Below, piece after piece: positions 1-64,000 of a stretch of 64,000 nucleotides of DNA. The translations under genes were made by a program, and so were the position numbers. The notes beneath the pieces are model-generated. The model searched no databases. It was not told where the DNA came from and was given only the letters and a program-made list of their open reading frames with translations. The DNA is from Acidobacteriota bacterium (lineage in GTDB: Bacteria > Acidobacteriota > CAIWXX01). Every line of letters starts with the position of its first letter. Position 1 is the stretch's first letter. The DNA lies in contig JBFMAF010000031.1 of the NCBI GenBank assembly GCA_040755995.1, positions 20,375 to 84,374 on the forward strand, written 5' to 3'.

Positions 1-164
1 TACGAGGCGAGCAGATCAGTGTACTCCTTGCGGAAAGATGGATCGTCCCAGGCATCGAGAAACGCCGCATCGAGCTCCAGCAGCGGCGCCATCAGCGTCT
101 CCGGCACGAATCGTCCCCCGAATGGGCCGTACTCGCGCGCGCGTTCGAGTAGCTCAGAATGCAT
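1..164 (-). CDS. trpB: Tryptophan synthase beta chain, first 54 codons only (runs off left edge)
   Basis: Reverse complement of 164..1 reads [54 protein letters not shown]. GxFGGxFVPE is the conserved TrpB N-terminus. It follows trpF in operon order and is absent from the ORF track because no stop lies in the window. Confidence 0.8.
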
Positions 165-846
165 GGTGGCCCTCCTTCCGTTGTGCACAACGAAACCCAT
201 CCATCGCGGCGGCGCAGAACGCGCGTATGCGCCCGGCGTCTTTCACCCCGGCGCGAGACTCGAGCCCGCTGGCGGCGTCCACACCTGCCGGAGCGCACGT
301 GGCGATCGCATCGGCAACGTTGTCGGGATTGAGGCCGCCTGCGATCACGAACGGCGCGCCCGCCGTGCGGGCCAGCTCCCACCGGAACGATCGTCCCGTC
401 CCGCCAGGGTGGTTCGGTGCGAACGAGTCGAGGAGCAGGACGTCGCCCCATGTCTGCCTGCCGATTGTCTCCGGACGAGCCGGCCGCGCCTCCACGATCC
501 CACAGCCACGCTCTGCCAGGCGCCGCCGAAGAGCCTCGCGTGGCGGCACGAGCATCTGCACGAAGGAGACCGGCAGGCTGGCGGCGAGTTCTTCGCTCGA
601 GAAGGAGCCGTCCACTACGATCAGCACCGGCACAAGGCGCATCTGCACGGCGACCAAGACCAGCGGTTGGACCCGCTCGAGCGGAACATACCTCGGGCTC
701 CGGCGCCACGTGTTGATCCCGACATGGGTGGCTCCCGCGCCGGCGCACGCTTCCAGATCCAAAAGGGTGCAAACGCCGCACACCTTGATCCAGGGCGAGG
801 TTCGAGACGGGGGCGTCGCCGCCGCGCGGCACCGCTGCGCGCTCAT
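154..846 (-). CDS. trpF: Phosphoribosylanthranilate isomerase
   Basis: 230-aa ORF with the IKVCG motif near the N-terminus and a C-terminal GGLNPDNV...GVDAASGLE pattern typical of TrpF. Its ATG overlaps the trpC stop as ATGA (843-846). Confidence 0.85.
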
Positions 847-1673
847 TGCAGCACCGCCACTTCTGCGCGGCCGAGTGCTCGTCCGAACCCGCGCAGCATA
901 GACTCCGGATCGCTGGAGCGCATGAGTGCTTCGCCGATCAGGAAGCCGTGTGCCCCGGCATCCGCCAGCGCCCGCAGGTCAGCTTCGTCACGAATGCCGC
1001 TTTCGGCGATGGTCGCACTGCCGGGGGGAACCAATGGAGCGAGCGTTTTGACGGTGTCGAAGTCGACGTGGAACGTGTCGAGATCGCGCGAGTTGATCCC
1101 GATGACCCGGGCACCGCTCGCGACGGCATGACGCAGCTCGGGCTCGGAATGCACCTCGACCAGAGGCTCCAGGCCGAGGTCCAGAGCCCGCTCGACGTAG
1201 GCACCGAGGGCTTCGCCGAGGACGCGCGCGATCAGCAGCACCCAGCTGGCTCCGTCGTGCCGCGCCTGGACGAGTTGATAAGGATCGACGACGAAGTCCT
1301 TGCAGAGCACAGGCACTCGAACCGATCGAGCCACAGCTGCGACATCTTCGGACGAGCCACAGAAGTAGTCCGGCTCGCACAGGACGCTGATGGCGTCCGC
1401 GCCGCCGCGCTCGTAGGCGAGCGCTCGCTCGACGACATCCGCGTGTGCCGTAATCCGGCCACGGCTGGGCGAGGCTCTCTTTATTTCGGCGATGATGAAC
1501 CCGCAGCTCCGCACGATCCGCCCAACGGGACTGGACGGCCGGCCTGCGCGCTCGGGCAACCGCGCCGCCAGATGGTCGTACGGCACAAGCGCACGAGCTT
1601 TCTGCACGCGCTCTCGTCTTCTGGCAATGACTTGTTCAAGAAAGCCGTGCATCTTGTCTCTCCAACAGTGCAT
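843..1673 (-). CDS. trpC: Indole-3-glycerol phosphate synthase (true start may be M8 at 1652)
   Basis: FLEQVIARRRE..., IIAEIKRASPSRG, LCKDFVVDPYQ and INSRDL motifs match TrpC. It sits between trpD and trpF. Confidence 0.9.
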   Translation of the reverse strand: MHCWRDKMHGFLEQVIARRRERVQKARALVPYDHLAARLPERAGRPSSPVGRIVRSCGFIIAEIKRASPSRGRITAHADVVERALAYERGGADAISVLCEPDYFCGSSEDVAAVARSVRVPVLCKDFVVDPYQLVQARHDGASWVLLIARVLGEALGAYVERALDLGLEPLVEVHSEPELRHAVASGARVIGINSRDLDTFHVDFDTVKTLAPLVPPGSATIAESGIRDEADLRALADAGAHGFLIGEALMRSSDPESMLRGFGRALGRAEVAVLQ

Positions 1674-2655
1674 CGAAGAAACGCCCTACCTCGCCGCTCT
1701 CGATGGCATCCAGCGCGACTCCGGCCGCCTCTTTCAGCCCCTCGCATCTGCCGGCGATGCGCAGGGCAAGCGCAGCATTCGCGGCCACGGCGCGGCATAG
1801 CCCGCGGTCCGCGTGGCCTCGCAGGAGCGCTTCGAGCTGGGCAGCGTTGTGCGTAGCGTCGCCGCCGAGCACGTCCTCGCGCCGGCCGGCTGGAAGCCCG
1901 AAGTCGTCGTGGCCGAGATCGTACTGGTCGCGCCGTCCGTTTCGCAGCTCGATCACGTGCGTCGGTGCGCTGAGGATGACCTCGTCATAGCCGCCATCGG
2001 CGTGGACGATCATGGCACGCTCGCAGCCCAGCATCTCCATGCAGCCCGCCACGAGCGACATGCATTCGCGGCTGAAGACGCCGACCACCTGGCGCCGTAC
2101 GCCGGCGGGGTTGAGGAGCGGTCCCAGCAGGTTGAAAGCGGTGCGAACACCCATCGTTCGTCTCACCGCCGACATGTGGGCCATGGCCGGGTGGTATTTC
2201 GGAGCGAACAGGAATGCGAACCGATGCTCAGTGTACCTCGCGGCCGCCTCCGCCGGGTCCTCAGCGATGGGATAGCCGAGGGACTCGAGAAGATCGGCGG
2301 AGCCGCACGCGCTGGAGACGCCGCGATTGCCATGTTTTGCGACGTGCTGGCCGAGGGATGCCGTGGTAAGCGCCGCGGCGGTGCTCAGGTTGAACGTAGC
2401 ACGATTGTCCCCGCCGGTGCCGCACGTGTCCACTGCGTTCGGAGCGGGCGGGAACGGCTTCATCGACTCGCGGAAGGCCATGGCAAGGCCCGCGATCTCT
2501 TCGGCTGTTTCGCCCCGGGCCGCGAGGGCGCCGAGGAACGCCGCTGCCGCCACGGGCTCGGTGTTGCCGGACGCGAGCGATCGTCCTGCTTCCAGCGCCT
2601 CCTGCCTGGCCAGCACGCCGCCCGCGGCCACCTTCCTCAGGATGTCCCTAAACAT
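1636..2655 (-). CDS. trpD: Anthranilate phosphoribosyltransferase (start taken at MFRDILRKV, inside the 382-aa track ORF)
   Basis: GTGGDNRATFNLSTAAA and KHGNRGVSSACGSADLLESLG motifs. The chosen start overlaps the trpG stop by 8 nt. Confidence 0.9.
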   Translation of the reverse strand: MFRDILRKVAAGGVLARQEALEAGRSLASGNTEPVAAAAFLGALAARGETAEEIAGLAMAFRESMKPFPPAPNAVDTCGTGGDNRATFNLSTAAALTTASLGQHVAKHGNRGVSSACGSADLLESLGYPIAEDPAEAAARYTEHRFAFLFAPKYHPAMAHMSAVRRTMGVRTAFNLLGPLLNPAGVRRQVVGVFSRECMSLVAGCMEMLGCERAMIVHADGGYDEVILSAPTHVIELRNGRRDQYDLGHDDFGLPAGRREDVLGGDATHNAAQLEALLRGHADRGLCRAVAANAALALRIAGRCEGLKEAAGVALDAIESGEVGRFFDALLERQDARLS

Positions 2656-3232
2656 GCCGCACCGCCTGGCACATCGCGACGAAGTTGCCGCAAACACGTT
2701 CCCCTTCAGGCGTGAGGATGGATTCCGGGTGGAACTGCACGCCGTGACAGTGATGTGCTCGGTGCCGGAGCGCCATGATCTCACCGTCCGGTGTGGTGCC
2801 CTGCACTATCAGGCAGTCCGGCACGCAATCGGACAGCACTGCAAGCGAATGGTATCGGCCGGCCATGAACGGACTGGGGAGCCCCGAGAGAACGCCGGAC
2901 CCATCGTGCACGACGGGAGACGTCTTGCCGTGCATCGGCCGGGCGGCACGGTCCACCTTTGCGCCAAAAGCCTCGGCGATCGCCTGATGACCGAGGCAAA
3001 CGCCGAGAATCGGGATGCGGCCGGCGAAGTTCCGGACGACGCTCTTGCAGACACCGGCTTCCGCGGGAGTGCCCGGACCCGGGGAGAGCACGATTCCCGA
3101 AGGATCGAGCTCTTCGATCTCCTCTACACCGATCCCATCATTTCGCACGACTCGGACGGAGGGCTCGATCGCGCCGATCATTGAGACGAGATTGAACGTG
3201 AACGAATCGTAGTTGTCGATAAACAGAATCAT
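2648..3232 (-). CDS. trpG: Anthranilate synthase component II (glutamine amidotransferase)
   Basis: MILFIDNYDSFTFNLV start, GVCLGHQAI catalytic Cys motif and HGVQFHPESI. ATGA overlap with the trpE stop. Confidence 0.9.
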   Translation of the reverse strand: MILFIDNYDSFTFNLVSMIGAIEPSVRVVRNDGIGVEEIEELDPSGIVLSPGPGTPAEAGVCKSVVRNFAGRIPILGVCLGHQAIAEAFGAKVDRAARPMHGKTSPVVHDGSGVLSGLPSPFMAGRYHSLAVLSDCVPDCLIVQGTTPDGEIMALRHRAHHCHGVQFHPESILTPEGERVCGNFVAMCQAVRHV

Positions 3233-4707
3233 CGCTCACCTCCAAAGGCAGTTGACAGTTGTTGGTTGTCAGTTGTCAGAGGAGCCGGACGCGCATCATC
3301 GCCATGCAATGCAGCCAGAAGAGCGGCGGCTTTGTGGTGGATCTCGGCCCACTCGCTGTCCTCGTTCGAGTCCGCGACGATGCCGGCGCCCGATCTGAAG
3401 CGCACCGTCTCGCCTTCGAACTCCATCGAGCGGATCGCGATGCAGGTTTCGATGGTGCCCGACGCGTCGATAACTCCGACGGCACCTCCGTAGAGCCCCC
3501 GGTCCGCTCCTTCGAGCTCCGACAGCATCTGGACCGCGCGAATCTTCGGAGCGCCGCTGACCGTGCCGGCCGGAAAGGTGCTCCAGACGGCATCCAGCGG
3601 TGAACGATCGGGCGAGAGTCTGCCACGGACCTCCGAAGTCATGTGCATCACGTGCGAGAACCGCTCGATACGGCCACGCACCGGAACGGTGACCGAGCCG
3701 AAATCGCAGACGCGGCCGAGGTCGTTGCGGGCCAGGTCGACCAGCATGGCGTGCTCTGCGAGCTCCTTCGGATCGGCCCGCAGGTCGTCCTCGAGCGCCG
3801 CATCTTCTTGCGGCGTGGCGCCTCGCCGCCTCGTGCCCGCAATCGGAATCGTGGTGACCTCGCGGCCTTCGATCCGAACCAGCATCTCGGGGGAGGCTCC
3901 CAGCACCTGGCGGCCGGCCAGAGAGATGTAGAAATGGTATGGAGAGGGATTGAGCCGCCGCAGCCGGCGATAGACCGCGAACGGATCACCGCAGTAGCGG
4001 CCCTCGAACGGCTCGGACAGGACCACCTGGTAGGCATCCCCGGCCAGGATGGCCGACTGGACCGCGGCGAGATTGCGCGAAAACCGGTCTCGCTGCGGTC
4101 CTGCCAGCAGAGACCAGGAGCCGTCCGCCGGAACCGTTCGCACAGCACCCGCGATACACGTCTCCATTTCTCGCAGGTGGGAGCGGCATTCAGTCTCATC
4201 TTCGCCATCCAGCGGAATCCGGTAGAGGTACACTTCCTGGCACAAGTGATCGAACACCAATCCGGCCGAGAAGAGTCCGAAAACGATCCGCGGATTCCGG
4301 GCACCGGGGAACCCGGCCCTGAGAGCGGGCTCGAAGAGCCCGTACGATGCGAAGTCGAACCAACCTACGGCCCCGCCCAGAAAGGGGACTTGCCGCGGTG
4401 CGTCATGCCGGATGAAGCCTGCCGCCCACTGGGCCAGCGCGCCCTCTACGTCGCTCCCGAGACCCGTCACGCGCCCGTTCGCACGGAGAGATGCACCGTC
4501 TCCTGCCTCGAACAGCTCGATCGGCGCGAAGCCGAGAAACGAGTAGCGTGCTTGCGATTCGCCGCCGAAGACCGACTCGAGCAGGAATGCGTCGTCGCCG
4601 GGTTTCGTCAGTGCGAGGAATGCGCGGACGGGAGTGCCGAGGTCCACCGGGATGCGGAGCACCACGGGCGGCCGCATGCTCGTTGCTACAATCTCTTTCA
4701 CGTCCAT
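3229..4707 (-). CDS. trpE: Anthranilate synthase component I
   Basis: 492 aa with LLESV..GGE..RYSF near the N-terminus and a C-terminal chorismate-binding block (GTRRRG, DPKELAEHAMLVDLARNDLGRV, FPAGTVSGAPKIRA, GLYGGAVG). Confidence 0.93.
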   Translation of the reverse strand: MDVKEIVATSMRPPVVLRIPVDLGTPVRAFLALTKPGDDAFLLESVFGGESQARYSFLGFAPIELFEAGDGASLRANGRVTGLGSDVEGALAQWAAGFIRHDAPRQVPFLGGAVGWFDFASYGLFEPALRAGFPGARNPRIVFGLFSAGLVFDHLCQEVYLYRIPLDGEDETECRSHLREMETCIAGAVRTVPADGSWSLLAGPQRDRFSRNLAAVQSAILAGDAYQVVLSEPFEGRYCGDPFAVYRRLRRLNPSPYHFYISLAGRQVLGASPEMLVRIEGREVTTIPIAGTRRRGATPQEDAALEDDLRADPKELAEHAMLVDLARNDLGRVCDFGSVTVPVRGRIERFSHVMHMTSEVRGRLSPDRSPLDAVWSTFPAGTVSGAPKIRAVQMLSELEGADRGLYGGAVGVIDASGTIETCIAIRSMEFEGETVRFRSGAGIVADSNEDSEWAEIHHKAAALLAALHGDDARPAPLTTDNQQLSTAFGGER

Positions 4708-4721
4708 CTTCCCCCAGACAG

Positions 4722-4750
4722 AAAAAGGCCCACCGCAAGCGGTGGGCCGG
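4722..4750 (-). terminator. Intrinsic terminator / attenuator hairpin directly upstream of the trpE RBS
   Basis: Minus strand reads CC-GGCCCACC-GCTTGC-GGTGGGCC-TTTTTCTGTCT, followed by GGGGGAAG and the trpE ATG (4707). Confidence 0.6.
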
Positions 4751-4774
4751 TTTGCGCTCGCCTCTAGTTGCCGG

Positions 4775-4879
4775 CTACACGGTAGCTACCCGCGCGGGCG
4801 CACCCGGCCCTTGCCAGTACCAGAAGTACAGGACGAAGGCCACGGGGCTCGAATTGCGCGTCGCGGTGCTACCGATCAT
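4775..4879 (-). CDS. trpL: trp operon leader peptide, 34 aa, MIGSTATRNSSPVAFVLYFWYWQGPGAPARVATV
   Basis: Hand translation of the minus strand. There are two TGG codons (4822-4820, 4816-4814) in FWYW, and the stop lies 27 nt before the terminator hairpin. It is below the ORF-track length cutoff. Confidence 0.6.
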   Translation of the reverse strand: MIGSTATRNSSPVAFVLYFWYWQGPGAPARVATV

Positions 4880-4886
4880 CGCGCGT

Positions 4887-4915
4887 AATCTAAGACAGGC
4901 AAGGACGGTTGTCAA
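4887..4915 (-). promoter_or_regulatory. Sigma70-like promoter of the trp leader/operon
   Basis: Minus strand has TTGACA (4915-4910), a 17-nt spacer and TAGATT (4892-4887). The -10 box ends 7 nt before the leader ATG, implying a leaderless or near-leaderless transcript. Confidence 0.45.
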
Positions 4916-4916
4916 G

Positions 4917-4944
4917 GCAAAAGGCAAAGTGCAAGATGCAAAAG
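4917..4944. repeat. Heptamer tandem repeat x4 (GCAAAAG GCAAAGT GCAAGAT GCAAAAG)
   Basis: GCAA recurs at 4917, 4924, 4931 and 4938 (period 7). The array abuts the -35 of the trp promoter. Confidence 0.7.
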
Positions 4945-5019
4945 GGAAGGGCACAGTTGCAGTCCCATTCCTATCGGGTACATCGGGTACGAGAACACAT
5001 TCGGGCGCGCAGAGGTGTG

Positions 5020-5028
5020 TGATACAAT
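5020..5028 (+). promoter_or_regulatory. Possible extended -10 (TGATACAAT) for the ferredoxin gene
   Basis: TG-n-TACAAT lies 52 nt upstream of the 5080 ATG. No good -35 was seen. Confidence 0.3.
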
Positions 5029-5079
5029 CGCAGCGATGGAAGTGGGGCGGTCAGCCGCACTGTGTGAATGTGAGGGGAA

Positions 5080-5400
5080 ATGACCAAGTTTGAGCGCCAC
5101 GTCTTCATATGTACCAACCGCCGGCCGGATTGGGACCCGAAGGGTTCTTGTGCGAAGTCGGGCTCGGAGCTAGTTCTGGCCGCATTCAAGGAGGGGCTCT
5201 CCCGCAGAGCCCTGAACAACCGGATCCGGGCCAATGCCGCTGGCTGCCTCGACGCATGCGCCGACGGCCCTGCTGTGGTCGTGTATCCCGATGGAGTCTG
5301 GTACGGCAGAGTGCGGCCCGAGGACGTGGAGGAGATCATAGAGGAACACCTCGTGAAGGGGAAGCCCGTCGAGAGGCTGCGCATTGCGGAGTCGCTGTGA
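5080..5400 (+). CDS. Thioredoxin-like [2Fe-2S] ferredoxin
   Basis: 106 aa. HVFICTNRR...GSCA...AGCLDACADGPAVVVYPDGVWYG is the typical four-Cys pattern of this family. Confidence 0.8.
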   Translation: MTKFERHVFICTNRRPDWDPKGSCAKSGSELVLAAFKEGLSRRALNNRIRANAAGCLDACADGPAVVVYPDGVWYGRVRPEDVEEIIEEHLVKGKPVERLRIAESL

Positions 5401-5503
5401 CGGCCCGGCGGGCTCAAACGAGTCCGGCGTGCTGGAATGCGCGAGGCGAAGAGCGTGTTGCGATTGAGGCAGGTTTTCGGAGCGCAGCGTCATTGGCCGG
5501 AGT

Positions 5504-5582
5504 CCGTACCCATACCCCTTCCCGTACCCGTTCCCGATGCGGATCGGGTACGCGCACGGGTACGGGTACCGGCCTTCGGCCT
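5504..5582. repeat. Long interrupted hairpin built from GTACCC/GGGTAC units plus a small GGCC-TTC-GGCC hairpin
   Basis: CCCGAT(5533-38)/ATCGGG(5543-48), GTACCCG(5524-30)/CGGGTAC(5557-63) and GTACCC(5506-11)/GGGTAC(5564-69) pair. It lies downstream of the ferredoxin stop. Confidence 0.5.
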
Positions 5583-5668
5583 GGGCACGGCGTATGGGGT
5601 CATAATTCATCGATCTGAGGCGCCGCGTCGCCAGCACGTCTGGCTGAAGCCGGGCGATTAGGAGATCA

Positions 5669-6403
5669 ATGCAAGACGAAGAAAAAGCAGGACACGAGAA
5701 TCAGGAAAGGCGCCGGGCCGGGAGTCGCAGGCGCCGCCGGGGGGGTCGCCGGCACCGCAGGCGCCCGGTCCCGCAGGCCGAACCGCAGGCGCAGGAGGCT
5801 GCGGCGCCCGAAGAGGCTGTCGGTGTGGTCGAGCCGCTCTTGGTACCCGAGGAGGTAGTGGTCGAGCAGCCAATCGCCGTCGCCGCTCCAGCCGAGGAAC
5901 CCGCCGAGCCGGCTCCGGCGCCCACTGGAGGCCGGCGCATCGCGTGCGCGGTCGTTTCGGTGACCGAGACGCGCAACCCCAAGACCGACGTCAGCGGGCG
6001 GACCATGCGCACGCACCTGGGCAAAGCACCGTACCGTGTCAAGACCAACCGCATCGTCAAGGACCAGGCTGCCGACATCCGCAAGACGGTGCTCGAGCTG
6101 CTTAACGACGACGACCTCAAGGTGATTCTGTTCACGGGCGGGACCGGCATCGGCGTGCGGGACCATACCCTCGAGGTGATCGAGACGGTACTGGAGAAGG
6201 AGATCCCCGGGTTTGGAGAGACCTTCCGGCAGCTCTCGTATCAGGAGGTTGGCCCCGCCGCCATTCTGGGCCGCGCCCTGGCAGGCGTGGCCCGCCAGAA
6301 GTTCATCGCTTGCCTGCCGGGCTCGCCGCAGGCCGTGCGCCTTGCGATGGAGCGTATCCTCGCACCCGAGCTGCCCCACATTGTGGAGATGCTTGACCGG
6401 TGA
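5669..6403 (+). CDS. moaB: Molybdenum cofactor biosynthesis protein B (MoaB/MogA fold) with an about 90-aa Arg- then Pro/Glu/Ala-rich N-terminal extension; start uncertain
   Basis: The core from about aa 95 reads VSVTETR...FTGGTGIGVRDHT...PGFGETFRQLSY...ACLPGSPQAVRLA. Confidence 0.7.
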   Translation: MQDEEKAGHENQERRRAGSRRRRRGGRRHRRRPVPQAEPQAQEAAAPEEAVGVVEPLLVPEEVVVEQPIAVAAPAEEPAEPAPAPTGGRRIACAVVSVTETRNPKTDVSGRTMRTHLGKAPYRVKTNRIVKDQAADIRKTVLELLNDDDLKVILFTGGTGIGVRDHTLEVIETVLEKEIPGFGETFRQLSYQEVGPAAILGRALAGVARQKFIACLPGSPQAVRLAMERILAPELPHIVEMLDR

Positions 6404-6417
6404 GCGGATGGATCTTG

Positions 6418-6443
6418 GATTTCAGATTTCAGATTTCAGATTT
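6418..6443. repeat. Heptamer tandem repeat (GATTTCA x3 perfect, plus a partial fourth copy)
   Basis: GATTTCAGATTTCAGATTTCAGATTT, lying between the moaB stop and the next gene. Confidence 0.85.
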
Positions 6444-6572
6444 GGTGGTGGAGGTTGGGGCGGAGGTCTGATACCGTCGACGCTGCCGGCCCGAGGGGCT
6501 GAACGCCGGGTCCACCGCGTAATTTCGAAGCTCGAGGTTTGGCATCCGAGATTCCGATCTGGAGTCGAGTGA

Positions 6573-8216
6573 TTGTCTCGTAGGGACATCTGGATCGCCA
6601 TCATCCTCGGGGCTCTTGCGATCGTTCTGGGGACGCTGGGGAGTGCGAGGTCGATCCCGGAGGTGGTCGAGCCGGCGCTGGAGCCGCACTACCTGCCCGA
6701 GTCGTGGGAGCCTGATGACGACAACGGGATAGACGACGCCCTTCGATTCCTCCGCAATGGCACGCTGCGCCCGGCGGATTTCATCGAGGCAGGCTTCCCG
6801 AAGTACTATGTCGCGATCGTGTACGCGGCTGTCTATCGAACGTCGGGGCGGGATCTGGACGCACTCTACGCGGGCAATCCCGGCGCATTCGTGCGTGAGG
6901 CATACGTCACAGGCTTTGCGGTCTCGGCCCTCTTCTTCGCGCTGGCCGTCGTCTTTGTCTACCTCACGGCCCGGCGCTGCTGTACCGCCTTCGCCTCGCT
7001 TTGCGCCGCACTGCTCGTTGCACTCAACTCCGGCATCGTCACGCACGCGCACTTCGCCGTGTTCGATGTTCATTTGCTGTTCTTCGAGGCGCTTCTCTTC
7101 TTCCTCATTGTTCGTGGGTCATCGCCCGTGCGCCAGGCAGTCGCCGCGGGCCTGATGGCTGCGACAAAGTACACGGGTCTGCTGTTGTTCCCGATCATCC
7201 CCGGCGTTGTCTGTGCGCGCACGGGGACCCGGCCTCACGCCCGGTCGCTCGCGCTCTGGGTACTGGCTGTGGGTGTAACGTTCTTCGTGCTCAACCCCTA
7301 CGCTCTCATCGAGCTCCCTCGCTTCGTCCACGATCTCGGCGTCATCTACTTCACGCGATCGATGTTCAAGGGATTTCAGGGTACGTCGCTGGCCTTCTCG
7401 ACCCATCTGGTCAACCTGTCACAGACCGGCCTGTTCTTCGCTGTCGCGTCACTGGCAGCTCTCGGATCAGCGCTCCTCACGAAGCGGCGTTCGGAGCTGC
7501 AGACATCGGGCCTGATCGGGTTCTTCACGATCTACCTGCTGACCGGCTGGAGTCGCCAGAACGCCATGCGGTTCTCTCTGCCGCTCTGCCTGCCGCTCGC
7601 CCTCCTGGCCGCGCCATTCGTCGACAGGCTGATGGGAAAGACACGGCGCTGGACTCGCGCGATCATGTGCCTTGGGCTGCTCTGGTCGTTCGCCGAATGT
7701 TGCGAGACCGTCTCGATGTTCTACCGGGATTCGCGTATCCAGGCCCGGTCGCTGGTTGATCAGAAAGGTTATCGTACGGTTGGCAGCCTTGGGCGGATGG
7801 CATACGTTCAGCCTGCGATCCCGGTCGGGTCGCTGCGACAGCTCCGGCTGGGGCAGCCGGCACCGAAGCAGCCGGACCTCTACTATCGCGCGCAGGCGCT
7901 CTACCGCAGGATCCGGGGTCTGCCTCCGGCGGAGACCCCACCTGTTCGGGATTCGACGATGGACTACTACTCGGCGAATCGTGATGCCCTGGACGCCGCT
8001 GCGCCGGATGCGCTCGTGCTCAGCTCCTTCGACGTCCTCCGGTACTTCTCACAGCCCGCCGCCTACCCGCAGACTACGCGCTTCCTGCAGGATCTGACCA
8101 CCGGCAAGCTGGGCTACCGCCTGGTCGCGAGATTTCAGACAAGGACCTACCTCATCCGTCACGTCGAGTTCCTCAACCCCGAGATTCTAGTCCTCGAACG
8201 ACAGAAAGATCCTTGA
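6573..8216 (+). CDS. Polytopic membrane protein, GT-C fold glycosyltransferase-like (GT39/ArnT/PMT_2-like)
   Basis: 547 aa with a TTG start and about 10 hydrophobic segments. An AATKYTGLLLFP-type loop and a soluble C-terminal domain follow the general layout of ArnT/PMT-like enzymes. Confidence 0.55.
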   Translation: MSRRDIWIAIILGALAIVLGTLGSARSIPEVVEPALEPHYLPESWEPDDDNGIDDALRFLRNGTLRPADFIEAGFPKYYVAIVYAAVYRTSGRDLDALYAGNPGAFVREAYVTGFAVSALFFALAVVFVYLTARRCCTAFASLCAALLVALNSGIVTHAHFAVFDVHLLFFEALLFFLIVRGSSPVRQAVAAGLMAATKYTGLLLFPIIPGVVCARTGTRPHARSLALWVLAVGVTFFVLNPYALIELPRFVHDLGVIYFTRSMFKGFQGTSLAFSTHLVNLSQTGLFFAVASLAALGSALLTKRRSELQTSGLIGFFTIYLLTGWSRQNAMRFSLPLCLPLALLAAPFVDRLMGKTRRWTRAIMCLGLLWSFAECCETVSMFYRDSRIQARSLVDQKGYRTVGSLGRMAYVQPAIPVGSLRQLRLGQPAPKQPDLYYRAQALYRRIRGLPPAETPPVRDSTMDYYSANRDALDAAAPDALVLSSFDVLRYFSQPAAYPQTTRFLQDLTTGKLGYRLVARFQTRTYLIRHVEFLNPEILVLERQKDP

Positions 8217-8453
8217 TCGATCCGGGCATTGCCCCCCTGGGCTGTTGTGAATCAGGAAACCCAGGGCCGTATGAACTTGAAAAGCAAACTTCTTGGCCGC
8301 CGAAATGGTGGTTTTTCGGTGGGATTTACGGGGGATCGGGTTGAGGATGCCCAGACTAGCGCCCTGGCTGACTTGATTTCGGCGGCTCGCACTCCGGCAG
8401 GACTCGGGCGTCCAACACACGCGGGGCCGCGCCGCCGTCGCGGCGGACCCGCC

Positions 8454-9593
8454 TCAGATCCTGCGCATCGCTTCGACGATGGCGAGGCGCGCGGCGCCGC
8501 GCGCCGGCAGGAGGCCGCCGAGCAGTCCGACGACCAGCGAGAGTGCGAGCCCGCTCAGCATTACGCCGGGACCGACGGTGAATCGAACGCTCGCCGTCAT
8601 GACGTTGAGCCGTAGCCCGTCCGCAAGGAAGCCGAGTGCGACGCCGAGTACGCCGCCGGTCAGACTGAGCAGGACCGACTCGGCCAGGAAGGAGAGCAGG
8701 ATGCTGTTCCGGCTGAAGCCGATCGCCCGCAGCGTGCCGATCTCCCGCATCCGGCCTGCCACCGCGGTGTACATCGTGTTCATGCCGCCGAACACCGCCC
8801 CGAGCGTCACGATCCAGGCGATCATGAGTCCGAGCTGGGCGACGATCGCGAATACCCGTCCGGACCCCTGGTAGTACTCCTGCTCCGGCATCGCCGTCAG
8901 CAGGACGCGCCGGTCCCCCTCGAGCGACACAATCACTGCGCCTGCATTGCCCGGGTTGTCGAGCTTAAGGGTGTAGCAGGAGAGCTCGTCGCGCCTGGAT
9001 GCGCGCATCAGGTCCTCGCGGTCGGCCAGCACTCCGAACTCGAGGCTCGATCCCCCTGTCTCGAACAGGCCCGTCACGGTCCACCGCTCCCCGAACATGC
9101 CTACGGACTGACCGATGCCGACTCCGCCCAGCTTGTGCTGCGCGGCCCGTCCCACGAGCACTCGGTTGCCACGCAGCTCGGCCGTGCCCCTCAGGATCTT
9201 GATCGTGTCCTCCACTTCGAAATACACCGGCTCGATCCCCCGCACCACCATGAAGATTTCGTCGCGCTTGCCCGGTGCGGTCACCCACGGTTCGATCGCA
9301 AGCTCCGGCGACACCAGGGTGCGATCGTGCACCTTCTTGAGGTGGGGAGCGTATAGGACCACGTCCCGGCTGCTCCTTGGCAGTGACGAGAGCGACTGCG
9401 AGAACGCCCCCTTCTGCAAGACCACCAGGTTGTCCGGCGATCCGGATGCCGCGAAGCTGGCCGACATACCGCGTCCGAGCGCCACCATGGCGGTGAACAC
9501 CGAAACCACTGCGGCGATCCCCAGGACCGTCAGTGCCGTTCTCGACCTCCGTTGCAGAACGCTCCGGATGTTGTACTTCAACGGTATGTTCAT
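8454..9593 (-). CDS. ABC transporter permease, FtsX/MacB-like (start taken at MNIPLKYNIRSVL)
   Basis: N-terminal RSRTALTVLGIAAVV transmembrane segment, a large periplasmic domain and a C-terminal FtsX 3-TM block (REIGTLRAIGFS). Confidence 0.85.
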   Translation of the reverse strand: MNIPLKYNIRSVLQRRSRTALTVLGIAAVVSVFTAMVALGRGMSASFAASGSPDNLVVLQKGAFSQSLSSLPRSSRDVVLYAPHLKKVHDRTLVSPELAIEPWVTAPGKRDEIFMVVRGIEPVYFEVEDTIKILRGTAELRGNRVLVGRAAQHKLGGVGIGQSVGMFGERWTVTGLFETGGSSLEFGVLADREDLMRASRRDELSCYTLKLDNPGNAGAVIVSLEGDRRVLLTAMPEQEYYQGSGRVFAIVAQLGLMIAWIVTLGAVFGGMNTMYTAVAGRMREIGTLRAIGFSRNSILLSFLAESVLLSLTGGVLGVALGFLADGLRLNVMTASVRFTVGPGVMLSGLALSLVVGLLGGLLPARGAARLAIVEAMRRI

Positions 9594-9609
9594 GTCTTTC
9601 CTCTCCATC

Positions 9610-10737
9610 CTAGTCCAGGGTCCGAAGCGCTTCGACGATCCTCGACCGCGATGCATTGATGCCCGGGACGATCGCCCCGAGCAGTCCGATCAACACGGCG
9701 ATGCCCATGGCGAAGAGCGCCGTGCCTGGCGTCAGGATGACGGGGACGTACCCGCCGAGGCTTCTGCCCGAGGCCAGCAAGGCGGTCGCGAGCGCGATCC
9801 CGATGCCGCCGCCGACGGCGGCGACGAGGACGAACTCGCCGAGCAGGATTTCCAGGATCTGCCGTTTCCGCAGGCCGAGGCTGCGCAGAATGCCGACCTC
9901 GCGCGTGCGCTCGCGCACGGACATCGACACGCTGTTGGCGGCACCGAGGATGCTGACGAGGATCGTGGCGAGCACCATTCCGGACAGCATCGTCCGCACC
10001 TCGACGAAGTCCTTCAGCTCCTCCTCCTTCGCCGCCCGTTCCGACTGCGTCTTGGTCGGCTTCGGGAAGTTGGCGAGCGCCGCGTCGATGGATCGCGACA
10101 CCGGAGCCACTGAGCCCGGGCTCCTGACCTGAACGATCATGTAGGTGCTCTTCCCCTCGTCGCGCTTCACCCGGGCAAGGTAGCTCTTGTGCAGGAGGAG
10201 CCAGCCGTCGCAGGCGGTGTCGTTGCTGCGGAAGATCCCCGCGACAGTGAACGTGAGGCGATCCTCAACGAGCGAGACGATCTGGCCGAGCTTCCAGCCG
10301 TACTGGTGCGCCAGCCGCGCGCCGACGAGCGCGCCGTCATCGCGCGTGACGAACTCGGCCTCGCTCCCCTCCTCGATCCGAACTTCCTTGAGGCTGCGGA
10401 AGCGGTCGAAATCGACGCCGGCAACGATCACGATGTTCTCTTTGCTGCGGTAAGTATAGATGCCCCGCAGAACTCCTGTGGAGCCGACAACTCCGGGAGT
10501 TGCGGCGATGGTGGACAGGTAGGCATCGAAGACGCGGCTGCTGACGGGGCAGGCCACGTCCTTTTCGTAGACGTTCAGCAGTGAGTCTCCGGCCGAGCTC
10601 ACCAGCGCTCCGAACCCGGCCTCCACCGCCCGCAGCGCGGTGATGACGAAGACCGACAGGCTGACGCCGGCGACGGTCAGAAGAGTGCGGCGGCGGTTTC
10701 TCAGAATGCTCTTGATGATCAGGGGCAGGAATCTCAT
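9610..10737 (-). CDS. ABC transporter permease, FtsX/MacB-like
   Basis: MRFLPLIIKSILRNRRRTLLTVAGV start and a C-terminal REVGILRSLGLRKRQIL FtsX motif. It is a paralog of the downstream permease. Confidence 0.85.
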   Translation of the reverse strand: MRFLPLIIKSILRNRRRTLLTVAGVSLSVFVITALRAVEAGFGALVSSAGDSLLNVYEKDVACPVSSRVFDAYLSTIAATPGVVGSTGVLRGIYTYRSKENIVIVAGVDFDRFRSLKEVRIEEGSEAEFVTRDDGALVGARLAHQYGWKLGQIVSLVEDRLTFTVAGIFRSNDTACDGWLLLHKSYLARVKRDEGKSTYMIVQVRSPGSVAPVSRSIDAALANFPKPTKTQSERAAKEEELKDFVEVRTMLSGMVLATILVSILGAANSVSMSVRERTREVGILRSLGLRKRQILEILLGEFVLVAAVGGGIGIALATALLASGRSLGGYVPVILTPGTALFAMGIAVLIGLLGAIVPGINASRSRIVEALRTLD

Positions 10738-11438
10738 TGTGGCCTCCCTTCCGTGTGCGGCTCGTGCAGGAGCTCGCCCTTGTTGAGGCGCACGAGCCGT
10801 TTGGCGCGGGCCGCGGCGCCCGAGTCATGCGTCACCATCAGGATCGTCTTGTGGAATTCGCGGTTCAGCGTATCGAGCAGGTCCAGGATGTTTCCGGCCG
10901 CGGCTGCGTCGAGGTTGCCGGTCGGCTCGTCGGCGATGATCAGCTTCGGGTCGGTGACGAAGGCGCGCGCCACCGCGGTGCGCTGCTCCTCGCCTCCGCT
11001 CAACTGCCGCGGGTAGTGGTGTGCCCGATGCTGGAGCCCGACGACCTCCAGCGCGGCCAGCGCGCGCCGCCGCCGCTCCTCCTTCGCCATCTCGAACAAC
11101 AGCAGCGGCAGCTCGACGTTCTCCACCGCCGTGAGCACCGGCAACAGGTTGTACTGCTGGAACACGAAGCCGACGTTCGCGGTCCGCCAGGCGGCCAGGC
11201 CGTTGTCGTCGAGATCCGCGATGTCGGTGCCGGCGACCACGACGGAGCCCGAGCTGGGACCGTCGATGCCGCCGACTATGTTGAGCAGCGTCGTCTTGCC
11301 CGAGCCCGACGGGCCCATCAGCGAGACGTAGTCGCCCGCGTCGAGCTCGAGATTGATGTTGGTCAGGACGCTGACTTCGTGGTCACCCCGCCGATAGGTC
11401 TTCGATAGCTGCTTCACGCTGAGAAGGTTGTCGCTCAC
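10734..11438 (-). CDS. ABC transporter ATP-binding protein (MacB/LolD type)
   Basis: Walker A GPSGSGKTT, signature LSGGEEQR and Walker B LIIADEPTGNLD. 4-nt overlap with the permease gene. Confidence 0.92.
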   Translation of the reverse strand: MSDNLLSVKQLSKTYRRGDHEVSVLTNINLELDAGDYVSLMGPSGSGKTTLLNIVGGIDGPSSGSVVVAGTDIADLDDNGLAAWRTANVGFVFQQYNLLPVLTAVENVELPLLLFEMAKEERRRRALAALEVVGLQHRAHHYPRQLSGGEEQRTAVARAFVTDPKLIIADEPTGNLDAAAAGNILDLLDTLNREFHKTILMVTHDSGAAARAKRLVRLNKGELLHEPHTEGRPQ

Positions 11439-11489
11439 TTCTTCCTCCTTTCCTTATCCAATCCACGTTCCGTCCGAGGCACGGGCGGA

Positions 11490-12848
11490 TCACCGGGTCT
11501 CGATCCGCGTCCCATCGCCGAGATTCTCCATCCCCGAGATGACCACCAGATCCCCCTCTCCGAGGCCTCTGGTAACTACCACCCTGTCCGGTTCGCGCGC
11601 GCCGATTTCGATGGCGCGGAGCGCGGCGCGCGAGTCCATGACAAGGAAGACGAACGGCCGGCCACCCCGATCGACGATCGCGCTCGCCGGGATCCCAACG
11701 CCGGCCGGCCCTCGGTCCGGCGAGCGCTCCTCCAGAAACGTGAGCTTGACACTCATGTCGTAGGGAAGGATTCGAGCGGATGCTTCGATCGTCGCCTTCA
11801 CCTCGATCGTGTTCTTGTTTCTGTCGGCGCGCGGCGCGATGCGGGTCACCTCGCCGAGGATCACCTCGCCGGGCCAGGCGTTCGGCGACACCTCGACGGA
11901 CTGGTGGAGCCGTACCTTGCCGATGTCGGTCTCGCTGATGTCGGCTGCGACCTCTTGCTTTCCGAGGTCGGCCATCGACACTACGGGCGAGCCGGCGGCC
12001 AGGGTGTCGTATCCCTCGATGTAGGGCACACCGGGCGCGACGAAGTCACCGACGTCGCTGAACTTCCTTAGAACGCGGCCCGTCACCGGGGCGCGGATCG
12101 TCGCGTAGGCCAGACGGTCGCTCGCGGCAGTCCAGCGCGCTTGCGCGGCGGCCAGCGAGGCCTCGGCCATCTCGATCTCCTCTCTTCGCGGCCCGGCCTC
12201 CGCCATGCTGAGCGAATGATGAGCAGCCGCCAGGTCGCTTTCGCTGACATCGAGCTCGGTGCAGGCCTGATCGAACGCCTGAGCCGAAAGAAAGCCCGAC
12301 TCGAAGAGCGCCTTGCTGCGGACCATCTCGCGCTGCGCCCTCTCCTTGGCTGCCATGAGACCCTGCACCCTGGCTCGTGCCACGGCAACCTCCTCCACGC
12401 GGGTCCCGGCTTGCAGCCGGCTGAGACCGGCCTGGGCGAGCGCGACGTTGGCCCGCGCCTCGGCCTCCTCGACCTCGAAGTCGCGGCTGTCGATTTTCGC
12501 GATGACCTCGCCCTGGCCGATCTCGTCTCCTTCGGCGACGCACAGCGAGACGATCCGCCCCTGGACCTTGGGCACGACGTAGACGACCTTCGCGGCTCGC
12601 ACGTAGCCGCCGGCCGTGAGCGTGGGCGCCGAGCCCTGTGCGCCTGCCGGCGCAGTCACCGTGATCACCTCTACCGGCACCGCCCTTGCCGAAACGATGC
12701 GCCACGTCCCGGCAGCCGTCATGACGGCGGCGGCGACCGCGCCGATCACCAGGTGTTTCCAGCGCCGGGCCCGTTTGGGATCGCCCCGTGTCGCGTTCCG
12801 AATGTGCTGGCTCTTGTCGATCCGCAGACCTTCAAGCAGCTCTTTCAT
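11490..12848 (-). CDS. Efflux transporter periplasmic adaptor (HlyD/MacA family); start taken at MKELLEGL, which is preceded by AGGAGGG
   Basis: N-terminal TM, a coiled-coil hairpin region (EEAEARANVALAQAGLSRLQAG...) and a beta-barrel C-terminus. Confidence 0.85.
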   Translation of the reverse strand: MKELLEGLRIDKSQHIRNATRGDPKRARRWKHLVIGAVAAAVMTAAGTWRIVSARAVPVEVITVTAPAGAQGSAPTLTAGGYVRAAKVVYVVPKVQGRIVSLCVAEGDEIGQGEVIAKIDSRDFEVEEAEARANVALAQAGLSRLQAGTRVEEVAVARARVQGLMAAKERAQREMVRSKALFESGFLSAQAFDQACTELDVSESDLAAAHHSLSMAEAGPRREEIEMAEASLAAAQARWTAASDRLAYATIRAPVTGRVLRKFSDVGDFVAPGVPYIEGYDTLAAGSPVVSMADLGKQEVAADISETDIGKVRLHQSVEVSPNAWPGEVILGEVTRIAPRADRNKNTIEVKATIEASARILPYDMSVKLTFLEERSPDRGPAGVGIPASAIVDRGGRPFVFLVMDSRAALRAIEIGAREPDRVVVTRGLGEGDLVVISGMENLGDGTRIETR

Positions 12849-12962
12849 CGCGTCCCTCCTGTGCTGCAACGTCTCGGCGGCCGCGCGGGCCTGCTGTGCC
12901 GGGCGCCGGGCGAGAAGAAATACTGGTCGATGTGTTTAGACATATTTACCTCTCCGAAACAC

Positions 12963-12982
12963 AAAAAAACGCTGCGGCAGCG
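12963..12982 (-). terminator. Weak intrinsic terminator after arsR
   Basis: Minus strand reads CGCTG-CCG-CAGCG followed by TTTTTTT. The stem is only 5 bp. Confidence 0.35.
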
Positions 12983-13012
12983 CCCTGGTGACAACGCTGT
13001 GGAGGCGGCTGT

Positions 13013-13378
13013 TCACTTGTCACTCCGGTGCTGACAACAGTTCTCGATGGCGTCGGCGACCGCCCGCAGCGTGTCCACGATGCAGTTCCGGCAGATGGAA
13101 TAGTAGACCTCCTGACCTTCCTTTTCGGTCTGCACCAGGCCGCCGGTCTTGAGCACCTTCAGGTGATGCGAGATGGCCGGCCGGCTGATGCTGAACTGAT
13201 CGGCGATGTCGCCGACGCACATCCGCCTCGCCCTGGCGAGCATGGCGACGATCTTGAGGCGCGTCGGCTCGATCAGCGCCAGCACGGTTTCCATCGCCTT
13301 CTGGTCGATAGGCGACGCGCAGGCGAGCTTATTTGCGGGTCTAGTCTCAGTTGTCATTTGGTAAATCCGTTCATACAT
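13013..13378 (-). CDS. ArsR/SmtB family transcriptional regulator
   Basis: RLKIVAMLARA..MCVGDIADQFSISRPAISHHLKVLKTGGLV is the winged-HTH signature of ArsR. Confidence 0.85.
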   Translation of the reverse strand: MYERIYQMTTETRPANKLACASPIDQKAMETVLALIEPTRLKIVAMLARARRMCVGDIADQFSISRPAISHHLKVLKTGGLVQTEKEGQEVYYSICRNCIVDTLRAVADAIENCCQHRSDK

Positions 13379-13383
13379 ATTTA

Positions 13384-13442
13384 ATTATAGTACCGGTACC
13401 TCCGGTTGTCAAGTACCTTGGCACACAAGCACACAAGTGTGC
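13384..13442 (-). promoter_or_regulatory. arsR upstream region with candidate operators and a -10 box
   Basis: Contains minus-strand TATAAT (13389-13384) only 5 nt before ATG 13378, the perfect palindrome GTACCGGTAC (13390-13399), the octamer CACACAAG x2 (13422-13437) and the 6-2-6 inverted repeat GCACAC-AA-GTGTGC (13429-13442). Confidence 0.3.
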
Positions 13443-13576
13443 GTAGCAGATCTGGGGGCGGCGGGACCCCCACCCACGCCAGAGGAGGTGACTCAGGCAT
13501 ACAACAGCAGGAACCAGAGCACAGACAACTTGGCACCAGAATCAACACGAGGATGGGACCCTTCCGGAGTCGCCCA

Positions 13577-13648
13577 GGTGGCTCAGTATCACCCGACACT
13601 GGATGGCTCACCATACCCGACTCCGGGTGGCTCAATTAGCCCGACTCT
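13577..13648. repeat. Three head-to-tail 24-bp direct repeats
   Basis: GGTGGCTCAGTATCACCCGACACT / GGATGGCTCACCATACCCGACTCC / GGGTGGCTCAATTAGCCCGACTCT. The conserved core is TGGCTCA..N7..CCCGAC. Confidence 0.8.
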
Positions 13649-13695
13649 TGACACCGCAGAAGTCAGAGGGGCTTTGCGATGTAGCTAGTTCGTCG

Positions 13696-14034
13696 TCAAG
13701 GTTGCGAGGGGGGGTTGATACTCTGGTCTTCCTGTGCGGCATCTTGGGTCGGGTCCATGACTGCCCCAATGATCATGAGTGCGCCGGTAAGTCGGTCACG
13801 AATCGTGAACAGGAACGGCCTGTCCAGTTTCAGATGGAAGCGCTCTTCTCCTGTCATCATGCCTCCGTAAACTATCCCGACCAGCGTTTCTGCATTTGCC
13901 AAGATGCCGGCTTCCGTCACCCGGATGTCGACAATCTGGGCCATGTCCGTCAGCCGGGAGCGAGGGATCCGGATCATGCACACGAGATCCCGAAACATCT
14001 CCCGCATGTTCATTTCCTCGAGCTGCCTCCGCAA
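13696..14034 (-). pseudogene. Serpin C-terminal fragment (about the last 100 residues; N-terminal roughly 280 aa absent)
   Basis: VTEAGILANAET (hinge/RCL-like) ... FHLKLDRPFLFTIRDRLTGALMIIGAVMDP matches the serpin C-terminal signature (F.ADRPFLF.IRD..TG.ILF.GRV.NP). No serpin-like sequence appears in any frame upstream. Confidence 0.5.
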
Positions 14035-14116
14035 GTCCTAGCAATCAACCTGGGCGTCGTCGCGATCGCCCTCCTCCTTCCGGGATACCTTGGGCATGGA
14101 TCGAACCCTTTGTCGG

Positions 14117-14742
14117 ATGAGGTGAAACTCGGGTTGGTCGGGCAGTACGTTGTCACGGCCGCTGTTACCTGGGGCATAGTGGCCTTCATCAACGGTAGCC
14201 GAGCCGAGCCACTCAACGCGGGCCGGGCGATGATGCTGACGAGCACCCTGCTTGTCGTCGTCAATACAGCGATCCTCATGATAATGAATGTCCACAGGTT
14301 TCTCTCGCCGGAGGCCTGGGGCGGGGTCGTGGTTGACGTTTCCGTCGGCGGCTGGCTGGTGACGGCCATCGGGTGGCGCCGGTCGCATGAGTTTCAGAAG
14401 TCCCGCGCCGAAGAGACGGGGATCGGGTCCGCCTAGCCTGGCGTTGGGCGGTATCTTCGGTGCACAGAACCTCTGAAACAGTATGAATTCGACCCTCGCC
14501 AGTTCTCCGTCGAGACACTCAAGTTCGACATCACCTGGATCGCTTGGTACGAAGTCCACTTCTGGCTGAACGAGGACGAGTATCAGCTCTTCGGGAATGA
14601 TCGGCCGGCTTTCGCAAGCCTCGCTGAACACTGCGCCGCGGACAAAGGACAGCTGTTCAATCGCGACAAGATAGTCCGGAACAACGGCCCTGGTGGCACT
14701 TCCATCCGGCCTAACCAACCGATCCCCATCTCGGCGATGTGA
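14117..14742 (+). pseudogene. Membrane-plus-soluble ORF interrupted by an in-frame TAG at 14434-14436
   Basis: In one frame, a hydrophobic segment (GQYVVTAAVTWGIVAFI...LLVVVNTAILMIM...WLVTAIGW) ends at TAG. The frame then continues as PGVGRYLRCTEPLKQYEFDPRQFSVETLKFDITWIAWYEVHFWLNEDEYQLFGNDRPAFASLAEHCAADKGQLFNRDKIV... to TGA 14740-42. Third-codon-position GC is higher in this frame than in the antisense 313-aa ORF. The start is uncertain. Confidence 0.3.
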
Positions 14743-14969
14743 TGCTCCGGGCCCTACGCCGTCGTTGCAGAAGCCGGAAGAAGGCACAGAAGACCCGTAC
14801 GTAACGCAGACCCTCACAGCCTTGCGGGCAAACACATTGACACGGGGTTTCATGCTGCATACCATCCTGACGGAAGGACAACAAGCCGCGTCTATCCGGA
14901 ACCAGGATAGACACCGGCTGGGCTTGAATTGAACCAAACCATGCGGCCTCCCGTTAGGCGGAAGACGAC

Positions 14970-15698
14970 ATGTGGCCATTTCGACGAAAGCACCCGGAAC
15001 CAGACACGGGGCTGATCGGACAGTGGCGCCTCGATAAGCGCGATTCCGCTGCCTTGGCCAACTACGGTGATCACGCGATGACCTTCACCTCACACGGGGA
15101 GCTGGTCTACATGACCATAGCCGACCCAGAGATCAGCGGCCGCGTGCTTCTTGTCTATAGCGTAGAAGGATCGCTGCTGATCACCGATCAGCCAAGCGAT
15201 CCCCGACAAGAGCGAACAGTCTACCGCATTCACGGCGACAGGCTGCTTCTTGGCGAACCGCCAGTCATACTGGTTCGAGATCACGCCGAGTCGTCCGATC
15301 CCCTTGCGGGCGCCCTGGCGCTCGGCACCGCGGCGATCGAGCACGGGCTCGGTTCTGCGCATCCCGATTCGGCCTTCGTCCCCTTCCTAATGACGCAGAC
15401 TGCCTCGGGGCGCCAATTGTACCGGTTCGTTACGGATACCGCCGAGGAGGCCAACAAGGCGGCCCATGCACGATTCCGCGAGCTTCGCAGGGAGATCGAG
15501 GTTTCGGCATGGGTGTATGACGGCTACCTCACCGTTGGCCAGGACAAGTTTGACGCGGTACTCGCCGAACTGAGCTCCCGGCGCTCACCAACCGGGCTTC
15601 TTCTCGCACAGCCCTACGCGATCGAGAAGTTCCCCGCCAAACGTGTTGCTCCGTTGCAAACGCGGGAGTGGGATTCGTGGTTTACTTCCGCCTGCTAG
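14970..15698 (+). CDS. Hypothetical protein (242 aa, soluble)
   Basis: Clean ORF with ordinary amino-acid composition. No motif was recognised. Confidence 0.5.
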   Translation: MWPFRRKHPEPDTGLIGQWRLDKRDSAALANYGDHAMTFTSHGELVYMTIADPEISGRVLLVYSVEGSLLITDQPSDPRQERTVYRIHGDRLLLGEPPVILVRDHAESSDPLAGALALGTAAIEHGLGSAHPDSAFVPFLMTQTASGRQLYRFVTDTAEEANKAAHARFRELRREIEVSAWVYDGYLTVGQDKFDAVLAELSSRRSPTGLLLAQPYAIEKFPAKRVAPLQTREWDSWFTSAC

Positions 15699-15705
15699 CC
15701 ATCCC

Positions 15706-16467
15706 ATGTCTGCATTGGCAACTTTCGCAGCAGTAGTCGTTTCAGCCGCGGCAGTTGCGCTCGTGGTAGTGCTAGTGCGCTTCAATCAGAAGCGCCTATA
15801 TATTGCACGATGCGCCGCTGCCGCTGCGCACGAGCAGCTTGAGCGTATCTACTGTCTTGTCGACCAAACTGGGACTACGACGTCGAACGGCTATGTCCTA
15901 GCTCGTACGAACAAGAGAGTGGACAACACAGCTTGCCTCATACCGATCCCCACGGGACTGCCCGACTTTCCATGGGCTGGGAGGGTAGTTGAGGTCAAGG
16001 TAGCCGAGACAGTAGAGTTCCGGTTCGTCAAGTCCGTGGCAGCCGAGCCCTGGCTGCTGGGTCGCGCGTATCGCCCTGTGCGCGTCGCCCGGCACCAGAC
16101 AAAGAACCGCGCCGAGGCTCGAAATACGTTCTCGCCAAGGTGGTACGTGGCCAACAGCAAGGAGTTGTTGGAGGCTCTATGGGCCGTGTGTCCGAAATAC
16201 CCGACCGAACTACTCTCCTACCTGTTGTGCGTCGGCGGGTTGAGCTTCGAATTCGAACCGATCGACCAAGGCCGGATCGGCACCAGTCCGGCCTGGGTTC
16301 AGGATCCCGAGCACCAAACCTGCGACAAGTGCAAGAAGCGGATGTATCTAGTGTTGCAGTTGCCTGGAACGGTGATCAGCAAGAAGGCGTTTCACAGGGG
16401 TACGTTTTTCTTCTTCGGCTGTCGTGCACACCCGAATGAAACCAAGACTCTTGCGCAGTTCACCTGA
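15706..16467 (+). CDS. Hypothetical membrane-anchored protein with a DUF1963 (YwqG)-like C-terminus
   Basis: Start taken at MSALATFAAVVVSAAAVALVVVLV (TM). The C-terminus SPAWVQDPEHQTCDKCKKRMYLVLQLPG...FFFFGCRAHP resembles the YwqG/DUF1963 end motif. Confidence 0.5.
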   Translation: MSALATFAAVVVSAAAVALVVVLVRFNQKRLYIARCAAAAAHEQLERIYCLVDQTGTTTSNGYVLARTNKRVDNTACLIPIPTGLPDFPWAGRVVEVKVAETVEFRFVKSVAAEPWLLGRAYRPVRVARHQTKNRAEARNTFSPRWYVANSKELLEALWAVCPKYPTELLSYLLCVGGLSFEFEPIDQGRIGTSPAWVQDPEHQTCDKCKKRMYLVLQLPGTVISKKAFHRGTFFFFGCRAHPNETKTLAQFT

Positions 16468-16654
16468 AGACGTCTATCCTTTGAGTCGAGCCGGGTCTCG
16501 CGCCCCAGAGCCCCAACCGACCGATCGTAGCGACGATTCCGTGCTGAGATCGGGCTGGAGGCGAGGCTCGCCTTCCAGCCTCAGCTAGAGGAATACTACC
16601 ATCGTAGTAGGAAGCCACCACTGAAACCAAGCCAGGCCACCAACCGGGGTATGC

Positions 16655-16790
16655 TCATACTCCCCTTAGTGGCCTGTGGAAGCGCTCTTCATAGGCCCGT
16701 TTGATCTTGTCGAAGTGATGATAGAGGACGGCGAAGAAAACAGCCTTCCCGGGATGGCGCGGCCTGTAAGGCGCTGGCTTCGCAGATGAG
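16655..16790 (-). mobile_element. Remnant of an IS91-family (Y2/HUH rolling-circle) transposase N-terminus
   Basis: PAPYRPRHPGKAVFFAVLYHHFDKIKRAYEERFHRPLRGV-stop resembles the conserved IS91-type N-terminus (YRPR.P....Y..V..H...F...Y.ERF...YG.LR). The zinc-binding and catalytic parts are absent downstream. Confidence 0.4.
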
Positions 16791-17050
16791 GATTGTAAAG
16801 CGTCCACAGTCCATACATGGACGCAGTGTTGGGGCCACCCGCGCTTGGTGCCTATCGTCTGCAAATCGCAGGACAGCGCGTGTAACCGGACTGTCATCCC
16901 TTTCGCCTAGATACCGAATTGCTGTTGGGCGGAGTTCCTTCTCCCCTATACTGGGCTCGTGCCCGTACCCGTCCCGCACCCAGCGCCAACTCCCGGAAGG
17001 CGAACGCGGACGATCTGCTGGAGACGCCACAAAGGCACCCAAGGCAAGAT

Positions 17051-17108
17051 GAAAAACGAAAAACGCAGAAGGACTCGACTCTTGGATCCGGCATTTCGCA
17101 CTTCGCAC
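17051..17108. repeat. Two heptamer tandem arrays (GAAAAAC x2 + GCAGAAG; TTCGCAC x2)
   Basis: GAAAAACGAAAAACGCAGAAG (17051-17071) and TTCGCACTTCGCAC (17095-17108). The second array ends 4 nt before the -35 box. Confidence 0.7.
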
Positions 17109-17112
17109 TGAT

Positions 17113-17142
17113 TTGACTTCCCCGACCGAGCGCGGGTATTAT
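17113..17142 (+). promoter_or_regulatory. Sigma70-like promoter for the radical SAM gene
   Basis: TTGACT (17113-18), 18-nt spacer, TATTAT (17137-42). A GAGGAGGA RBS precedes the GTG at 17191. Confidence 0.4.
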
Positions 17143-17190
17143 GCGTCCTCGTCCTTGTAATTCCGTTCCGAGGACAGAGGAGGACAGCCG

Positions 17191-18828
17191 GTGAGCACGC
17201 TGAGTTTCTTCAGAAAACGAAAAGTCGACAGGTTTCAGGTAAGGCAGCCGGAGACGACGTACACAGGCGCGAGGATATACCCCCCTCAGAAGGGCCTGCC
17301 CAAGATCACTCAATCTCTATGCCCCGAGTGCACGTCGGTCATAGATGCGCGGGTCTTCGAGGAAGACGGGGCTGTCTTCATGGAGAAGACGTGCCCGCAA
17401 CACGGGTACTGCAAGGACCTCATCTTGTCGGACGCCAAGCTGTACTACAAGATGCAGCAATGGGGATTTGGAGACAACCGCGGCCTCGCGAACCCCGCGG
17501 TGCCGAACGCCGCCAGGTGCCCGGAACAGTGCGGCCTCTGCGGAATGCACACGTCCCACACCGGTCTGGCCAACATCGATCTGACGAACCGCTGCAACCT
17601 GACCTGCCCGGTCTGTTTCGCCAACGCGAACGCGGCGGGCTACCTGTATGAACCGTCGCTCGAGTACGTCCGCAAGATGCTCACGGCCCTTCGTTCGCTA
17701 CAGCCCTGCCCCGCGCGCGTGATCCAGTTCTCAGGCGGAGAGCCCACCATCTACCCGCATTTCTTCGAGGCGTTGAAGATGGCCAGGGAGGTGGGTTTCA
17801 CACACATCCAGTGCGCAACCAACGGGCTGGCGTTCAGCGATATCGAGTTCGCGGCGAAGGCCAAGGAATCCGGCCTTCACACCCTCTACCTCCAGCTCGA
17901 CGGCACCCTCGACACGGTCTACCAGAGGACGCGAGGCGAGGAGCTGGCAGCCGCCAAGCTCAAGTGCATCGAGAACGTCAAGGCCGTCGGCCTCAAGATC
18001 GTCTTCGTCCCCACAATCGTCAAGGGCGTCAACGATCACCAGATCGGCGACATCATCCGCCTGGCCCTGCAGAACATCGAGTGCATCTCCGGGATCAGCT
18101 TCCAGCCCGTGGCGTTCACCGGCCGGATCGCGCGGCGCCAGCGCGAGGCCATGCGATTTACCCTGTCAGACCTCGCGCGCTGCGTCGAAGAGCAGACGGG
18201 ATTGGCAGACCGCTACCGCGATTGGTACCCGCTCGCCTTCACATCGCCCTTCAGCCGCCTCGTCAGCGCCATCCGCGGTTCGGAGACCATGACCCTCACC
18301 TGCCATCCGAACTGCTCGATGGGCACCTACTTCTTCGTAGATCAGGACCGCAACGCGACACCCGTGACGAAGTTCCTGAACTGCGAAGAGATGATGAAGG
18401 ACATGGACCTGCTTGCGCGCAAGACCGGCTCCTCTTCATTCAAGTTCTACTCGCAGCTCAAGGCCTGGAACTCGCTGCGGCGGCATTTCAACGAGAAGGA
18501 GGCGCCCAAAGGGCTCACCTTCAAGCGGTTCCTCGCGACGCTCCAGGGCTTCACCGACAAGCGATACGGCCGCGGCGCCATGGACGGCACCTACACGTAC
18601 AAGACGCTCATGGTAGCGGGTATGCACTTCATGGACCACTACAACTACGACGTCGAACGCGTCAAGCGGTGTGTCATTCATTACGCCGCCCCGAACGGGA
18701 TCGTCTACCCGTTCTGTGCTTACAACTCCGGTCCGACCTTCCGCGAGAAGATCGAAAAGCGATTCTCGGTGCCGATAGACATCAAGGAGGTCGCGAGAGG
18801 CGAGAGGCTGACAGCGGACGACGCATAG
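17191..18828 (+). CDS. Radical SAM protein of the MJ0619 / Tes (GDGT-MAS, tetraether lipid synthase) architecture
   Basis: 545 aa. An N-terminal zinc ribbon (CPECTSVIDARVFEEDGAVFMEKTCPQHG) and a second Cys cluster (CPEQCGLCGMH) are followed by the radical SAM motif NIDLTNRCNLTCPVCFA and QFSGGEPT. The C-terminal block MVAGMHFMDHYNYDVERVKRCVIHYAAPNGIVYPFCAYN is as I recall it for MJ0619-like proteins. Confidence 0.7.
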   Translation: MSTLSFFRKRKVDRFQVRQPETTYTGARIYPPQKGLPKITQSLCPECTSVIDARVFEEDGAVFMEKTCPQHGYCKDLILSDAKLYYKMQQWGFGDNRGLANPAVPNAARCPEQCGLCGMHTSHTGLANIDLTNRCNLTCPVCFANANAAGYLYEPSLEYVRKMLTALRSLQPCPARVIQFSGGEPTIYPHFFEALKMAREVGFTHIQCATNGLAFSDIEFAAKAKESGLHTLYLQLDGTLDTVYQRTRGEELAAAKLKCIENVKAVGLKIVFVPTIVKGVNDHQIGDIIRLALQNIECISGISFQPVAFTGRIARRQREAMRFTLSDLARCVEEQTGLADRYRDWYPLAFTSPFSRLVSAIRGSETMTLTCHPNCSMGTYFFVDQDRNATPVTKFLNCEEMMKDMDLLARKTGSSSFKFYSQLKAWNSLRRHFNEKEAPKGLTFKRFLATLQGFTDKRYGRGAMDGTYTYKTLMVAGMHFMDHYNYDVERVKRCVIHYAAPNGIVYPFCAYNSGPTFREKIEKRFSVPIDIKEVARGERLTADDA

Positions 18829-18851
18829 CCCCATCGGAACACGAGAAAGAC

Positions 18852-18890
18852 AGGCCCTGGCCTTCGTTCCGGAAGGCTGGGGCCTTTTGC
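18852..18890 (+). terminator. Intrinsic terminator after the radical SAM gene
   Basis: AGGCCC-T-GGCCTTC-GTTCCG-GAAGGCT-G-GGGCCT followed by TTTTGC. Confidence 0.55.
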
Positions 18891-18983
18891 TTCCGGCCGA
18901 TCTCCCTTCTTCCAGCTCACCGTGTCTCCGCGTCCCCGCGTCTTCTTGACTGCCTCGCCCCATCGTTGTAGTCTGCGCCGAAG

Positions 18984-20630
18984 ATGCAACGAAGACTGCA
19001 TCGGTGGTTCTACGCCTTGTCGGTTGGCCTGGCATGCCTGACGGCGGCGGCCACCGCGGCGCAGGAGCGGCTGTCGTTCGTCTGCGTCGCGTTGGATGTG
19101 GAGACGCGACAGGCGGACAAGAAGCTCCAGGAGTATCTCTACCAGAAGGCAGGCGTGAGCTTCGCGCCGGAGGAGCTCGAGTACGAGCGTGTAGTCGATC
19201 GCCTCACGCACTGGCGCGACGAGGACGGAGCCTATGTGGCGCGGGTGACGCCGTATGTCTATGTGCTGGCGGAGATGCTGGGCGCCGAGTTCGAGCCTCT
19301 GGCGACATACCTCAGCCCCACTACGCACGCTAGGACCTATCACGCCTATTTCGTGGTCAATCGCAAGGACTTCGCGGCTCAGCCCTCGCTCGCAGACGTC
19401 GTGCGTCTCCTGGGCGAGCGGAAGGACCGCGCGAAGTTCATCTACCACAGCCAGTTCAGCACATCGAGCTTCTTCCTGCCGTCGCTATACTTCCGCAGGA
19501 ACAGGATCTACGAGATGCCTGAGAGTACAGAATCGCTCATAGCGATCGCGACTGAGCGGATTCCGGAGAACAGCAGCTCGAAGCTTGTTGAACACGTGGC
19601 GCGCGGCGAGGCCGATCTGGCGGCGGTATGGGACGGATCGAAGACCAAGTTCGATTCGGAGCACGGCGGCGCCTTGTACGAGGAGTTCGGAAAGAAAGTC
19701 TACTTCGTACAGCTCCCTACAACTCTCCCGAACGACCTGCTCCTGTGCTCCTCCTCGCTCGATCAGGCCGCAAAAGCGCGCCTCCGCGAAGCCATCCGGA
19801 AGATGAAGCAGGACGAGATCGATATCGGCGACTTCCTCTGCTGGCAGGTCATCACCGAGGCTACCGATGCCCGCCAGGCCCTGGCGGACCTTCGCTGGCT
19901 TGCGCGCGAGCGCATCCCGCCGGTCACCGTCGAAATTCGACTGCGTACTTCGAATCCGGATGCCTCGTCCCCATCCCAGCTCACGGATGCCGCGCGGCAG
20001 GCCGTGAGGCTCGCGGGCACCGAGTTCGTCCTCTTCGATCAAGACTTCCACGAGCATATCGACTTCACCTGGACCATCGAGCCAATCCATGATGGGGCCG
20101 TCGTACTACACAGCAGCATACCCGGCTCGGACATCGAGGACCAGGTCTTCCGCATCAGCTTCAGGGACGCAGAGGACCTGACCAGGCGCCTCGTGTCGAT
20201 CGTGCAATCCAGGCTCCATAGAATCAGATACGTCTGGTCCCTGAGCACTGGCGCGCCGATCGTAATTCGAGACATGGCGTTCTCGCTTCCGCCCGGCTCC
20301 CACGTCAAGGTCCAGAAGATAGCCTGGCTGGACCCCGAAAAGAACAAGTTCCGCGCCGGGCCCGTGTTCAACGCCAGCATACGCAGCACCGGATACTACA
20401 AGTACGAGCTCGACCCCGAGGACTTCGTTCAACACGGCGAGTCCCTAGTCGGGCTCGATTCCATGAGCAACACGGCATATCGCGTGATCCTGCTCCGGTC
20501 GGCGCGGGAGCGACTCGTGTTCCGCGTGCTGACGGGTGTCTTCTTGGGACTACTTGTTCTCGCGGCTATCGGTCTCGTCTGGGACCTCGCGCGCACACCT
20601 AACGGGGGAGAGGTCGAGGAACAGCTCTAG
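18984..20630 (+). CDS. Secreted, C-terminally anchored protein with an N-terminal PhnD/SsuA-like periplasmic-binding-protein fold
   Basis: Signal peptide MQRRLHRWFYALSVGLACLTAAATAAQE. aa 30-270 loosely match the PhnD pattern (VTPYVYVLAE..., AKFIYHSQFSTSSFFLPSLYF). An unknown middle domain precedes a C-terminal TM (VLTGVFLGLLVLAAIGLVW). Confidence 0.5.
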   Translation: MQRRLHRWFYALSVGLACLTAAATAAQERLSFVCVALDVETRQADKKLQEYLYQKAGVSFAPEELEYERVVDRLTHWRDEDGAYVARVTPYVYVLAEMLGAEFEPLATYLSPTTHARTYHAYFVVNRKDFAAQPSLADVVRLLGERKDRAKFIYHSQFSTSSFFLPSLYFRRNRIYEMPESTESLIAIATERIPENSSSKLVEHVARGEADLAAVWDGSKTKFDSEHGGALYEEFGKKVYFVQLPTTLPNDLLLCSSSLDQAAKARLREAIRKMKQDEIDIGDFLCWQVITEATDARQALADLRWLARERIPPVTVEIRLRTSNPDASSPSQLTDAARQAVRLAGTEFVLFDQDFHEHIDFTWTIEPIHDGAVVLHSSIPGSDIEDQVFRISFRDAEDLTRRLVSIVQSRLHRIRYVWSLSTGAPIVIRDMAFSLPPGSHVKVQKIAWLDPEKNKFRAGPVFNASIRSTGYYKYELDPEDFVQHGESLVGLDSMSNTAYRVILLRSARERLVFRVLTGVFLGLLVLAAIGLVWDLARTPNGGEVEEQL

Positions 20631-20670
20631 ATAGCTCTCGTGACAACAGGCAGCGTGGGGCGTTGGATGA

Positions 20671-20768
20671 GGAGAAACGGAGAAACGGCGAAACGGGGAA
20701 ACGGAGAGTGGCGACTGCGGGCGCCGCTCGGATCGCCGCTTCTCCGATTCCCCCCTTCTCCGTTTCGG
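20671..20768. repeat. Octamer tandem array and its inverted counterpart forming an imperfect hairpin of about 100 nt
   Basis: Left arm GGAGAAAC GGAGAAAC GGCGAAAC GGGGAAAC GGAGAG (20671-20708). Centre GGCGA...TCGCC. Right arm GCTTCTCC GATTCCCC CCTTCTCC GTTTCGG (20738-20768). Confidence 0.7.
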
Positions 20769-20804
20769 CTGCCAGACACGACAGCCAGCCGGACGTGAGA
20801 TCCG

Positions 20805-22511
20805 ATGAACGAGCAAGAGCAACTCACTCGCAAGCTCGCGCCCAGCAAGATGATCGGCCACTATGCCGTCATCGACCAGCTCGGTCGCGGCGGAATGGGC
20901 GAGGTCTTCGTCGCAAGAGACACCAAGCTCGACCGCAAGGTCGCTCTGAAGGTGCTTGCGCACGAGGTGACGGCGGATGCCGAACGGCTGCAGCGGTTCC
21001 AGCGCGAGGCCAAGATGCTTGCGGCGCTCAACCACCCGAACATCGTCACGATCTTCTCGGTGGAGGAGGCCGAGGAGCTTCATCTGCTGGTGATGGAGCT
21101 GGTCGAGGGCAAGACACTACGGCAGGTTATCCCGAGAGGCGGGTTGCCGCTGGCCAAGTTCTTCGACATCGCCTTGCCGCTCGCCGAGGCCCTCAGCGCC
21201 GCGCACGAGCGCGGCATCACGCACAGGGACCTCAAGCCGGAAAACGTAATGGTCACGGACTCCGGCCGCGTGAAGGTGCTCGACTTCGGCCTGGCCAAGG
21301 TCTCCCACGGCCACGCCTATTCGGAATCCACTCACGAGAGCTCCACCAAGGCAGTCACACAGCTGGGGGTGATCCTGGGCACAGTGCCCTATATGTCGCC
21401 CGAACAGGCGCAGGGCAAGCCGGTCGATCACCGGTCCGACATCTTCTCGCTCGGCATCGTGCTATACGAGATGCTCGCAGGCGAGAGGCCGTTCAAGGGC
21501 GAGACCGTCTCCGACCTGATCGCCTCGATCCTGCGCGATACGCCCGGATCGGTCAGCAGCCTCCGCACCGGCGTGCCGCGGGAACTGGGAAGGATCGTCC
21601 GCCACTGCCTGGAGAAGAATCCGCAAGACCGCATTCAGTCCGCGCTCGACCTGCACATCCAGCTGAAGGGCCTCTGGAAGGATCTCGAGCTGGAGCGCGC
21701 GATCACAAGCGGCAAGCGCCGCTACTCGACCACCCGGCGAAGGCCTCTTATCCCGGTCAACCTCTTCGGCTGGCTCGTCAATACACGATGGGGCCTGACT
21801 GCGCTCCTCGCCGGCGTCCTGGCGTTCAATTACCTGGAGACCTCGACCGAGACGGCGCTCAAGGCAAGCTACGGCTGGGGAATGGACCTCGGTTATCACC
21901 TCGCGCGAAGCGCCCACTGGTTCGAATGGATGTTCAGCTTCGATCGGCACGACGTGACCAACACACTGGCCGTCTATGGCTACTCGATCTCGTACTTCAT
22001 GCTCTTTCCGGTTCTCGTGATCCTCGTCGGTCTCGCGCTTGCGCGCCGCGAGGACCTGGCGCCGTATCGCGTTTTCGCGATCGCAATCAGCCTAACGTAC
22101 GCTGTCAGCCTGCCGTTCTTTCTCCTGTTCCCGGTGCCCGAACGATGGTCATTCCCCGACGCCGAAGCAGTGCTGCTCTCGGATCTGTGGACATCCAAGC
22201 TGATCGAGATGTTTCGGCCGATCAGCGGACTGGACAACTGCTTCCCGAGCTTCCACGTCGCGACAACCGTTGACATGGTCCTCGCCTCATACCTCTTCCG
22301 GCTCCGCACCCGCTCGACCGTCCTGATCCTCGGCCTGACCATCATCCTCTCGACCTTTGTCCTCGGCATCCACTGGCTGGTGGACATCGTTGCCGGCGTA
22401 GCGACGGGCGTTATCAGCATTGCCATCGCGATGCGCGCCGACCGGTCGCTCGAACGGCCGATCGGCAGTGCCGGCAGCGGTGCACTCGCAGAATCACAGC
22501 AGTCCGCGTAG
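20805..22511 (+). CDS. Ser/Thr protein kinase fused to a PAP2_C-type (lipid phosphate phosphatase / phosphosphingolipid synthase-like) membrane domain
   Basis: Kinase motifs GRGGMGEVF, VALKVL, HRDLKPENV, DFGLAK and YMSPEQ. The C-terminal 6-TM region has CFPSFHV and GIHWLVDIVAG (PAP2 C2/C3-type motifs). Confidence 0.85.
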   Translation: MNEQEQLTRKLAPSKMIGHYAVIDQLGRGGMGEVFVARDTKLDRKVALKVLAHEVTADAERLQRFQREAKMLAALNHPNIVTIFSVEEAEELHLLVMELVEGKTLRQVIPRGGLPLAKFFDIALPLAEALSAAHERGITHRDLKPENVMVTDSGRVKVLDFGLAKVSHGHAYSESTHESSTKAVTQLGVILGTVPYMSPEQAQGKPVDHRSDIFSLGIVLYEMLAGERPFKGETVSDLIASILRDTPGSVSSLRTGVPRELGRIVRHCLEKNPQDRIQSALDLHIQLKGLWKDLELERAITSGKRRYSTTRRRPLIPVNLFGWLVNTRWGLTALLAGVLAFNYLETSTETALKASYGWGMDLGYHLARSAHWFEWMFSFDRHDVTNTLAVYGYSISYFMLFPVLVILVGLALARREDLAPYRVFAIAISLTYAVSLPFFLLFPVPERWSFPDAEAVLLSDLWTSKLIEMFRPISGLDNCFPSFHVATTVDMVLASYLFRLRTRSTVLILGLTIILSTFVLGIHWLVDIVAGVATGVISIAIAMRADRSLERPIGSAGSGALAESQQSA

Positions 22512-22606
22512 AAAGCGCGGCCCACCATAGGGCGCGCCGGATGCCCAACTGGGCGAATGGCGCTGTGATATACTACGCCTTCACTCTGGACTGGGAGAGA
22601 AAGACG

Positions 22607-23731
22607 ATGCGATCGATACCACTGTTGGACCTGCGCGCACAGTACGAGACGATCAAGGCTGATGTCGACATAGCGATTCAGCGATCAATTGACAAGACGG
22701 CGTTCATCGGCGGAGAAGAACACGAGGGTTTCGAGAAGGAGTTTGCCGGGTACCTCGGGTGCCGAGCCTGCGCGGGCGTGGCCAACGGGACGGATGCGCT
22801 GGTATTGGCGCTGCGCGCGCTGGGGGTCGGGCCCGGCGACATTGTCCTCACCACCCCTTTCACGTTCATCGCGACGGTCGAGGCAATCACGCTGAATGGC
22901 GCCGTGCCGGTCTTCGCCGATATCGATATCGGCAGCTTCAACGTCTCGCCCGAGTGCGTCCGGCTGGCGATCGAATCGATGCGACCGGAGGACAGGAAGA
23001 GGCTCAAGGTCATCCTGCCGGTACACCTGTACGGCCTGCCGGGGGCGGTCCACGAGCTGTGTGCGATCGCAGAAGAATTCGGGGCGAAGGTGCTCGAGGA
23101 CTGCGCGCAGGCGCACGGGGCGGCGGTGGCCGGAAAGCGCGTTGGCAACTTCGGCATCGCGGGCACGTTTTCGTTCTATCCCGCGAAGAACCTGGGCGCG
23201 TACGGCGACGCGGGCGCCATCGTTTCGAACGACCATCCGTTCATTGATCACGTGAAGTCGCTGCGGAATCACGGGCGGACCGACAGGTACGCACACGCAA
23301 TCGAAGGCGTGAACAGCCGGCTTGACGGCATACAGGCCGCGGTGCTCCGCGTGAAGCTCCGCAGGCTCGATTCATGGAATGCGGCGCGGCGCCGGTTTGC
23401 CGCGCTCTACAACGAGCTGCTGGCGCCATGCGCGCGTATCGCAGTGCCTCAGGTTTCAGAGGGGGCCGTGGTACATCTCTACACGATCCGGCACCCGGAG
23501 CGCGATCGGCTCCGCGAGCACCTCGGCAAGCAAGGCATCGCCGCGGCCGTGCACTACCCGGCCCCGTTGCATCTGCAGCCGGCCTACGCCCGGCTTGGGC
23601 TTGGTGAGGGAACGTATCCTGAATCCGAACGCGCCTCACGCGAGGTCCTTTCGCTGCCGATCTACCCGGAGATGGGTGAGGAGGCCGTGCGGCACGTGGC
23701 CTCGAAGATACTCGAATTCGAACGCGTGTAG
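22607..23731 (+). CDS. DegT/DnrJ/EryC1/StrS family sugar aminotransferase (start taken at MRSIPLLDL)
   Basis: IPLLDLRAQYETIK..., GTDALVLALRALG and FSFYPAKNLGAYGDAGA (PLP-Lys motif) are family hallmarks. Confidence 0.88.
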   Translation: MRSIPLLDLRAQYETIKADVDIAIQRSIDKTAFIGGEEHEGFEKEFAGYLGCRACAGVANGTDALVLALRALGVGPGDIVLTTPFTFIATVEAITLNGAVPVFADIDIGSFNVSPECVRLAIESMRPEDRKRLKVILPVHLYGLPGAVHELCAIAEEFGAKVLEDCAQAHGAAVAGKRVGNFGIAGTFSFYPAKNLGAYGDAGAIVSNDHPFIDHVKSLRNHGRTDRYAHAIEGVNSRLDGIQAAVLRVKLRRLDSWNAARRRFAALYNELLAPCARIAVPQVSEGAVVHLYTIRHPERDRLREHLGKQGIAAAVHYPAPLHLQPAYARLGLGEGTYPESERASREVLSLPIYPEMGEEAVRHVASKILEFERV

Positions 23732-23736
23732 ACTGG

Positions 23737-24438
23737 CTACATGGCCGGCGTGTGCGGGCTGTCCTGTGGCGACCCGGCACCTGGAGGCTCATGGGTAGCC
23801 ATCGAGCCCAGAGCCCATCCGAGCAGGCCGACAAGCGCGAGGTAGACGGCGGCGAGCACGGTGTATGACCACGCGCGACCGGGCAGGCCGGGCTTGCCTG
23901 ATGCCACTTGCACGGCGAGATTGCGCAGGCCGGCCGCGACACCCAGGCCGGCTGACTTCGGCGGCACGAAGCCGCGGTAGTGCGGTATGAAGGCGAGCTC
24001 GGTGCCGTCGTGCGTAGTGCCCACGGCCAGAACAGGTGCACCTGCTGCTTCAGGGGCGTCGAGATAGAACCGGATCGGCGATCCCGGCAGGTTCTTCTTG
24101 GGCTTGAAAGCGCACGGGTAGTAGCCTGGCAGCCGGATGGCGCCCGCGTCGATCGTCAGCCTGTCGCGGTCAGCTGAAGCCGAGGGCGATTCGCGGTAGT
24201 GAAAGACGATGAGATTCTTGCTGGGAGGCTGGACGGGCGTCAGGTATAGATCGATGCGAAAGAGGCCGGTGCGCTCTGGAGTGAAGGTGCAATCGACGGT
24301 GGAGGGCCCGACGACTCTCGTGACCCTGCGATCCGGTGTCGGCACCGGCTGGACCTGGCGCGAAGCGAGGAGAATAGCTGCGGCGACGATTGAGAGGAGG
24401 AGTGTCGCACAGAGACCGCGGAACCGGACGCGTTTCAT
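23737..24438 (-). CDS. Hypothetical bitopic membrane protein (N- and C-terminal TM, central beta-rich domain)
   Basis: 233 aa. Last gene of the minus-strand run that starts at 32348, 3 nt after the upstream stop. Confidence 0.55.
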   Translation of the reverse strand: MKRVRFRGLCATLLLSIVAAAILLASRQVQPVPTPDRRVTRVVGPSTVDCTFTPERTGLFRIDLYLTPVQPPSKNLIVFHYRESPSASADRDRLTIDAGAIRLPGYYPCAFKPKKNLPGSPIRFYLDAPEAAGAPVLAVGTTHDGTELAFIPHYRGFVPPKSAGLGVAAGLRNLAVQVASGKPGLPGRAWSYTVLAAVYLALVGLLGWALGSMATHEPPGAGSPQDSPHTPAM

Positions 24439-24441
24439 TGC

Positions 24442-25818
24442 TTAGTTGAAAGGCGTCAAGTAGAAGAAGGGAATCGCCGTGTTGAAGAGGCTGAAGGCGT
24501 CGAGTGCGACGAGCCCCGCTGTGAAGAACAGCAGCGCCGCGCGTTCGAATCGCTGAGGGAAGAGCGTGAGCCAACCGCCTGCGGCGACGATCGCCAGAGC
24601 TGAGATCGCGACGAAGAGAAACCGGCCCTGGCGCAGCACGTTGCCAGTGGTGGAGGAGACAAACAGGCCAAGGAGGAACAGGATGGGCAACGCGGCGGTC
24701 AGGCTCACGATCCTGGCCGTGGCCCTGTCGGCGGCTGCGGTGTTTCGAACACACACAAACCAGCCGGCGATCAGGAGCAGCGTGAGGACGAAGAGGATCA
24801 AGTAGAGCGCGCTGGGCAGTGTGAGCGACAGCCAGCTGAAGTACATCCAGAAGCTCATGAACAGCGTCTTGCACGCCACGGAGAACCCCGCGAGGGCCTT
24901 CTCCAGGCGCTCGCCCGAAATGACCAGCATCACGCGTTGCCTCCATTCCTGGTTGAACAGAGTCACGGCCCATCCCTTGAGATAGGCGAGGAGCTGCTGA
25001 GACAAGAGCACAGTCAACAGCACACCCAGGGCGCAGATCGACACGCCAAGGGCCAGCCGCCAAGGCCGTACGCGCCGGTCCAGGATCTTCTTGCGGAGCG
25101 CTCCGGCGAGAACGATGAGCGGGACGGGGAGTACCGCGAAGGCGGTTGCCTTCGTGATGCACGCTGCGCCGCAGCACAGGAGCAGCAGCGTGACGCGCCA
25201 GGCCGTGAAGCCTTGTCGCATGCCCTTGAGGGTGAGGTAGAGGGCCGAGGTCGTGAGTAGCTCGGCCAGGTTACCGTCGTAGAGCGAGGCAGTGGTCACT
25301 CCGCGCTGAGGCAGGAAGAGCACAAACAGAGCAGCGCCCCAGGCAACGAGCGGTCGCGCTGGGAACGCCTGCCTGGCGATTGCGAACGTGAGGAGCACCA
25401 CCGCCATCCCGATCACAACCGAGATCGCGCGCATGGCGTAGAGTTGGATGACGATGGGCTTGTCGATCCAGGGAGCCACTGCGACGGCGTACAGTACATA
25501 GGCGAGCGAGAATCGACCGGTGGTGCGTCCTACACCGAATTGCGGCAGATTCTCGAAGCGCCCGGGAAGCGGTGCCGGGGGCTGGCGATAGAGGAAGCTC
25601 CACGTGCGGTAGGTGAACAGCGAGTGGATGAGCTCGCGATCGAGGAGAGGTGAACTGTCGGCGAGGCTCGTCGGGCGCCGGTACTCCGCCAGTAGTCGTT
25701 GCGCCTCGAAATGCGCTGGTTCGTCAGGACCCTGCCAGGGCGGGATGATCGCCAGGTACAGGGCGCCGCGCACCAGGGCCAGGGCGGCCAGCAGCCAAAG
25801 GACCGGCGCTGCCCGCAC
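24442..25818 (-). CDS. DUF2142-like polytopic membrane protein (GT-C-like)
   Basis: N-terminus IIPPWQGPDEPAHFE matches the DUF2142 signature (PP.Q.PDE..H). More than 10 TM segments. Confidence 0.6.
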   Translation of the reverse strand: MRAAPVLWLLAALALVRGALYLAIIPPWQGPDEPAHFEAQRLLAEYRRPTSLADSSPLLDRELIHSLFTYRTWSFLYRQPPAPLPGRFENLPQFGVGRTTGRFSLAYVLYAVAVAPWIDKPIVIQLYAMRAISVVIGMAVVLLTFAIARQAFPARPLVAWGAALFVLFLPQRGVTTASLYDGNLAELLTTSALYLTLKGMRQGFTAWRVTLLLLCCGAACITKATAFAVLPVPLIVLAGALRKKILDRRVRPWRLALGVSICALGVLLTVLLSQQLLAYLKGWAVTLFNQEWRQRVMLVISGERLEKALAGFSVACKTLFMSFWMYFSWLSLTLPSALYLILFVLTLLLIAGWFVCVRNTAAADRATARIVSLTAALPILFLLGLFVSSTTGNVLRQGRFLFVAISALAIVAAGGWLTLFPQRFERAALLFFTAGLVALDAFSLFNTAIPFFYLTPFN

Positions 25819-25941
25819 CGAGGTGGAGCTGGAGGTGCTCGGTTCAGTGCTTCCGGCCGGCGACTTTCACGTCCTTCCTACGAGGACACAACAGTGTTGG
25901 CGCGAAAGCCCCGAAGGCCGAGGAGGGTCTGACCCAGCCTG

Positions 25942-28476
25942 CTACTCCCCCCAACCGCCCCCGCCGGCGCTGGGTTTCTTCTTCGAGAGGCTCTTCTTCG
26001 CGGTGATCGTTTGTGAGTTGCCCTCGCCACCCGCCGCATCCACGAGATAGACTGTCATCTCGAACGACTTGTACCGAGTGCTGTACTTCTTGAAGCGATT
26101 CTCCCATTCGATCGTTCCGGTGGTCGTGCCGGTAATGGACTTCACCTTGGCGGGTATCGCGACCGACTGCCGGTATGTTCTTCCGTTGGACTTGTACTTG
26201 TAGGAAACCCTTATGCGACCTCCAGACAGGTCGCCGTTGGCATCGGAGTAGTCCAGAGAGAACGTGGCACGGCTCGACTTGATCGAGGACTTCTGCGCGA
26301 GATTCGAAATGGCCGGGGCATCATCGGCGGCCCCTTCCTTGAAGACCGCCGTCACCGACTTGTTCGCATCCATCGTGACGTTGATCGGATTGGTCGATCC
26401 CGTCACACTCCCCGTCCAGTAGTCGAACGAATAGCCGTCGGCGGAGGTGGCCCGCACGCTCACAACGCTGCCCGCCGCGTAAACACCGTAGTTGGGTGTC
26501 ACGGTGCCGGTACCCGCCGGCGAGATGTTGGTGCTGAGCGTGTATGTGGTGCCGCCACCGCCGTACGTGAAGTCGGCGTAGATGACCTTGTTCGAGTCGA
26601 TCGTGATGTTGATCGGATTCGCGTTGCCTGCGCTCGTACCGTTGACGTTCCACGCGGTGAACGAGTAGTTGGCAGCCGGTGTTGCTGTGAACGCGATGAC
26701 ACTTCCAGCAGCGTACCAGAGCGCGCCGGTCGGAGCCACTGTACCGCCGTTCGTCGGATTCGCGGAGGTGGCGACCGAGTACGCCAGGTCAAAGGCGGCT
26801 GTGAGCGTGACGCTCCCGGCAGGCATTGAATAGGTATACGCCCGATTCGTGCTCAACACTTGACCACCCGCGTCCCTCCAGCTGTTGAAGATGTAGCCGG
26901 TGTTGGCGGTGGCGACCAGTGCGAGCTGCGAACCTGGAGCAGCCTGCGTGGAGGTAGCCGACTTGCCGTTGATCGTGGTGGACCCGCCGCCTGCTGGGGC
27001 CAAGGTGATGGTCAGCGTAGGCCAAGAGGTGTTGTAGAAATTGGCCACGACGTTCTTCGCGCGGTCCATCGTGATTGTCTTCGGGTTCTCGGTGCCGGAC
27101 GCGTCACCGCTCCAGCCTGTGAACTGCCAGTCGGTGCTCGCCGGTGTTGCGGTGATCTGCACGTTCTCGCCCATGTCATACACAGACTTGTCCGGGTTCT
27201 TCGTCACGACACCGCCTTCGGTCGGGGAGGCCGATGCGATCAGCGTATTGGAGTTCGTCGCAGTGGCGCCCCATACATCTTCGTAGCTTAGGCGCCACTG
27301 GATGAAGTAGTTGTCCGCGCCGCGCGCGGCCACGTGCACCTGGTCGCCTCCGATCGACTGTACGATGACGGACGTCCCGTCAAGCACACCGGTGCTGCTG
27401 CAGGTGGCGGCCTTCAGGTTCCACTGGCCGCCGGCCGGGGCTTCGTACCAGCCCAGGACATAGCGCCCCCCGTCCCACCAGAGGTCGCCGGAGTGGACGT
27501 CGAAGGCCGATGCCAGAACCTTGCGGTCGATGAGGCCCGAGGGTCCCAGTCTGGCGAAGTACAACTTACCCGATGACACGAGATCCGACCACTGCCAAGC
27601 GGCGCCGAATTCGTTGTTCGTGGAATTGAAGTTGATGTGAGGGATGAGGTTGAGGGTGGACTCGCTCACCTGCACGGGACCTGTCTGGATGGTCAGGTCC
27701 GACTTCTTGATATAGACATAGTGGATATAGCGGTTGCTGCTGTATGTGTAGGCGATCCCGTACCCATTGGCGTCGGCCGCGATAGTAGGGCCGCTTGCAT
27801 TGGGGCCCCCGAACTGTGGGAGCTGCCAGAGCGCTGCCTCCCATTCCGGCATCGTCTGGATTGGTGCGGCCATCCAACCGAGGACGTTGCCGGCGTTGTC
27901 CATCGTGAGGAGGCGCAGGTCCCAGTTGGCCACGCCGGGCTGATAGTACCCGAACACCACTGCGTAGCGGTCGTATGCGCTGTCCCAGACGATATCGGGT
28001 CCGTCCGGCCGATAGGGGAAGGAGTTGGAGATGACGACGGGACTCGATTTCTCTCCGGTCTTCTTGACCCATGCGAACTCCAAAACGCTCGTCGTCCCGG
28101 TCGCATCGTACCTGACCCAGACCACGCCGAACTTGCCGCGATTCGCGTCGAATGCGACGCGCGGGTTCCCCTGGATGCCGCCGGCGTCGTTGCTGACCTG
28201 GTAGATTCCGATGGGCGCCCCGGGGTTGTTCGCATCCACGAACACAACCTTGATCCGGCTAGGGCCCGAATCCGTGTCGATTATCGTGATCGCGTAGACG
28301 CCGTCGGCGTAGATCATCGAATGTGAATGTAGGCCGTGTGATGAGCCCAATGCCTTGTCGACGACCTTGTATGGCGTTCCCACGGTGAGGGCTTGCAGGG
28401 GCGCCGGCGTCAACGATGCCACCGCAAGGATCAACCCGAACGTCACAAGTGACAAGAACACCGCCTGCTGCTTCAT
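25942..28476 (-). CDS. Large secreted protein: beta-propeller-like N-terminal half, four InlB B-repeat (Flg_new) domains, Lys/Gly-rich tail (start taken at MKQQAVFLSL)
   Basis: Signal peptide MKQQAVFLSLVTFGLILAVASLTPAPLQA. Blade-like motifs recur (FGVVWV, RYAVVFGY, YGIAYTY, FGAAWQW, RYVLGWY). There are four copies of the GG.V...P....Y..G..V...A.P..GY.F..W.G...G..NP..+TMD..K.V.A.F pattern. Confidence 0.75.
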   Translation of the reverse strand: MKQQAVFLSLVTFGLILAVASLTPAPLQALTVGTPYKVVDKALGSSHGLHSHSMIYADGVYAITIIDTDSGPSRIKVVFVDANNPGAPIGIYQVSNDAGGIQGNPRVAFDANRGKFGVVWVRYDATGTTSVLEFAWVKKTGEKSSPVVISNSFPYRPDGPDIVWDSAYDRYAVVFGYYQPGVANWDLRLLTMDNAGNVLGWMAAPIQTMPEWEAALWQLPQFGGPNASGPTIAADANGYGIAYTYSSNRYIHYVYIKKSDLTIQTGPVQVSESTLNLIPHINFNSTNNEFGAAWQWSDLVSSGKLYFARLGPSGLIDRKVLASAFDVHSGDLWWDGGRYVLGWYEAPAGGQWNLKAATCSSTGVLDGTSVIVQSIGGDQVHVAARGADNYFIQWRLSYEDVWGATATNSNTLIASASPTEGGVVTKNPDKSVYDMGENVQITATPASTDWQFTGWSGDASGTENPKTITMDRAKNVVANFYNTSWPTLTITLAPAGGGSTTINGKSATSTQAAPGSQLALVATANTGYIFNSWRDAGGQVLSTNRAYTYSMPAGSVTLTAAFDLAYSVATSANPTNGGTVAPTGALWYAAGSVIAFTATPAANYSFTAWNVNGTSAGNANPINITIDSNKVIYADFTYGGGGTTYTLSTNISPAGTGTVTPNYGVYAAGSVVSVRATSADGYSFDYWTGSVTGSTNPINVTMDANKSVTAVFKEGAADDAPAISNLAQKSSIKSSRATFSLDYSDANGDLSGGRIRVSYKYKSNGRTYRQSVAIPAKVKSITGTTTGTIEWENRFKKYSTRYKSFEMTVYLVDAAGGEGNSQTITAKKSLSKKKPSAGGGGWGE

Positions 28477-28509
28477 CTCACCGTACCTCCTCGAAGAGAT
28501 CCGGCGCGA

Positions 28510-28538
28510 AAAATACCACAAACGTCGACAAAAGTCAA
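28510..28538 (-). promoter_or_regulatory. Sigma70-like promoter dedicated to the large secreted protein
   Basis: Minus strand has TTGACT (28538-33), a 17-nt spacer and TATTTT (28515-10), followed by a GAGGAGG RBS and ATG 28476. Confidence 0.5.
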
Positions 28539-28595
28539 AAGAATCGCGGCCGATGTCGAGGCCTGCTGCGAACACAGCGCCGCTGGGGGGCGGCA

Positions 28596-29762
28596 TCATT
28601 CGGCCCGATCGAGAGAAGTCCGTTCTCGGGAAGACACCCAACGCCGCACGGCGTCAATCACGTGCGACTGATCGTCGATCGTAAGCTCGAAGTAGAACGG
28701 CAATCTCAGCAGGCGTGCGCTGACATCCTCGGTGACGGGACACGTCCCTTCGTGACCCCCGAAACGCCTCCCCATCCCCGACAGATGCAGCGGCAGGTAA
28801 TGGAAGACGCTGTGGACGCCATCGGCCCTCAGGTCCGCAATCAGAGAATCGCGATCGGCCTCGGAGCGTAGTAGCATGTAAAACATGTGATAGGGCTGCT
28901 CGCAGTGGCCCGGCACCACCGGCAGACGGATGCCCGTGTCACCGGCAATCGGCTGCAATGCAGAGTAATACCGCTCCCATATCTCGCGGCGTCTCGCCTG
29001 AATTCTGCCGCGCTGTTCGATCTGGGCCAGCAGAAACGCGGCAAGCATGTCGGACGGCAGGTAGCTGCTGCCGACATCCACCCACGTGTACTTATCCACC
29101 TCGCCTCGGAAGAACCTCGACCTGTTCGTCCCCTTCTCCCTGATGATCTCCGCGCGCTCGACCAGCGACGGGTCATTGATCAGCAAGGCACCCCCTTCGC
29201 CGCACGTCAAGTTCTTCGTCTCGTGGAAGCTGAGTGTCGCCAGTGAACCGAACGCGCCGAGCGGGCGGCCGCGGTACTTGCCGAACAGGCCATGGGCGTT
29301 GTCCTCGATCACGGCGATGCTGCGGCGGCTGGCAATGTCGATGATCGCATCCATCTCGCAGCCGACGCCGGCGTAGTGCACCACCACGACTGCCCGCGTG
29401 CGATCGGTCACGAGCCGTTCGAGCCCGGTCTCGTCGATATTCAGCGTGTCCGGCCTGATATCGGCGAACACCGGCCGCGCACCTCTCATGACGAACGCAT
29501 TCACTGTCGAGACGAATGTGAACGACGGAACGATGACTTCATCGCCCGTTTTGATGTCCAGCAGGATAGCCGCCATCTCGAGAGCATGCGTGCAAGAGGT
29601 CGTCAGCAGCGCTTTGCGCACGCCGAGCGTCTCCTCGAGCATCTTGTGGCAGCGCCTGGTGAACGGGCCGTCGCCCGAGATGTGCCCATTCTTGATGGCT
29701 TCAGCCACGTATCGCAACTCTTCTCCGACCACGGCTGCTCTGTTGAAGGGTATCCCGTGCAT
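28596..29762 (-). CDS. wecE: dTDP-4-amino-4,6-dideoxygalactose (4-keto-6-deoxyhexose) transaminase
   Basis: Near-colinear with my recollection of E. coli WecE: IPFN...GDG.FTRRC, PSFTFVSTVNAF, HYAGV.CEMD, FSFHETKN, IIREKGTNRS.FFRGEVDKYTW.D.GSSY, LRLP. Confidence 0.88.
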   Translation of the reverse strand: MHGIPFNRAAVVGEELRYVAEAIKNGHISGDGPFTRRCHKMLEETLGVRKALLTTSCTHALEMAAILLDIKTGDEVIVPSFTFVSTVNAFVMRGARPVFADIRPDTLNIDETGLERLVTDRTRAVVVVHYAGVGCEMDAIIDIASRRSIAVIEDNAHGLFGKYRGRPLGAFGSLATLSFHETKNLTCGEGGALLINDPSLVERAEIIREKGTNRSRFFRGEVDKYTWVDVGSSYLPSDMLAAFLLAQIEQRGRIQARRREIWERYYSALQPIAGDTGIRLPVVPGHCEQPYHMFYMLLRSEADRDSLIADLRADGVHSVFHYLPLHLSGMGRRFGGHEGTCPVTEDVSARLLRLPFYFELTIDDQSHVIDAVRRWVSSRERTSLDRAE

Positions 29763-29804
29763 GGCCGTCAGAGCATACCCGCAGTCGAAGCGTGCGACAA
29801 GTGC

Positions 29805-30650
29805 TTATGCGTGCTTGCGCGCGACCGCCAGCAGCGAGGTGCCCCGTCCGAACGATAGCAACCCGATCGACCGCCATTCGGCCGCCAGCACCGTCTTCAG
29901 GATCCGGTTGGCCAGTGGGCCGACTGAGAACTCCGCAGCAGTGTCCGCCACGCGGCGGTTCCGGCGAAGGCGTGCGCTCAGGTAGGCGAGCGGCCAGAGC
30001 GTCCTGAAGAGCGGCACCATCAGCTCGATCTCCAGCGCTGCTGCTCGAAGAAGGCTCCGGAGCGTCTTCGGCCTGTAACGGCGATAGTGCCCCGCGTATA
30101 CGTCCAGATGGCTCCACAATGAAGGCCATGCCGGTACAGTGAGAGCCAGCAGCCCCCCCGCGACTAGAGTGGCAGCACATTCACGAACGAACTTCATGTC
30201 ATCTTCGACGTGTTCGATCACATCGAACGCTCCGACCAGCGAGAAGGTCGACTTGAAGGGCATCGGGATGCCCGTTGTCACTACCACGCTCGCGATACCA
30301 GTCAGCGCACGCGCCGACAGCACCTCGCGAATGCTCGCGTCGGCGCCCACCTTGTATCGGCCCGGCAGGACAGGCAGCAGATATCCGTCCCCACACCCGA
30401 TCTCGAGGGTGCGGCCCTCGCTCTGAGGCATCAGGCGATGGAGGACTTCTTGCAGCGCGCGCTTCCGCGTCTCGAACCAGAAATGACCTTCACGAATGGC
30501 GCGGAACGCGGCGTGAGCATCCTCGGGGAATTGCCCACCTTCTCCGGAGCGGGGTGCCGGCGCCTCGCCCCTACGGCCAGAAATGATAGTAGTACTCCTG
30601 CTTCTCGATCGAAAATCCGCACTTCGCGTAGAGGCGATTCGCCCCTGCAT
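29805..30650 (-). CDS. Class I SAM-dependent methyltransferase (start uncertain; the track ORF overlaps the upstream gene by 80 nt)
   Basis: An HFWFE motif is followed by LEIGCGDGYLL (motif I) and FDVIEHVEDD. Confidence 0.7.
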   Translation of the reverse strand: MQGRIASTRSADFRSRSRSTTIISGRRGEAPAPRSGEGGQFPEDAHAAFRAIREGHFWFETRKRALQEVLHRLMPQSEGRTLEIGCGDGYLLPVLPGRYKVGADASIREVLSARALTGIASVVVTTGIPMPFKSTFSLVGAFDVIEHVEDDMKFVRECAATLVAGGLLALTVPAWPSLWSHLDVYAGHYRRYRPKTLRSLLRAAALEIELMVPLFRTLWPLAYLSARLRRNRRVADTAAEFSVGPLANRILKTVLAAEWRSIGLLSFGRGTSLLAVARKHA

Positions 30651-31389
30651 TCGAGCCCTGTGTCACCACCTGTACTCGTTCGAGATTGTTCCGGGCAAAC
30701 CAGCGCAGCGCCGCACGCACCAAGGCCTCGCCGAGCTTCCTCCCGCGCCACTCCCGGTCTACCGCGACCAGCCCGATGTCCCCTCGCGAACCCTTCCGTC
30801 CGACCGTGATCATGCCGGTGATTGCACCGCCGCTTGCCGCAACGAGGACGTCGTCTGCGAGGGTCTTGTCCACCGATTTCTTGATCCAGATGGTGTACAG
30901 CTCCTCAAACTTGTTTCTCGGTATGAGCGGGTCGACGGCAAAGCGCGAGTGCTCGCCGGCCTGAATCGCCAGTGAGATCAGGTCGGGGCTCGCAGCATCG
31001 ATTCCGTACGATCGGATCCCGAACGTTGCGCCCGCCTCAGTGATCACATCACGGCTCAGGTCGATCGCGTAGGTGGTCTTCACGTCCACAAGCCGTCCGT
31101 TGTGGCTCTGCAGAACCGGATCACGTTGCTCGATTGCCGAGGAAGTGGGCCAGTAGATCAGCTTTGCACCCGTCTGCGCGAGCGCGCGGAGGATTCGGGA
31201 GAGGGGCCGATGGCTCAACACGGGACAGGTGATCCGCGCCACTGGAAACCCAAAGAACTCGGAGTCCCATTTCAGGATCTCGCAATCCTGCCAGCCGGCG
31301 CCATCGGTCGGGCAGACGCTCATCTGCGCCCCATCGCCGCCCTTGTTGCCGGCCGGTGCGGAGGGTACGTCATCGACGGGACGGCTCAT
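30571..31389 (-). CDS. wecD: GNAT acetyltransferase resembling dTDP-fucosamine acetyltransferase
   Basis: The WDSEFFGFPVARI N-terminal motif (W.N.FFG in WecD), SRF, the GNAT core GLVAVDREWRGRKLGEAL and a C-terminal QVVTQGSNAGANRLYAKCGF. The ATG shares one base with the GT2 stop (TGATG). Confidence 0.65.
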   Translation of the reverse strand: MSRPVDDVPSAPAGNKGGDGAQMSVCPTDGAGWQDCEILKWDSEFFGFPVARITCPVLSHRPLSRILRALAQTGAKLIYWPTSSAIEQRDPVLQSHNGRLVDVKTTYAIDLSRDVITEAGATFGIRSYGIDAASPDLISLAIQAGEHSRFAVDPLIPRNKFEELYTIWIKKSVDKTLADDVLVAASGGAITGMITVGRKGSRGDIGLVAVDREWRGRKLGEALVRAALRWFARNNLERVQVVTQGSNAGANRLYAKCGFSIEKQEYYYHFWP

Positions 31390-32348
31390 CAACGTGTGAC
31401 GGGGTCACGATCGACCGTGTGGTCCGGTGTTTCAGCACCGATCACATACGGCGGCCGCTGCATGCTGCGGAAGTGCACGCGCGCGAGGTACTCGCCGATA
31501 ATGCCCAGCGCGAACAGCTGGGCGCCGGAGAACAGGGCGATGATGGACGCGAGAAACGCGAATCCCGGCACCGCGGCGCCTTGGATTAGATAACGGCCAA
31601 GGACATATGCAAGCACGAAGCCGCCGAATATGGTGAATGCGAACCCGACGAGGCTGGCAATCTGCAGCGGTCTGGTGCTGAATCCGGTAACCATGTTGAG
31701 CGTGTGCCGGATGAGCATCCGCAGCGTGTAGTTGGACCGGCCGACCCTCCTGGGCTCGCGGTGCACCCTCGCCGACGAGAACTTCGTCGTTCCCCACGTA
31801 AGAAGCACGTCCATGTTGACGAATGCGCCGTGGTAGTCGGCGAATGCGTCTCGGACGCAGGTCCGGAACGCACGAAAGGCCCCGACGTCCCGGGCAGTCG
31901 CGACCCCCATCGTGCTCTTCAGCGCGGCCTTCGTCACCACAGACGCGAGGTCCCGCCAGAGACCATGCCGTTCCTTCTCCGGAACGCCGTACACGACGTC
32001 CTGCCCCTCGCCGAGCCTCTCGATCAGCCCCCGAATCTCCGACGGGGGATGTTGTAGATCGTCATCCATCGTTACCGTGATCTCGTAGCTCGCCTTTCGA
32101 ATGCCGCACAGCAAGGCACTGTGCTGGCCGGCGTTCTTCGCGAGTCGGACGCCTCGAACCCACGCGTGTCGCGACGCCAAATCCTGGATGGCCGCCCAGC
32201 TTCCGTCGGCACTCCCGTCATCCACCAGTATCGCTTCGTACGCTGAGCTGACCGTGGGCAGCACCTCTCCGAGCTGGCGAACGAGCTCCCCGATCGTGGC
32301 CTCGCCGTTGTAGACGGGGATGACCACGGAGATCCTATTCTTCATCAT
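31389..32348 (-). CDS. GT2 polyprenyl-phosphate glycosyltransferase (ArnC/GtrB/Dpm1-like)
   Basis: ISVVIPVYNGE, VDDGSADGS, MDDDLQHPP and RSNYTL, plus two C-terminal TM helices, give the ArnC/GtrB family layout. Confidence 0.85.
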   Translation of the reverse strand: MMKNRISVVIPVYNGEATIGELVRQLGEVLPTVSSAYEAILVDDGSADGSWAAIQDLASRHAWVRGVRLAKNAGQHSALLCGIRKASYEITVTMDDDLQHPPSEIRGLIERLGEGQDVVYGVPEKERHGLWRDLASVVTKAALKSTMGVATARDVGAFRAFRTCVRDAFADYHGAFVNMDVLLTWGTTKFSSARVHREPRRVGRSNYTLRMLIRHTLNMVTGFSTRPLQIASLVGFAFTIFGGFVLAYVLGRYLIQGAAVPGFAFLASIIALFSGAQLFALGIIGEYLARVHFRSMQRPPYVIGAETPDHTVDRDPVTR

Positions 32349-32479
32349 CTATACTCGATCGCAATCTATACTCGATCGCTCCGGCCCTCAACGCACCGTA
32401 CCCGTCCTCCCAGGCTCTATCTACCACACTTGGGCGACCCGCGAAAGCACTGCACCACCACCGGCCATCCGGCCCGTTC

Positions 32480-34138
32480 ATGCTAGAATCTCACACCATG
32501 GCCAGCGGGAAGGCGGCAGGTTACTTCGCCCTTTGCGTAGCGGCGAACTCAGCCGCGCTCTGGTTACTGGCCGTGCCGTTCGCGGATATCTGGTTCAGCA
32601 CCGACGAAGGCCTTTACGCCTACCAGGCCCAACGGATACTCGACGGACAGGTGATCTACAGGGACTTCTTCCAGGCCATCATGCCAGGCTACTTCTTCAT
32701 GCTTGCTGGCTGGATGAAGGTCGCCGGAATGGGAGTGGCATCTTTGAGGGCCTTCATGATCCTGCTGATGCTCGCCACCTCGATCGCCATCTACCTCGCC
32801 TCCAGGCGCCTCGGCGTGCCGACTCTTCTCAGCATTGTGCCGGCTCTCACGTTCAGTGTGCTCAGGAGCCGATACAACTTCGAGCTGAATCACTACGCAC
32901 CCAATCTCCTCTTCGAGACAGCCACGCTGAGTCTTGTCTGTTCGCAGGCCTTGCGGCCCGCCCGCTGGAAGCTGGCTCTCGCGGGGACGCTCGTATCCGC
33001 TGACGTCCTGACGACGCAGCACGTGGGCGCCCACCTGCTCATCGGAACTATCTTCAGCGTCGTGTTCCTGTCAGTGGTCACTCGGCAGAACGCCTGGCGT
33101 GAGATGCTGTCGTTCATCGAAGGCGCACTGCCGCTGCCGATCGCCTACCTTGGTTACGCAGTACACACCGGGTCCCTTGCCGCCATGTTCCGGTGCACTG
33201 TTCTCTGGGTCTTCAGCCACTACACGAGGTTCGACACGCAGGACTACTGGTACTACTGGGTGAGGCTGACATGGCGCCTTTTCACAGAGAACCCAGGCGC
33301 CGGAACGGCCCATGATTTCGCGCTGGGAGTCGTCGAGAGCTTCGCCGCCCCGGCAGCAGTCCTGATCAGCGCCGTCTGGCTTCTGCGGCTGTGGCGGGTA
33401 TCGGGGACGCTCGACGATTCGCAACGCGCCTTCGGCGCTGCAGCGTTGATCGCAGCTTCCATGTACGCTTGCATCTACGCCGCTCCCAACAGCATTATCA
33501 GCCGCGTTTCCCTCACCGGATATCTGCTCGCCTACGCGCTGGTGCACCGCGTCTACTCGCAATGGCGCAGGCCTTGCCCGCGATTGGGCCTTCGTGGTGG
33601 GCTGGTGCCCGGAGGCGTCGCCGCACTCCTCCTGCTGGCAGTTCCGCTTAGAACCGCCAGGGTATTCGGAAACATCCTGCTGCAACACAGCACTATGCAG
33701 ACGACCACTTACAGAACGGCCCACGGGCCCATCCGGCTGCCAGTTGAATCCGACACGGGCCAGCTCGATGTGCTCTCATTCCTCGCCAGGAACGCAACGC
33801 CAGCGGAATTCGTCTATGCCGCGAACTGGTCGCCCTGGGTGTACTACCTCGGCGGCTATCGCAACCCAGGAACCACGGAGTACCTCCTGCCGTACTTCAC
33901 CACCGATGCCACCGTTCGGGAGACGGTCAGAATTCTAGACAGCACCCGCACCCGATGGCTGGTCCAGGACAGCATCGTTCGCCGCGGCCTCGAACACAAC
34001 GACGGAAGGCTGCAGTCGTTGAGCGAGCTGCTCATGCAGCAATGGCAATTCAACCGGTACCGCGATTCGAGCTACACCGTCGCAGTGGTCTTCGGAGACT
34101 ACACGATCTACCGGAGAAAGGAGACGGCGCCCGAGTAG
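32480..34138 (+). CDS. Polytopic membrane protein, GT-C-like (ArnT/PMT_2-like)
   Basis: The first-loop motif STDEGLYAYQAQRILDGQVIYRDFF is typical of the GT39/83-like families. About 11 TM segments and a soluble C-terminal domain of about 130 aa. Confidence 0.55.
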   Translation: MLESHTMASGKAAGYFALCVAANSAALWLLAVPFADIWFSTDEGLYAYQAQRILDGQVIYRDFFQAIMPGYFFMLAGWMKVAGMGVASLRAFMILLMLATSIAIYLASRRLGVPTLLSIVPALTFSVLRSRYNFELNHYAPNLLFETATLSLVCSQALRPARWKLALAGTLVSADVLTTQHVGAHLLIGTIFSVVFLSVVTRQNAWREMLSFIEGALPLPIAYLGYAVHTGSLAAMFRCTVLWVFSHYTRFDTQDYWYYWVRLTWRLFTENPGAGTAHDFALGVVESFAAPAAVLISAVWLLRLWRVSGTLDDSQRAFGAAALIAASMYACIYAAPNSIISRVSLTGYLLAYALVHRVYSQWRRPCPRLGLRGGLVPGGVAALLLLAVPLRTARVFGNILLQHSTMQTTTYRTAHGPIRLPVESDTGQLDVLSFLARNATPAEFVYAANWSPWVYYLGGYRNPGTTEYLLPYFTTDATVRETVRILDSTRTRWLVQDSIVRRGLEHNDGRLQSLSELLMQQWQFNRYRDSSYTVAVVFGDYTIYRRKETAPE

Positions 34139-34205
34139 CGATTCAAGAACCGGTACGCACGGCAGCCGCATCGAGATATCGCGGACCAGTTGGTCAGTGG
34201 ATCTC

Positions 34206-36098
34206 TCATCTCGTCATCCCTTCGTGCTCCATCTCATCTGACTCCGGATGAGGCGATTCGGACCCACGTACGTTGCGAGTCGTGAGCCGTATAGAGCTCA
34301 GCCGGAAGGGATGTACCCTGCCGTCGGCGTCCGCAGCATGCAGCACAAGTAGATTGGCACTCCTCCATGTCCTCCGCGGCACCCGCACCGTCCGGGGTCT
34401 CCAATCTGGGCCGATGCTGAGCGGTGGCAACGGGCTGCCGTTCAGCGTGACCCGGACAGTCTGCGGGTTCTCTGAACGGGCCTCGAAGGTCAGCTCCGAT
34501 ACGATCAGCGGCACGGGATCCAGGCCGAACACGACCCTTCCATATCCACCAGGGGCCTCCTTGCTCACACGGTTGACTCCCTCTTCGGCGCGCGACCACG
34601 TCATGGTGGCACGGTCCCCCGGCATTCGCGACACCTCAAGCACTCCCCGGCCGTTGTGCAGCACCAGTGCCGCTCCGGACTCAATAGCGTACTGATCCAT
34701 CACACTCAAGTCGTTCTCCTCGGCCCTCCACCACACCAGTGGAATGCGCAGTGCAGGCAGGGTGGAGTACTCTCGCGCGAGCAGAGGCAGATCCATTGCC
34801 ATCATCCAGGCCAGGCAGACGCAAGCTATTGCCTTGCCGTGGATCGTCGGCAGTCCATTGCGACGACTCGCGAGCGCCGCGGCGGCGAGTGGGACGACCA
34901 TGACCGCGTAGGGAATCGCGTATCTCCTCGCAATCCACATCACGAACCCTGCGGGCACGAGATTGGCGAGTATCCACACGATCGGAAGGCTCTGCTCCCA
35001 GCGACGGACGCATCCGACGCCGATTGCGGCAGCGAAAAGCAGAAACACATATACGATGTCTCCAACGACGGACATCGCCCATCGTACGATTGATGCCTCA
35101 GGCGGCCCCACTGGCGGCCACCAGATCGCTTTCAAGTTGTGATGTCGGAAGGAAAGGTAGAACCACGAGAACACGTTCGATGGATTGGCAGCAAGGCCTT
35201 GAAATCTCTCCTTCAGGATCTTCCCCAGTGGGAAATCGACCCGTGCGCGTCGAATGTCGAGATACGGCAACGAGACTTCACGTTGCTCGGGCGGCAACTG
35301 GTCCCGCACGTATCTTTCCCACTCCGGGTTAGGCCACAGCACACCATACGCTCCTATGTTGTCGACGCCGAAGAAGCGGTGATAGAGGAGACTGTTGCGA
35401 ACTACCCAGGGGACAACAGCGCCGAGAAACCCGATGGCAAAGGCGGCCGCGAGCCACAGCCGGCGTCTTCGAAAAGGGTACAGGAGCCACAGGGCCAGGA
35501 CTGGGACCGCGTACTGCGGTGCTGATCGCACGAGCGCAGCCAGGCCCATCGTGACGCCTGCCACGGTGGAGATGATACTGAGATCTCGCGCCGACGCCCA
35601 CGCGAGAAGAAGCAGCGCCAGCAGAATGAGAAATACGTAGAGGTTCTCTGTCATGATCTGCACCGGGAGGAAATACAGATCCGCCAGGAAGACTGCAAGA
35701 AATCCGGCGATACGTCCGGCTGTCTTGCCGAAAAGGAGTCCAGTGAAAGCGGCGAGCAGGAGTGGCAGAACCGATCCCATCACCGCTTGCAAGATTCGTA
35801 TCGCTGCGACAGAAGGTCCAGCGAGCATCATCCACCCACCGAGGAACGCGAAATACAGAGGTCCGCGGGACCATCCGCCATAGCTGTGCCACCTGTCATC
35901 CCAGAACGCGCCGGCCGTCCTCGCGAACTGGGCTGCCTGCGCGTAATAGCCGCCGCCGTCGTCGTCCGGATAATGCGGAGGTGCCTCCAACTCCGGGAGG
36001 AGGACGGCAAGACGGACGGCGAGCGAGAACGCGTAGAGGCAGTACCAATAGCGAGCCGATCGGACGTGACGTAGGAAGCGGTGAACCAAGCTGCGCAT
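34206..36098 (-). CDS. Polytopic membrane protein, GT-C-like, with a roughly 200-aa C-terminal beta-rich domain (start taken at MRSLVHRF)
   Basis: PDDDGGGYYAQAAQFA first loop, many TM helices, and a C-terminal domain ending ...FRLSSIRLT. Confidence 0.55.
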   Translation of the reverse strand: MRSLVHRFLRHVRSARYWYCLYAFSLAVRLAVLLPELEAPPHYPDDDGGGYYAQAAQFARTAGAFWDDRWHSYGGWSRGPLYFAFLGGWMMLAGPSVAAIRILQAVMGSVLPLLLAAFTGLLFGKTAGRIAGFLAVFLADLYFLPVQIMTENLYVFLILLALLLLAWASARDLSIISTVAGVTMGLAALVRSAPQYAVPVLALWLLYPFRRRRLWLAAAFAIGFLGAVVPWVVRNSLLYHRFFGVDNIGAYGVLWPNPEWERYVRDQLPPEQREVSLPYLDIRRARVDFPLGKILKERFQGLAANPSNVFSWFYLSFRHHNLKAIWWPPVGPPEASIVRWAMSVVGDIVYVFLLFAAAIGVGCVRRWEQSLPIVWILANLVPAGFVMWIARRYAIPYAVMVVPLAAAALASRRNGLPTIHGKAIACVCLAWMMAMDLPLLAREYSTLPALRIPLVWWRAEENDLSVMDQYAIESGAALVLHNGRGVLEVSRMPGDRATMTWSRAEEGVNRVSKEAPGGYGRVVFGLDPVPLIVSELTFEARSENPQTVRVTLNGSPLPPLSIGPDWRPRTVRVPRRTWRSANLLVLHAADADGRVHPFRLSSIRLTTRNVRGSESPHPESDEMEHEGMTR

Positions 36099-36298
36099 GC
36101 GGACGGCAGGATAACCACAGCACCGGCATGTGTCAATCAGGCCGATGCCGCGGTGCCGCGGCGCGGCTGCCGCCCCCCTGCCGCATTCATGCGTAGGATT
36201 CCCTGTCCCTGCTCTCTCTTTCTCTCCGCCGATTGACCCCGTGCGCGCTCGTGTCGTAGGATGCCGTGCCAGTTCTGAGGGAGTGTGGCAGACACAGC

Positions 36299-37648
36299 AT
36301 GGAGAACCGCAGCACAGCAAAGCGCGTCGCCGTCATCGGCGGCGGAGTCGCCGGGCTCACGGCGGCCTGGAGGCTGCTCGAACGCGGCGCGTCGGTCACC
36401 ATCTACGAGGCCGAGCCGGTGCTCGGAGGGCTTGCCAGCAGCTTCCCTCTGGGCGACGGATCTATCGAACGCTACTACCATTTCATCTGCCTGGGAGATC
36501 GGCCGTACCGGCAAGCGATGGAACAGCTGGGCATTCTCCACCGGCTCCGCTGGCGTTACACCAGCATGGGTCAATTCCACGACGGCAGAATCTACTCGTT
36601 CGGCCATCCGTGGGATGTGTTCTTCTTCAGCCCGATGAGATGGAGGGACAAGGTTCGTTTCGGCACAAGCCTGATGTCGGTCAAGCGGCAACCGTGGGCC
36701 GCGTGGCGCAAAATCGACGATCGCCGGGCAGACGAATGGCTCGTGGAGCTTTTCGGGAGCCGGACGTACGAGCTGATCTACAGGCCGCTCATCGAACGCA
36801 AGTTCGGACCATACGCGAATGGGCTGTCCGCTGCGTGGATATGGGCTCGAATCCACCGGCTGGGCAAATCGCGGACACGCTTTCTGCAGCTCGAGAAGCT
36901 GGGATACCTCGTCGGAGGCAGCCAGGCGCTCGTCGACGCGCTTGCAGCGCGTATCGCATCGCACGGCTGCACAGTCCACCTGAAGCAGCATGTGAAACGA
37001 ATTGTAACCGAGTCTGGAAGTGTTCAGGCCGTCGCAGGCGCCGATTGGAGCCAGAGCTGCGACGCCGTGCTCTCGACGATCCCAACGCCATACCTCTGTC
37101 GCCTTACCGACGGGGCCGACCGCGAACGACTCGCCTACCTCGACAACATAGCCTCAATCGGCGTGACCTGTGCCGTACTGAGGCTCACCCGCCGACTCAC
37201 CCCGTTCTTCTGGCTCAATATCAGCGACCCGCGCATCCCGTTGGTGGGCGTCATCGAATATACGAACCTGAACCGGGCCGCGTGCCCTGACGGCGACCAC
37301 ATCGTGTACATCCCGCAGTACACGCCGTCGGACAGCGAGCATTTCAGGCTCGACGATGAGTCCATCCTGCGGTCCTACACGGCTTATCTCAAGTTGATCG
37401 TCCCGCAGTTCGACCAGAGTTGGGTCCGGGGATCATGGGTTTTCCGCGACCGCTATGCCCAGCCCATCTGCACGGTCGGGTTCTCCCGCCAGGTCGCCGG
37501 GATCACGACACCGGTCAGCGGGCTCTATCTGACCGACTCACACCAGCTCTACCCGGACGACCGGACGATCAGCAACAGCATCCGCCTCGGCTGGGAGGCC
37601 GCCGATCACATCATGCCATCAACCGCCGAGGCCCGTACTAGCCCATGA
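36299..37648 (+). CDS. FAD/NAD(P)-binding oxidoreductase (amine oxidase / phytoene desaturase-like fold); start taken at MENRSTAKR
   Basis: Dinucleotide-binding motif RVAVIGGGVAGLTAAWRLLERGASVTIYEA...LGGLA. Confidence 0.8.
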   Translation: MENRSTAKRVAVIGGGVAGLTAAWRLLERGASVTIYEAEPVLGGLASSFPLGDGSIERYYHFICLGDRPYRQAMEQLGILHRLRWRYTSMGQFHDGRIYSFGHPWDVFFFSPMRWRDKVRFGTSLMSVKRQPWAAWRKIDDRRADEWLVELFGSRTYELIYRPLIERKFGPYANGLSAAWIWARIHRLGKSRTRFLQLEKLGYLVGGSQALVDALAARIASHGCTVHLKQHVKRIVTESGSVQAVAGADWSQSCDAVLSTIPTPYLCRLTDGADRERLAYLDNIASIGVTCAVLRLTRRLTPFFWLNISDPRIPLVGVIEYTNLNRAACPDGDHIVYIPQYTPSDSEHFRLDDESILRSYTAYLKLIVPQFDQSWVRGSWVFRDRYAQPICTVGFSRQVAGITTPVSGLYLTDSHQLYPDDRTISNSIRLGWEAADHIMPSTAEARTSP

Positions 37649-37707
37649 CCATCGTCACCCGGTCGGTTGTTGACCTGCCGTACCCCGTCGGCTAGACTCA
37701 CGGCCCA

Positions 37708-40362
37708 ATGCTGCGAGGGATGGCGAATGTGCCCGCTCGCCGCATACTCCTCGGATCCCTTGTTGGAATCATCTTCGGGCTCATCGCATGTCTTCTGGTG
37801 CGTTCCGATTCGGGCGAATTCGTACTCCCTCTGGATCAGGATCTCCCGCCGGGGAGCAGCGGCTTCTACGACAGCGAAGGCGGGGCTCGCTGGACTGGGC
37901 GGCGCGCTTCATTGGCTCTCCCCGGTCTCCCACGTCGACGGCAGTGGCAATGCGAGCTGCTTCTGCGAGCATACTGCCCCGACCCCGCCGCCTGCCCCAG
38001 CGTGTCGATCACGGTGGACGAGAAGTCCGTGGCCACGGGCGAGGTTGACGGCAAGGATCGCACATTCAAGCTGACGATCCCTCCGGACCCGCGGCGCGCC
38101 GGTGCAACGCTCGGCATCCAATGCTCGAAGACCTTCGTTCCCGGGCCGCACGATTCCAGGGAGCTTGGTGCAGTACTGTCCAAAGTCGTGCTGAGGAGAC
38201 TGCCTGAGCGGACCGGGCTCGGTTCCACCCCGGGTCTGGCCGCCGCACTGCTACTGGCCGCGTCGCTTGGGGCCGGGGCATGCCTCGCCATTCCTCGACT
38301 GCCGTGGGCGGTGCTCTGCGCGGCAATTCTCTCGGTCGCGGCCGCCCGGGCTGCCACCCGAGCGGGAGGTCCGTTCGAAGCACCGGCCGAAATGTCCGCC
38401 GGCCCGGCGGCATTTGCATCCCTCATGGTGCTCCTCGTCGCGGCGTCTGTGAACTGGGCCTGGGCCCGATCCGACGCCCGCGATGGCGAAACCGTGTGGA
38501 CGCTCCGAGGTCTCCTCTTGCGTCATGCCCCGGCGGTCATTTGCATGGCCGGCTGTCTGATGCTCGGGTTGCAGCTTGGAGCTCCCTACAGACTGGCCAT
38601 CGGCAGCGGCGAGGATCGCTATGTCCACGGATGGAGGGGGGACGACGAGAATGTCCTGGAGGACCACGCTCGGCGCTACTATCGATGGGCGCTGGACGGA
38701 TGCAGCCTGCGGCTGCCGCTGCGCTTCCTGCACACGGATGTGGCGCTCAGCCTGGTGGCGGCCCGCCACGCACCGGGCGAGGTCACCGTGGCCGCGAACT
38801 CGACGCGAGTGTTTCGGCAGAGCTTCGATCGGCCGGCTCCATGGCGCAACTACACGGTGATCATTCCGAACGATGTCGCCTCCCGAGGTGCGTTACACCT
38901 GAGGTTCTCGGCAACGCCACAAGACCCCGAGCTGCTGGTGCTGGCGGTTGACTCGATCCAGTTGCTCCCGGGGCGCAGCGGATTGGTGATCCCGACACTG
39001 GGTCTGCTGCTATCATTTGTCGCGGCAGCCGTGACGTTCAACCTGGCTGCCGGCAGATTCCTGGGTCTCGGGAAGGTCCTTACCGCCCAGCTGATCGTTT
39101 CGGCCGCCGTTCTCGCCGGCCTGCTGTTCTGGAAACTGCCCACCATCACGATCGTCTCGCGCTTCTGGCCTTTCCTGCTCTTTCTCTGGGCTGTCTCGTT
39201 GATTATTCCCGGCATCGTGCGTGACCGCAGCTGGGCGGCCGTTCTTTTCCTTGGGCTGGTTCTGCACGGCGTGCTCTACTTCCATCCGTATCATTACCCC
39301 GCGGATCTGCACTACCACTCCCGGTTCGCGCAGAGACTCGGCGGACTCTCGCTCGCGCAGATCTACGACGTCTCGTTGATGTATGACGTCAAGGGCGAGG
39401 GGGGACTCACGTACCCCTATTCCCCCGTGTTTCACCTGATCGCCGGCTCTATCTGCCCTGCGGGAGGGGACATCAAGTACGTCGTGAAATTCCTTATGCT
39501 GGCCGTATTCGGATTGGTGGGGGTCTGTCTAAGGCCGATATGCCGCCGCCTCGGGCTGGGCGTCATCCCCCTCGCCCTCTACCTGCTCGACCCCACGCTC
39601 ATGCGATACCTCTACCTCTGCTTCGCCCCCACCGTCTTCGGCCTGGCTCTCTTCGCATGCATTGTCTTGTTCATCGGAACTCGGCACCTGGCGGACCTCG
39701 GGCGCGCGCCTCTTCTCGGCGTGACGCTCTTGGCGGCGTTCGCGATGTGCGCCTATCCGGCCACGTTCGTGCAGCTGTCGCTGTTCCTGGGCTTGCTCGG
39801 TGCCTGGGCGGCGTTCGACCGAGACACCAGGCCGGAACTTCCGGCACTGGCGCTGATCCTCACCCTTTCTGTAGCAGTCGCAATGGTCGTCTTCTACGGG
39901 CACTACGCAGATCTCCTGCTTCGCTTCGTGCACGAGTCCCGCGACAAGACACTCGGGCACGGATCCGCCCCGTCATTCGGAGCGGCGCTCAGAACCTTTG
40001 TAGGGACGCTGGTCGCATCCAGGTCATGGCCATTCATTGCCGTTGCCGCCATGGGGGCCGTCCTCTCCCTGAAGCGTCGAGACCAGCCGCGATGGCGAGC
40101 CACCCAGCTGGTCTGGTTCGCGACATTCCTCGGCATGATCGTGCTGACGAGCGACTACCTGTTGCCGAGCGTCCGCGGGCACATCAAGGAAATGGCCTAT
40201 TTCTGCCCGCTGCTTGTCATGTGGGAGGCCGAGTGCATCGTCTGGTTCCACCGCAGGGGATACATCCTTTTCAGGATCACATCCGTGACCGCCTGCTGCA
40301 TGTTGATCGTTCTCTCGATAGCCGCCGTATACCGCCTTCTCAGCTGGTCGTTCGTGTTTTGA
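37708..40362 (+). CDS. Large (884 aa) polytopic membrane protein with two extracytoplasmic beta-rich modules; possible GT-C-like
   Basis: Two soluble inserts (about aa 30-160 and 290-410) show similar patterns (...RW..., ...LRLP..., ...L.L.F...). More than 14 TM helices. No named motif was recognised. Confidence 0.5.
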   Translation: MLRGMANVPARRILLGSLVGIIFGLIACLLVRSDSGEFVLPLDQDLPPGSSGFYDSEGGARWTGRRASLALPGLPRRRQWQCELLLRAYCPDPAACPSVSITVDEKSVATGEVDGKDRTFKLTIPPDPRRAGATLGIQCSKTFVPGPHDSRELGAVLSKVVLRRLPERTGLGSTPGLAAALLLAASLGAGACLAIPRLPWAVLCAAILSVAAARAATRAGGPFEAPAEMSAGPAAFASLMVLLVAASVNWAWARSDARDGETVWTLRGLLLRHAPAVICMAGCLMLGLQLGAPYRLAIGSGEDRYVHGWRGDDENVLEDHARRYYRWALDGCSLRLPLRFLHTDVALSLVAARHAPGEVTVAANSTRVFRQSFDRPAPWRNYTVIIPNDVASRGALHLRFSATPQDPELLVLAVDSIQLLPGRSGLVIPTLGLLLSFVAAAVTFNLAAGRFLGLGKVLTAQLIVSAAVLAGLLFWKLPTITIVSRFWPFLLFLWAVSLIIPGIVRDRSWAAVLFLGLVLHGVLYFHPYHYPADLHYHSRFAQRLGGLSLAQIYDVSLMYDVKGEGGLTYPYSPVFHLIAGSICPAGGDIKYVVKFLMLAVFGLVGVCLRPICRRLGLGVIPLALYLLDPTLMRYLYLCFAPTVFGLALFACIVLFIGTRHLADLGRAPLLGVTLLAAFAMCAYPATFVQLSLFLGLLGAWAAFDRDTRPELPALALILTLSVAVAMVVFYGHYADLLLRFVHESRDKTLGHGSAPSFGAALRTFVGTLVASRSWPFIAVAAMGAVLSLKRRDQPRWRATQLVWFATFLGMIVLTSDYLLPSVRGHIKEMAYFCPLLVMWEAECIVWFHRRGYILFRITSVTACCMLIVLSIAAVYRLLSWSFVF

Positions 40363-40518
40363 CCAGCACGAAGAGAAGAGGCCCGCGCCCGGGAGACAGC
40401 CGACCGCCTGACGGCCTCACGTCGAGGCAGGCGGCCCCGCCACCAGGCGCGCTCCTGTTCGCGCCTCATGAGAGTCAGTGACGGGGCTACCAGGTCCGGC
40501 TTCCGGCTAACCTCCCCA

Positions 40519-40842
40519 TCACCCAATCCAGCACCCTCCTCCCTCCGATCCCGGCGAAGGCCAGGTAGAACGGGAGTACAGAATAAGTACCGGGTCCAGG
40601 GCGTAGAAGAACGATGCGACTCCGGCTATGCGCGCGTCCAGGTGTTTCCGCAACGCAAGATACAGCACCAGACACGTGAGCGTATCGATGAAGGCCTGCG
40701 CCAGCAGCGCCACCCATGGCTTGGTCCCGACGATCGCGTAGAGGGTTCCCGCGAAGAGTGGGAACAGCGGCGTTCTGTAAGCGTCGAGCGGGCCGTCTCG
40801 CTCGACAGCAAACTGGCGATGGAAGACGAAGTTGATGGGCAC
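40519..40842 (-). pseudogene. Fragment (about 100 aa) of a GT-C paralog, divergent from the intact gene at 40939
   Basis: RTPLFPLFAGTLYAIVGTKPWVALLAQAFIDTLTCLVLYLALRKHL...FFYALDPVLILYS aligns by eye at roughly 40 percent identity with HSPLYPVFVAGVYLVCGYRPWTVLLVQALLDSLTAVIVYSTVRRFV...VCYAFDPIAILHS of the neighbour. It lacks the first TM and everything after about TM4. Confidence 0.45.
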
Positions 40843-40938
40843 GACTCGGAAACGACAACCAGGCCCTCCCCCAAGTCTGTTACGCCCCCGGGTAGCTCAG
40901 ATTGATTGACCGGCGAGCTGCACGCCGGTAGAATCAAC

Positions 40939-42375
40939 ATGATGAGTTGTTTGGTTTCGAGGTCTGCGAACTCAGCCACGAACGCCAGCCGAGCGCGGCT
41001 GGTCGTTTTCGGCCTGGCTCTGGCGGCGCGGGTGCTGACGTTTCTCATCGCCGCTCCCTGGGACCCGGCTGTCGAGCATGAACTGGTCCTCCACAATGAC
41101 GGGATGACCTACAATCAATTGGCTGTGTCGCTGATCGACGACCGGCGTTTCGCTACCGGGCCTGAAGATCCCCCGGATCCCTGGCACTCGCCGCTGTACC
41201 CGGTCTTCGTAGCCGGCGTGTATCTTGTCTGCGGATACCGTCCCTGGACCGTGCTGCTGGTCCAGGCCTTGCTCGATTCCTTGACAGCGGTGATCGTCTA
41301 CAGCACGGTGCGGCGATTCGTCAAGGCGCCACGTGCCGCTCTCTTCGCCGGAGTGTGCTACGCATTCGATCCCATCGCCATCCTTCACTCCATGCAGATG
41401 CTCACCGATATTCTCTACGTCGCGGTCATGGTTGGAGGCGGGTATTTGTTTGCGTCCGCCCTGGATGGCACGAATGAACGCGGCACCCATGCCCGCTTCG
41501 CCGCCGCGGGTGTTGTTCTTGGAGCCGCCGCCCTCGTGCGGCCGGTCGGGCTCTACCTGCCTGTCGCCATGATCCCGCTGATGCTCTGGCTGCACCGTAG
41601 GACGCTGCGGAGCGCCCTCGCCCCGGCCGCTCTGTTTCTCCTCTGCTTCTACTCCACCACGGCCACCTGGCAGCTCCGCAACTGGTCGCTCTATCGCGCC
41701 TACTCGCTGGCCGCAATGGGTGCCTGGGACACCATCACCATCTACACCGATCCGGTCTATACGGCGATCCACAACGTTACGGATCGGGAGGCGCAAATGA
41801 GTCTCGCTGCCGAGGCGGACAGAGAGATGAGCCGGGACGGGATCGATCCAGCCCATGCCCACGCTTTCGCCAAGGCGCCCTACTGGGAACGCGTGGCATT
41901 GCGCCTGGCCCTGGATGAGCCGTTCCTGTTCGCCAAGTTCTATCTGCGCGGCACGGTGTACTTCTTCGCCAACATGTCCAGCGGCCGGTGGGCCAATCTG
42001 ATCATGCATCGCCAGCGATCGCACGCACCACCTCCGGATGGCGTCGTTGACCGGACCCCGCACAACGGAATGTGGCAGTCGCCGTGGGTCAAGACACGGA
42101 TCGAGCTGCTCGTGGCTGCGGGGATCGGGACATGGTTCCTGCTCACCTACTCCTTCGCTCTGTATGGGCTTTGGAGAAGCCTCAGGTCAGGATTGACGCC
42201 CTTCCTGGCAATGTGCGCAACCATCGTGCTGTACTATGTCCTGATATCGGGAACTGGCGGGATGTCCCGTTTCAAGTTGCCGTCGATCCCCTTCTACTCC
42301 GCCTTCGCGGGTGTTGGAGCCGCCAGTGCCGCCATCCGGTGGTCCAGCCGACCCGATGACCGGGAACGTCTCTAG
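40939..42375 (+). CDS. GT-C fold membrane glycosyltransferase (GT39/ArnT-like); start taken at MMSCLVSR
   Basis: First-loop region NDGMTYNQLAVSLIDDRRF...PLYPVFVAG and about 11 TM segments. Same family as the fragment at 40519. Confidence 0.6.
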   Translation: MMSCLVSRSANSATNASRARLVVFGLALAARVLTFLIAAPWDPAVEHELVLHNDGMTYNQLAVSLIDDRRFATGPEDPPDPWHSPLYPVFVAGVYLVCGYRPWTVLLVQALLDSLTAVIVYSTVRRFVKAPRAALFAGVCYAFDPIAILHSMQMLTDILYVAVMVGGGYLFASALDGTNERGTHARFAAAGVVLGAAALVRPVGLYLPVAMIPLMLWLHRRTLRSALAPAALFLLCFYSTTATWQLRNWSLYRAYSLAAMGAWDTITIYTDPVYTAIHNVTDREAQMSLAAEADREMSRDGIDPAHAHAFAKAPYWERVALRLALDEPFLFAKFYLRGTVYFFANMSSGRWANLIMHRQRSHAPPPDGVVDRTPHNGMWQSPWVKTRIELLVAAGIGTWFLLTYSFALYGLWRSLRSGLTPFLAMCATIVLYYVLISGTGGMSRFKLPSIPFYSAFAGVGAASAAIRWSSRPDDRERL

Positions 42376-42444
42376 CGGTCATGTGACCGAGGCTCACACA
42401 GGCCGAAGGGAAAAGCACATGTTCGCGCCCGGTCGAGAACTTGC

Positions 42445-44064
42445 ATGAGGGACCCGAAAGAACAGGAAGCGCTGGCCAGGTTCGTCTCTGATCCGGCCGG
42501 CAACGTGTTCGTCGTGAATCCCGGCGCGCTGCCGGGAATGATCGGCGCCGTGTACGCGCGGTACAGCCGTGCGAAGGGCGGATTCCGCGAGATCCTGCTC
42601 AATGAGTTCGTGAAGGAGGGCATCCTGGATCCGAAGCGCGCCGACGAGCTGATCGAACGCGTCCTGATCCAGTTCGGCGACGACTCGGTGCAGGAGCTCG
42701 AGAGCGCCTGGCTGTCGATCGAGGAGATCTCGAATATCGCCACCAAGGCCATCGAAGACCGGCGGCTCGGGTCCTACATCGAGCAGTCATCGCGATACGT
42801 CTACTACGATCGACGCGACGATCAGGGCCGATTCCGATATCTCCGCGAGCCCACCATCATGGCGTCACCTCATGCGGCCGCATTCGAGGCGACAATGAAC
42901 TCGGCGTTCGAGACCTACTGCAGGCTGATCGCGCCAATGCAGGCGTACTTCGAGCGGCGAAAGCCGCTGGAGTCCGCCGAGTACGAAATCCGCCTCGGCC
43001 AGGGCCGGATCCGATACGATGGCTGCGGGGATGAACGGGAACGCCGCGATTTCCATCGCACATGGGTCGCCGACATCCGCACCAAGACCTGCGACACGCT
43101 CCGCATCCTCCTCCCCGTCGCCACCCTCACCAACGTGGGCATGCACGCCAACGGACGCACCTTCGAACACATGCTCCGCCACCTCTACTCCAGCGACCTC
43201 CCGGAGCTGCAGGAGATCGCCAAGCGGGCCCACACAGCGCTGAACACTATCATCCCGCGCTACGTGCAGCGCGCACAGCGTACCGACTTCCTGGTCGAAA
43301 CACGCCATGCGATGTGTGCGCTGGCAGAAAAGCTGCTTGCCGGACTCGACGCGCCCCTGCCCGCCGGCAACGGTGTCCGCCTGATCCGCAGCGGCAGCCA
43401 CGACGACGGCCAGCTGGCCGCCATGCTGTTCGCCTTCAGTGAGCTCCCCTTCGAGACGCTCCTGACCAGAGTCGAGCAGCTCTCCGGCGAAGAGCGCCAC
43501 GAGATCCTGGAGACGTACGTCGGGCGCCGTACCTGGCGCCGCGACCGGCCGGGTCGCGCACTGGAGTTCGGCTGTCCGTGGCTGTTCGAACTGGTGATCG
43601 ACTTCGGTATCTATCGCGATCTGCATCGCCATCGGATGGTCACGCAGGAGAGGCAGCTGCTGTCGACGAGGCTGGGATTCGCCGAGATCCCGCCGGAGAT
43701 CGTCGAAGCGGGATTCAGCGACGACATACAGACGCGCGTAGACGCGAGCGCGCGGATGTACGAGCGCATCCGCGCGGATCTCGGACGAGAGATCGCCCAG
43801 TACGCCGTGCTGTTCGGGTTCAACGTCCGCTGCTACTTCGGATTCAACGATCGTGAGGCGCAGCACCTGCTCGAGCTCCGAACGGGGCGGCAGGGGCATC
43901 GGAGCTACCGGCGGGTCTGCCAGGAGATGTACCGGCAGATGCTCGCCGTGGCCCCCGAGCGCGTACGTGCGATCTGCCAGTTCGTCGACCTGAACGACTA
44001 CGAGTGGCCTCGCGCCGACTCCGAGGCGTGGCAGCGCGCGATGGAGGCTGGTCTCGGGTCTTGA
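42445..44064 (+). CDS. Tandem (two-domain) ThyX/Thy1-like protein, 539 aa
   Basis: The N-domain AIEDRRLGSYIEQSSRYVYY aligns with the ThyX motif RHR.ASYNELSGRY, with RHR degenerate to DRR. The C-domain has YRDLHRHRMVTQERQLLSTR (RHR retained). Confidence 0.5.
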   Translation: MRDPKEQEALARFVSDPAGNVFVVNPGALPGMIGAVYARYSRAKGGFREILLNEFVKEGILDPKRADELIERVLIQFGDDSVQELESAWLSIEEISNIATKAIEDRRLGSYIEQSSRYVYYDRRDDQGRFRYLREPTIMASPHAAAFEATMNSAFETYCRLIAPMQAYFERRKPLESAEYEIRLGQGRIRYDGCGDERERRDFHRTWVADIRTKTCDTLRILLPVATLTNVGMHANGRTFEHMLRHLYSSDLPELQEIAKRAHTALNTIIPRYVQRAQRTDFLVETRHAMCALAEKLLAGLDAPLPAGNGVRLIRSGSHDDGQLAAMLFAFSELPFETLLTRVEQLSGEERHEILETYVGRRTWRRDRPGRALEFGCPWLFELVIDFGIYRDLHRHRMVTQERQLLSTRLGFAEIPPEIVEAGFSDDIQTRVDASARMYERIRADLGREIAQYAVLFGFNVRCYFGFNDREAQHLLELRTGRQGHRSYRRVCQEMYRQMLAVAPERVRAICQFVDLNDYEWPRADSEAWQRAMEAGLGS

Positions 44065-44107
44065 TTGCCCGCGGATCGCCGAATTCGATGAATGAATCCA
44101 ATGTGAT

Positions 44108-44142
44108 CAGTTGGTTCGCGGCAGTTGGACTTCGGAAATCGG
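44108..44142. repeat. Degenerate heptamer-periodic array x5 (CAGTTGG TTCGCGG CAGTTGG ACTTCGG AAATCGG)
   Basis: Every 7th-8th position is GG, and CAGTTGG is repeated exactly at a 14-nt offset. It lies upstream of, or in the 5' end of, the GT2 ORF. Confidence 0.5.
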
Positions 44143-44206
44143 CTCGTCATCCAGCCGCATGCCTGGCCTGATTTCCCCTCGGGATCTCCCGCCGCCGCCG
44201 GACGGC

Positions 44207-45172
44207 ATGACGGGATGGCCGTGGACGTGCGACGAACTGCCGCATGTCGCACGCACTCTGCCCGATGGATCTCCGTGGCCGCTCGTCAGCGTCATCACGC
44301 CATCATACAATCATGCACACTTCCTGGAAGAGGCGATCCGGTCGGTGCTCCTGCAGGGCTATCCGAACCTCGAGTACATCGTGATAGACGGTGGCAGCAG
44401 CGACGGCAGCGTGGACCTCATTCGCAAGTACGAGCCCTGGATCACAAGCTGGGTGAGCGAGCGCGACGAGGGGCACGTCCACGCGATCAACAAGGGGTTC
44501 TGGCGGTCCACCGGGGATTTCCTCGCCTGGATCAACGCCGACGACTTGCTGTATCCAGGTTTCCTGATCCAACGTGTCACGCAGTTCCACGAGCGTCCTG
44601 ACGTGGCCCTGGTCTACGGGGATGTGGAGACCGCCTGGGACAGGGATCCGAGGAGATGGCAAAGGAAGGGCAGGGCAATCACGCTGCGCGAGATGGTCCG
44701 CACGGCCGCGACACCGATGCCGCAGCAGGCATGCATGTGGCGGAGGCGGGTGTTTGACAAGATCGGCTGGCTCGACCAGAAGTGGAAGACCATAATGGAT
44801 CGCGAGTTCCTGCTTCGAACGTGTATGCACTTCAAGGCGGAGTATATTCCGGGCAAGGTGGGCCTGTTCAGATTCCACGGGGGCTCCAAGTCGGTGTCGA
44901 TATCTCACGTCTGGCTGGATGAGGTGCCCGCTCTCTACACAGAGATATTCGACCGGCCGTACTTCCCCGAGGAACTGAAGCCCCTACGGAAAGAGAGCCT
45001 CAGCTCAGCCTACATCTTCTCTGCGAGGACGGCCTATGGGACCGGCGCGAGACGCCTCGCCTACGGCTTCACGCTGCGGGCGATTCGTGCCTATCCCAAG
45101 CTCCTGCTGAGAAGGAACGAGATCTACATCGGGCTGTGGAAGTGCATCCGCAGGCTCTTGCGGATCTCCTGA
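44207..45172 (+). CDS. Glycosyltransferase family 2 (alternative starts at 44111 and 44159)
   Basis: VSVITPSYNHAHFLEEAIRSVLLQGYPNLEYIVIDGGSSDGS...INADD. Confidence 0.85.
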   Translation: MTGWPWTCDELPHVARTLPDGSPWPLVSVITPSYNHAHFLEEAIRSVLLQGYPNLEYIVIDGGSSDGSVDLIRKYEPWITSWVSERDEGHVHAINKGFWRSTGDFLAWINADDLLYPGFLIQRVTQFHERPDVALVYGDVETAWDRDPRRWQRKGRAITLREMVRTAATPMPQQACMWRRRVFDKIGWLDQKWKTIMDREFLLRTCMHFKAEYIPGKVGLFRFHGGSKSVSISHVWLDEVPALYTEIFDRPYFPEELKPLRKESLSSAYIFSARTAYGTGARRLAYGFTLRAIRAYPKLLLRRNEIYIGLWKCIRRLLRIS

Positions 45173-45202
45173 TCGCCGCGCCCGGGTGGCGCGGTATCGG
45201 GC

Positions 45203-45988
45203 TCAGGGCGAATCGCCTTGCGGGGGCGGGCGCCTCTCGCTGCCTTTCCTGAGGAACGCCGCATCCGCGTAGGAGAGAGTCATGCAGGGAGGATGCCGGC
45301 GTTCCTCGACGAACTCCAGAAAGCGGAACCCGCTCGCATCCATGAAGCCCACGATCTCGCTGAAGCCGGCCTGGCCCTCGTAGAGGGGTTCCACCAGGAT
45401 CTCCATCATGACCACGGTCGTGTCGGCCAGCGTCCTCTGTGCACCTCGCAACACCGCCAGCTCGAATCCCTGGACATCCAGCTTCATGAAGATCGGCGGC
45501 TCGAAGCTGCTCTGTTGGGCGATCTCGTCGAGCGTCGCCACCTGCACCTCAATTCTCCGGGCGTGCGCAGTCTTCGGGGATATCTCGCGATGCCGGTCGA
45601 GCATTGGCAGGAAACTGCTCGACGGGTCGTAATCGTTCTCGAACATCTCCGCTCGCCCGGCGTGATCGCCCAGCGCTGTAGGATGGACTCGGATGCGCGG
45701 TTCCGAGGCGGCCGCGGCCTGCAGCGCCGCCTGGCAGCCGCTCAGCGGTTCGAATGCATGGATCACGGCGTGCGGGAACAGCGCTGCGCACCAACGCGCA
45801 AACTGCCCGCGATTCGCTCCGACATCCAGCACCGTACGAATGTCGGCGTAGAGGCCGATTCGCCGAAGGAACTGATACAACGGTAGTGGGATGCGGCGCC
45901 GGCGGGCGTACCAGGCTCCGGGCGTGTCGAGGAGATCGGCATACCGGCGGAGTCTCCGCGCCCAGCTGCTCGCCCAACGATTCGTCAT
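45203..45988 (-). CDS. FkbM family methyltransferase
   Basis: VLDVGANRGQF...AFEP...MKLDVQGFELAVLRG. Confidence 0.8.
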   Translation of the reverse strand: MTNRWASSWARRLRRYADLLDTPGAWYARRRRIPLPLYQFLRRIGLYADIRTVLDVGANRGQFARWCAALFPHAVIHAFEPLSGCQAALQAAAASEPRIRVHPTALGDHAGRAEMFENDYDPSSSFLPMLDRHREISPKTAHARRIEVQVATLDEIAQQSSFEPPIFMKLDVQGFELAVLRGAQRTLADTTVVMMEILVEPLYEGQAGFSEIVGFMDASGFRFLEFVEERRHPPCMTLSYADAAFLRKGSERRPPPQGDSP

Positions 45989-46069
45989 GCCGAGGACAGG
46001 ATACCAGAAGATAGGTGTGCGCGTGTACTCGCCCGCTGGGCCGCTCGTGCTGACCCGTCGCGACCGATC

Positions 46070-46918
46070 GTGATAGCATCTTCACGGAACGCGGTCAGCG
46101 ATGGAGGAAGTTGCGATGGCAAAAGGGCAGGCCCGCAGGAGAGCGCTGCCTATGGTGGAGGCCGCGGGGCTGTGATCCGTCTGCCGTTCTCGATAGAGCC
46201 CCTTGTGCGATTGCTGCCCGCGTCATGGGCAGCAGCCATCGACTACCATCTCCGCCCGCATCTTCGAAGGGAATGGCACGGGCCGTTCAACGGACAACAT
46301 CATCGCCAGCAGATCTTCCGGGACCTGGTGGCGGCATGCGACTTCGTCGCGATCGCGGAGACGGGCACATACCGCGGAAGCACCACGGAGTTCATGGCCC
46401 GGCAGACAGGCCTGCCGGTGTACACGGCCGAAGTGGCGCGGCGATATCACGGCTATGCCGCTCGGCGGCTCCGGCGCGTCGCCGGCGTCCACCTGTTCTT
46501 GGACGACTCGCGCCGCTTCCTGAGGCGACTCGCGGAGGATCCGGAGATACCCAAGAGCAGCGTGTTCTTCTATCTGGACGCCCACTGGTACGGGGATCAT
46601 CCGCTTCTGGAGGAACTCGGGATCATCTTCTCCCGGTGGAGCCGGCCCGTCGTCATGATCGACGACTTCGCAGTGCCGGACGACCCGGGATACGACTGTG
46701 ATGACGAGGGGGCCGGACGCCGGCTGTGCCTGGCCTACATCGAACCGCCTCTTCTGAAGTTCGATCTCGTGCCCTTCTTCCCGCGGCTGAGATCGGAGCT
46801 GGAGTCGGGCAGCAGGCAGGGTTGCGTCGTCCTCGCCCGCGGCGAGACGCTCTCGCTGCTGGGCGGCGTCACATCTCTCCGCCGCTGCGGGGGACGGCGC
46901 GAGGCATCGAGCGTATGA
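46070..46918 (+). CDS. Hypothetical protein, possibly class I methyltransferase-like fold
   Basis: AETGTYRGSTTEFMA...FYLDAHWYGDHPLLEEL...MIDDF. No firm family call; start uncertain. Confidence 0.45.
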   Translation: MIASSRNAVSDGGSCDGKRAGPQESAAYGGGRGAVIRLPFSIEPLVRLLPASWAAAIDYHLRPHLRREWHGPFNGQHHRQQIFRDLVAACDFVAIAETGTYRGSTTEFMARQTGLPVYTAEVARRYHGYAARRLRRVAGVHLFLDDSRRFLRRLAEDPEIPKSSVFFYLDAHWYGDHPLLEELGIIFSRWSRPVVMIDDFAVPDDPGYDCDDEGAGRRLCLAYIEPPLLKFDLVPFFPRLRSELESGSRQGCVVLARGETLSLLGGVTSLRRCGGRREASSV

Positions 46919-46943
46919 TGCACTCCGCCCCGGGGACAGAGCG

Positions 46944-48386
46944 GTGAAGAAGCAGCTCTCGCACCAGATCTTCTGGGGCGCCACCTGGCTCAACATCGCC
47001 AACGGCGCGAGCATGGCCATGGGGTTTCTCCAGCAGATCGTGTTCGTGCGTTGTATGGGTCTGAGCCAGTACGGGTCGATGCAGATAGCCGTGGCTGCGT
47101 TCGAAGTGGCGGTGGCGTTCTTCGATTTCAACCTGTACTACTCGGCTATCCGATACGGCGGCGAGGCGCTGGGGAGAGGGGATCAACGCAAGTTCGAGGA
47201 GGTATTCTCGGCCGCGCTGCAGATCAAGGCGATTCTTGCCGCCCTGCTGCTGGTGATGGCGACCGTCGTGTGGGGGATCGGCGCGTCCTACCGAGGCACA
47301 ACGCTGGGGATACCCTTCCTGATCCTCGCATCGAACTACCTCTTCTCCAGCCTGCTCGGCTACGCCACCACTCTGTACAACACCGAGAAGCGATTCGGTG
47401 TCGTGTCGCTCCAGAATGCGGCCATGTCGTTTGCGACATCGATAGCGATGATGACCGCCGCATTTCTGCGGGGCACCGTAGTGAGCGTGCTCCTGGGCCA
47501 GATGATCGCCACGTTCATCGTCGCCACGATCGCCCTCTTCGTGGTGCGCCGAAAGATCTACTTCCGAAGGATCAGACGAACGGTTCTTAACGAGGTGGCC
47601 GTCTACGCCGGGCAATTCGCCATATCGAGCATCATGAAGAGGATCCTGGGGAAGACGGATACGTTGATTGTGGGCTACTTCCTCACCACCAGGGATGTCG
47701 GGCTCTACCGGATCGCCCAGACGTTCGCGTCGCCAATCTACAATGCCATCAGCCCGCTCTGGAACGTCTTGTTCCCCATCGTCGCTGAGCTTTCCGGCAA
47801 GGAGGACTACCCCAAGCTCATGACGCTGTTCCAGCGCGGTTCCCGGCTGCTCACCGTCGCAGCCATTCCAGCAGCGGGCTTCGGGTCGCTTCTGATCGCA
47901 CAGTTCCTCCTGATCGCCTACAAAGTTGATGCCCCCGAGGCAGTGTCCACGTCTCTTCTGCTATTCTGGGCGTCGGCCATCTCGGCCACTATCCCGATGT
48001 GTCCTCCGATCATTCGCGTCTTCAGGAATGATGTCGCGACCTGGTACTCCGTAGTCGCCACGGTCCTCAACACAATGCTCGACTTGCTGCTGGTCCCCTA
48101 CATCGGGATACTGGGCTGCGGCATCGCCACGCTGATGGTGGTGAGCCTCGGAGCGACCTTCATGTATGTCTACGTCCACCGATTCCTGTCGGCGCGCACA
48201 CCCCCTGCCGAATCCAGTCCACACCTGTTCTTCTTTGCGGCGGCAATCGGTCTGATGATCTTTGGATGGATGCATCTGCACGCGATCACGGCTGCAGGCG
48301 CGGCCGCGCTGGTCGTCGCAGCCTTTGCGTTCAGGATGATCTCGCTGCGGGAGATCAGGCAGCTTTTCGGCGACCTGCGTCGCTGA
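46944..48386 (+). CDS. Oligosaccharide/polysaccharide flippase (Wzx, MOP superfamily)
   Basis: 480 aa with a GTG start and 12-14 TM. The N-terminus FWGATWLNIANGASMAMGFLQQIVFVRCMGLSQYG is typical of Wzx-like proteins. Confidence 0.8.
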   Translation: MKKQLSHQIFWGATWLNIANGASMAMGFLQQIVFVRCMGLSQYGSMQIAVAAFEVAVAFFDFNLYYSAIRYGGEALGRGDQRKFEEVFSAALQIKAILAALLLVMATVVWGIGASYRGTTLGIPFLILASNYLFSSLLGYATTLYNTEKRFGVVSLQNAAMSFATSIAMMTAAFLRGTVVSVLLGQMIATFIVATIALFVVRRKIYFRRIRRTVLNEVAVYAGQFAISSIMKRILGKTDTLIVGYFLTTRDVGLYRIAQTFASPIYNAISPLWNVLFPIVAELSGKEDYPKLMTLFQRGSRLLTVAAIPAAGFGSLLIAQFLLIAYKVDAPEAVSTSLLLFWASAISATIPMCPPIIRVFRNDVATWYSVVATVLNTMLDLLLVPYIGILGCGIATLMVVSLGATFMYVYVHRFLSARTPPAESSPHLFFFAAAIGLMIFGWMHLHAITAAGAAALVVAAFAFRMISLREIRQLFGDLRR

Positions 48387-48436
48387 GGCCTCGGGCTGGC
48401 CAGCTCGCCGAGGAATCGGCCGGACCACCAGCCCTG

Positions 48437-49516
48437 CTAGCCAAGCTCTCTCGAGAGGAATGTGTTGAAGGCGGCGGCGTTCTTCGCGAGATCGTATCGG
48501 GCCTCGATCTTCTTGCGCGCCCGCAATCCCATGGCAAGCCGCGATTCGTCGTTGTCGAGCAGCGAGCGCAGCTTCTCGACCCACTCGTCGCTCGTTGCGG
48601 CCAGGAATCCGTCAATGCCGTCGTCCACCAAGTGCTTGTTCTCCCCGATTGAGGAAACGACCACGGGGATACCGCAGGCCATGGATTCAATCGCCTTGAA
48701 CGCGCACTTGGCCCGATGCCTCGGAGTGTCCGTCAATGGCATCAGCCCGATGTCGAAGCGATGAAGCGTTGCCACGACATCCACCGAGTCGGACCAGTTC
48801 AATCTCGGGATGACCTCCATGCGCACACCGGCGAAGGAGCGGAGAAGCTCGAGCAGCGCCGGATCATCGAGTGACCCGACGAAGAGGAAAAGGAAGTCGG
48901 CGCGCTTCGCCAACTCGATCAACGGCTCCCTGATCAGCCTTATGTTCTCGAGATGCTCAGGGCCCGTGCCCATCCATCCTATCGTCAGCGGCTGCGCACG
49001 CAGCCGCGAGCGCAAGGGGTACTTCTCCAGCGGTACGCTCGTGGGGAGTAGAAAGACCCTCCGAGCGCCGGTCTCGACAGCAAAGCGATCCAGTTCGTGC
49101 GACCCCACCACGACGAGCTCGGCGGCACACAACATCCGCGTCGTCAGGCGCGCCTGCCCCTCGAACACCGCGTCGTCGATGTCGAAGACGAGCTTGCGGC
49201 GGTAGCGCCGTGCGAGGAGCGCAGCGGCAAACGTCCGGCTGTAAACCGAGCGCTGAGCGAAAATCAGATCGCCGGCCGGAATCGAGGCAAGCGCGCGAAC
49301 GTTTCGCACCGTCTCCCTGAGACGCACCGAGAGCAGCTCGAATGTCGACAGAGGCCGGCCGGTGTTCTGCGTAAGGTAGCGGCGAAGCATTCGCGGTGGA
49401 TCGTAGATGGTGGCTGGGCGACCGAGACCGATCAGCGCGTCGGCGAGGTAGAACACTCGATACCTGGAACTGGCCAACCACCGGCCGCCCTTGGGGAAGA
49501 AGTGGACCCGCTTCAT
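48437..49516 (-). CDS. Glycosyltransferase family 4 (GT-B, group 1)
   Basis: C-terminal motif KAIESMACGIPVVVSSIGENKHLVDDGIDGFL (E-x7-E region). Confidence 0.8.
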   Translation of the reverse strand: MKRVHFFPKGGRWLASSRYRVFYLADALIGLGRPATIYDPPRMLRRYLTQNTGRPLSTFELLSVRLRETVRNVRALASIPAGDLIFAQRSVYSRTFAAALLARRYRRKLVFDIDDAVFEGQARLTTRMLCAAELVVVGSHELDRFAVETGARRVFLLPTSVPLEKYPLRSRLRAQPLTIGWMGTGPEHLENIRLIREPLIELAKRADFLFLFVGSLDDPALLELLRSFAGVRMEVIPRLNWSDSVDVVATLHRFDIGLMPLTDTPRHRAKCAFKAIESMACGIPVVVSSIGENKHLVDDGIDGFLAATSDEWVEKLRSLLDNDESRLAMGLRARKKIEARYDLAKNAAAFNTFLSRELG

Positions 49517-49789
49517 GTTCTGTTGGCTCGCCAGACCCCGGATGCCATCGGCTGCTTCGGCGACAACAGTATATCTCGGATGGCCAGGGGCCCGCGCGAC
49601 TCCTGCGTAGGTGCTCCGGCCCCCGCCGGCAGCAGGCTACCGCTCGCGCCCCAGGCGCATCCAAGCCTTGCACGCGGCGACAGCCACGCCCACGCCAGCG
49701 TCGACCGCCACGACGACGGCGAGGTCGACGGACACGGAACGGGGGTCAATAGGATGGCCCCGCGGCCGCCTCATTGGGCCGCATCCGGG

Positions 49790-50773
49790 CTAAGTGCCCT
49801 CGGCAATGATCCGGTCGTAGATCCAGGCGTATGTCTTCTCGAGGCCGGTGCGCAGCGGTGTCGACGGCTCCCAACCCAGATGCTGCCTGATCCTCGTGTT
49901 GTCGCTGTTCCGGCCGTTGACACCCTTTGGCGCAGCCGGGTTGTACTTGCGCCGCACCTTGATGCCGGCGATGCTCTCGACTATGTCGACAAGCTGGTTG
50001 ATTGTGACCAGCTCGCTGCTGCCTACATTCAACGGCTCGATGCTGTCGCTCTCCATGATCGCCTGCGTCGCCTTGAGGCAGTCGTCGATGTAGGTGAAGC
50101 TGCGGGTGCGCGTGCCGTCGCCCCAGACCTCGATTTCGTGGTTGCCCGAGAGCTTCGCCTGGATGACCTTGCGGCAGATGGCAGCCGGTGCCTTCTCGCG
50201 GCCTCCGTCGTACTCCCCGTGCGATCCATACACGTTGTGGTATCTGACGACCCGTGTCGCGAGCCCGAAGTCCTCCCGGAAATGGCGGCACATGCGCTCG
50301 CTGAACAGCTTCTCCCACCCGTAGCCGTCCTCGGGCATCGCCGGGTAAGCGTCGTCCTCCTTCAACGGGATCACGTCGGGCGACATCTGCTTGTCCATGT
50401 TGTAAACACAAGCCGAGGACGAGTAGAAGAAGCGCTCGACACCGAGATCCCGCGCAGCCATTAGTAGGTGCGTGTTGATGAGGACATTCAGCATGCAGAG
50501 CGCCTTGTTGGTCTCGATGAAGCCCATGCCGCCCATGTCCGCGGCAAGGTTGTAGACCTGAGACGCGCCCTGCAGCGCCTCGTAGCAGGCCGGCTTGCCC
50601 TGGAGGTCCAGGACCAGGTTGTCCACGTCGCGAAAACGCTGATGCCATTGGGTGAGCGGTTTGATGTCCACCGATCGCAGACGAGTGCACCCCTGCCGGC
50701 GCAAATCGGCGATGAGGTGCCCGCCGATGAATCCGCCGCCTCCGCAGACTACGATCCTATCGTCCCTGTTCAT
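49790..50773 (-). CDS. GDP-mannose 3,5-epimerase-like SDR
   Basis: VCGGGGFIGGHL, AADMGGMGFI, FFYSSSACVY, YGWEKL, GGREKAPAAICRK, WGDGTRTRSF and GVNGRNSDN closely follow the GME pattern as I recall it from plant and bacterial enzymes. Confidence 0.75.
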   Translation of the reverse strand: MNRDDRIVVCGGGGFIGGHLIADLRRQGCTRLRSVDIKPLTQWHQRFRDVDNLVLDLQGKPACYEALQGASQVYNLAADMGGMGFIETNKALCMLNVLINTHLLMAARDLGVERFFYSSSACVYNMDKQMSPDVIPLKEDDAYPAMPEDGYGWEKLFSERMCRHFREDFGLATRVVRYHNVYGSHGEYDGGREKAPAAICRKVIQAKLSGNHEIEVWGDGTRTRSFTYIDDCLKATQAIMESDSIEPLNVGSSELVTINQLVDIVESIAGIKVRRKYNPAAPKGVNGRNSDNTRIRQHLGWEPSTPLRTGLEKTYAWIYDRIIAEGT

Positions 50774-51065
50774 GCTTCACTCTCCGTGTCTACGCAAACA
50801 TCGCATGCACATGTTATGCGTCCGCGAGCGCGAGATCAACACGCACTCGCACGCCGGGCCCGTAACGGGCCTGGGGGCGAGGGCCCTGGCCCACCAACGC
50901 TCCGCCGCGTCCGAGTCGCTCAGGCGCATTCACGTGCCTCCCCGATCGTGCCCAGGGACCGCGCCCGTTCGCGCTCCCGAGAAGGATGGGCCGGGAACGG
51001 GTGCGGGAAGGTGTGCAGGCACGACTCGACGGCAGCCGCCAGGGCCTCGCCATTCGTTGAGCACC

Positions 51066-51081
51066 CGGAGATGCGGAGATG
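51066..51081. repeat. Octamer CGGAGATG x2, 14 nt upstream of the feoB -35
   Basis: CGGAGATGCGGAGATG. Confidence 0.6.
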
Positions 51082-51095
51082 CGCGGCGCGGCCGG

Positions 51096-51141
51096 TTGAC
51101 AGGGAGCGCGATTTGTGTAAAATGATACTGCGTCTCATTTT
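51096..51141 (+). promoter_or_regulatory. Sigma70-like promoter with an overlapping 7-9-7 inverted repeat (candidate metalloregulator operator) upstream of feoB
   Basis: TTGACA (51096-101), 16-nt spacer, TAAAAT (51118-23). AAAATGA (51119-25), N9, TCATTTT (51135-41). Confidence 0.45.
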
Positions 51142-51312
51142 CAGCTAATATTGTCGAGGCGGAAGGGATGATGCGGATGAGTCAAGTCTTGGGCGCTGTG
51201 CGGCGTCGGCCCGCAGTGCGGGGATGGGAACGGGCCTTCCTGGGCACGCAGGAGCTGTTTGAGCTTGCAGTCTGAATCCTCTTCCCAGGCCCGATCTCAC
51301 AAGGGGTGAGCG

Positions 51313-53250
51313 ATGGTTGGGTGTGAAGGATCGGCGGCGGCGCAGCCGGGCACCGGGCCCACCGGCCGCAGGAAGATCGCGCTCGTCGGCAATCCGAACG
51401 TCGGGAAGTCCGTGTTGTTCATGCGGCTGACCGGCCGGTACGTCGCAGTCAGCAACTACCCGGGCACCACGGTCGAGGTGACTCGCGGCGTAATGAAGCT
51501 CGGCAGAGACGAGTTCGAGGTGATCGATACGCCCGGCGTGAATACGCTCGTGCCCCAGTCCGAGGACGAGCGCGTCACCCGCAATATTCTGATAGACGAG
51601 AAGCCTGATATCGTGGTCCAGGTCGCGGACGCGAAGAACGTCATGCGGACGTTACACGTGCTGTCGCAGCTCTCCGAGATCAGGCGCCCGACCGTGCTGG
51701 TTCTCAATCTCATGGACGAGGCGCGGCTGCGCGGGATCGAAATCCGGGACGATGAGATCTCGAAGCTCTTCGGCATCGACGTCGTGAAAACGGTGGCCAC
51801 CGAGGGCACGGGAATCTCGCAGCTGCGCCGGGTTCTCCGCGGTGCGCGCCTTCCGGCGAGCCCGTTCGCGGCATCGTTCATCCCGCGCGAAGCACGGGCG
51901 CAACCCGACCTTCCGCTCCAGCTCCTGCTCGAATGGGCGCAGTACGAGGACCCTCACCCGCTGGCCCACAGGATGGGGCTCGACGGCACGCTCGGGGAAT
52001 CGCTGGAGCGATACAAGGACATGGGGAGAATCGTATCCAGGGAGCGCGCGGCGTTTGTGGAGGGGCTCGTGGAGCGGATCAAGGACCAGTCGGCTCCCGC
52101 GCGAGTGCGCTGGACCGAGCTCCTGGGACAATGGACGCGCACCCCGCTGCTGGGAATTCCCATTCTCGCCGGCGTTCTGATAGCCACCTACTACTTCGTC
52201 GGCGTTCTCGGGGCAGGCGTCCTGGTAGACTTCTTCGAGGACACCCTGTTCGGCCGCTACTTGACGCCTGCACTTTCCTCCCTGCTCCGGACGCTCTCGG
52301 CCGGACAGTTCATCACAGATCTGGTTGTCGGCAAATATGGGCTGTTCAGCGTCGGGCTCACATACGCGTTCGCTATTGTGCTCCCGGTCGTCAGCACCTT
52401 CTTCATCGCCTTCGGCGTGTTGGAGGACAGCGGCTATCTGCCGCGCCTTGCGATACTGTCAGACCGCATCTTCCGGTTGATGGGCTTGAACGGCAAGGCC
52501 GTCCTCCCGATGGTGCTGGGCCTAGGTTGCGACACCATGGCGACGTTGACGACGCGCATTCTCGGGACCAAGAAGGAACGTCTCACCACTACGATCCTCC
52601 TGGCACTCGGCGTTCCTTGCTCCGCCCAGCTGGGCGTCATCATGGGCCTTCTCGGCGCGCGATCGTCCGGCGCGCTGGTACTCTTCATCCTCCTGATTCT
52701 CTCCCAGATCCTGATCGTTGGCACTCTGTCAGGGCGCCTCCTCCCCGGCCGCCGCAGCGATTTCATCCTCGAGATCCCGCCGATCCGCATGGTGAAATGG
52801 GAGAACATCCTTCTGAAGACGGGCCTGCGCGTGAAGTGGTTCTTGCTGGAGGCCGTGCCGTTGTTTCTCGCCGGCACGATGATCCTCTTCGCAATGGACA
52901 GGCTGAAGCTGCTGGGCGCTCTTGTAGGCGGGCTGAGACCCGTCGTCAGCGGGCTGCTCGGTCTTCCTCCACAGACCGCCGAAGTGTTCGTCATGGGGTT
53001 CCTGAGGCGTGACTACGGGGCGGCCGGCCTGTTCACGATGTCAGAGGCGGGGATGCTCACGACCGTGCAGGTGGTAGTGAGTCTGACGGTGCTTACGCTC
53101 TTCGTCCCCTGCATCGCGAACTTCTTCATGATCGTCAAGGAGCAGGGCCTGAAGCGCGCGCTGCTCATTCTCGGATTCATCACGCCTTACGCCGTCGCCG
53201 CCGGCGCGGTGGTGAACTTCGCATTGCGGAGGCTCGGCGTCTCGCTCTAA
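51313..53250 (+). CDS. feoB: Ferrous iron transporter FeoB
   Basis: G-domain IALVGNPNVGKS, DTPG and NLMD, followed by the polytopic gate domain. Confidence 0.92.
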   Translation: MVGCEGSAAAQPGTGPTGRRKIALVGNPNVGKSVLFMRLTGRYVAVSNYPGTTVEVTRGVMKLGRDEFEVIDTPGVNTLVPQSEDERVTRNILIDEKPDIVVQVADAKNVMRTLHVLSQLSEIRRPTVLVLNLMDEARLRGIEIRDDEISKLFGIDVVKTVATEGTGISQLRRVLRGARLPASPFAASFIPREARAQPDLPLQLLLEWAQYEDPHPLAHRMGLDGTLGESLERYKDMGRIVSRERAAFVEGLVERIKDQSAPARVRWTELLGQWTRTPLLGIPILAGVLIATYYFVGVLGAGVLVDFFEDTLFGRYLTPALSSLLRTLSAGQFITDLVVGKYGLFSVGLTYAFAIVLPVVSTFFIAFGVLEDSGYLPRLAILSDRIFRLMGLNGKAVLPMVLGLGCDTMATLTTRILGTKKERLTTTILLALGVPCSAQLGVIMGLLGARSSGALVLFILLILSQILIVGTLSGRLLPGRRSDFILEIPPIRMVKWENILLKTGLRVKWFLLEAVPLFLAGTMILFAMDRLKLLGALVGGLRPVVSGLLGLPPQTAEVFVMGFLRRDYGAAGLFTMSEAGMLTTVQVVVSLTVLTLFVPCIANFFMIVKEQGLKRALLILGFITPYAVAAGAVVNFALRRLGVSL

Positions 53251-53267
53251 CTCGAAAGGGGGCGGTC

Positions 53268-53942
53268 ATGACGATGAATCGCAGGGAACTCGACGAGGTT
53301 CTGGAGTACATCTGGATGTCGCGCGAGGGCGGCGACGCCGCTCAGGAAATCGCGGAGTGCGACAAGCTGTCGACATCGGATGAGGAGCTGGCCGAGCTGG
53401 AGGCGGCGGGACTGATCCGCCGGCGCGGCCAGCAGGTCGAGTTCACCGATCGCGGGGAGGCGGAGGCCTCCGACCTGGTCCGCCGGCACCGTCTGGCGGA
53501 GCGCCTCATCGTGGACATCCTCGGGCCCGGCGGTCACGAGGTACAAGATGCGGCCTGCGAGTTCGAGCACGTCATAGCGCCGCGTCTGACCGAGTCCATC
53601 TGCACGCTGCTGGGACACCCGCGGAAGTGCCCCCACGGCCTGCCGATTCCGGAAGGCGACTGCTGCCGCGAGGCGCGCCGGCAGGTAGAATCAGTCGTCG
53701 TACCACTCACCGCTCTCCAAGTGGGCGAGGCGGCGCCGCTGGCGTACATCAGCACGCGCGACTACCCGAGGCTCCAGAAGCTGATTTCATTCGGAATCTC
53801 GCCGGGTGTGCAGATCAGGGTGCACCAGCGATTCCCGACTTACGTGATCCAGGCCGAAGAGACGCAGATCGCGCTCGAGAGCCAGGTAGCTCGCGACATC
53901 TACCTGTGGCGGGGGAGGAGCGAGCCGAAGACGGCACTCTGA
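53268..53942 (+). CDS. DtxR/IdeR/MntR family metal-dependent repressor with a C-terminal FeoA/SH3-like domain
   Basis: RRHRLAERLIVDILG, CEFEHVI and CPHGLPIP metal-site motifs. The C-terminal PL..L..GE...+..I segment is FeoA-like. Confidence 0.85.
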   Translation: MTMNRRELDEVLEYIWMSREGGDAAQEIAECDKLSTSDEELAELEAAGLIRRRGQQVEFTDRGEAEASDLVRRHRLAERLIVDILGPGGHEVQDAACEFEHVIAPRLTESICTLLGHPRKCPHGLPIPEGDCCREARRQVESVVVPLTALQVGEAAPLAYISTRDYPRLQKLISFGISPGVQIRVHQRFPTYVIQAEETQIALESQVARDIYLWRGRSEPKTAL

Positions 53943-54084
53943 TGGCGCTCGCGCGCTGTCCCTGGGGCCTTGCATTTCGCGACGGCCTCGGTTCTGCGCG
54001 GGCGCAAGCAGGCGTGAGCGCTTGACGCGCGTCCCTTCCCTGGCCTAGTCTAGCACGGCGCTGGAGCGAGGCGCCGAGCTGGAG

Positions 54085-54537
54085 ATGCTGTCGAAGAAGG
54101 CGCGGTACGCGATGAAGGCGTTGCTCCATCTGGCCAGAATCTACCCTGGCGGGCCTGTGTTGATAGCCGACCTGGCGCAGAAGGAGAAGATCCCGAAGAA
54201 GTTTCTCGAGCTGATCCTGCTGGATCTGAAGCACAGGGGTCTTCTGCAGAGCAAGAAGGGCAAGGGCGGAGGATACTCGCTGGCGAGGTCTCCCGGAGAG
54301 ATCACGTTCGGACCGATCATCCGGATGTTCGAGGGCCCACTGGCGCTGGTGCCATGCGCGAGCGTCACTGCGTACCGCAAGTGCGACGACTGTGACGACG
54401 AGGCGAGCTGCGGGATCCGGCTGCTGATGAAGGACGTCCGGGATGCGACCGCGGCTATCCTTGACGGGACCTCGCTCGCCGACGTCCTTGATCGAATCGA
54501 GAAGATCCGGTCAGGCGCGACCGAGACATGGATGTAG
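54085..54537 (+). CDS. Rrf2 family transcriptional regulator (three-Cys cluster type)
   Basis: MLSKKARYAMKALLHLA...GLLQSKKGKGGGYSLARSP and C..(6)..C..C...C. Confidence 0.9.
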   Translation: MLSKKARYAMKALLHLARIYPGGPVLIADLAQKEKIPKKFLELILLDLKHRGLLQSKKGKGGGYSLARSPGEITFGPIIRMFEGPLALVPCASVTAYRKCDDCDDEASCGIRLLMKDVRDATAAILDGTSLADVLDRIEKIRSGATETWM

Positions 54538-54597
54538 TGATACTCATATTGCGCGGGCCGATTCATCGCAAAAGCATTTCATGACAAGGAGGCATTC

Positions 54598-56136
54598 ATG
54601 AGGCGTTTTCTGTTCTCCGGGATCATCTTCTTGACGCTCTTCTTGACGGCCGGAGTCGCTCGAGCATCCGAGCAGGAGGAGCCGGCGGCGCCGGCAGCCG
54701 GCTCGACGACCTCTTCGTCCGATGACGTCGAGGAACTCAAGGCAGAGATCGAAGCACTGAAGAAGAAGCTCCAGGAGATGCCGGACCTCGGCGAGGAAAT
54801 CAAGGAGCTCGAGAAGAAGCTCGAGAGCGTCCAGAAGGTGACCGCGAAGATCGACTCGGAGGAAGCCAAGCTCAAGGAGGAGAAGAAGGAGCGGGCGATC
54901 GCATACTATCGAGACGGATTCTTCATCGAGACGCCCGACAAGAAGTTCCGGCTGCAGATCACCGGAGTGCTGCATTTCGACACGCGTATCTTCAGCGGCG
55001 ACGAACAGGGCTCTCCCACCTCTTTCGACATCCGCCGGGGCCGTTACGATTTCCGTGGCAACCTGTACCGTGGCGACATCGAGCACCAGTTCCGGCTGCA
55101 GATCGAGATGGCGGACACCCCGTACCTGCGAAACGCGTACTGGATGTTCAAGTTCCGCCCGGAGCTCAATCTGCAGCTCGGGCAGTTCAAGACGCCCGCA
55201 GGCGGAGCCGACTGGCTGACAGAAGAGGCTCAGGTGAACTTCATCGAGTATTCGATCCTTCCTCCGGTGACACCGTTCTTCGACCGTGGATTCAATCTTC
55301 ACAGCTTCTTCGCCGGCGGAAAGATCCAGACGTGCCTTGCCATCGTCACGGGCGTCGGCACCGACTTCGATGCGCCGCAGGGCGACTACGACAACCACAA
55401 GGACTATGCCGCCCGAGTCCTTCTGGTTCCTTTCAAGGGCAAGAAGGACCACCCGTTGGAGGGGTTGCACGCGGCAGGCAGTTTTCAGCAGGGATTGGCT
55501 AGCGTGGCGGCCAAGCAGGGTGGGGAGACCGGTATGAGAACCGAGAACTACGAGTCGAAGTGGTACGAGTGGAAGTCCACTGCCCTCGACATAGAGAAAC
55601 GCACGCGGTACGGCTGGGACCTTCACTACATTCGCGGCCCATTCATTGTGAGCTATGAGTGGGACCGGATAGAGTGGAAGAACGTGACATCGTACACGAG
55701 CGGAATCGGAAACCTGCGCGGCGCTGCTCACTCCGACGCAGGTCAGATCTGGGTCAGCTATTTCCCGACGGGCGAGCAGAAGACCTTCGAGGACGTCTTC
55801 TTCGCCTGGCGGCAGCCCAAGCCAAAGAAGAACCTCAGCATCAAGGAAAAGACCTGGGGCGGATGGGAGCTAATGGGGAAATACGCCTGGAAGAACACCT
55901 CGAAGGAGCTGTTCGATCTGGGGATTCTCGACGGCAGCAGAAAAGGGTACACCGTCACGGGCGGCGTTCGCTGGCTGTGGGATCCCAAGGTGAGAATCAT
56001 GGCCGACATCAACTATTGTAAGAGCACGGAGGGAAAGGGCATCATCGTGCAATACGCGGACAAAGGGTCAGCTTCGCAGAAGCGCTACGTGGAGCACGAG
56101 ACTGCCCTGTTGGTGCGTTTCATTCTCACCATTTAG
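54598..56136 (+). CDS. Phosphate-selective porin O/P family outer-membrane protein with an N-terminal coiled coil
   Basis: Signal peptide, then a Glu/Lys-rich coiled coil, then YYRDGFFIETPDKKFRLQITGVLHFD, typical of the Porin_O_P family. Confidence 0.65.
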   Translation: MRRFLFSGIIFLTLFLTAGVARASEQEEPAAPAAGSTTSSSDDVEELKAEIEALKKKLQEMPDLGEEIKELEKKLESVQKVTAKIDSEEAKLKEEKKERAIAYYRDGFFIETPDKKFRLQITGVLHFDTRIFSGDEQGSPTSFDIRRGRYDFRGNLYRGDIEHQFRLQIEMADTPYLRNAYWMFKFRPELNLQLGQFKTPAGGADWLTEEAQVNFIEYSILPPVTPFFDRGFNLHSFFAGGKIQTCLAIVTGVGTDFDAPQGDYDNHKDYAARVLLVPFKGKKDHPLEGLHAAGSFQQGLASVAAKQGGETGMRTENYESKWYEWKSTALDIEKRTRYGWDLHYIRGPFIVSYEWDRIEWKNVTSYTSGIGNLRGAAHSDAGQIWVSYFPTGEQKTFEDVFFAWRQPKPKKNLSIKEKTWGGWELMGKYAWKNTSKELFDLGILDGSRKGYTVTGGVRWLWDPKVRIMADINYCKSTEGKGIIVQYADKGSASQKRYVEHETALLVRFILTI

Positions 56137-56284
56137 CGAGGCGCAGCCCGGAAAGCGACTGCGGGCACGACGGTTCACGACTCCGCGGATCGATATCATC
56201 GTGCCCGCGTTGCACGTCTGCCTGTGATCGGCGCCAATGCCCAGACCAAGACGTGGTACGATAGTCCCGCAAGGAGGCGTGCCA

Positions 56285-56881
56285 ATGTACAGTCGTCACA
56301 GTGAACTCGTGGGAATCGTGGTGGTTACCGCTATGTTCGCGCTGGTTGTTCCTGCCGTGGCCCAGGAGGCGAATGCACCGGAGGGTCCGACGCGGAAGGC
56401 GCCGCTGCGGTTCACGGCTATTGCCGTGAGCATGCCGCAAGGTGTGGAGGGGCAGGTGCAGATTGTCGTCGAACGGTGGACAACCGATGACGAACGGCAG
56501 GCGCTCGTTACGGCGCTTGCGCAAGGGGGCCAGGACAAGCTGCTCAGCTCGCTTCAGAGCATCAAGGAACGAACCGGGTTCATCAGGACGCCGAACAGCA
56601 TCGGTTATGACCTGCGCTACTGCCGGGAGAACATGCTCGCGGACGGGACGCGCCAGATCGTCATCGCGACGGACAAGCCAGTGAGCTTCCTGGCGGCGGC
56701 CAGCCAGGCGAGAACGATGGACTACCCATTCACCATCGTCGAGCTGCGATTCGACAAGGACGACAAGGGTGAAGGCAAGATGCTCGTGGGCACCAGGATC
56801 GCAGTGGCGAACGGGAGGCTCGAGCTCGAGAACTACGGGCAGCAACCGGTGCGGCTCTCGAATGTCAGGGAGTCCAAGTAG
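56285..56881 (+). CDS. Hypothetical secreted protein (start taken at MYSRHSELVG)
   Basis: Signal peptide ...VVPAVAQEANA. No motif recognised. Confidence 0.55.
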   Translation: MYSRHSELVGIVVVTAMFALVVPAVAQEANAPEGPTRKAPLRFTAIAVSMPQGVEGQVQIVVERWTTDDERQALVTALAQGGQDKLLSSLQSIKERTGFIRTPNSIGYDLRYCRENMLADGTRQIVIATDKPVSFLAAASQARTMDYPFTIVELRFDKDDKGEGKMLVGTRIAVANGRLELENYGQQPVRLSNVRESK

Positions 56882-56985
56882 AGGTTTGGGGTCGGGCCGA
56901 GGGGCACGCGCCATTTTTCGTCCCAACTTTCCCTCTCCGACTGCGAACCGGTAGGATGGTACGCGGGCCGCGGGCGGGGTGACCC

Positions 56986-57930
56986 ATGGAAACGTCTCAA
57001 CCGGACGCCACGTCATCCGATCAGTGCGGATCGTCTCCGGCCACACAAGTGGAAAAGGACAGTAGGGCCACCGGGGTCGCCCTGGTGCTCTCCGCGGGTT
57101 TCTTCGGATTCTTTGCGCATGCGGGCTTTCTGATCGCTCTCGATGAGCTGCGCATCGGCTACCGGGCGATCGCCGGATCTAGCGCCGGTGCGCTGGTCGC
57201 TGCGTTCGCGGCTGCCGGAATGCAACCGCGCGACATCGCCCGGCTGCTGGTGAGCCTGAAGAAGGAGGACTTCTGGGATCCGCCCGGCATCTTCGGCATC
57301 GCGCGAGCTGTGCTCAGGCGCGGACGCGGTTGGAGCGGGTACCTGGCAGGCGATAGGTTCGAGGAACTTGTCGAGCGCCACCTGCCGGTGAAGACATTCG
57401 AGCAGTGCGCCAGGAAACTCTACATCACGGCACTCAACCTGACCGAAGGCGGAGACGAGACGTTTTTCGAAGGCCCGATTGCTGAGAAGGTGCGGGCATC
57501 CTGCAGCTATCCGTTCCTGTTCTCGACCAAGCGAATCGGTCGCAGCCAGTACTGGGACGGCGGGGTGACGGCGAAGGTGCCGATGGAGGTGATGGTGGAA
57601 CGGGAGAGGCCGCAGCTCACGATCGTACACTATCTCGAGTCCGCGTCTTCCGAGGAGCCGGGCGAAATCATGGATCGGCCGCTGGCGCCCCTGAAACTGG
57701 TGGACCGTGCGATGAGCATAGCTCGCCGGGAGATCGAGCAGAGCCGCAGGAATGCACATGACAGGCTGTGCCAAGGCTCCATCCGCTACATCACCCCCGA
57801 GCTGCCGCGATCGGGCCCGGACCGGCTTCACCTCGGAGCCGAGATAATCGAGAGGTCGCGCGAGCAGGCCGTGCGCGCGCTGAGCGATTGCGGCAGGCCG
57901 GGTGCCGCTTGCCCGGCCTCACCAGGCTAG
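56986..57930 (+). CDS. Patatin-like phospholipase
   Basis: LSAGFFGFFAHAG oxyanion region, the GSSAG nucleophile elbow and a DGG catalytic Asp motif. Confidence 0.85.
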   Translation: METSQPDATSSDQCGSSPATQVEKDSRATGVALVLSAGFFGFFAHAGFLIALDELRIGYRAIAGSSAGALVAAFAAAGMQPRDIARLLVSLKKEDFWDPPGIFGIARAVLRRGRGWSGYLAGDRFEELVERHLPVKTFEQCARKLYITALNLTEGGDETFFEGPIAEKVRASCSYPFLFSTKRIGRSQYWDGGVTAKVPMEVMVERERPQLTIVHYLESASSEEPGEIMDRPLAPLKLVDRAMSIARREIEQSRRNAHDRLCQGSIRYITPELPRSGPDRLHLGAEIIERSREQAVRALSDCGRPGAACPASPG

Positions 57931-59510
57931 GGTCGCAGGAGGACCTCCGTGGGGCGGTGCCTCTCGCTCAGCTCCTCGAAAACCTCCTGGATCTCGTCGA
58001 GGCCGAGGTGGATGGTCATGGTGATGTAGTCGTGAAGGCGATTCTCGAGCCCCTCGGACTGGGGATCGGCCCTGAGAACTCTGATCGAGACTTCACCCAC
58101 GGCCGTGACGGCATCGCAGACCTCTTGTTCACTGAATCCCTGTTCGAAGCGCCGCCCAGCCAGATCGCGACAATATGCCATGAACAGGGCCTTCTCGCGC
58201 GTGCGCACAGCGTTCTTGAGATGGCGGAGGATGAGGCGATGGTTCCAGTCAAGGTCCTCCGGGTTGATCCGCTGGTAGGTGCCGAAGCGGCCCTTGGCCT
58301 CGGGTCCCAGGAACGTCTGGGTGAGCATGTCCCGTATCTGCTCCTCATGGATTTCCAGCAGCCGATGGATCCGCAGATTGGCATGCATACGATAACCCTT
58401 CATCGCGGCGCGGTTCCTGCTCCCCCACTCGATAGGATTTGTCTTGAGATTCTCCATGAGGAACGGTATCCGGCGAAGGATCTGGAGGCGGGCCTTGGGG
58501 CTCCAGTCGAGCATCTCACGGGTGACCTTTGCTTTCACCGTCATCTCGAGATCGATGTACTGGCCCATCCAGGGGCGCTCGAACGGGCGGCTGCCGAGAA
58601 CCCGGCCCATCCAGTCCATTGCATACAGGCCGATCCGGCAGATGAGCTTGGGCATGAACGTGGGCCTGACCCTTCTCCCAAGATAGGCCGTCGTGGCCGA
58701 TTCGAAGAGATCGAGGTGCGACACCGCGCCATCGGTGCTCGCGACGAGCGTAACATCCGGCGGCAGATATTCGTGCCGTTCCAGGAGCTTGGTCATGAAA
58801 ACGACGGCATCGCGCACGTGGAGGTATGGGATCGCGGAACGTCCTTTGCCGGCGAGCACGCGCCGATTCCAGACCCTTGAAAGCCAGGTCTCGAGGAAGA
58901 CATAGAGCGGCGGATACTCGCACCAGTCCGAGAACATCGCGCCGAACCTTACGATGCAGTACGGCATCTTGTCGCGGTAGGTCGCGACCATCTCCTCGCC
59001 GATCCGCTTTGTCACAGCATAGATGTGCTCGCCGTCCGGCGGGCTGAACTCGTCGAGCGCCGTGCCCGGCGCAGGGAAATAGCAGGCCGCCACCGAACTG
59101 GCGAAGATGAACCGTTTGAGGTGCATGTCCTTGGCGAGCTCGAGCACGTTGCGGAGCCCGTCGACGTTCGTGCGGTAGTATTCGGGATGCGGGTCGCCCG
59201 TGAAGTCGTAGAACGCCGCCAGATGAATCAGCACCTCGATCGGACCGTCTTCCAGCGTCTTCTTGAAGACGGTGGCCAGGCTCTCCGCGTCACCGATATC
59301 GACCTGAGACCAGGAGATGTTGTGATGCACGGGCGCACCGCTCTCACGCTGCGAGCGCCGAGCCATCCCGACGATGCGGTACTTCTCCTTGAGCGCATCC
59401 AGCAGGTGCCTGCCCAGGAACCCGGAGGCGCCGGTGATCATGATTCGAGGCAGGCGGCGATCAGGCTCTCTCCTCGGAATGCTCAGGTCAGATGAGGACG
59501 GTGTCGTCAT
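57927..59510 (-). CDS. NAD-dependent epimerase/dehydratase (extended SDR) fused to a roughly 200-aa helical C-terminal domain
   Basis: ITGASGFLGRHL Rossmann motif and YAVTK catalytic Tyr-x3-Lys. aa 330-527 have no recognised motif. Confidence 0.8.
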   Translation of the reverse strand: MTTPSSSDLSIPRREPDRRLPRIMITGASGFLGRHLLDALKEKYRIVGMARRSQRESGAPVHHNISWSQVDIGDAESLATVFKKTLEDGPIEVLIHLAAFYDFTGDPHPEYYRTNVDGLRNVLELAKDMHLKRFIFASSVAACYFPAPGTALDEFSPPDGEHIYAVTKRIGEEMVATYRDKMPYCIVRFGAMFSDWCEYPPLYVFLETWLSRVWNRRVLAGKGRSAIPYLHVRDAVVFMTKLLERHEYLPPDVTLVASTDGAVSHLDLFESATTAYLGRRVRPTFMPKLICRIGLYAMDWMGRVLGSRPFERPWMGQYIDLEMTVKAKVTREMLDWSPKARLQILRRIPFLMENLKTNPIEWGSRNRAAMKGYRMHANLRIHRLLEIHEEQIRDMLTQTFLGPEAKGRFGTYQRINPEDLDWNHRLILRHLKNAVRTREKALFMAYCRDLAGRRFEQGFSEQEVCDAVTAVGEVSIRVLRADPQSEGLENRLHDYITMTIHLGLDEIQEVFEELSERHRPTEVLLRP

Positions 59511-59639
59511 GTGTGATCCCGACCGCGGTGCGCAATCAGCAGCATGATGTCGTACATCCGTCAGTAGTCATGGCCGGCTTGTCTACAAGGCGGAAGGGTA
59601 CCAGAAAACGCATCGCAAGAGAAGCGCGCGCCTCGCCGG

Positions 59640-60833
59640 CTAATCGATCCCCCGAGGGAGCGAATCCACCTTGCAGCAGCGGCGGCAGATCGGGAGCATG
59701 TTCCCCTTGAGGAGGCTTCGCCGGAACTCCCGGAAGTCCTCGGCGTTCCAGATCTCTTCGAACGTCTTCTCGAGCAGGTTTCCCCAGCTCTTCCTCAGGA
59801 CGCCGCAGAACAGGATGTTTCCAAGGTGGTCGATGCGGGCCGTGGGCTCCAGCAGCTTCGGGCAGACGAGTTGCAGCGTGCGATGCCCGGTGCCGTGGTA
59901 ATAATCCTCCAGGTGATGCTCCCACGTGTACGGCGTGAAGTTTACGAAAACGCCTCTGGACTCGGCGAATAGCCGAACATCGCGGAGCCGTTTCCTGAGA
60001 TCCTGCAGTGCGTATGGGAACCCGTCGCGCTCGTGCGTCGAGATCTCGAACTCGCCTTCCCTCCAGCCCAGGTGCCGGGTGAGTATGTTTCGCGTCTGCG
60101 CGATCTCTTCACGCGTGTAGACTTCTTCAAACGTCAGGTTGAGCGTGGGCAGGCCCAGGTCCCTCACGATCGAGACGGTCTCTTCCAATTGGTCAAGGTT
60201 GTCCCCGAGGATCACGGTGTTGATCGATATGTTGAAATGCGGCCTGGTCAGCTCGATGGCGCGGCAGACCTTGTCGAACGCGCCCGGCACTCCGCGTATG
60301 CGGTCGTGGACGTCGCGCGGGCCGTCTATCGAGTAGATGATCCGCTCGGTCGACGGCCGGAAAGCCAGCAGGACCGGCAGGTTCCCTTCGTTGATCAGCG
60401 TACCGTTGGTCAGAATCGTGTAGGCGACGCCGCGGTCCTGCAGATGCTGCAGGAGCTCGAAGATGTCCTTGCGGACAAACACTTCGCTCCCGACCAGCCC
60501 GATCGACCGCAGGTTCAGACGGTCGTAGAGCAGCTTCACCTCCGCCGTGCGAAGTTCGCGGCCGTAGCTCATGAGAGGCAGGGCATTGACCTCATCGCGG
60601 AAGTTCTGCTGGTAGCACATCTTGCACTTGAGATTGCAGCGGATCGTGGGTTCGTGCGCGACCGAGTACTTGCCGCCGTCGAAACAATGCGGCCCGAAGA
60701 GATCCCTCGCCAACGCCGCCTGTAGCTGCTCGTGTCGCCTGCGCACCTGTCTGCCGCGGTAGGCAGCGTGCACCAGATGATTGACTCCCGGTGTCCTGGC
60801 AAGCAGCTTGCGGACTCCCTGTTTCACCTGCAT
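59640..60833 (-). CDS. Radical SAM / SPASM domain protein
   Basis: CNLKCKMCY (CxxxCxxC) and a C-terminal Cys-rich end (CPKLLEP...FCG...PICRRCCK). Confidence 0.85.
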   Translation of the reverse strand: MQVKQGVRKLLARTPGVNHLVHAAYRGRQVRRRHEQLQAALARDLFGPHCFDGGKYSVAHEPTIRCNLKCKMCYQQNFRDEVNALPLMSYGRELRTAEVKLLYDRLNLRSIGLVGSEVFVRKDIFELLQHLQDRGVAYTILTNGTLINEGNLPVLLAFRPSTERIIYSIDGPRDVHDRIRGVPGAFDKVCRAIELTRPHFNISINTVILGDNLDQLEETVSIVRDLGLPTLNLTFEEVYTREEIAQTRNILTRHLGWREGEFEISTHERDGFPYALQDLRKRLRDVRLFAESRGVFVNFTPYTWEHHLEDYYHGTGHRTLQLVCPKLLEPTARIDHLGNILFCGVLRKSWGNLLEKTFEEIWNAEDFREFRRSLLKGNMLPICRRCCKVDSLPRGID

Positions 60834-60952
60834 ACACGCTGATCATAGGAGGGCGATGGCCCCAAATCAACCAGGGGCAGGAGGCCGAGGCATTTCTCGC
60901 ACTCCGCGTGGTGGCACGGACCTGCCTTCTCACCGCCACTCTGTCTCTTCCC

Positions 60953-60986
60953 CTCGCCCGTTTCCCCGATTCTCCCGATCTGCGCG
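60953..60986. repeat. Degenerate 8-9 nt pyrimidine-rich tandem units (CTCGCCCG TTTCCCCG ATTCTCCCG ATCTGCGCG)
   Basis: The reverse complements are CGGGGAAA and CGGGAGAAT, related to the units at 20671. It lies between the radical SAM start and the tRNA promoters. Confidence 0.45.
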
Positions 60987-60994
60987 TCCCAGTT

Positions 60995-61022
60995 TTGACA
61001 TCTGCCGGATCGGATGTATATT
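60995..61022 (+). promoter_or_regulatory. tRNA-Lys promoter P1
   Basis: TTGACA (60995-61000), 16-nt spacer, TATATT (61017-22). Confidence 0.5.
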
Positions 61023-61030
61023 TCATCCGG

Positions 61031-61059
61031 TTGACAGAGAGGGAGCGGGACTTTAGAAT
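61031..61059 (+). promoter_or_regulatory. tRNA-Lys promoter P2
   Basis: TTGACA (61031-36), 17-nt spacer, TAGAAT (61054-59). The tRNA 5' end lies 15 nt downstream. Confidence 0.55.
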
Positions 61060-61073
61060 CTTGCGCTTTCGGT

Positions 61074-61146
61074 GGGCCGTTAGCTCAGCCGGCAGAGCAC
61101 CTGCCTTTTAAGCAGGGGGTCGCGGGTCCGAATCCCGCACGGCTCA
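61074..61146 (+). tRNA. tRNA-Lys (anticodon UUU)
   Basis: Hand-folded cloverleaf: acceptor GGGCCGT/ACGGCTC (one G-U), D arm GCTC..GAGC, anticodon arm CCTGC-CTTTTAA-GCAGG, T arm GCGGG-TCCGAAT-CCCGC, discriminator A. Confidence 0.93.
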
Positions 61147-61215
61147 ATTCCAACGGAAACGATGCAGCCGTTGGCCGACATGGTTCGGCCGGAAGAGATG
61201 GAGCGTTAGGAATGC

Positions 61216-61294
61216 GACGCAGTGACGCGGTGACAAGGAGACGCGGTGAGTGTTCGCGGCCGGTCTCCGCCTCCCCGCGTCTCCGCTTCTCCGC
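61216..61294. repeat. Octamer arrays in inverted orientation between the two tRNA genes
   Basis: GACGCAGT GACGCGGT GACAAGGA GACGCGGT (61216-47) and GTCTCCGC CTCCCCGC GTCTCCGC TTCTCCGC (61263-94). GGAGACGCGG (61238-47) pairs with CCGCGTCTCC (61275-84). Confidence 0.65.
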
Positions 61295-61370
61295 GTCGTC
61301 TGCTGTCGTGACATGGCCGGCTGAGAGCCCGATCCTTTCTGGAACAGCATCGTGGACTGAGCGAGCCCGC

Positions 61371-61446
61371 GTCCCCATCGTCTAGAGGCCTAGGACACCG
61401 CCCTTTCAAGGCGGTAACGGGAGTTCGAATCTCCTTGGGGACGCCA
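61371..61446 (+). tRNA. tRNA-Glu (anticodon UUC), CCA encoded
   Basis: Acceptor GTCCCCA/TGGGGAC, anticodon arm CCGCC-CTTTCAA-GGCGG, T arm GGGAG-TTCGAAT-CTCCT, discriminator G, then CCA. Confidence 0.93.
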
Positions 61447-61450
61447 ACTA

Positions 61451-61879
61451 TCAACCTCGCAGCGGCTTGACCTGGCCATTCCGATAGACCCGCGCGATGA
61501 ATGGCGGTCGCCGGCCGCGAATCAGCAGGATCATGCCGGGAAGCGCCCGCTTGATCACTTCCGCCATCTGCGGGCCGGTTAGATTTGCTGACACCAGGAT
61601 GAAGGCCCTGACCATTGCTCGTTCGAGAGCTCGTCTTTCCAGCTCACGGTACTGAATCCGTGTGTCCTTGGAGAGGACCACCCATCCGCTCCTCCCCGCT
61701 TCCGCCAGCCACTCCTCATCGAGCGCGCCGGCGGCAAACCTCTGCTCGTGGGTCACCACCTCGTGTCCCTGAGATCTGAGTGCCTCGGCGACGAAATGGC
61801 TTCCTAAGGAGCGATCGATGAAGAAGACGACCCGCTCAGGCTGCCCGGAGCTCGCAACGGATCGCTTCCTCGATTTCAT
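61451..61879 (-). CDS. PIN-like / DUF5615-type putative toxin nuclease (start taken at MKSRKRS)
   Basis: VVFFIDRSLG...VAEALRSQGHEVV...DEEWLAEAGRSGWVVLSKDTRI is the pattern of Mut7-C/DUF5615 PIN-like proteins that pair with DUF433 proteins. Confidence 0.55.
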   Translation of the reverse strand: MKSRKRSVASSGQPERVVFFIDRSLGSHFVAEALRSQGHEVVTHEQRFAAGALDEEWLAEAGRSGWVVLSKDTRIQYRELERRALERAMVRAFILVSANLTGPQMAEVIKRALPGMILLIRGRRPPFIARVYRNGQVKPLRG

Positions 61880-62564
61880 CCCGGTCTCTGGCGTAGTCCT
61901 TGGCGAGATCCTCGATTGACTCACCGCTGTTGAATCGCTCGGCGAGTACCTCCGTCGGTATCCCGGTTCCCCGCAAGACCGGGCGCCCGAAAGAGATCCG
62001 AGGATCGATCACCACGTAAGACGGTGCACCCAGATCAACCGGCCGCACGAAGGGGTAGAGCCTTTCGGCCCTCCCAAATGCGTCCCATTCGATTCTCTTC
62101 AGATGGGCTTCGAGAACTTCCTTCATAGCGAGTTGGCCCCTTCTCGAGACGGCGATGAGCTCGCCGTACTTCACCACGAGAAGGTCGAGCCCATCTGTGA
62201 GGAACCGATGATCAGTGAGTGGATGGGGCGAGGGGAAGGCGCTCTTCAGGTAGTCCAACGCCAACCGGATGCTCCTGAGCGGGACTCCGTGCCGGCGGCG
62301 GGTGGCCTTCAACACGTGGGCCTCGACGACATTCATGAACGAGAGGAGCCGCTTGCTCCTGTCCGGGAGCTCTATCACAGGCGAGAAGAACGTGCGGCCC
62401 TTCTCAGTCGGATAGTAGAGACCGAAGGCCCAATTCCTGAGCGTGCCTGTCGGCAGACCGACATAGCGAGCTGCTTCACGGGCCGTGTACGTCGGGATCT
62501 CGCGCGGATCAGCGCCAGAGTAAATGTCGCTCCCCTCTCCCATTTCACCGCGCCTCTCTTTCAT
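61836..62564 (-). CDS. MerR-like HTH plus DUF433 domain protein (putative antitoxin partner); start uncertain
   Basis: YTAREAARYVGLPTGTLRNW (HTH) and a C-terminal IDPRISFGRPVLRGTGIPTEVLAERFNSGESIEDLAKDY (DUF433 signature). Confidence 0.65.
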   Translation of the reverse strand: MKERRGEMGEGSDIYSGADPREIPTYTAREAARYVGLPTGTLRNWAFGLYYPTEKGRTFFSPVIELPDRSKRLLSFMNVVEAHVLKATRRRHGVPLRSIRLALDYLKSAFPSPHPLTDHRFLTDGLDLLVVKYGELIAVSRRGQLAMKEVLEAHLKRIEWDAFGRAERLYPFVRPVDLGAPSYVVIDPRISFGRPVLRGTGIPTEVLAERFNSGESIEDLAKDYARDRDEIEEAIRCELRAA

Positions 62565-62649
62565 GATACCACACTCGCCGGCAGGCCAGGCGCATGGGCT
62601 CCGGCCACCCGCCATCTTGGACAGGAGCGTCTAAGCCGTACGGTCCTAG

Positions 62650-62913
62650 CTATTGGTGCGCCGGCTGGAATCCGATTCGCTTCTGCAATGCGTCGGGAAG
62701 CTCAGCCAAGATGCGAGTGTGCTCAATCAGAGTTGCGAGCACCTGGTCCAGTTTGACCTCAACCACGTCCATCCGCCGCGCAAGCTCCACCCATCTCTCA
62801 TCTTGTTCCGCATGTCTCTTCACCGCCCATGCCTGAAGCGCCAAGAGCTCCGACATCTGTTTCTCAGTCGTGCTCTGCCTCGGCCTCGGCCGGCCGTTCT
62901 TCCGTGGTGGCAT
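62650..62913 (-). CDS. Small hypothetical coiled-coil protein (start taken at MPPRKNGRPRP)
   Basis: Basic N-terminus, then helical heptad-like sequence. No family recognised. Confidence 0.35.
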   Translation of the reverse strand: MPPRKNGRPRPRQSTTEKQMSELLALQAWAVKRHAEQDERWVELARRMDVVEVKLDQVLATLIEHTRILAELPDALQKRIGFQPAHQ

Positions 62914-63091
62914 CGTTGCCTCCTCATATGCGGATAGCGCGGAATCGCCGCGCCTGCCAGAGCGCAAGAGCGAGCGGAGCGGGCGAGAATCCTTGACCCG
63001 CCCGTTCGCCTGCGTTAGCCTAGAGACATAACGGTCGAATCAGGGTACAGGAACGTGCGGCCGGACCTAGCGCACAACGGAAGGAAGACTC

Positions 63092-63607
63092 ATGGCACTA
63101 GTCCCTTGCAGGGAATGCAAGAAAGAGATCAGCACTGACGCGCCCAACTGTCCACACTGCGGCGCGCCGTATCCAGCGAGGGCGGGCTGGCGCGGGCCGG
63201 GTTTCGAGTGGAAGTCACAGCAGACACTCTGGGGGTATCCGCTCGTGCACGTCGCGTTCGGGCGCGACGCGGGTGGGCGGCTGCGGGTGGCCAAGGGGAT
63301 CATCGCCATCGGCCAGTTCGGCGTTGGCCTGATCACGTTTGCTCAGATGGGCATCGGATTGCTCTTCGGCTTCGGCCAGGTGATGTTCGGACTCACAGCC
63401 CTGGCGCAGTTCGCCTTCGCTGCGTATTTCGGAATCGGACAGATCGCTACCGGCTACATCGCCATCGGCCAGGTGGTTTTCGCATACTACGGCCTGGCGC
63501 AGTCTGGATTCGCCGAGTACCTGTGGAGTGTGAAGAGACGCGATCCGGAGGCCGTCGAGTTCTTCAGGCAGCTGGCAGAGAGAGTCGGGCTGGCCCTGGG
63601 CCGATGA
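63092..63607 (+). CDS. Zinc-ribbon membrane protein
   Basis: N-terminal CRECKKEIS..CPHCG zinc ribbon, then Gly/Ile/Gln-rich TM repeats (IAIGQFGVGLI, IGIGQIATGYIAIGQVVF). Confidence 0.55.
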   Translation: MALVPCRECKKEISTDAPNCPHCGAPYPARAGWRGPGFEWKSQQTLWGYPLVHVAFGRDAGGRLRVAKGIIAIGQFGVGLITFAQMGIGLLFGFGQVMFGLTALAQFAFAAYFGIGQIATGYIAIGQVVFAYYGLAQSGFAEYLWSVKRRDPEAVEFFRQLAERVGLALGR

Positions 63608-63637
63608 GGCACGGGGACGCGGCCAATTGGAGGTATC

Positions 63638-64000
63638 ATGGCACTGAAGCTGTATCAAGTTGACGCGTTTACGGATCGCGTGTTCGGCGGCAATCCGGCG
63701 GCCGTCTGCATTCTGACCGAGCCGCGTCAGGACACGTGGATGCAGAGCCTGGCGCAGGAGATGAACCTGTCGGAGACCGCATTTCTCTTGAAGGAACAAG
63801 ATGACTACGGCCTTCGCTGGTTCACGCCCGCGGTGGAGGTGGACCTTTGCGGCCATGCCACGCTCGCGAGTGCGCACGTACTATGGGAGACGGGCATGCT
63901 CGCACCCGACGAGCTGGCGCGGTTTCACACGCGCAGCGGCCTGCTCACGGCCGGCAGACGAGGCGACTGGATCGAGATGGACTTCCCGGAAGAGCCGCCT
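63638..64000 (+). CDS. PhzF family isomerase, N-terminal 121 codons (runs off right edge)
   Basis: MALKLYQVDAFTDRVFGGNPAAVC...MNLSETAFL...RWFTP..EVDLCGHATLA is the PhzF N-terminal pattern. GGAGG RBS 5 nt upstream. Confidence 0.85.
   Translation, partial: MALKLYQVDAFTDRVFGGNPAAVCILTEPRQDTWMQSLAQEMNLSETAFLLKEQDDYGLRWFTPAVEVDLCGHATLASAHVLWETGMLAPDELARFHTRSGLLTAGRRGDWIEMDFPEEPP

What the first reader, a model, noticed from the sequence alone, without database searches (positions are those of the whole stretch)
17113..18890. Stand-alone bacterial homologue of the archaeal tetraether lipid synthase (Tes / GDGT-MAS, MJ0619 family)
The 545-aa protein has the full architecture I associate with MJ0619-type radical SAM enzymes:
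- N-terminal zinc ribbon CPEC...CPQHG
- extra Cys cluster CPEQCGLCG
- CNLTCPVC radical SAM site
- conserved C-terminal MHFMD.YNYD..R...C.IHY..P.G...PFC.YN block
In archaea this family joins two lipid tails to make membrane-spanning GDGTs. Bacterial homologues have been noted in the literature as candidates for branched GDGT or membrane-spanning lipid synthesis, but as far as I know their function is not experimentally settled. Here the gene has its own predicted promoter and terminator, so it appears monocistronic. It is followed by an envelope-anchored PBP-like protein and a kinase fused to a lipid-phosphate-transferase-like domain. That makes a loose lipid- or envelope-themed neighbourhood.
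Basis: partly seen in the sequence, partly recalled or inferred. Interest (0 to 1): 0.7.

Follow-up and report, generated by a model that had tools for sequence, protein, structure and literature searches.

The report
Acidobacterial tetraether lipid synthase (Tes) homologue
This is an intact, stand-alone bacterial copy of the enzyme archaea use to weld two lipid tails into a membrane-spanning lipid; such copies are already known in soil Acidobacteria as unproven candidates for making the "branched GDGT" lipids used in palaeoclimate work, so this is a solid but ordinary new member.

Summary
It passes NCBI's curated Tes equivalog model (563 bits vs cutoff 450). It aligns end to end with the solved GDGT-MAS/Tes of M. 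jannaschii (7TOL, E=6e-128, 42% identity). An AlphaFold model superposes on 7TOM/7TOL (TM 0.80/0.87). All 15 metal ligands of the four cofactor sites are conserved, here and in 119 bacterial homologues.

The closest relatives (65-75% identity) are Acidobacteriota MAGs (Bryobacterales, Terriglobales). NCBI already names several of them "tetraether lipid synthase Tes".

The gene is plausibly monocistronic: 724- and 155-nt flanking gaps, a 14-bp terminator hairpin and a promoter-like site. The "lipid/envelope neighbourhood" is not conserved in any of 80 related loci, nor in the closest relative. The 64-kb window holds no ether-lipid, Mss or Grs genes.

Acidobacterial Tes homologues were reported in 2022 as brGDGT-synthase candidates. 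Papers up to 2025-26 still call the activity unconfirmed.

Best reading: a true Tes-family enzyme that couples the terminal carbons of iso-branched lipid tails. Verdict: new member of a known kind, low to moderate interest.

The parts
17113..17142 (+). Sigma-70-like promoter candidate, TTGACT-18 nt-TATTAT
   Evidence: 10 of 12 matches, and the only site in 16400-19200. Shuffles give 0.7 sites, so this is suggestive only. It lies 49 nt upstream of the start codon.
17179..17184 (+). Shine-Dalgarno-like GGAGGA, 6 nt before the GTG start
   Evidence: Read directly from the sequence.
17191..18828 (+). Tes-family radical SAM gene, 545 aa (stop codon included)
   Evidence: NCBIfam NF045702 563 bits (cutoff 450). 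7TOL E=5.7e-128 over residues 30-530. Foldseek 7TOM E=1.1e-46, TM 0.80/0.87.
17191..17307 (+). N-terminal extension specific to the bacterial clade (residues 1-39; conserved F15-Q-V-x-Q-P-E-T-T-Y-T-G-x-x-I29 and G35-L-P-K)
   Evidence: It lies outside the NCBIfam Tes model, whose match starts at residue 40. P20, T23, G26, I29, L36 and P37 are invariant in 57-119 homologues. It is absent from MJ0619 and from representatives below about 46% identity. pLDDT is low in the model. Function unknown.
17320..17403 (+). Rubredoxin-type iron site, C44-X2-C47-X20-C68-X2-H71 (inside Pfam Zn_ribbon_HMPTM, residues 37-79)
   Evidence: Same spacing as MJ0619 C9X2C12X20C33X2H36. Pfam PF23545 E=1.2e-18.
17518..17550 (+). 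Ligands of the N-terminal auxiliary [4Fe-4S] cluster: C110, C114, C117, H120
   Evidence: They align with MJ0619 C73/C77/C80 and H83. The paper names only 'a conserved histidine'; H83 is my inference from the alignment. All four are invariant in 119 homologues.
17581..18066 (+). Radical SAM core (residues 131-292) with CX3CX2C = C135/C139/C142
   Evidence: Pfam PF04055 E=1.5e-24. Ligands align with MJ0619 C98/C102/C105. SAM/5'-dA contacts G183, Q305, T310 and R312 are conserved; MJ0619 S271 is A308 here.
18313..18717 (+). C-terminal auxiliary [4Fe-4S] domain: C375, C494, C509 and M478 (equivalent to the labile Met439 of MJ0619)
   Evidence: M478 aligns with Met439, which the paper names. The three Cys ligands are inferred: they are the only C-terminal cysteines conserved between MJ0619 (C338/C455/C470), the window protein and all 119 homologues.
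18337..18597 (+). Divergent helical region (residues 383-469), the probable lipid-pocket 'cap'
   Evidence: Only 20% identical to MJ0619, against 47-53% in the other domains. Predicted helices 398-411, 418-432, 444-455 and 457-460. Assigning it to the second lipid pocket is an inference from the description in PMC9433317.
18852..18895 (+). Intrinsic-terminator-like hairpin plus T-rich tail, 24 nt after the stop codon
   Evidence: 14-bp stem, 9 G-C pairs, 6-nt loop, then TTTTGCTT. The next gene starts at 18984.

Best explanation

Shown here: it has the whole four-domain, four-cofactor machinery. [quoted passage not shown] It also has the GDGT-MAS fold. It has no transmembrane segment, so it is a soluble or peripheral enzyme like MJ0619.

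Inferred mechanism, taken from the mechanism established for MJ0619:
1. Reductive cleavage of SAM gives a 5'-deoxyadenosyl radical.
2. The radical abstracts H from the terminal methyl carbon of a saturated lipid tail held in a hydrophobic tunnel.
3. The lipid radical is parked as a C-S bond on a sulfide of the C-terminal cluster.
4. A second SAM generates a radical on a second tail, which attacks that carbon and forms a C(sp3)-C(sp3) bond.
5. Two such bonds (four SAM) join two glycerolipids into one membrane-spanning lipid.

Inferred substrate: in this bacterium, most likely iso-branched (iso-C15-type) alkyl or acyl glycerolipids. Their iso-terminus has the same structure as a phytanyl end. 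The products would be brGTGT/brGDGT-type or iso-diabolic-acid-type lipids. Whether the tails are ether- or ester-linked when they are coupled is not decided by any evidence here.

The gene is transcribed on its own and has no conserved partner genes.
For: -: NCBIfam Tes equivalog, 563 bits against a cutoff of 450, model positions 2-485 of 486.
- 7TOL/7TOM, E=5.7e-128, residues 30-530 aligned to chain residues 15-509.
- 42% identity to MJ0619, and all 15 ligands are conserved (C44/C47/C68/H71; C110/C114/C117/H120; C135/C139/C142; C375/C494/C509/M478). They are invariant or nearly invariant in 119 bacterial homologues.
- AF2 model pTM 0.79. Foldseek puts 7TOM/7TOL first (E about 1e-46, TM 0.80 to the query, 0.87-0.88 to the target, about 500 columns). 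The next hit, MoaA, reaches TM 0.30 on the radical SAM core only.
- among 1.84 billion representatives only about six clusters score higher than MJ0619 would. 70 of 101 diverse full-length relatives keep all 15 ligands.
- the relatives are Bryobacterales, Solibacteraceae and Terriglobales. Bryobacterales is the order of Ca. Solibacter usitatus, which makes brGDGTs and brGTGTs in culture and carries Tes homologues (PMC10087280; PMC8941075).
- (PMC9433317): MJ0619 binds E. coli ester phospholipids in its pocket and binds head groups non-specifically, so bacterial-type lipids are sterically acceptable.
- the terminator, the flanking gaps, and the similarly isolated genes in relatives.
Against: - No bacterial Tes homologue has been shown experimentally to make any lipid (PMC11868695; PMC13459092).
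- Tes homologues were found in only 3 of 14 iso-diabolic-acid-producing Acidobacteria (PMC13159169). Membrane-spanning lipid synthesis in the phylum therefore does not generally depend on Tes.
- The 64-kb window contains no PlsA/Ger, elb, Mss, Grs or B12-radical-SAM genes.
- No lipid gene is a conserved neighbour in 80 loci.
- The helical region most likely to line the second lipid pocket is only 20% identical to MJ0619, so the substrate may differ.
- The organism is uncultured as far as these data show, and its lipids are unknown.
Confidence: 0.65

Rival explanations
1. It is a Tes-fold enzyme with the same radical C-C coupling chemistry, but it acts on a hydrophobic substrate other than membrane glycerolipid tails. 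Examples would be another long-chain alkyl metabolite, or only intramolecular macrocyclisation. In that case it does not produce brGDGT-type membrane-spanning lipids.
For: The putative lipid-cap region is only 20% identical to MJ0619. A clade-specific N-terminal extension of unknown role is present. There are no lipid-pathway neighbours. Tes presence correlates poorly with iso-diabolic acid production in Acidobacteria.
Against: The whole fold, including the C-terminal domain, superposes on GDGT-MAS. All catalytic cofactor sites are retained. The clade is concentrated in the order that contains the one robust cultured brGDGT producer. No alternative substrate is suggested by any data.
Confidence: 0.2
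2. It makes archaeal-type isoprenoid GDGTs in a bacterium, acting on archaeol-like diethers.
For: It passes the model built for the archaeal enzyme and is 42% identical to MJ0619.
Against: No bacterium has been shown to produce isoprenoid GDGTs (PMC8941075). No GGGP/DGGGP synthase or geranylgeranyl reductase genes are in the window, although the rest of the genome was not seen.
Confidence: 0.03
3. It is a pterin C-methyltransferase (7,8-dihydro-6-hydroxymethylpterin dimethyltransferase, 'HMPTM'). JGI annotates some homologues this way and the Pfam domain name implies it.
For: JGI names for several homologues. The Pfam domain is named Zn_ribbon_HMPTM.
Against: That annotation descends from an earlier assignment of MJ0619. 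Lloyd et al. could not corroborate it, and the structure contradicts it: the pocket is a narrow hydrophobic tunnel occupied by lipids (PMC9433317). Acidobacteria are not known, to my knowledge, to make methanopterin.
Confidence: 0.01
4. It belongs to the sister family TrsS (radical SAM selenoprotein) or is an inactive relic.
For: TrsS is the third-best NCBIfam hit, and the best outside the two Tes models.
Against: TrsS scores 335 bits against a cutoff of 490 and covers only residues 39-337. The ORF is intact, has normal codon bias, and keeps every ligand. The family is under strong conservation, with 62% mean column identity.
Confidence: 0.01

Closest known systems
GDGT-MAS / Tes of Methanocaldococcus jannaschii (MJ0619; PDB 7TOL, 7TOM)
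   Same: Length class and four-domain order are the same. So are the rubredoxin-type CX2CX20CX2H site, the CX3CX2C+H N-terminal cluster, the CX3CX2C radical SAM cluster, and the C-terminal cluster with three Cys and a labile Met. Identity is 42%, and the model-to-structure TM-score is 0.87.
   Different: The host is a bacterium whose lipids are expected to be fatty-acid-derived rather than isoprenoid. The window protein has a 39-residue conserved N-terminal extension that MJ0619 lacks. The helical region at residues 383-469 is only 20% identical. The SAM-contact Ser271 is Ala here. Activity is untested.
Acidobacterial Tes homologues (Ca. Solibacter usitatus Ellin6076, Ca. Koribacter versatilis Ellin345; Zeng et al. 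2022, Halamka et al. 2022)
   Same: Same phylum and class. The published homologues are 40-42% identical to archaeal Tes, the same level as here, and the same brGDGT-synthase role is proposed for them. NCBI already names MAG proteins 66-68% identical to this one 'tetraether lipid synthase Tes'.
   Different: I could not retrieve those two named sequences, so direct identity to them was not measured. The best database relative of the window protein is 75% identical and unnamed.
Mss, the membrane-spanning lipid synthase of Thermotoga maritima and Thermoanaerobacter ethanolicus (Sahonero-Canavesi et al. 2022)
   Same: It is also a radical SAM enzyme that couples two lipid tails tail to tail to give bacterial membrane-spanning lipids. 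It was proven by expression in E. coli.
   Different: It is a different radical SAM family. Tes queries find nothing in those genomes, and mss is absent from Acidobacteria. It works only anaerobically. No Mss model was available to score here.
TrsS (NCBIfam NF045646, radical SAM (seleno)protein)
   Same: It shares the N-terminal zinc-ribbon/rubredoxin domain, the N-terminal cluster and the radical SAM core (residues 39-337 align).
   Different: It lacks the Tes C-terminal domain. The score of 335 is below its 490 cutoff.
Long Tes paralogue found in tandem with the window-type gene in loci L044 and L046
   Same: It is 35-36% identical to the window protein over about 490 residues and sits immediately upstream of a window-type Tes.
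   Different: It is 700-740 aa long. [quoted passage not shown] No such paralogue is present in the window.

Membership tests
Tes / GDGT-MAS (NCBIfam NF045702; MJ0619 family) | Full-length match to the curated equivalog model above its trusted cutoff | tested here: met
   563.1 bits against a cutoff of 450. Residues 40-528 match model positions 2-485 of 486.
Tes / GDGT-MAS (NCBIfam NF045702; MJ0619 family) | Rubredoxin-type mononuclear Fe site, C-X2-C-X20-C-X2-H | tested here: met
   C44-X2-C47-X20-C68-X2-H71, the same spacing as MJ0619 C9/C12/C33/H36.
Tes / GDGT-MAS (NCBIfam NF045702; MJ0619 family) | N-terminal auxiliary [4Fe-4S] cluster ligated by C-X3-C-X2-C plus a conserved His | tested here: met
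   C110, C114, C117 and H120 align with MJ0619 C73, C77, C80 and H83. All four are invariant in 119 homologues.
Tes / GDGT-MAS (NCBIfam NF045702; MJ0619 family) | Radical SAM CX3CX2C cluster and the SAM/5'-dA contact residues | tested here: met
   C135/C139/C142 are present. G183, Q305, T310, R312, N145 and A146 are conserved. One contact differs (S271 of MJ0619 is A308 here), and Ala is also the majority residue among the bacterial homologues.
Tes / GDGT-MAS (NCBIfam NF045702; MJ0619 family) | C-terminal auxiliary [4Fe-4S] cluster with a labile Met ligand (the site of the C-S intermediate) | tested here: met
   M478 aligns with Met439. C375, C494 and C509 are the only C-terminal Cys conserved with MJ0619 and invariant in 119 homologues. 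The identity of the three Cys ligands is inferred from conservation; it was not read from coordinates.
Tes / GDGT-MAS (NCBIfam NF045702; MJ0619 family) | Overall four-domain fold of GDGT-MAS | tested here: met
   AF2 model pTM 0.79. Foldseek 7TOM E=1.1e-46, TM 0.80 (query) and 0.87 (target) over 497 columns. No other PDB entry exceeds TM 0.33 normalised to the query.
Tes / GDGT-MAS (NCBIfam NF045702; MJ0619 family) | Long hydrophobic substrate tunnel and a second, all-hydrophobic lipid pocket | tested here: inconclusive
   The helices are predicted in the right place and the fold superposes.
Tes / GDGT-MAS (NCBIfam NF045702; MJ0619 family) | Catalysis of C(sp3)-C(sp3) coupling between terminal carbons of two lipid tails | not testable with these tools
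   This needs expression or in vitro assays. No bacterial homologue has been assayed, according to PMC11868695 and PMC13459092.
Tes / GDGT-MAS (NCBIfam NF045702; MJ0619 family) | Substrate is a saturated isoprenoid diether (archaeol-type) lipid | not testable with these tools
   This is unlikely in an acidobacterium. The window holds no archaeal-type lipid genes, but the rest of the genome was not seen.
TrsS (NCBIfam NF045646) | Match above the curated cutoff over the full model | tested here: not met
   334.7 bits against a cutoff of 490. Only residues 39-337 match model positions 2-296 of 441.
Mss (bacterial membrane-spanning lipid synthase, Thermotoga type) | Sequence homology to T. maritima or T. 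ethanolicus Mss | not tested
   No Mss model or sequence was available in the libraries used. The literature states that Mss and Tes do not detect each other and that Acidobacteria lack mss.

The most novel reading that the evidence does not exclude
This acidobacterial Tes clade is marked by a conserved 39-residue N-terminal extension and a re-modelled helical lipid cap. It could be the long-sought brGDGT synthase of aerobic soil Acidobacteria. It would couple iso-C15 alkyl tails of bacterial G3P lipids without any dedicated operon partners. If so, the gene could serve as a direct genetic marker for the source organisms of brGDGT palaeothermometer lipids.
Probability: 0.5. Interest if true: 0.55.

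Novelty: new member of a known kind. Interest (0 to 1): 0.3.

Why it matters
brGDGTs are among the most widely used terrestrial palaeotemperature and pH proxies. The enzyme that makes their membrane-spanning C-C bond in Acidobacteria is still unproven. Tes homologues are the leading candidate.

This gene adds one more intact, fully equipped example, from a lineage about 25-35% diverged from database relatives. Two points help with experimental design. First, the gene is stand-alone across the clade, so single-gene expression is a fair test. Second, the clade differs from the archaeal enzyme mainly in an N-terminal extension and the putative lipid cap.

It does not open the question further than the homologues in the cultured brGDGT producer Ca. 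Solibacter usitatus already do.

Tried and rejected
- Exact look-up of the window protein's source contig found no record. The rest of the genome could therefore not be screened for PlsA/Ger, elb, Grs or iso-fatty-acid genes.
- Test of functional linkage with the downstream PBP-like protein (18984-20630) and the Ser/Thr kinase-PAP2 fusion (20805-22511). Neither these nor any other window neighbour occurs beside Tes in 80 acidobacterial loci. The closest relative goes straight from Tes to a DegT aminotransferase. Rejected.
- De novo search for any conserved Tes neighbour. The commonest is a 263-aa multi-pass membrane protein, divergently transcribed, in 23 of 80 loci. It looks TSUP/TauE-like on reading the sequence, but this was not scanned. 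The others are FtsX-type permeases, a HemW-like radical SAM, an NRAMP-like transporter and murC/ftsA-like genes. They look like lineage synteny, not a lipid operon.
- Search for a riboswitch or RNA element in the 724-nt upstream spacer. Nothing was found in Rfam.
- Attempt to name the nearest relatives through cluster members. No names or accessions were returned.
- Whole-window Pfam and NCBIfam annotation for ether-lipid or GDGT-modifying genes. None was found. The only other radical SAM gene (59643-60833) matches no curated family.
- Per-member family labelling of the diverse representatives was not possible, because the library carries no names. Ligand patterns and identity to MJ0619 were used instead.
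- I ran no further search on an independent taxonomic marker. The phylum assignment therefore rests on the Tes relatives alone.
Full report
OBSERVATION. The window has a single long ORF at 17191..18828 on the + strand: 545 aa, a GTG start, and GGAGGA 6 nt upstream. Its GC3 is 0.85, like the other genes of this 63% G+C window. One is a sigma-70-like site, TTGACT-18-TATTAT at 17113-17142. The other is a terminator-like hairpin at 18852-18885, with a 14-bp stem, 9 G-C pairs and a TTTTGCTT tail. The promoter call is weak statistically, at 1 site against 0.7 expected in shuffles. The hairpin is strong. The gene is separated from its same-strand neighbours by 724 nt upstream and 155 nt downstream, so a monocistronic unit is plausible.

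FAMILY ASSIGNMENT. Pfam finds Zn_ribbon_HMPTM (residues 37-79) and Radical_SAM (residues 131-292). NCBIfam's curated equivalog model 'tetraether lipid synthase Tes' (NF045702) matches end to end at 563 bits against a trusted cutoff of 450. The sister family TrsS reaches only 335 bits against a cutoff of 490, and only over the N-terminal 300 residues. All other radical SAM families score below 62 bits. Against all PDB sequences, the only strong hit is GDGT-MAS of M. jannaschii (7TOL/7TOM), at E=5.7e-128 with residues 30-530 aligned to chain residues 15-509. I built an AlphaFold2 model from 58 homologues (pTM 0.79). Its low-confidence stretches coincide with the cluster-binding loops, as expected without cofactors. 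In a Foldseek search of the PDB, 7TOM and 7TOL come first with E about 1e-46, TM 0.80 normalised to the query and 0.87-0.88 to the target, over about 500 columns. The next hit, MoaA, covers only the radical SAM core at TM 0.30.

RESIDUE-LEVEL TEST. Lloyd et al. (PMC9433317) define the enzyme by four metallocofactors: a rubredoxin-type Fe (C9X2C12X20C33X2H36), [Fe4S4]N (C73, C77, C80 and a conserved His), the radical SAM cluster, and [Fe4S4]C with the labile Met439. I aligned the window protein, the 7TOL sequence and 119 homologues. The sites map as follows:
- Rubredoxin-type Fe: C44/C47/C68/H71.
- [Fe4S4]N: C110/C114/C117/H120.
- Radical SAM cluster: C135/C139/C142.
- [Fe4S4]C: M478 plus C375/C494/C509.
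These positions are invariant or nearly invariant in the 119 bacterial homologues. The SAM/5'-dA contacts Gly145, Gln268, Thr273 and Arg275 are conserved. Ser271 is Ala here and in most bacterial homologues. Overall identity to MJ0619 is 42%.

DIFFERENCES FROM THE ARCHAEAL ENZYME. Identity is 47-53% in the rubredoxin, N-cluster, radical SAM and C-cluster parts. It falls to 20% in residues 383-469. The model predicts amphipathic-looking helices there, and I infer this is the lipid-pocket cap that the structure paper describes. The protein also has a 39-residue N-terminal extension with a conserved core (F-Q-V-x-Q-P-E-T-T-Y-T-G-x-x-I ... G-L-P-K). The extension lies outside the NCBIfam model and is absent from MJ0619. 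Among 101 diverse full-length relatives, the aligned N-terminal extension occurs only in the clusters at least 46% identical to the window protein; the strict motif itself matches only the window protein and three acidobacterial homologues at 65-67% identity. No transmembrane segment is predicted.

BREADTH AND PLACEMENT. More than 6,000 database proteins match at E<1e-20. The best are 74-75% identical. The bulk at 65-70% come from Terriglobia, Bryobacteraceae and Acidobacteriia MAGs, and NCBI already names several of them 'tetraether lipid synthase Tes'. A scan of one genome per species found 366 encoding loci, and 79 of the top 80 are labelled Acidobacteriota (Bryobacterales, Solibacteraceae, Terriglobales); the exception is L024, a 3-kb contig binned as Castellaniella sp.. 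Bryobacterales includes Ca. Solibacter usitatus. In an exhaustive search of 1.84 billion 50%-identity representatives, 595 clusters match at E<=1e-30. MJ0619's 431 bits would rank it about seventh in that list. Acidobacterial members are 42-44% identical to MJ0619, while MJ0619's own nearest clusters are only 46-50% identical to it. 70 of the 101 full-length representatives keep all 15 ligands. No functionally different family lies between the window protein and the characterised enzyme.

GENE CONTEXT. I annotated about 50 genes across the window:
- trpF/C/D/E, followed by a MoCF-type gene.
- PMT-like glycosyltransferases.
- A MacB/FtsX-ABC-HlyD efflux set.
- ArsR.
- Three unannotatable ORFs with lower GC3.
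- Tes.
- A phosphonate-binding-fold protein with a C-terminal anchor.
- A Ser/Thr kinase fused to a PAP2 phosphatase domain.
- A long glycan / amino-sugar cluster (DegT x2, GNAT, GT2, GT1, FkbM methyltransferase, Wzx-like flippase, epimerases).
- FeoB, DtxR-FeoA, Rrf2 and a porin.
- A patatin-like lipase, an SDR and an unclassified radical SAM/SPASM protein.
There is no PlsA/Ger, elb, Mss, Grs or B12-radical-SAM gene. None of the window's neighbours lies beside Tes in any of the 80 related loci. The closest relative (74% identity) runs straight from Tes to a DegT aminotransferase, so the PBP-like/kinase-PAP2 pair is lineage-specific. The commonest neighbour in relatives is a divergently transcribed 263-aa membrane protein, in 23 of 80 loci. 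The rest is lineage synteny. In relatives, same-strand neighbours sit a median of about 170 nt away on either side. Tes is therefore a stand-alone gene across this clade.

LITERATURE STATUS.
- Zeng et al. 2022 (PMC8941075) reported 456 bacterial Tes homologues. The top two came from Ca. Koribacter versatilis and Ca. Solibacter usitatus, at 40-42% identity to the archaeal query. They proposed these as brGDGT synthases.
- Halamka et al. 2022 (PMC10087280) showed that S. usitatus makes brGDGTs, brGTGTs and iso-C15 mono- and diethers. They proposed Tes-mediated diether condensation.
- Sahonero-Canavesi et al. 2022 (PMC13159169) proved that a different radical SAM enzyme, Mss, does this job in Thermotoga and Clostridia. 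They found no mss in Acidobacteria, and Tes in only 3 of 14 iso-diabolic-acid producers.
- Papers from 2024 to 2026 still describe bacterial Tes activity as unconfirmed.
A targeted search for experimental proof found none.

MECHANISM. What is shown here is the complete Tes cofactor set and fold. The rest is inferred by homology with the mechanism established for MJ0619. The 5'-deoxyadenosyl radical abstracts H from the terminal carbon of a saturated tail. The lipid radical bonds to a sulfide of the C-terminal cluster. A second SAM-derived radical on another tail attacks that carbon, forming the C-C bond. Two bonds and four SAM give a tetraether-type macrocycle. The substrate assignment is also an inference: iso-branched C15 tails, whose iso-terminus has the same structure as a phytanyl end. 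MJ0619 accommodates E. coli ester phospholipids and binds head groups non-specifically. Neither ether-first nor ester-first order can therefore be excluded.

RIVALS. The rivals are: a Tes-fold enzyme with another hydrophobic substrate (about 0.2); isoprenoid GDGT synthesis in a bacterium (about 0.03); the obsolete pterin-methylase annotation (about 0.01); and TrsS or an inactive relic (about 0.01).

VERDICT. This is a new, fairly divergent member of an already recognised and already auto-annotated group. It would not surprise a specialist, and it does not make the open brGDGT question more testable than the homologues in cultured S. usitatus do. Interest 0.3.

DEAD ENDS. These led nowhere: the source-contig look-up, the names of the nearest relatives, the Rfam scan of the upstream spacer and the search for conserved partner genes.

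Noticed in passing
window 59643-60833 (-), with 57930-59510 (-) and 56986-57927 (+): A 397-aa radical SAM + SPASM protein reaches no curated NCBIfam family (best hit AhbD, 97 bits against a cutoff of 500) and has only weak PDB sequence hits (E about 1e-5). It sits next to a 527-aa SDR with a thioester-reductase-like NAD_binding_4 match and near a patatin-like lipase. The GMGT synthase Gms is a radical SAM-SPASM enzyme with reported acidobacterial homologues. Whether this gene is one was not tested. It lies 41 kb from Tes, whereas published bacterial gms genes cluster with tes or mss.
   Followed up: partly
L044:7519-9615 with 9775-11409; L046:7605-9827 with 10001-11638: Two Solibacteraceae/Bryobacterales MAG loci carry tandem Tes paralogues. 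The downstream gene is the window type (65-68% identity). The upstream one is 700-740 aa and only 35-36% identical. [quoted passage not shown]
   Followed up: partly
window 17191-17307 (Tes residues 1-39): A conserved N-terminal extension (FQVxQPETTYTGxxI...GLPK) is specific to the bacterial clade. It is absent from MJ0619 and from the more distant representatives. Its function is unknown and its pLDDT is low.
   Followed up: partly
window 18984-22511 (+): Two adjacent genes: a phosphonate-binding-fold periplasmic protein with a C-terminal membrane anchor, and a Ser/Thr kinase fused to a multi-pass PAP2 lipid-phosphatase domain. The pair sits between Tes and a DegT aminotransferase, which are directly adjacent in the closest relative. 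Whether the two genes form a recurrent pair elsewhere was not examined.
   Followed up: no
window 13603-17190: Three ORFs (277, 242 and 274 aa) have no Pfam match and lower GC3 (0.66-0.70, against about 0.8 elsewhere). They are followed by a 724-nt spacer with no Rfam match. G+C dips locally to 0.60, so this may be an accessory or recently acquired segment.
   Followed up: partly
window 22541-50773: A large glycan / amino-sugar biosynthesis region: two DegT-family aminotransferases (one WecE-like at 574 bits), GNAT, GT2 x2, GT1, an FkbM methyltransferase, a Wzx-like flippase, several PMT-like glycosyltransferases, an NAD-dependent epimerase/dehydratase, and an 899-aa protein with InlB B-repeats. 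An unusually long 539-aa ThyX-like protein with duplicated Thy1 matches lies at 42445-44064.
   Followed up: no
window 61073-61147 and 61371-61446 (+): tRNA-Lys (UUU) and tRNA-Glu (UUC) genes. These are the only Rfam matches at gathering score in the window.
   Followed up: yes

Follow-up and report, generated by a model that had tools for sequence, protein, structure and literature searches.

A predicted Arn-like amino-dideoxyhexose cassette, a secreted protein and a DUF2142-like pair as probably separate units of a bacterial glycan island

In the Arn system (ArnB, ArnA, ArnC, ArnD, ArnE/F, and ArnT), L-Ara4N reaches lipid A through a DegT-family 4-aminotransferase, N-acylation, an ArnC-type GT2 that loads undecaprenyl-P, flipping, and a GT-C transferase. 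ArnC takes only the N-formylated sugar, an ArnA-then-ArnC logic (bioRxiv 10.1101/2025.01.29.634835). Three-component decoration systems (GtrA/GtrB/GtrC, CsdA/CsdB/CflA, GacI/J/K/L, and the pentofuranose system of Kelly et al. 2024, PMC11127046) put single sugars on finished extracytoplasmic glycans by the joint action of a polyprenyl-P GT2 with a flippase and a GT-C enzyme; the sugars they are known to donate are Glc, GlcNAc, Gal, and pentofuranoses. In protein O-glycosylation by actinobacterial Ppm1/Pmt and by streptococcal GtrB-PgtC2 and Pgf (PMC12041528), a GT2-made lipid-linked sugar is transferred by a GT-C enzyme to Ser/Thr of exported proteins, with Ser/Thr-rich disordered regions or adhesin repeats as the known acceptors. 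Lactococcal PSP involves WpsA/B (GT2), WpsG (Wzx), WpsI (DUF2142 GT-C polymerase), WpsH (two-TM co-polymerase), and WpsJ (GT-C) (PMC9574508, PMC12599335); the functions of WpsI and WpsH are themselves proposals, not reconstituted. Finally, the dTDP-Fuc4NAc branch of ECA (RmlA, RmlB, WecE, WecD, and WecF) ends with WecF, which adds the sugar in the cytoplasm to an Und-PP-linked disaccharide.

Here we examined a run of eight genes and elements at positions 23737 to 32348 of the window, which is the whole 64-kb stretch of DNA analyzed. The run had been proposed to be a single module that glycosylates its own secreted protein. All eight elements were recovered on the minus strand, at the stated coordinates or close to them. 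However, the eight genes do not form a dedicated protein-glycosylation operon. It is rather probable that they are three separate units lying side by side in an approximately 30-kb cell-envelope glycan island, the first Arn-like and the third a polysaccharide unit. By our reading the genome, deposited as acidobacterial, probably belongs to Anaerolineae (Chloroflexota).

A conserved GT2-WecE cassette

The first gene (31389-32348, minus strand) encodes a predicted ArnC/GtrB-type polyprenyl-phosphate glycosyltransferase, with a GT2 catalytic domain (Pfam Glycos_transf_2) followed by two hydrophobic, presumably transmembrane, helices at the C terminus. It scored 164.6 bits against the NCBIfam ArnC profile, over residues 4 to 303 of 316 profile positions, and PgfS was its second-best NCBIfam match (143 bits). 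End-to-end alignments were obtained with solved ArnC (E 4e-44) and with solved GtrB sll0501 (E 1e-34), a homolog from the three-component type of system. This grouping with ArnC and GtrB, by profile and by alignment to solved structures, upholds the original prediction of a polyprenyl-P GT2. More than 8000 homologs were found at E<=1e-20, many with 60 to 69% identity.

The gene for a WecD-like two-domain GNAT N-acetyltransferase (30571-31389, minus strand) is translationally coupled to the GT2 gene, its ATG overlapping the GT2 stop codon by one base (TGATG). Its product could be aligned from end to end to E. coli WecD (2fs5; E 6e-7), with which it shares the full two-domain architecture, and scored 88.8 bits against NCBIfam PRK10975, under the 219-bit cut-off. 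The ORF of a SAM-dependent methyltransferase (29805-30650, minus strand; Pfam Methyltransf_23) shares 80 nt with the WecD-like ORF and has no later in-frame start codon. The cassette ends with a WecE ortholog (28596-29762, minus strand), a dTDP-4-keto-6-deoxy-D-glucose 4-aminotransferase by its NCBIfam equivalog (573.7 bits; cut-off, 375). This protein matched solved WecE at E 1e-132 and 445 bits, versus 180 bits for ArnB, and reached 225 bits against NCBIfam ArnB, for which the cut-off is 631. Because the aminotransferase is a WecE ortholog and not an ArnB, the predicted sugar is a dTDP-hexose-derived 4,6-dideoxyhexose and not a UDP-pentose.

The GT2, WecD-like, methyltransferase, and WecE genes make up a widespread conserved cassette in which the N-capping slot varies among loci. 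A WecE ortholog (at least 50% identity) lay within 6 kb of the GT2 gene in 33 of the 36 related loci that extend at least 3 kb downstream of it, and in 45 of 49 cases the ortholog followed GT2 in the same orientation. Directly after GT2, 22 loci carried a GNAT gene and 11 a methyltransferase gene, two had a formyltransferase gene there, and one had an ATP-grasp gene, an arrangement that mirrors the ArnA-then-ArnC logic. Methyltransferase homologs occurred in 21 of 81 cassette loci; small ArnE/F-like EamA genes were seen in 10 loci and 4,6-dehydratase-like (SDR-family) genes in 7.

The cassette resembles Arn in its order of chemistry and in the formyltransferase and ArnE/F-like genes of its relatives, but it differs in its WecE-type aminotransferase and in having a GNAT acetyltransferase for the capping step that the ArnA formyltransferase performs. 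The adjacent WecE and WecD-like genes recall the ECA branch, whereas the linked transferase here is an ArnC-like GT2; the ORFs scanned included no WecF, WecA, or WecG. Neither RmlA nor RmlB was detectable in the 64-kb window, as had been noted originally. Unlike in the three-component systems, the amino-dideoxyhexose genes are joined with the GT2 gene in one cassette, and no flippase for the cassette was identified in the window. The position of the GT2 among ArnC and GtrB proteins, together with its tight and widespread coupling to WecE and an N-capping enzyme, supports, as a sound prediction, a lipid-linked 4-acylamido-4,6-dideoxyhexose that would serve a GT-C enzyme as donor. In the literature we came across no report of a polyprenyl-P donor of the Fuc4NAc type.

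The DUF2142-like pair

At the other end of the run, a WpsI-like membrane protein (24442-25818, minus strand) scored 29.5 bits against Pfam DUF2142, just under the cut-off of 30.1, and carries an invariant PPWQxPDExxHFE motif after TM1. Its structure model has the GT-C fold, with ArnT, STT3, AglB, ALG9/12, Emb, and PglB as the best structural matches, which bears out its earlier description as GT-C-like. Its partner (23737-24438, minus strand; 233 aa) is a membrane protein as described, but it is not strictly bitopic, since it has two hydrophobic segments (residues 8-26 and 193-211) around an external domain of about 165 aa, a WpsH/Wzz-like topology. A second DegT-family aminotransferase gene (22541-23731, plus strand) is convergent with the two-TM gene and is still adjacent to it in L166, an 85%-identical relative.

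The DUF2142-like GT-C and the two-TM protein are a conserved pair of Chloroflexota polysaccharide loci. The usual gene order in 83 such loci is phosphoglycosyl transferase (PGT), epimerase, GT-C, 500-aa protein, and two-TM partner, and the partner family (HMM E 8e-27) was present in 33 of the 83. This setting argues against a place for the GT-C in a protein-glycosylation module. The pair shares the architecture of WpsI and WpsH, in which a DUF2142 GT-C precedes a protein whose external domain is bracketed by an N-terminal and a C-terminal TM segment, a likeness judged by architecture rather than sequence (PMC12599335, PMC9574508). We regard the pair as polysaccharide-polymerase-like.

Another reading is that the whole run follows a unified PSP-type route, in which a WpsA-like GT2 primes polyprenyl-P with the Fuc4NAc-type sugar, cytoplasmic glycosyltransferases of the island extend the chain, Wzx flips it, and the WpsI- and WpsH-like proteins polymerize it. 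Architectures like those of WpsA, WpsG, WpsI, and WpsH are present (PMC9574508), the GT2 gene and the pair share one strand, and the same island holds a Wzx-family flippase gene (46944-48386, plus strand) surrounded by GT2, FkbM methyltransferase, GT4, and epimerase genes (44111-50773). However, the Chloroflexota relatives adjoin a Bac_transf phosphoglycosyl transferase, often with a 500-aa single-TM protein, and not WpsA/B-type or ArnC-like GT2s, which implies Und-PP-linked intermediates. Additionally, cassette loci mostly have their own adjacent GT-C gene without a WpsH-like partner, and the small ArnE/F-like flippases of 10 cassette loci favor a monosaccharide donor. A unified route of this type is thus unlikely.

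The secreted protein and the borders between units

Between the cassette and the pair lies the gene for a secreted 844-aa protein (25942-28476, minus strand), which has a signal-like N-terminal helix, a beta-propeller at about residues 30 to 410, four InlB B-repeats (Pfam Flg_new_2), and a C-terminal domain whose tail is rich in Lys. The first 400 aa were modeled as a propeller (pLDDT 72.6) that resembles sugar-binding lectins and sialidases. We found only two full-length orthologs. Both are in glycosylation-rich surroundings (PMT_2, GT2, methyltransferase, and epimerase genes), and neither adjoins the cassette or the DUF2142 pair. In the 119-nt gap upstream of the gene, a GAGGAGG ribosome-binding site accompanies a sigma-70-like match, TTGACT-17-TATTTT with TG in front of the second hexamer (28510-28538, minus strand). 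Two such sites were observed in 11.5 kb versus 2.1 expected by chance, so that its earlier description as a strong promoter draws on position and not on statistics. The protein is lineage specific, and its gene probably has its own promoter.

It had been proposed that the GT2 makes polyprenyl-P-Fuc4NAc(Me), which the DUF2142-like GT-C and the two-TM protein transfer to this secreted protein. The genes share a strand with short gaps, there is precedent for GT2/GT-C glycosylation of proteins in streptococci and actinobacteria (PMC12041528), and the orthologs of the secreted protein are always found among GT-C and GT2 genes. However, the gene set is not kept together elsewhere: the DUF2142-like GT-C, two-TM partner, or secreted protein occurred in 0 of 81 loci with GT2 relatives, and the cassette or secreted protein occurred in 0 of 83 loci with DUF2142-like relatives. 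In L166, synteny stops exactly at the border between the GT-C and secreted-protein genes, and in the genome with a 40%-identical ortholog of the secreted protein, the GT2-GNAT pair is in a different contig region. The secreted protein also lacks any disordered Ser/Thr-rich stretch such as the known streptococcal GT2/GT-C systems modify (maximum, 40% S+T per 30 aa, in a folded repeat) and shows no adhesin repeats, the GT-C of the run is DUF2142-like and not of the PMT or Pgf type, and no conserved linkage ties the cassette to the candidate acceptor. Adjacency weighs little here, because the window holds at least five GT-C genes in 64 kb. Such a module is therefore quite improbable, and a role for the secreted protein in glycan binding or processing is more likely than one as a dedicated acceptor. 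The polyprenyl-P sugar logic of the original prediction survives, whereas its GT-C partner and its acceptor do not. Within this lineage, the shared strand and the lack of a convincing terminator between any of the eight genes make co-transcription, and hence a functional link, possible.

Candidate transferases and the proposed route

The GT-C proteins that recur beside the cassette are not the DUF2142-like protein but others outside the original run. One is a 552-aa polytopic membrane protein with a DE motif after TM1, encoded at 32480-34138 (plus strand) and transcribed divergently from the GT2 gene. It had no Pfam match and no PDB sequence match, but weak profile-level similarity to PMT_2 and to DUF2142 proteins suggests that it is probably a divergent GT-C, and its family adjoins GT2 in six related loci. 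The other is an ArnT/PMT-like GT-C (Pfam PMT_2; 34206-36320, minus strand) of at most 704 aa, the real start probably lying more downstream; its ortholog (58% identity, 623 aa) is directly upstream of GT2 in L164, the closest relative. In 20 of 31 long loci, the cassette was flanked by or contained a polytopic membrane protein of 400 aa or more, and about half of such proteins match GT-C Pfam families. Against a division into three units, a weakly related DUF2142-type GT-C lies within the cassette in two loci. Either the 552-aa protein or the PMT_2 protein is most likely the cognate GT-C.

Modification of a membrane lipid or lipoglycan, as Arn modifies lipid A, is more doubtful than any other reading considered here: Arn is closest to the cassette in sequence and logic, and a Porin_O_P-like gene (54598-56136) is a possible sign of an outer membrane, but Pfam and NCBIfam searches found no ArnA, ArnD, or ArnT equivalogs, lipid A genes were absent from the window ORFs scanned, nothing points to a lipid A acceptor in this Chloroflexota-like host, and with no deacylase seen the sugar would stay N-acetylated and neutral, which removes the charge-masking rationale of Arn.

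Taken together, these comparisons lead us to favor three units. In the first, dTDP-4-keto-6-deoxyglucose, made by RmlA and RmlB encoded elsewhere, would be aminated by WecE and N-acetylated by the WecD-like GNAT, and the methyltransferase may methylate an O or N of the sugar. The ArnC-like GT2 would then load the capped sugar onto polyprenyl phosphate, and after flipping, a GT-C enzyme, most likely the product of 32480-34138 or 34206-36320, would move it to an extracytoplasmic acceptor. The secreted protein would be a second, separate unit, and the DUF2142-like GT-C and its two-TM partner would serve polysaccharide assembly as a third. For the predicted lipid-linked amino-dideoxyhexose, the acceptor would most likely be a cell-wall or surface glycan.

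Arn-like donor cassette

The eight minus-strand ORFs at 23737-32348 (window G+C content, 60 to 67%) were present exactly as originally listed. The first, encoding the glycosyltransferase GT2 (31389-32348), ends in a TGA stop codon whose A is also the first base of the following gene's ATG (TGATG); that gene encodes a WecD-like GNAT acetyltransferase (30571-31389). The 3' end of the WecD-like ORF is overlapped for 80 nt by the methyltransferase ORF (29805-30650), which has no in-frame ATG, GTG, or TTG after the WecD-like stop codon; either the long overlap is real or the methyltransferase gene uses an unusual start codon. A gap of 42 nt precedes wecE (28596-29762), one of 119 nt containing TTGACT-17-(TG)TATTTT and a GAGGAGG ribosome-binding site lies ahead of the ORF for the 844-amino-acid (aa) secreted protein (25942-28476), and one of 123 nt precedes the DUF2142-like gene (24442-25818), which is three bases from the last gene (23737-24438). 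Because promoter-like and terminator-like matches in this region were no more frequent than in shuffled sequence, and hits in the terminator scan were at chance level with none within the intergenic gaps, the operon boundaries are not fixed by sequence. An Rfam scan of 22 to 37 kb gave only a sub-threshold chance match, so the intergenic gaps hold no riboswitch. The 131 nt between GT2 and the divergent gene at 32480-34138 contain a perfect 14-nt direct repeat, CTATACTCGATCGC, at 32349-32379, immediately before the GT2 start codon; its two copies have a period of 17 nt. The repeat recurs elsewhere in the window only as one site with two mismatches and could be an operator or a duplicated promoter element.

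We then assigned the cassette proteins to families. GT2 matched the NCBIfam ArnC model with 164.6 bits over residues 4 to 303 of the 316-position profile and also matched PgfS. Against the PDB, its residues 5 to 303 aligned with both solved ArnC (E value, 4e-44) and Synechocystis GtrB (E value, 1e-34), and it has transmembrane (TM) segments at its C terminus (residues 233 to 251 and 263 to 281). This full-length homology to ArnC/GtrB and the two C-terminal TM helices bear out the original typing, and by sequence GT2 is assigned as a polyprenyl-phosphate glycosyltransferase. A second GT2 in the window (44111-45172) was rejected as such an enzyme, since its ArnC match is confined to the catalytic core and it looks like a conventional GT2. 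WecE scored above the equivalog cutoffs for dTDP-4-amino-4,6-dideoxygalactose transaminase (573.7 bits versus a cutoff of 375 for PRK11706 and 534.9 bits versus 434.85 for TIGR02379). It matched PDB entries 6blg and 4piw with an E value of 1e-132, aligned with solved WecE at 445 bits versus 180 bits for ArnB, and is not an ArnB equivalog (225 bits versus a 631-bit cutoff). The GNAT protein reached 88.8 bits versus the 219-bit WecD equivalog cutoff, with a two-domain, full-length alignment both to that profile and to Escherichia coli WecD (2fs5), and the methyltransferase is a generic Methyltransf_23 member. Neither ArnA (decarboxylase/formyltransferase) nor ArnD (deformylase) was found among the 40 window ORFs scanned; the acyltransferase role, which belongs to ArnA in the Arn pathway, is filled here by the GNAT protein.

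As had been noted originally, no RmlA or RmlB gene was found within the window, and these genes may be elsewhere in the genome. The best window SDR, at 49790-50773, scored 64.9 bits against a 365-bit RmlB cutoff, so this epimerase was rejected as RmlB. tblastn with the 4,6-dehydratase-like SDR genes of related loci gave weak window matches except for one of 58% to this same non-RmlB epimerase. A small flippase of the ArnE/F or GtrA type was likewise not found, as no window ORF of at most 260 aa has three or more TM segments and tblastn with the EamA-like proteins of related loci had no match in the window. The sole flippase-like gene in the window is Wzx-like and lies 14 kb from the cassette.

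GT2 has more than 8,000 homologues at an E value of ≤1e-20, hundreds of them 60 to 69% identical. For the comparison, we used 80 loci from a metagenome scan (GT2 identity, 57 to 66%) plus L164, the closest relative (85%), which came from an exact look-up. tblastn of all window proteins against these 81 loci detected WecE orthologues (54 to 72% identity) in about 50, WecD-like genes in 29, and the methyltransferase in 21. WecE was within 6 kb of GT2 in 33 of the 36 loci that extend ≥3 kb downstream from it, and in 45 of 49 cases it was downstream on the same strand. Directly after GT2 came a GNAT gene (22 loci), WecE (11 loci), a methyltransferase of one of three types (11 loci), a formyltransferase that is in turn followed by WbqC (2 loci), or an ATP-grasp enzyme (1 locus). 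Additionally, 10 related loci contain a small EamA-type membrane protein like ArnE/F and 7 contain a 4,6-dehydratase-like SDR. The variation in the slot and the added EamA-like genes were noted among loci L085 to L163 (e.g., 2268-3658 in L131, 12009-13070 in L120, and 11947-12309 in L104). The exchangeable capping slot and the ArnE/F-like genes suggest a family of differently N-capped, lipid-linked amino-dideoxyhexoses.

The cassette loci resemble the Arn pathway in having an aminotransferase, N-capping, a GT2, a flippase, and a GT-C. In the Arn pathway, ArnC accepts the N-formylated sugar only (bioRxiv 10.1101/2025.01.29.634835). From this Arn-like logic and the acceptance by ArnC of only a capped sugar, we infer that the cassette makes polyprenyl phosphate carrying a 4-acetamido-4,6-dideoxyhexose, possibly methylated. 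It had been remarked originally that no described system was known to route a Fuc4NAc-type sugar through this pathway onto a protein; our literature search, of incomplete coverage, found no description of a polyprenyl-phosphate-linked Fuc4NAc-type donor or of a WecE-ArnC-type cassette, which is absence of evidence.

Candidate GT-C partners of the cassette

Of 31 long loci, 20 encode a polytopic membrane protein (≥400 aa) directly beside or within the cassette, and most of the others encode one that is one or two genes away. When 30 of these cassette-adjacent proteins were compared with Pfam, about half belonged to GT-C families (PMT_2, 9; GT87, 3; DUF2142, DUF2079, and PIG-M, one each). In the window, the three-component feature of a GT-C encoded with the GT2 is represented by a PMT_2 protein (34206-36320), by the GT-C fold of the DUF2142-like protein, and by a probable GT-C (32480-34138). 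The 704-aa PMT_2 protein has a 58%-identical counterpart, encoded immediately upstream of GT2, in the closest relative, L164. The 552-aa protein encoded at 32480-34138 has a TDEGLY motif after its first TM segment, and its family, followed by iterated HMM search, adjoins GT2 in L107, L120, L137, L158, L141, and L124. This protein has weak links to PMT_2, and hhalign related it to the DUF2142-like family with 51% probability. PDB sequence searches with the 552-aa protein, its family profile, and the 704-aa protein were empty, leaving weak profile links as the basis for calling the 552-aa protein a GT-C. Within the cassette itself, only a weak relative of the DUF2142-like protein was seen (phmmer E value, 2.6e-8), in L130 and L131. 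The GT-C partner of the cassette is probably encoded immediately upstream.

GT-C-type or GT-C-like genes are unusually dense in this window (6573-8216, 24442-25818, 34206-36320, 40906-42375, and probably 32480-34138). Four of the encoded proteins have Pfam PMT, PMT_2, or DUF2142 matches, with the product of 32480-34138 again linked by weak profile similarity. At such density, adjacency alone is weak evidence. The window also encodes an 884-aa protein with about 14 TM segments and no family match (37708-40362).

DUF2142-like pair and secreted propeller protein

The original prediction made the DUF2142-like GT-C the partner of the cassette and the secreted protein its acceptor. By tblastn, the DUF2142-like GT-C, its two-TM partner, and the secreted protein were each found in 0 of the 81 GT2-relative loci, although very divergent proteins can escape the tblastn and HMM thresholds used in these co-occurrence tests. 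The DUF2142-like protein is borderline in Pfam (29.5 bits versus a gathering threshold of 30.1). Its AlphaFold model (pLDDT, 74.5; pTM, 0.82) has GT-Cs among its first 20 Foldseek matches, including ArnT, STT3, AglB, ALG9/12, EmbC, PglB, and Pmt4. The family is small in the protein database (29 hits) and has an invariant PPWQxPDExxHFE motif right after the first TM segment. A genome scan returned 80 DUF2142-like loci, nearly all in Chloroflexota metagenome-assembled genomes (Anaerolineales, Caldilineae, Thermoflexus, and Ardenticatenales). Neighbor clustering over 83 loci gave a recurrent order of a Bac_transf phosphoglycosyl transferase (32 loci), an epimerase, the GT-C, a 500-aa single-TM protein (33 loci), and a two-TM protein of about 250 aa (33 loci), after which come ABC-transporter, GT2, or GT4 genes and sometimes Wzz/tyrosine-kinase genes. 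None of the 83 loci has a full-length ArnC-like GT2. The conserved single-TM protein between the GT-C and the two-TM partner (e.g., 11393-12856 in the Chloroflexota locus L001) has no Pfam family, and the window lacks it.

An HMM of the two-TM family matched the window's 233-aa protein, whose TM segments are at residues 8 to 26 and 193 to 211, with an E value of 8e-27. In lactococci, WpsI is a DUF2142 GT-C and proposed polymerase, and WpsH, whose two TM helices flank an external loop, is a proposed Wzz-like copolymerase (PMC12599335, PMC9574508). The window pair shares this architecture of a DUF2142 GT-C and a two-TM protein, a likeness drawn from the published description. The most economical reading is that the DUF2142-like pair would belong to polysaccharide assembly and be WpsI/WpsH-like; absence from the GT2-relative loci and residence of the family in polysaccharide loci argue against it as the cassette's partner. 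L166, which is 85% identical in DNA to window 21604-25800, has the GT-C, the partner, a second DegT gene, and a kinase-PAP2 gene in collinear order. Homology goes no further than the 5' end of the GT-C gene; what is encoded upstream of it in L166 does not end like the 844-aa protein. The kinase-PAP2 gene (20805-22511) fuses a Ser/Thr protein kinase domain to a C-terminal PAP2 lipid-phosphatase domain and adjoins the second DegT gene in L166 as well.

The 844-aa protein has a signal-like N terminus, four Flg_new_2 repeats, and an N-terminal domain that models as a beta-propeller. The best structural matches of this domain were the Photorhabdus PHL/PLL sugar-binding lectins and sialidases; because propellers are promiscuous in fold searches, this likeness is only a hint. 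There were only two full-length orthologues (55 and 40% identity), all other matches covering the B-repeats alone. In L165, the orthologue lies beside counterparts of window genes that are 8 to 25 kb off, namely, an amine oxidase (36266-37648), a PMT_2 protein (40906-42375), the GT2 at 44111-45172, an FkbM methyltransferase, and an epimerase. In a third genome, the orthologue's neighbors are PMT_2, methyltransferase, carbamoyltransferase, Wzx, and GT2 genes; the orthologous ArnC-like GT2-GNAT pair from the same samples is separated from it by more than 10 kb or sits on another contig. These neighborhoods imply that the secreted protein tracks the glycan island, not the cassette or the DUF2142 pair. 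It would be a lineage-specific propeller protein that may bind or process glycan.

At 6635-12517 of L165, the secreted-protein orthologue is two genes from orthologues of the amine oxidase and of the 489-aa PMT/PMT_2 GT-C encoded at 40906-42375 in the window. The third genome has a 448-aa PMT_2 gene near its orthologue. If the secreted protein is glycosylated at all, the enzyme may more plausibly come from the family of this 489-aa GT-C than from the DUF2142-like family.

Probable origin of the run from three units in a rearranging glycan island

The eight-gene module that had been proposed was not supported by the co-occurrence analysis. The three units were together in 0 of 81 and 0 of 83 loci, the loci of the secreted-protein orthologues lack the cassette, and synteny breaks in L166. 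The most economical reading is that the run consists of three units joined in a rearranging glycan island, which also encodes Wzx, GT4, and GT2 genes. The first would be the Arn-like donor cassette, its GT-C partner probably lying immediately upstream; the second would be the lineage-specific propeller protein, a possible glycan-binding or glycan-processing factor; and the third would be the WpsI/WpsH-like pair for polysaccharide assembly. Where these statements of function go beyond family, fold, and co-occurrence, we infer. A radical-SAM protein with an HMPTM-type N-terminal zinc ribbon is encoded near glycan genes both in the window (17191-18828) and in L164 (444-2087; 76% DNA identity). 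Its different placement relative to the glycan genes in L164 illustrates how heavily the island is rearranged.

Since nearly all characterized GT2/GT-C decoration systems act on glycans, the acceptor of the amino-dideoxyhexose would, by analogy, most likely be an envelope glycan. A unified PSP-like polysaccharide route through the whole run is possible but lacks comparative support. The protein-acceptor model of the original prediction, although possible, lacks such support too. In the Ppm/Pmt, GtrB-PgtC2, and Pgf O-glycosylation systems, the acceptor has a Ser/Thr-rich disordered region or glycosylated repeats, neither of which was seen in the 844-aa protein. No Ser/Thr-rich disordered stretch was found in it; S+T reaches at most 40% per 30-aa window, inside a folded B-repeat, and is 19% overall. 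The lack of such an exported region and of any conserved GT2/GT-C/acceptor linkage tells against this protein as acceptor. We consider it very unlikely that in this lineage, placed in the Anaerolineae from its relatives only, an N-acetylated, possibly methylated 4-amino-4,6-dideoxyhexose borne on polyprenyl phosphate is moved by a local GT-C onto the coencoded propeller/B-repeat protein outside the cell. If true, proteins would here be glycosylated with a sugar that the GT2/GT-C mechanism has never been reported to use.

Two further ORFs in the window were observed. That at 54598-56136 matches Porin_O_P, a phosphate-selective outer-membrane porin family (E value, 6e-16), and is overlapped by a minus-strand ORF at 54544-55731; Chloroflexota, relatives of the window's genome, are usually considered to lack a classical outer membrane. 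The 539-aa ORF at 42445-44064 has two Thy1 (ThyX) stretches, is about twice the usual ThyX length, and could be a tandem-duplicated flavin-dependent thymidylate synthase.

Three-component glycosylation by a GT2, a flippase, and a GT-C is known for Glc, GlcNAc, Gal, GalN(Ac), Ara4N, GalA, Man, and pentofuranoses, and E. coli already produces dTDP-Fuc4NAc. The cassette mechanism is a variant of this well-known kind. On our results, the transferase is better sought among the GT-C genes that lie upstream of the run, and the WpsI/WpsH-like pair is a recurrent element in Chloroflexota polysaccharide loci. Furthermore, the locus is part of a large uncharacterized clade that couples an ArnC-like GT2 with a WecE orthologue and an exchangeable N-capping enzyme (acetyl, formyl, methyl, or ATP-grasp). 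This coupling with an exchangeable N-cap predicts a new family of lipid-linked amino-dideoxyhexose donors in Chloroflexota and in other environmental bacteria with little-understood envelopes.
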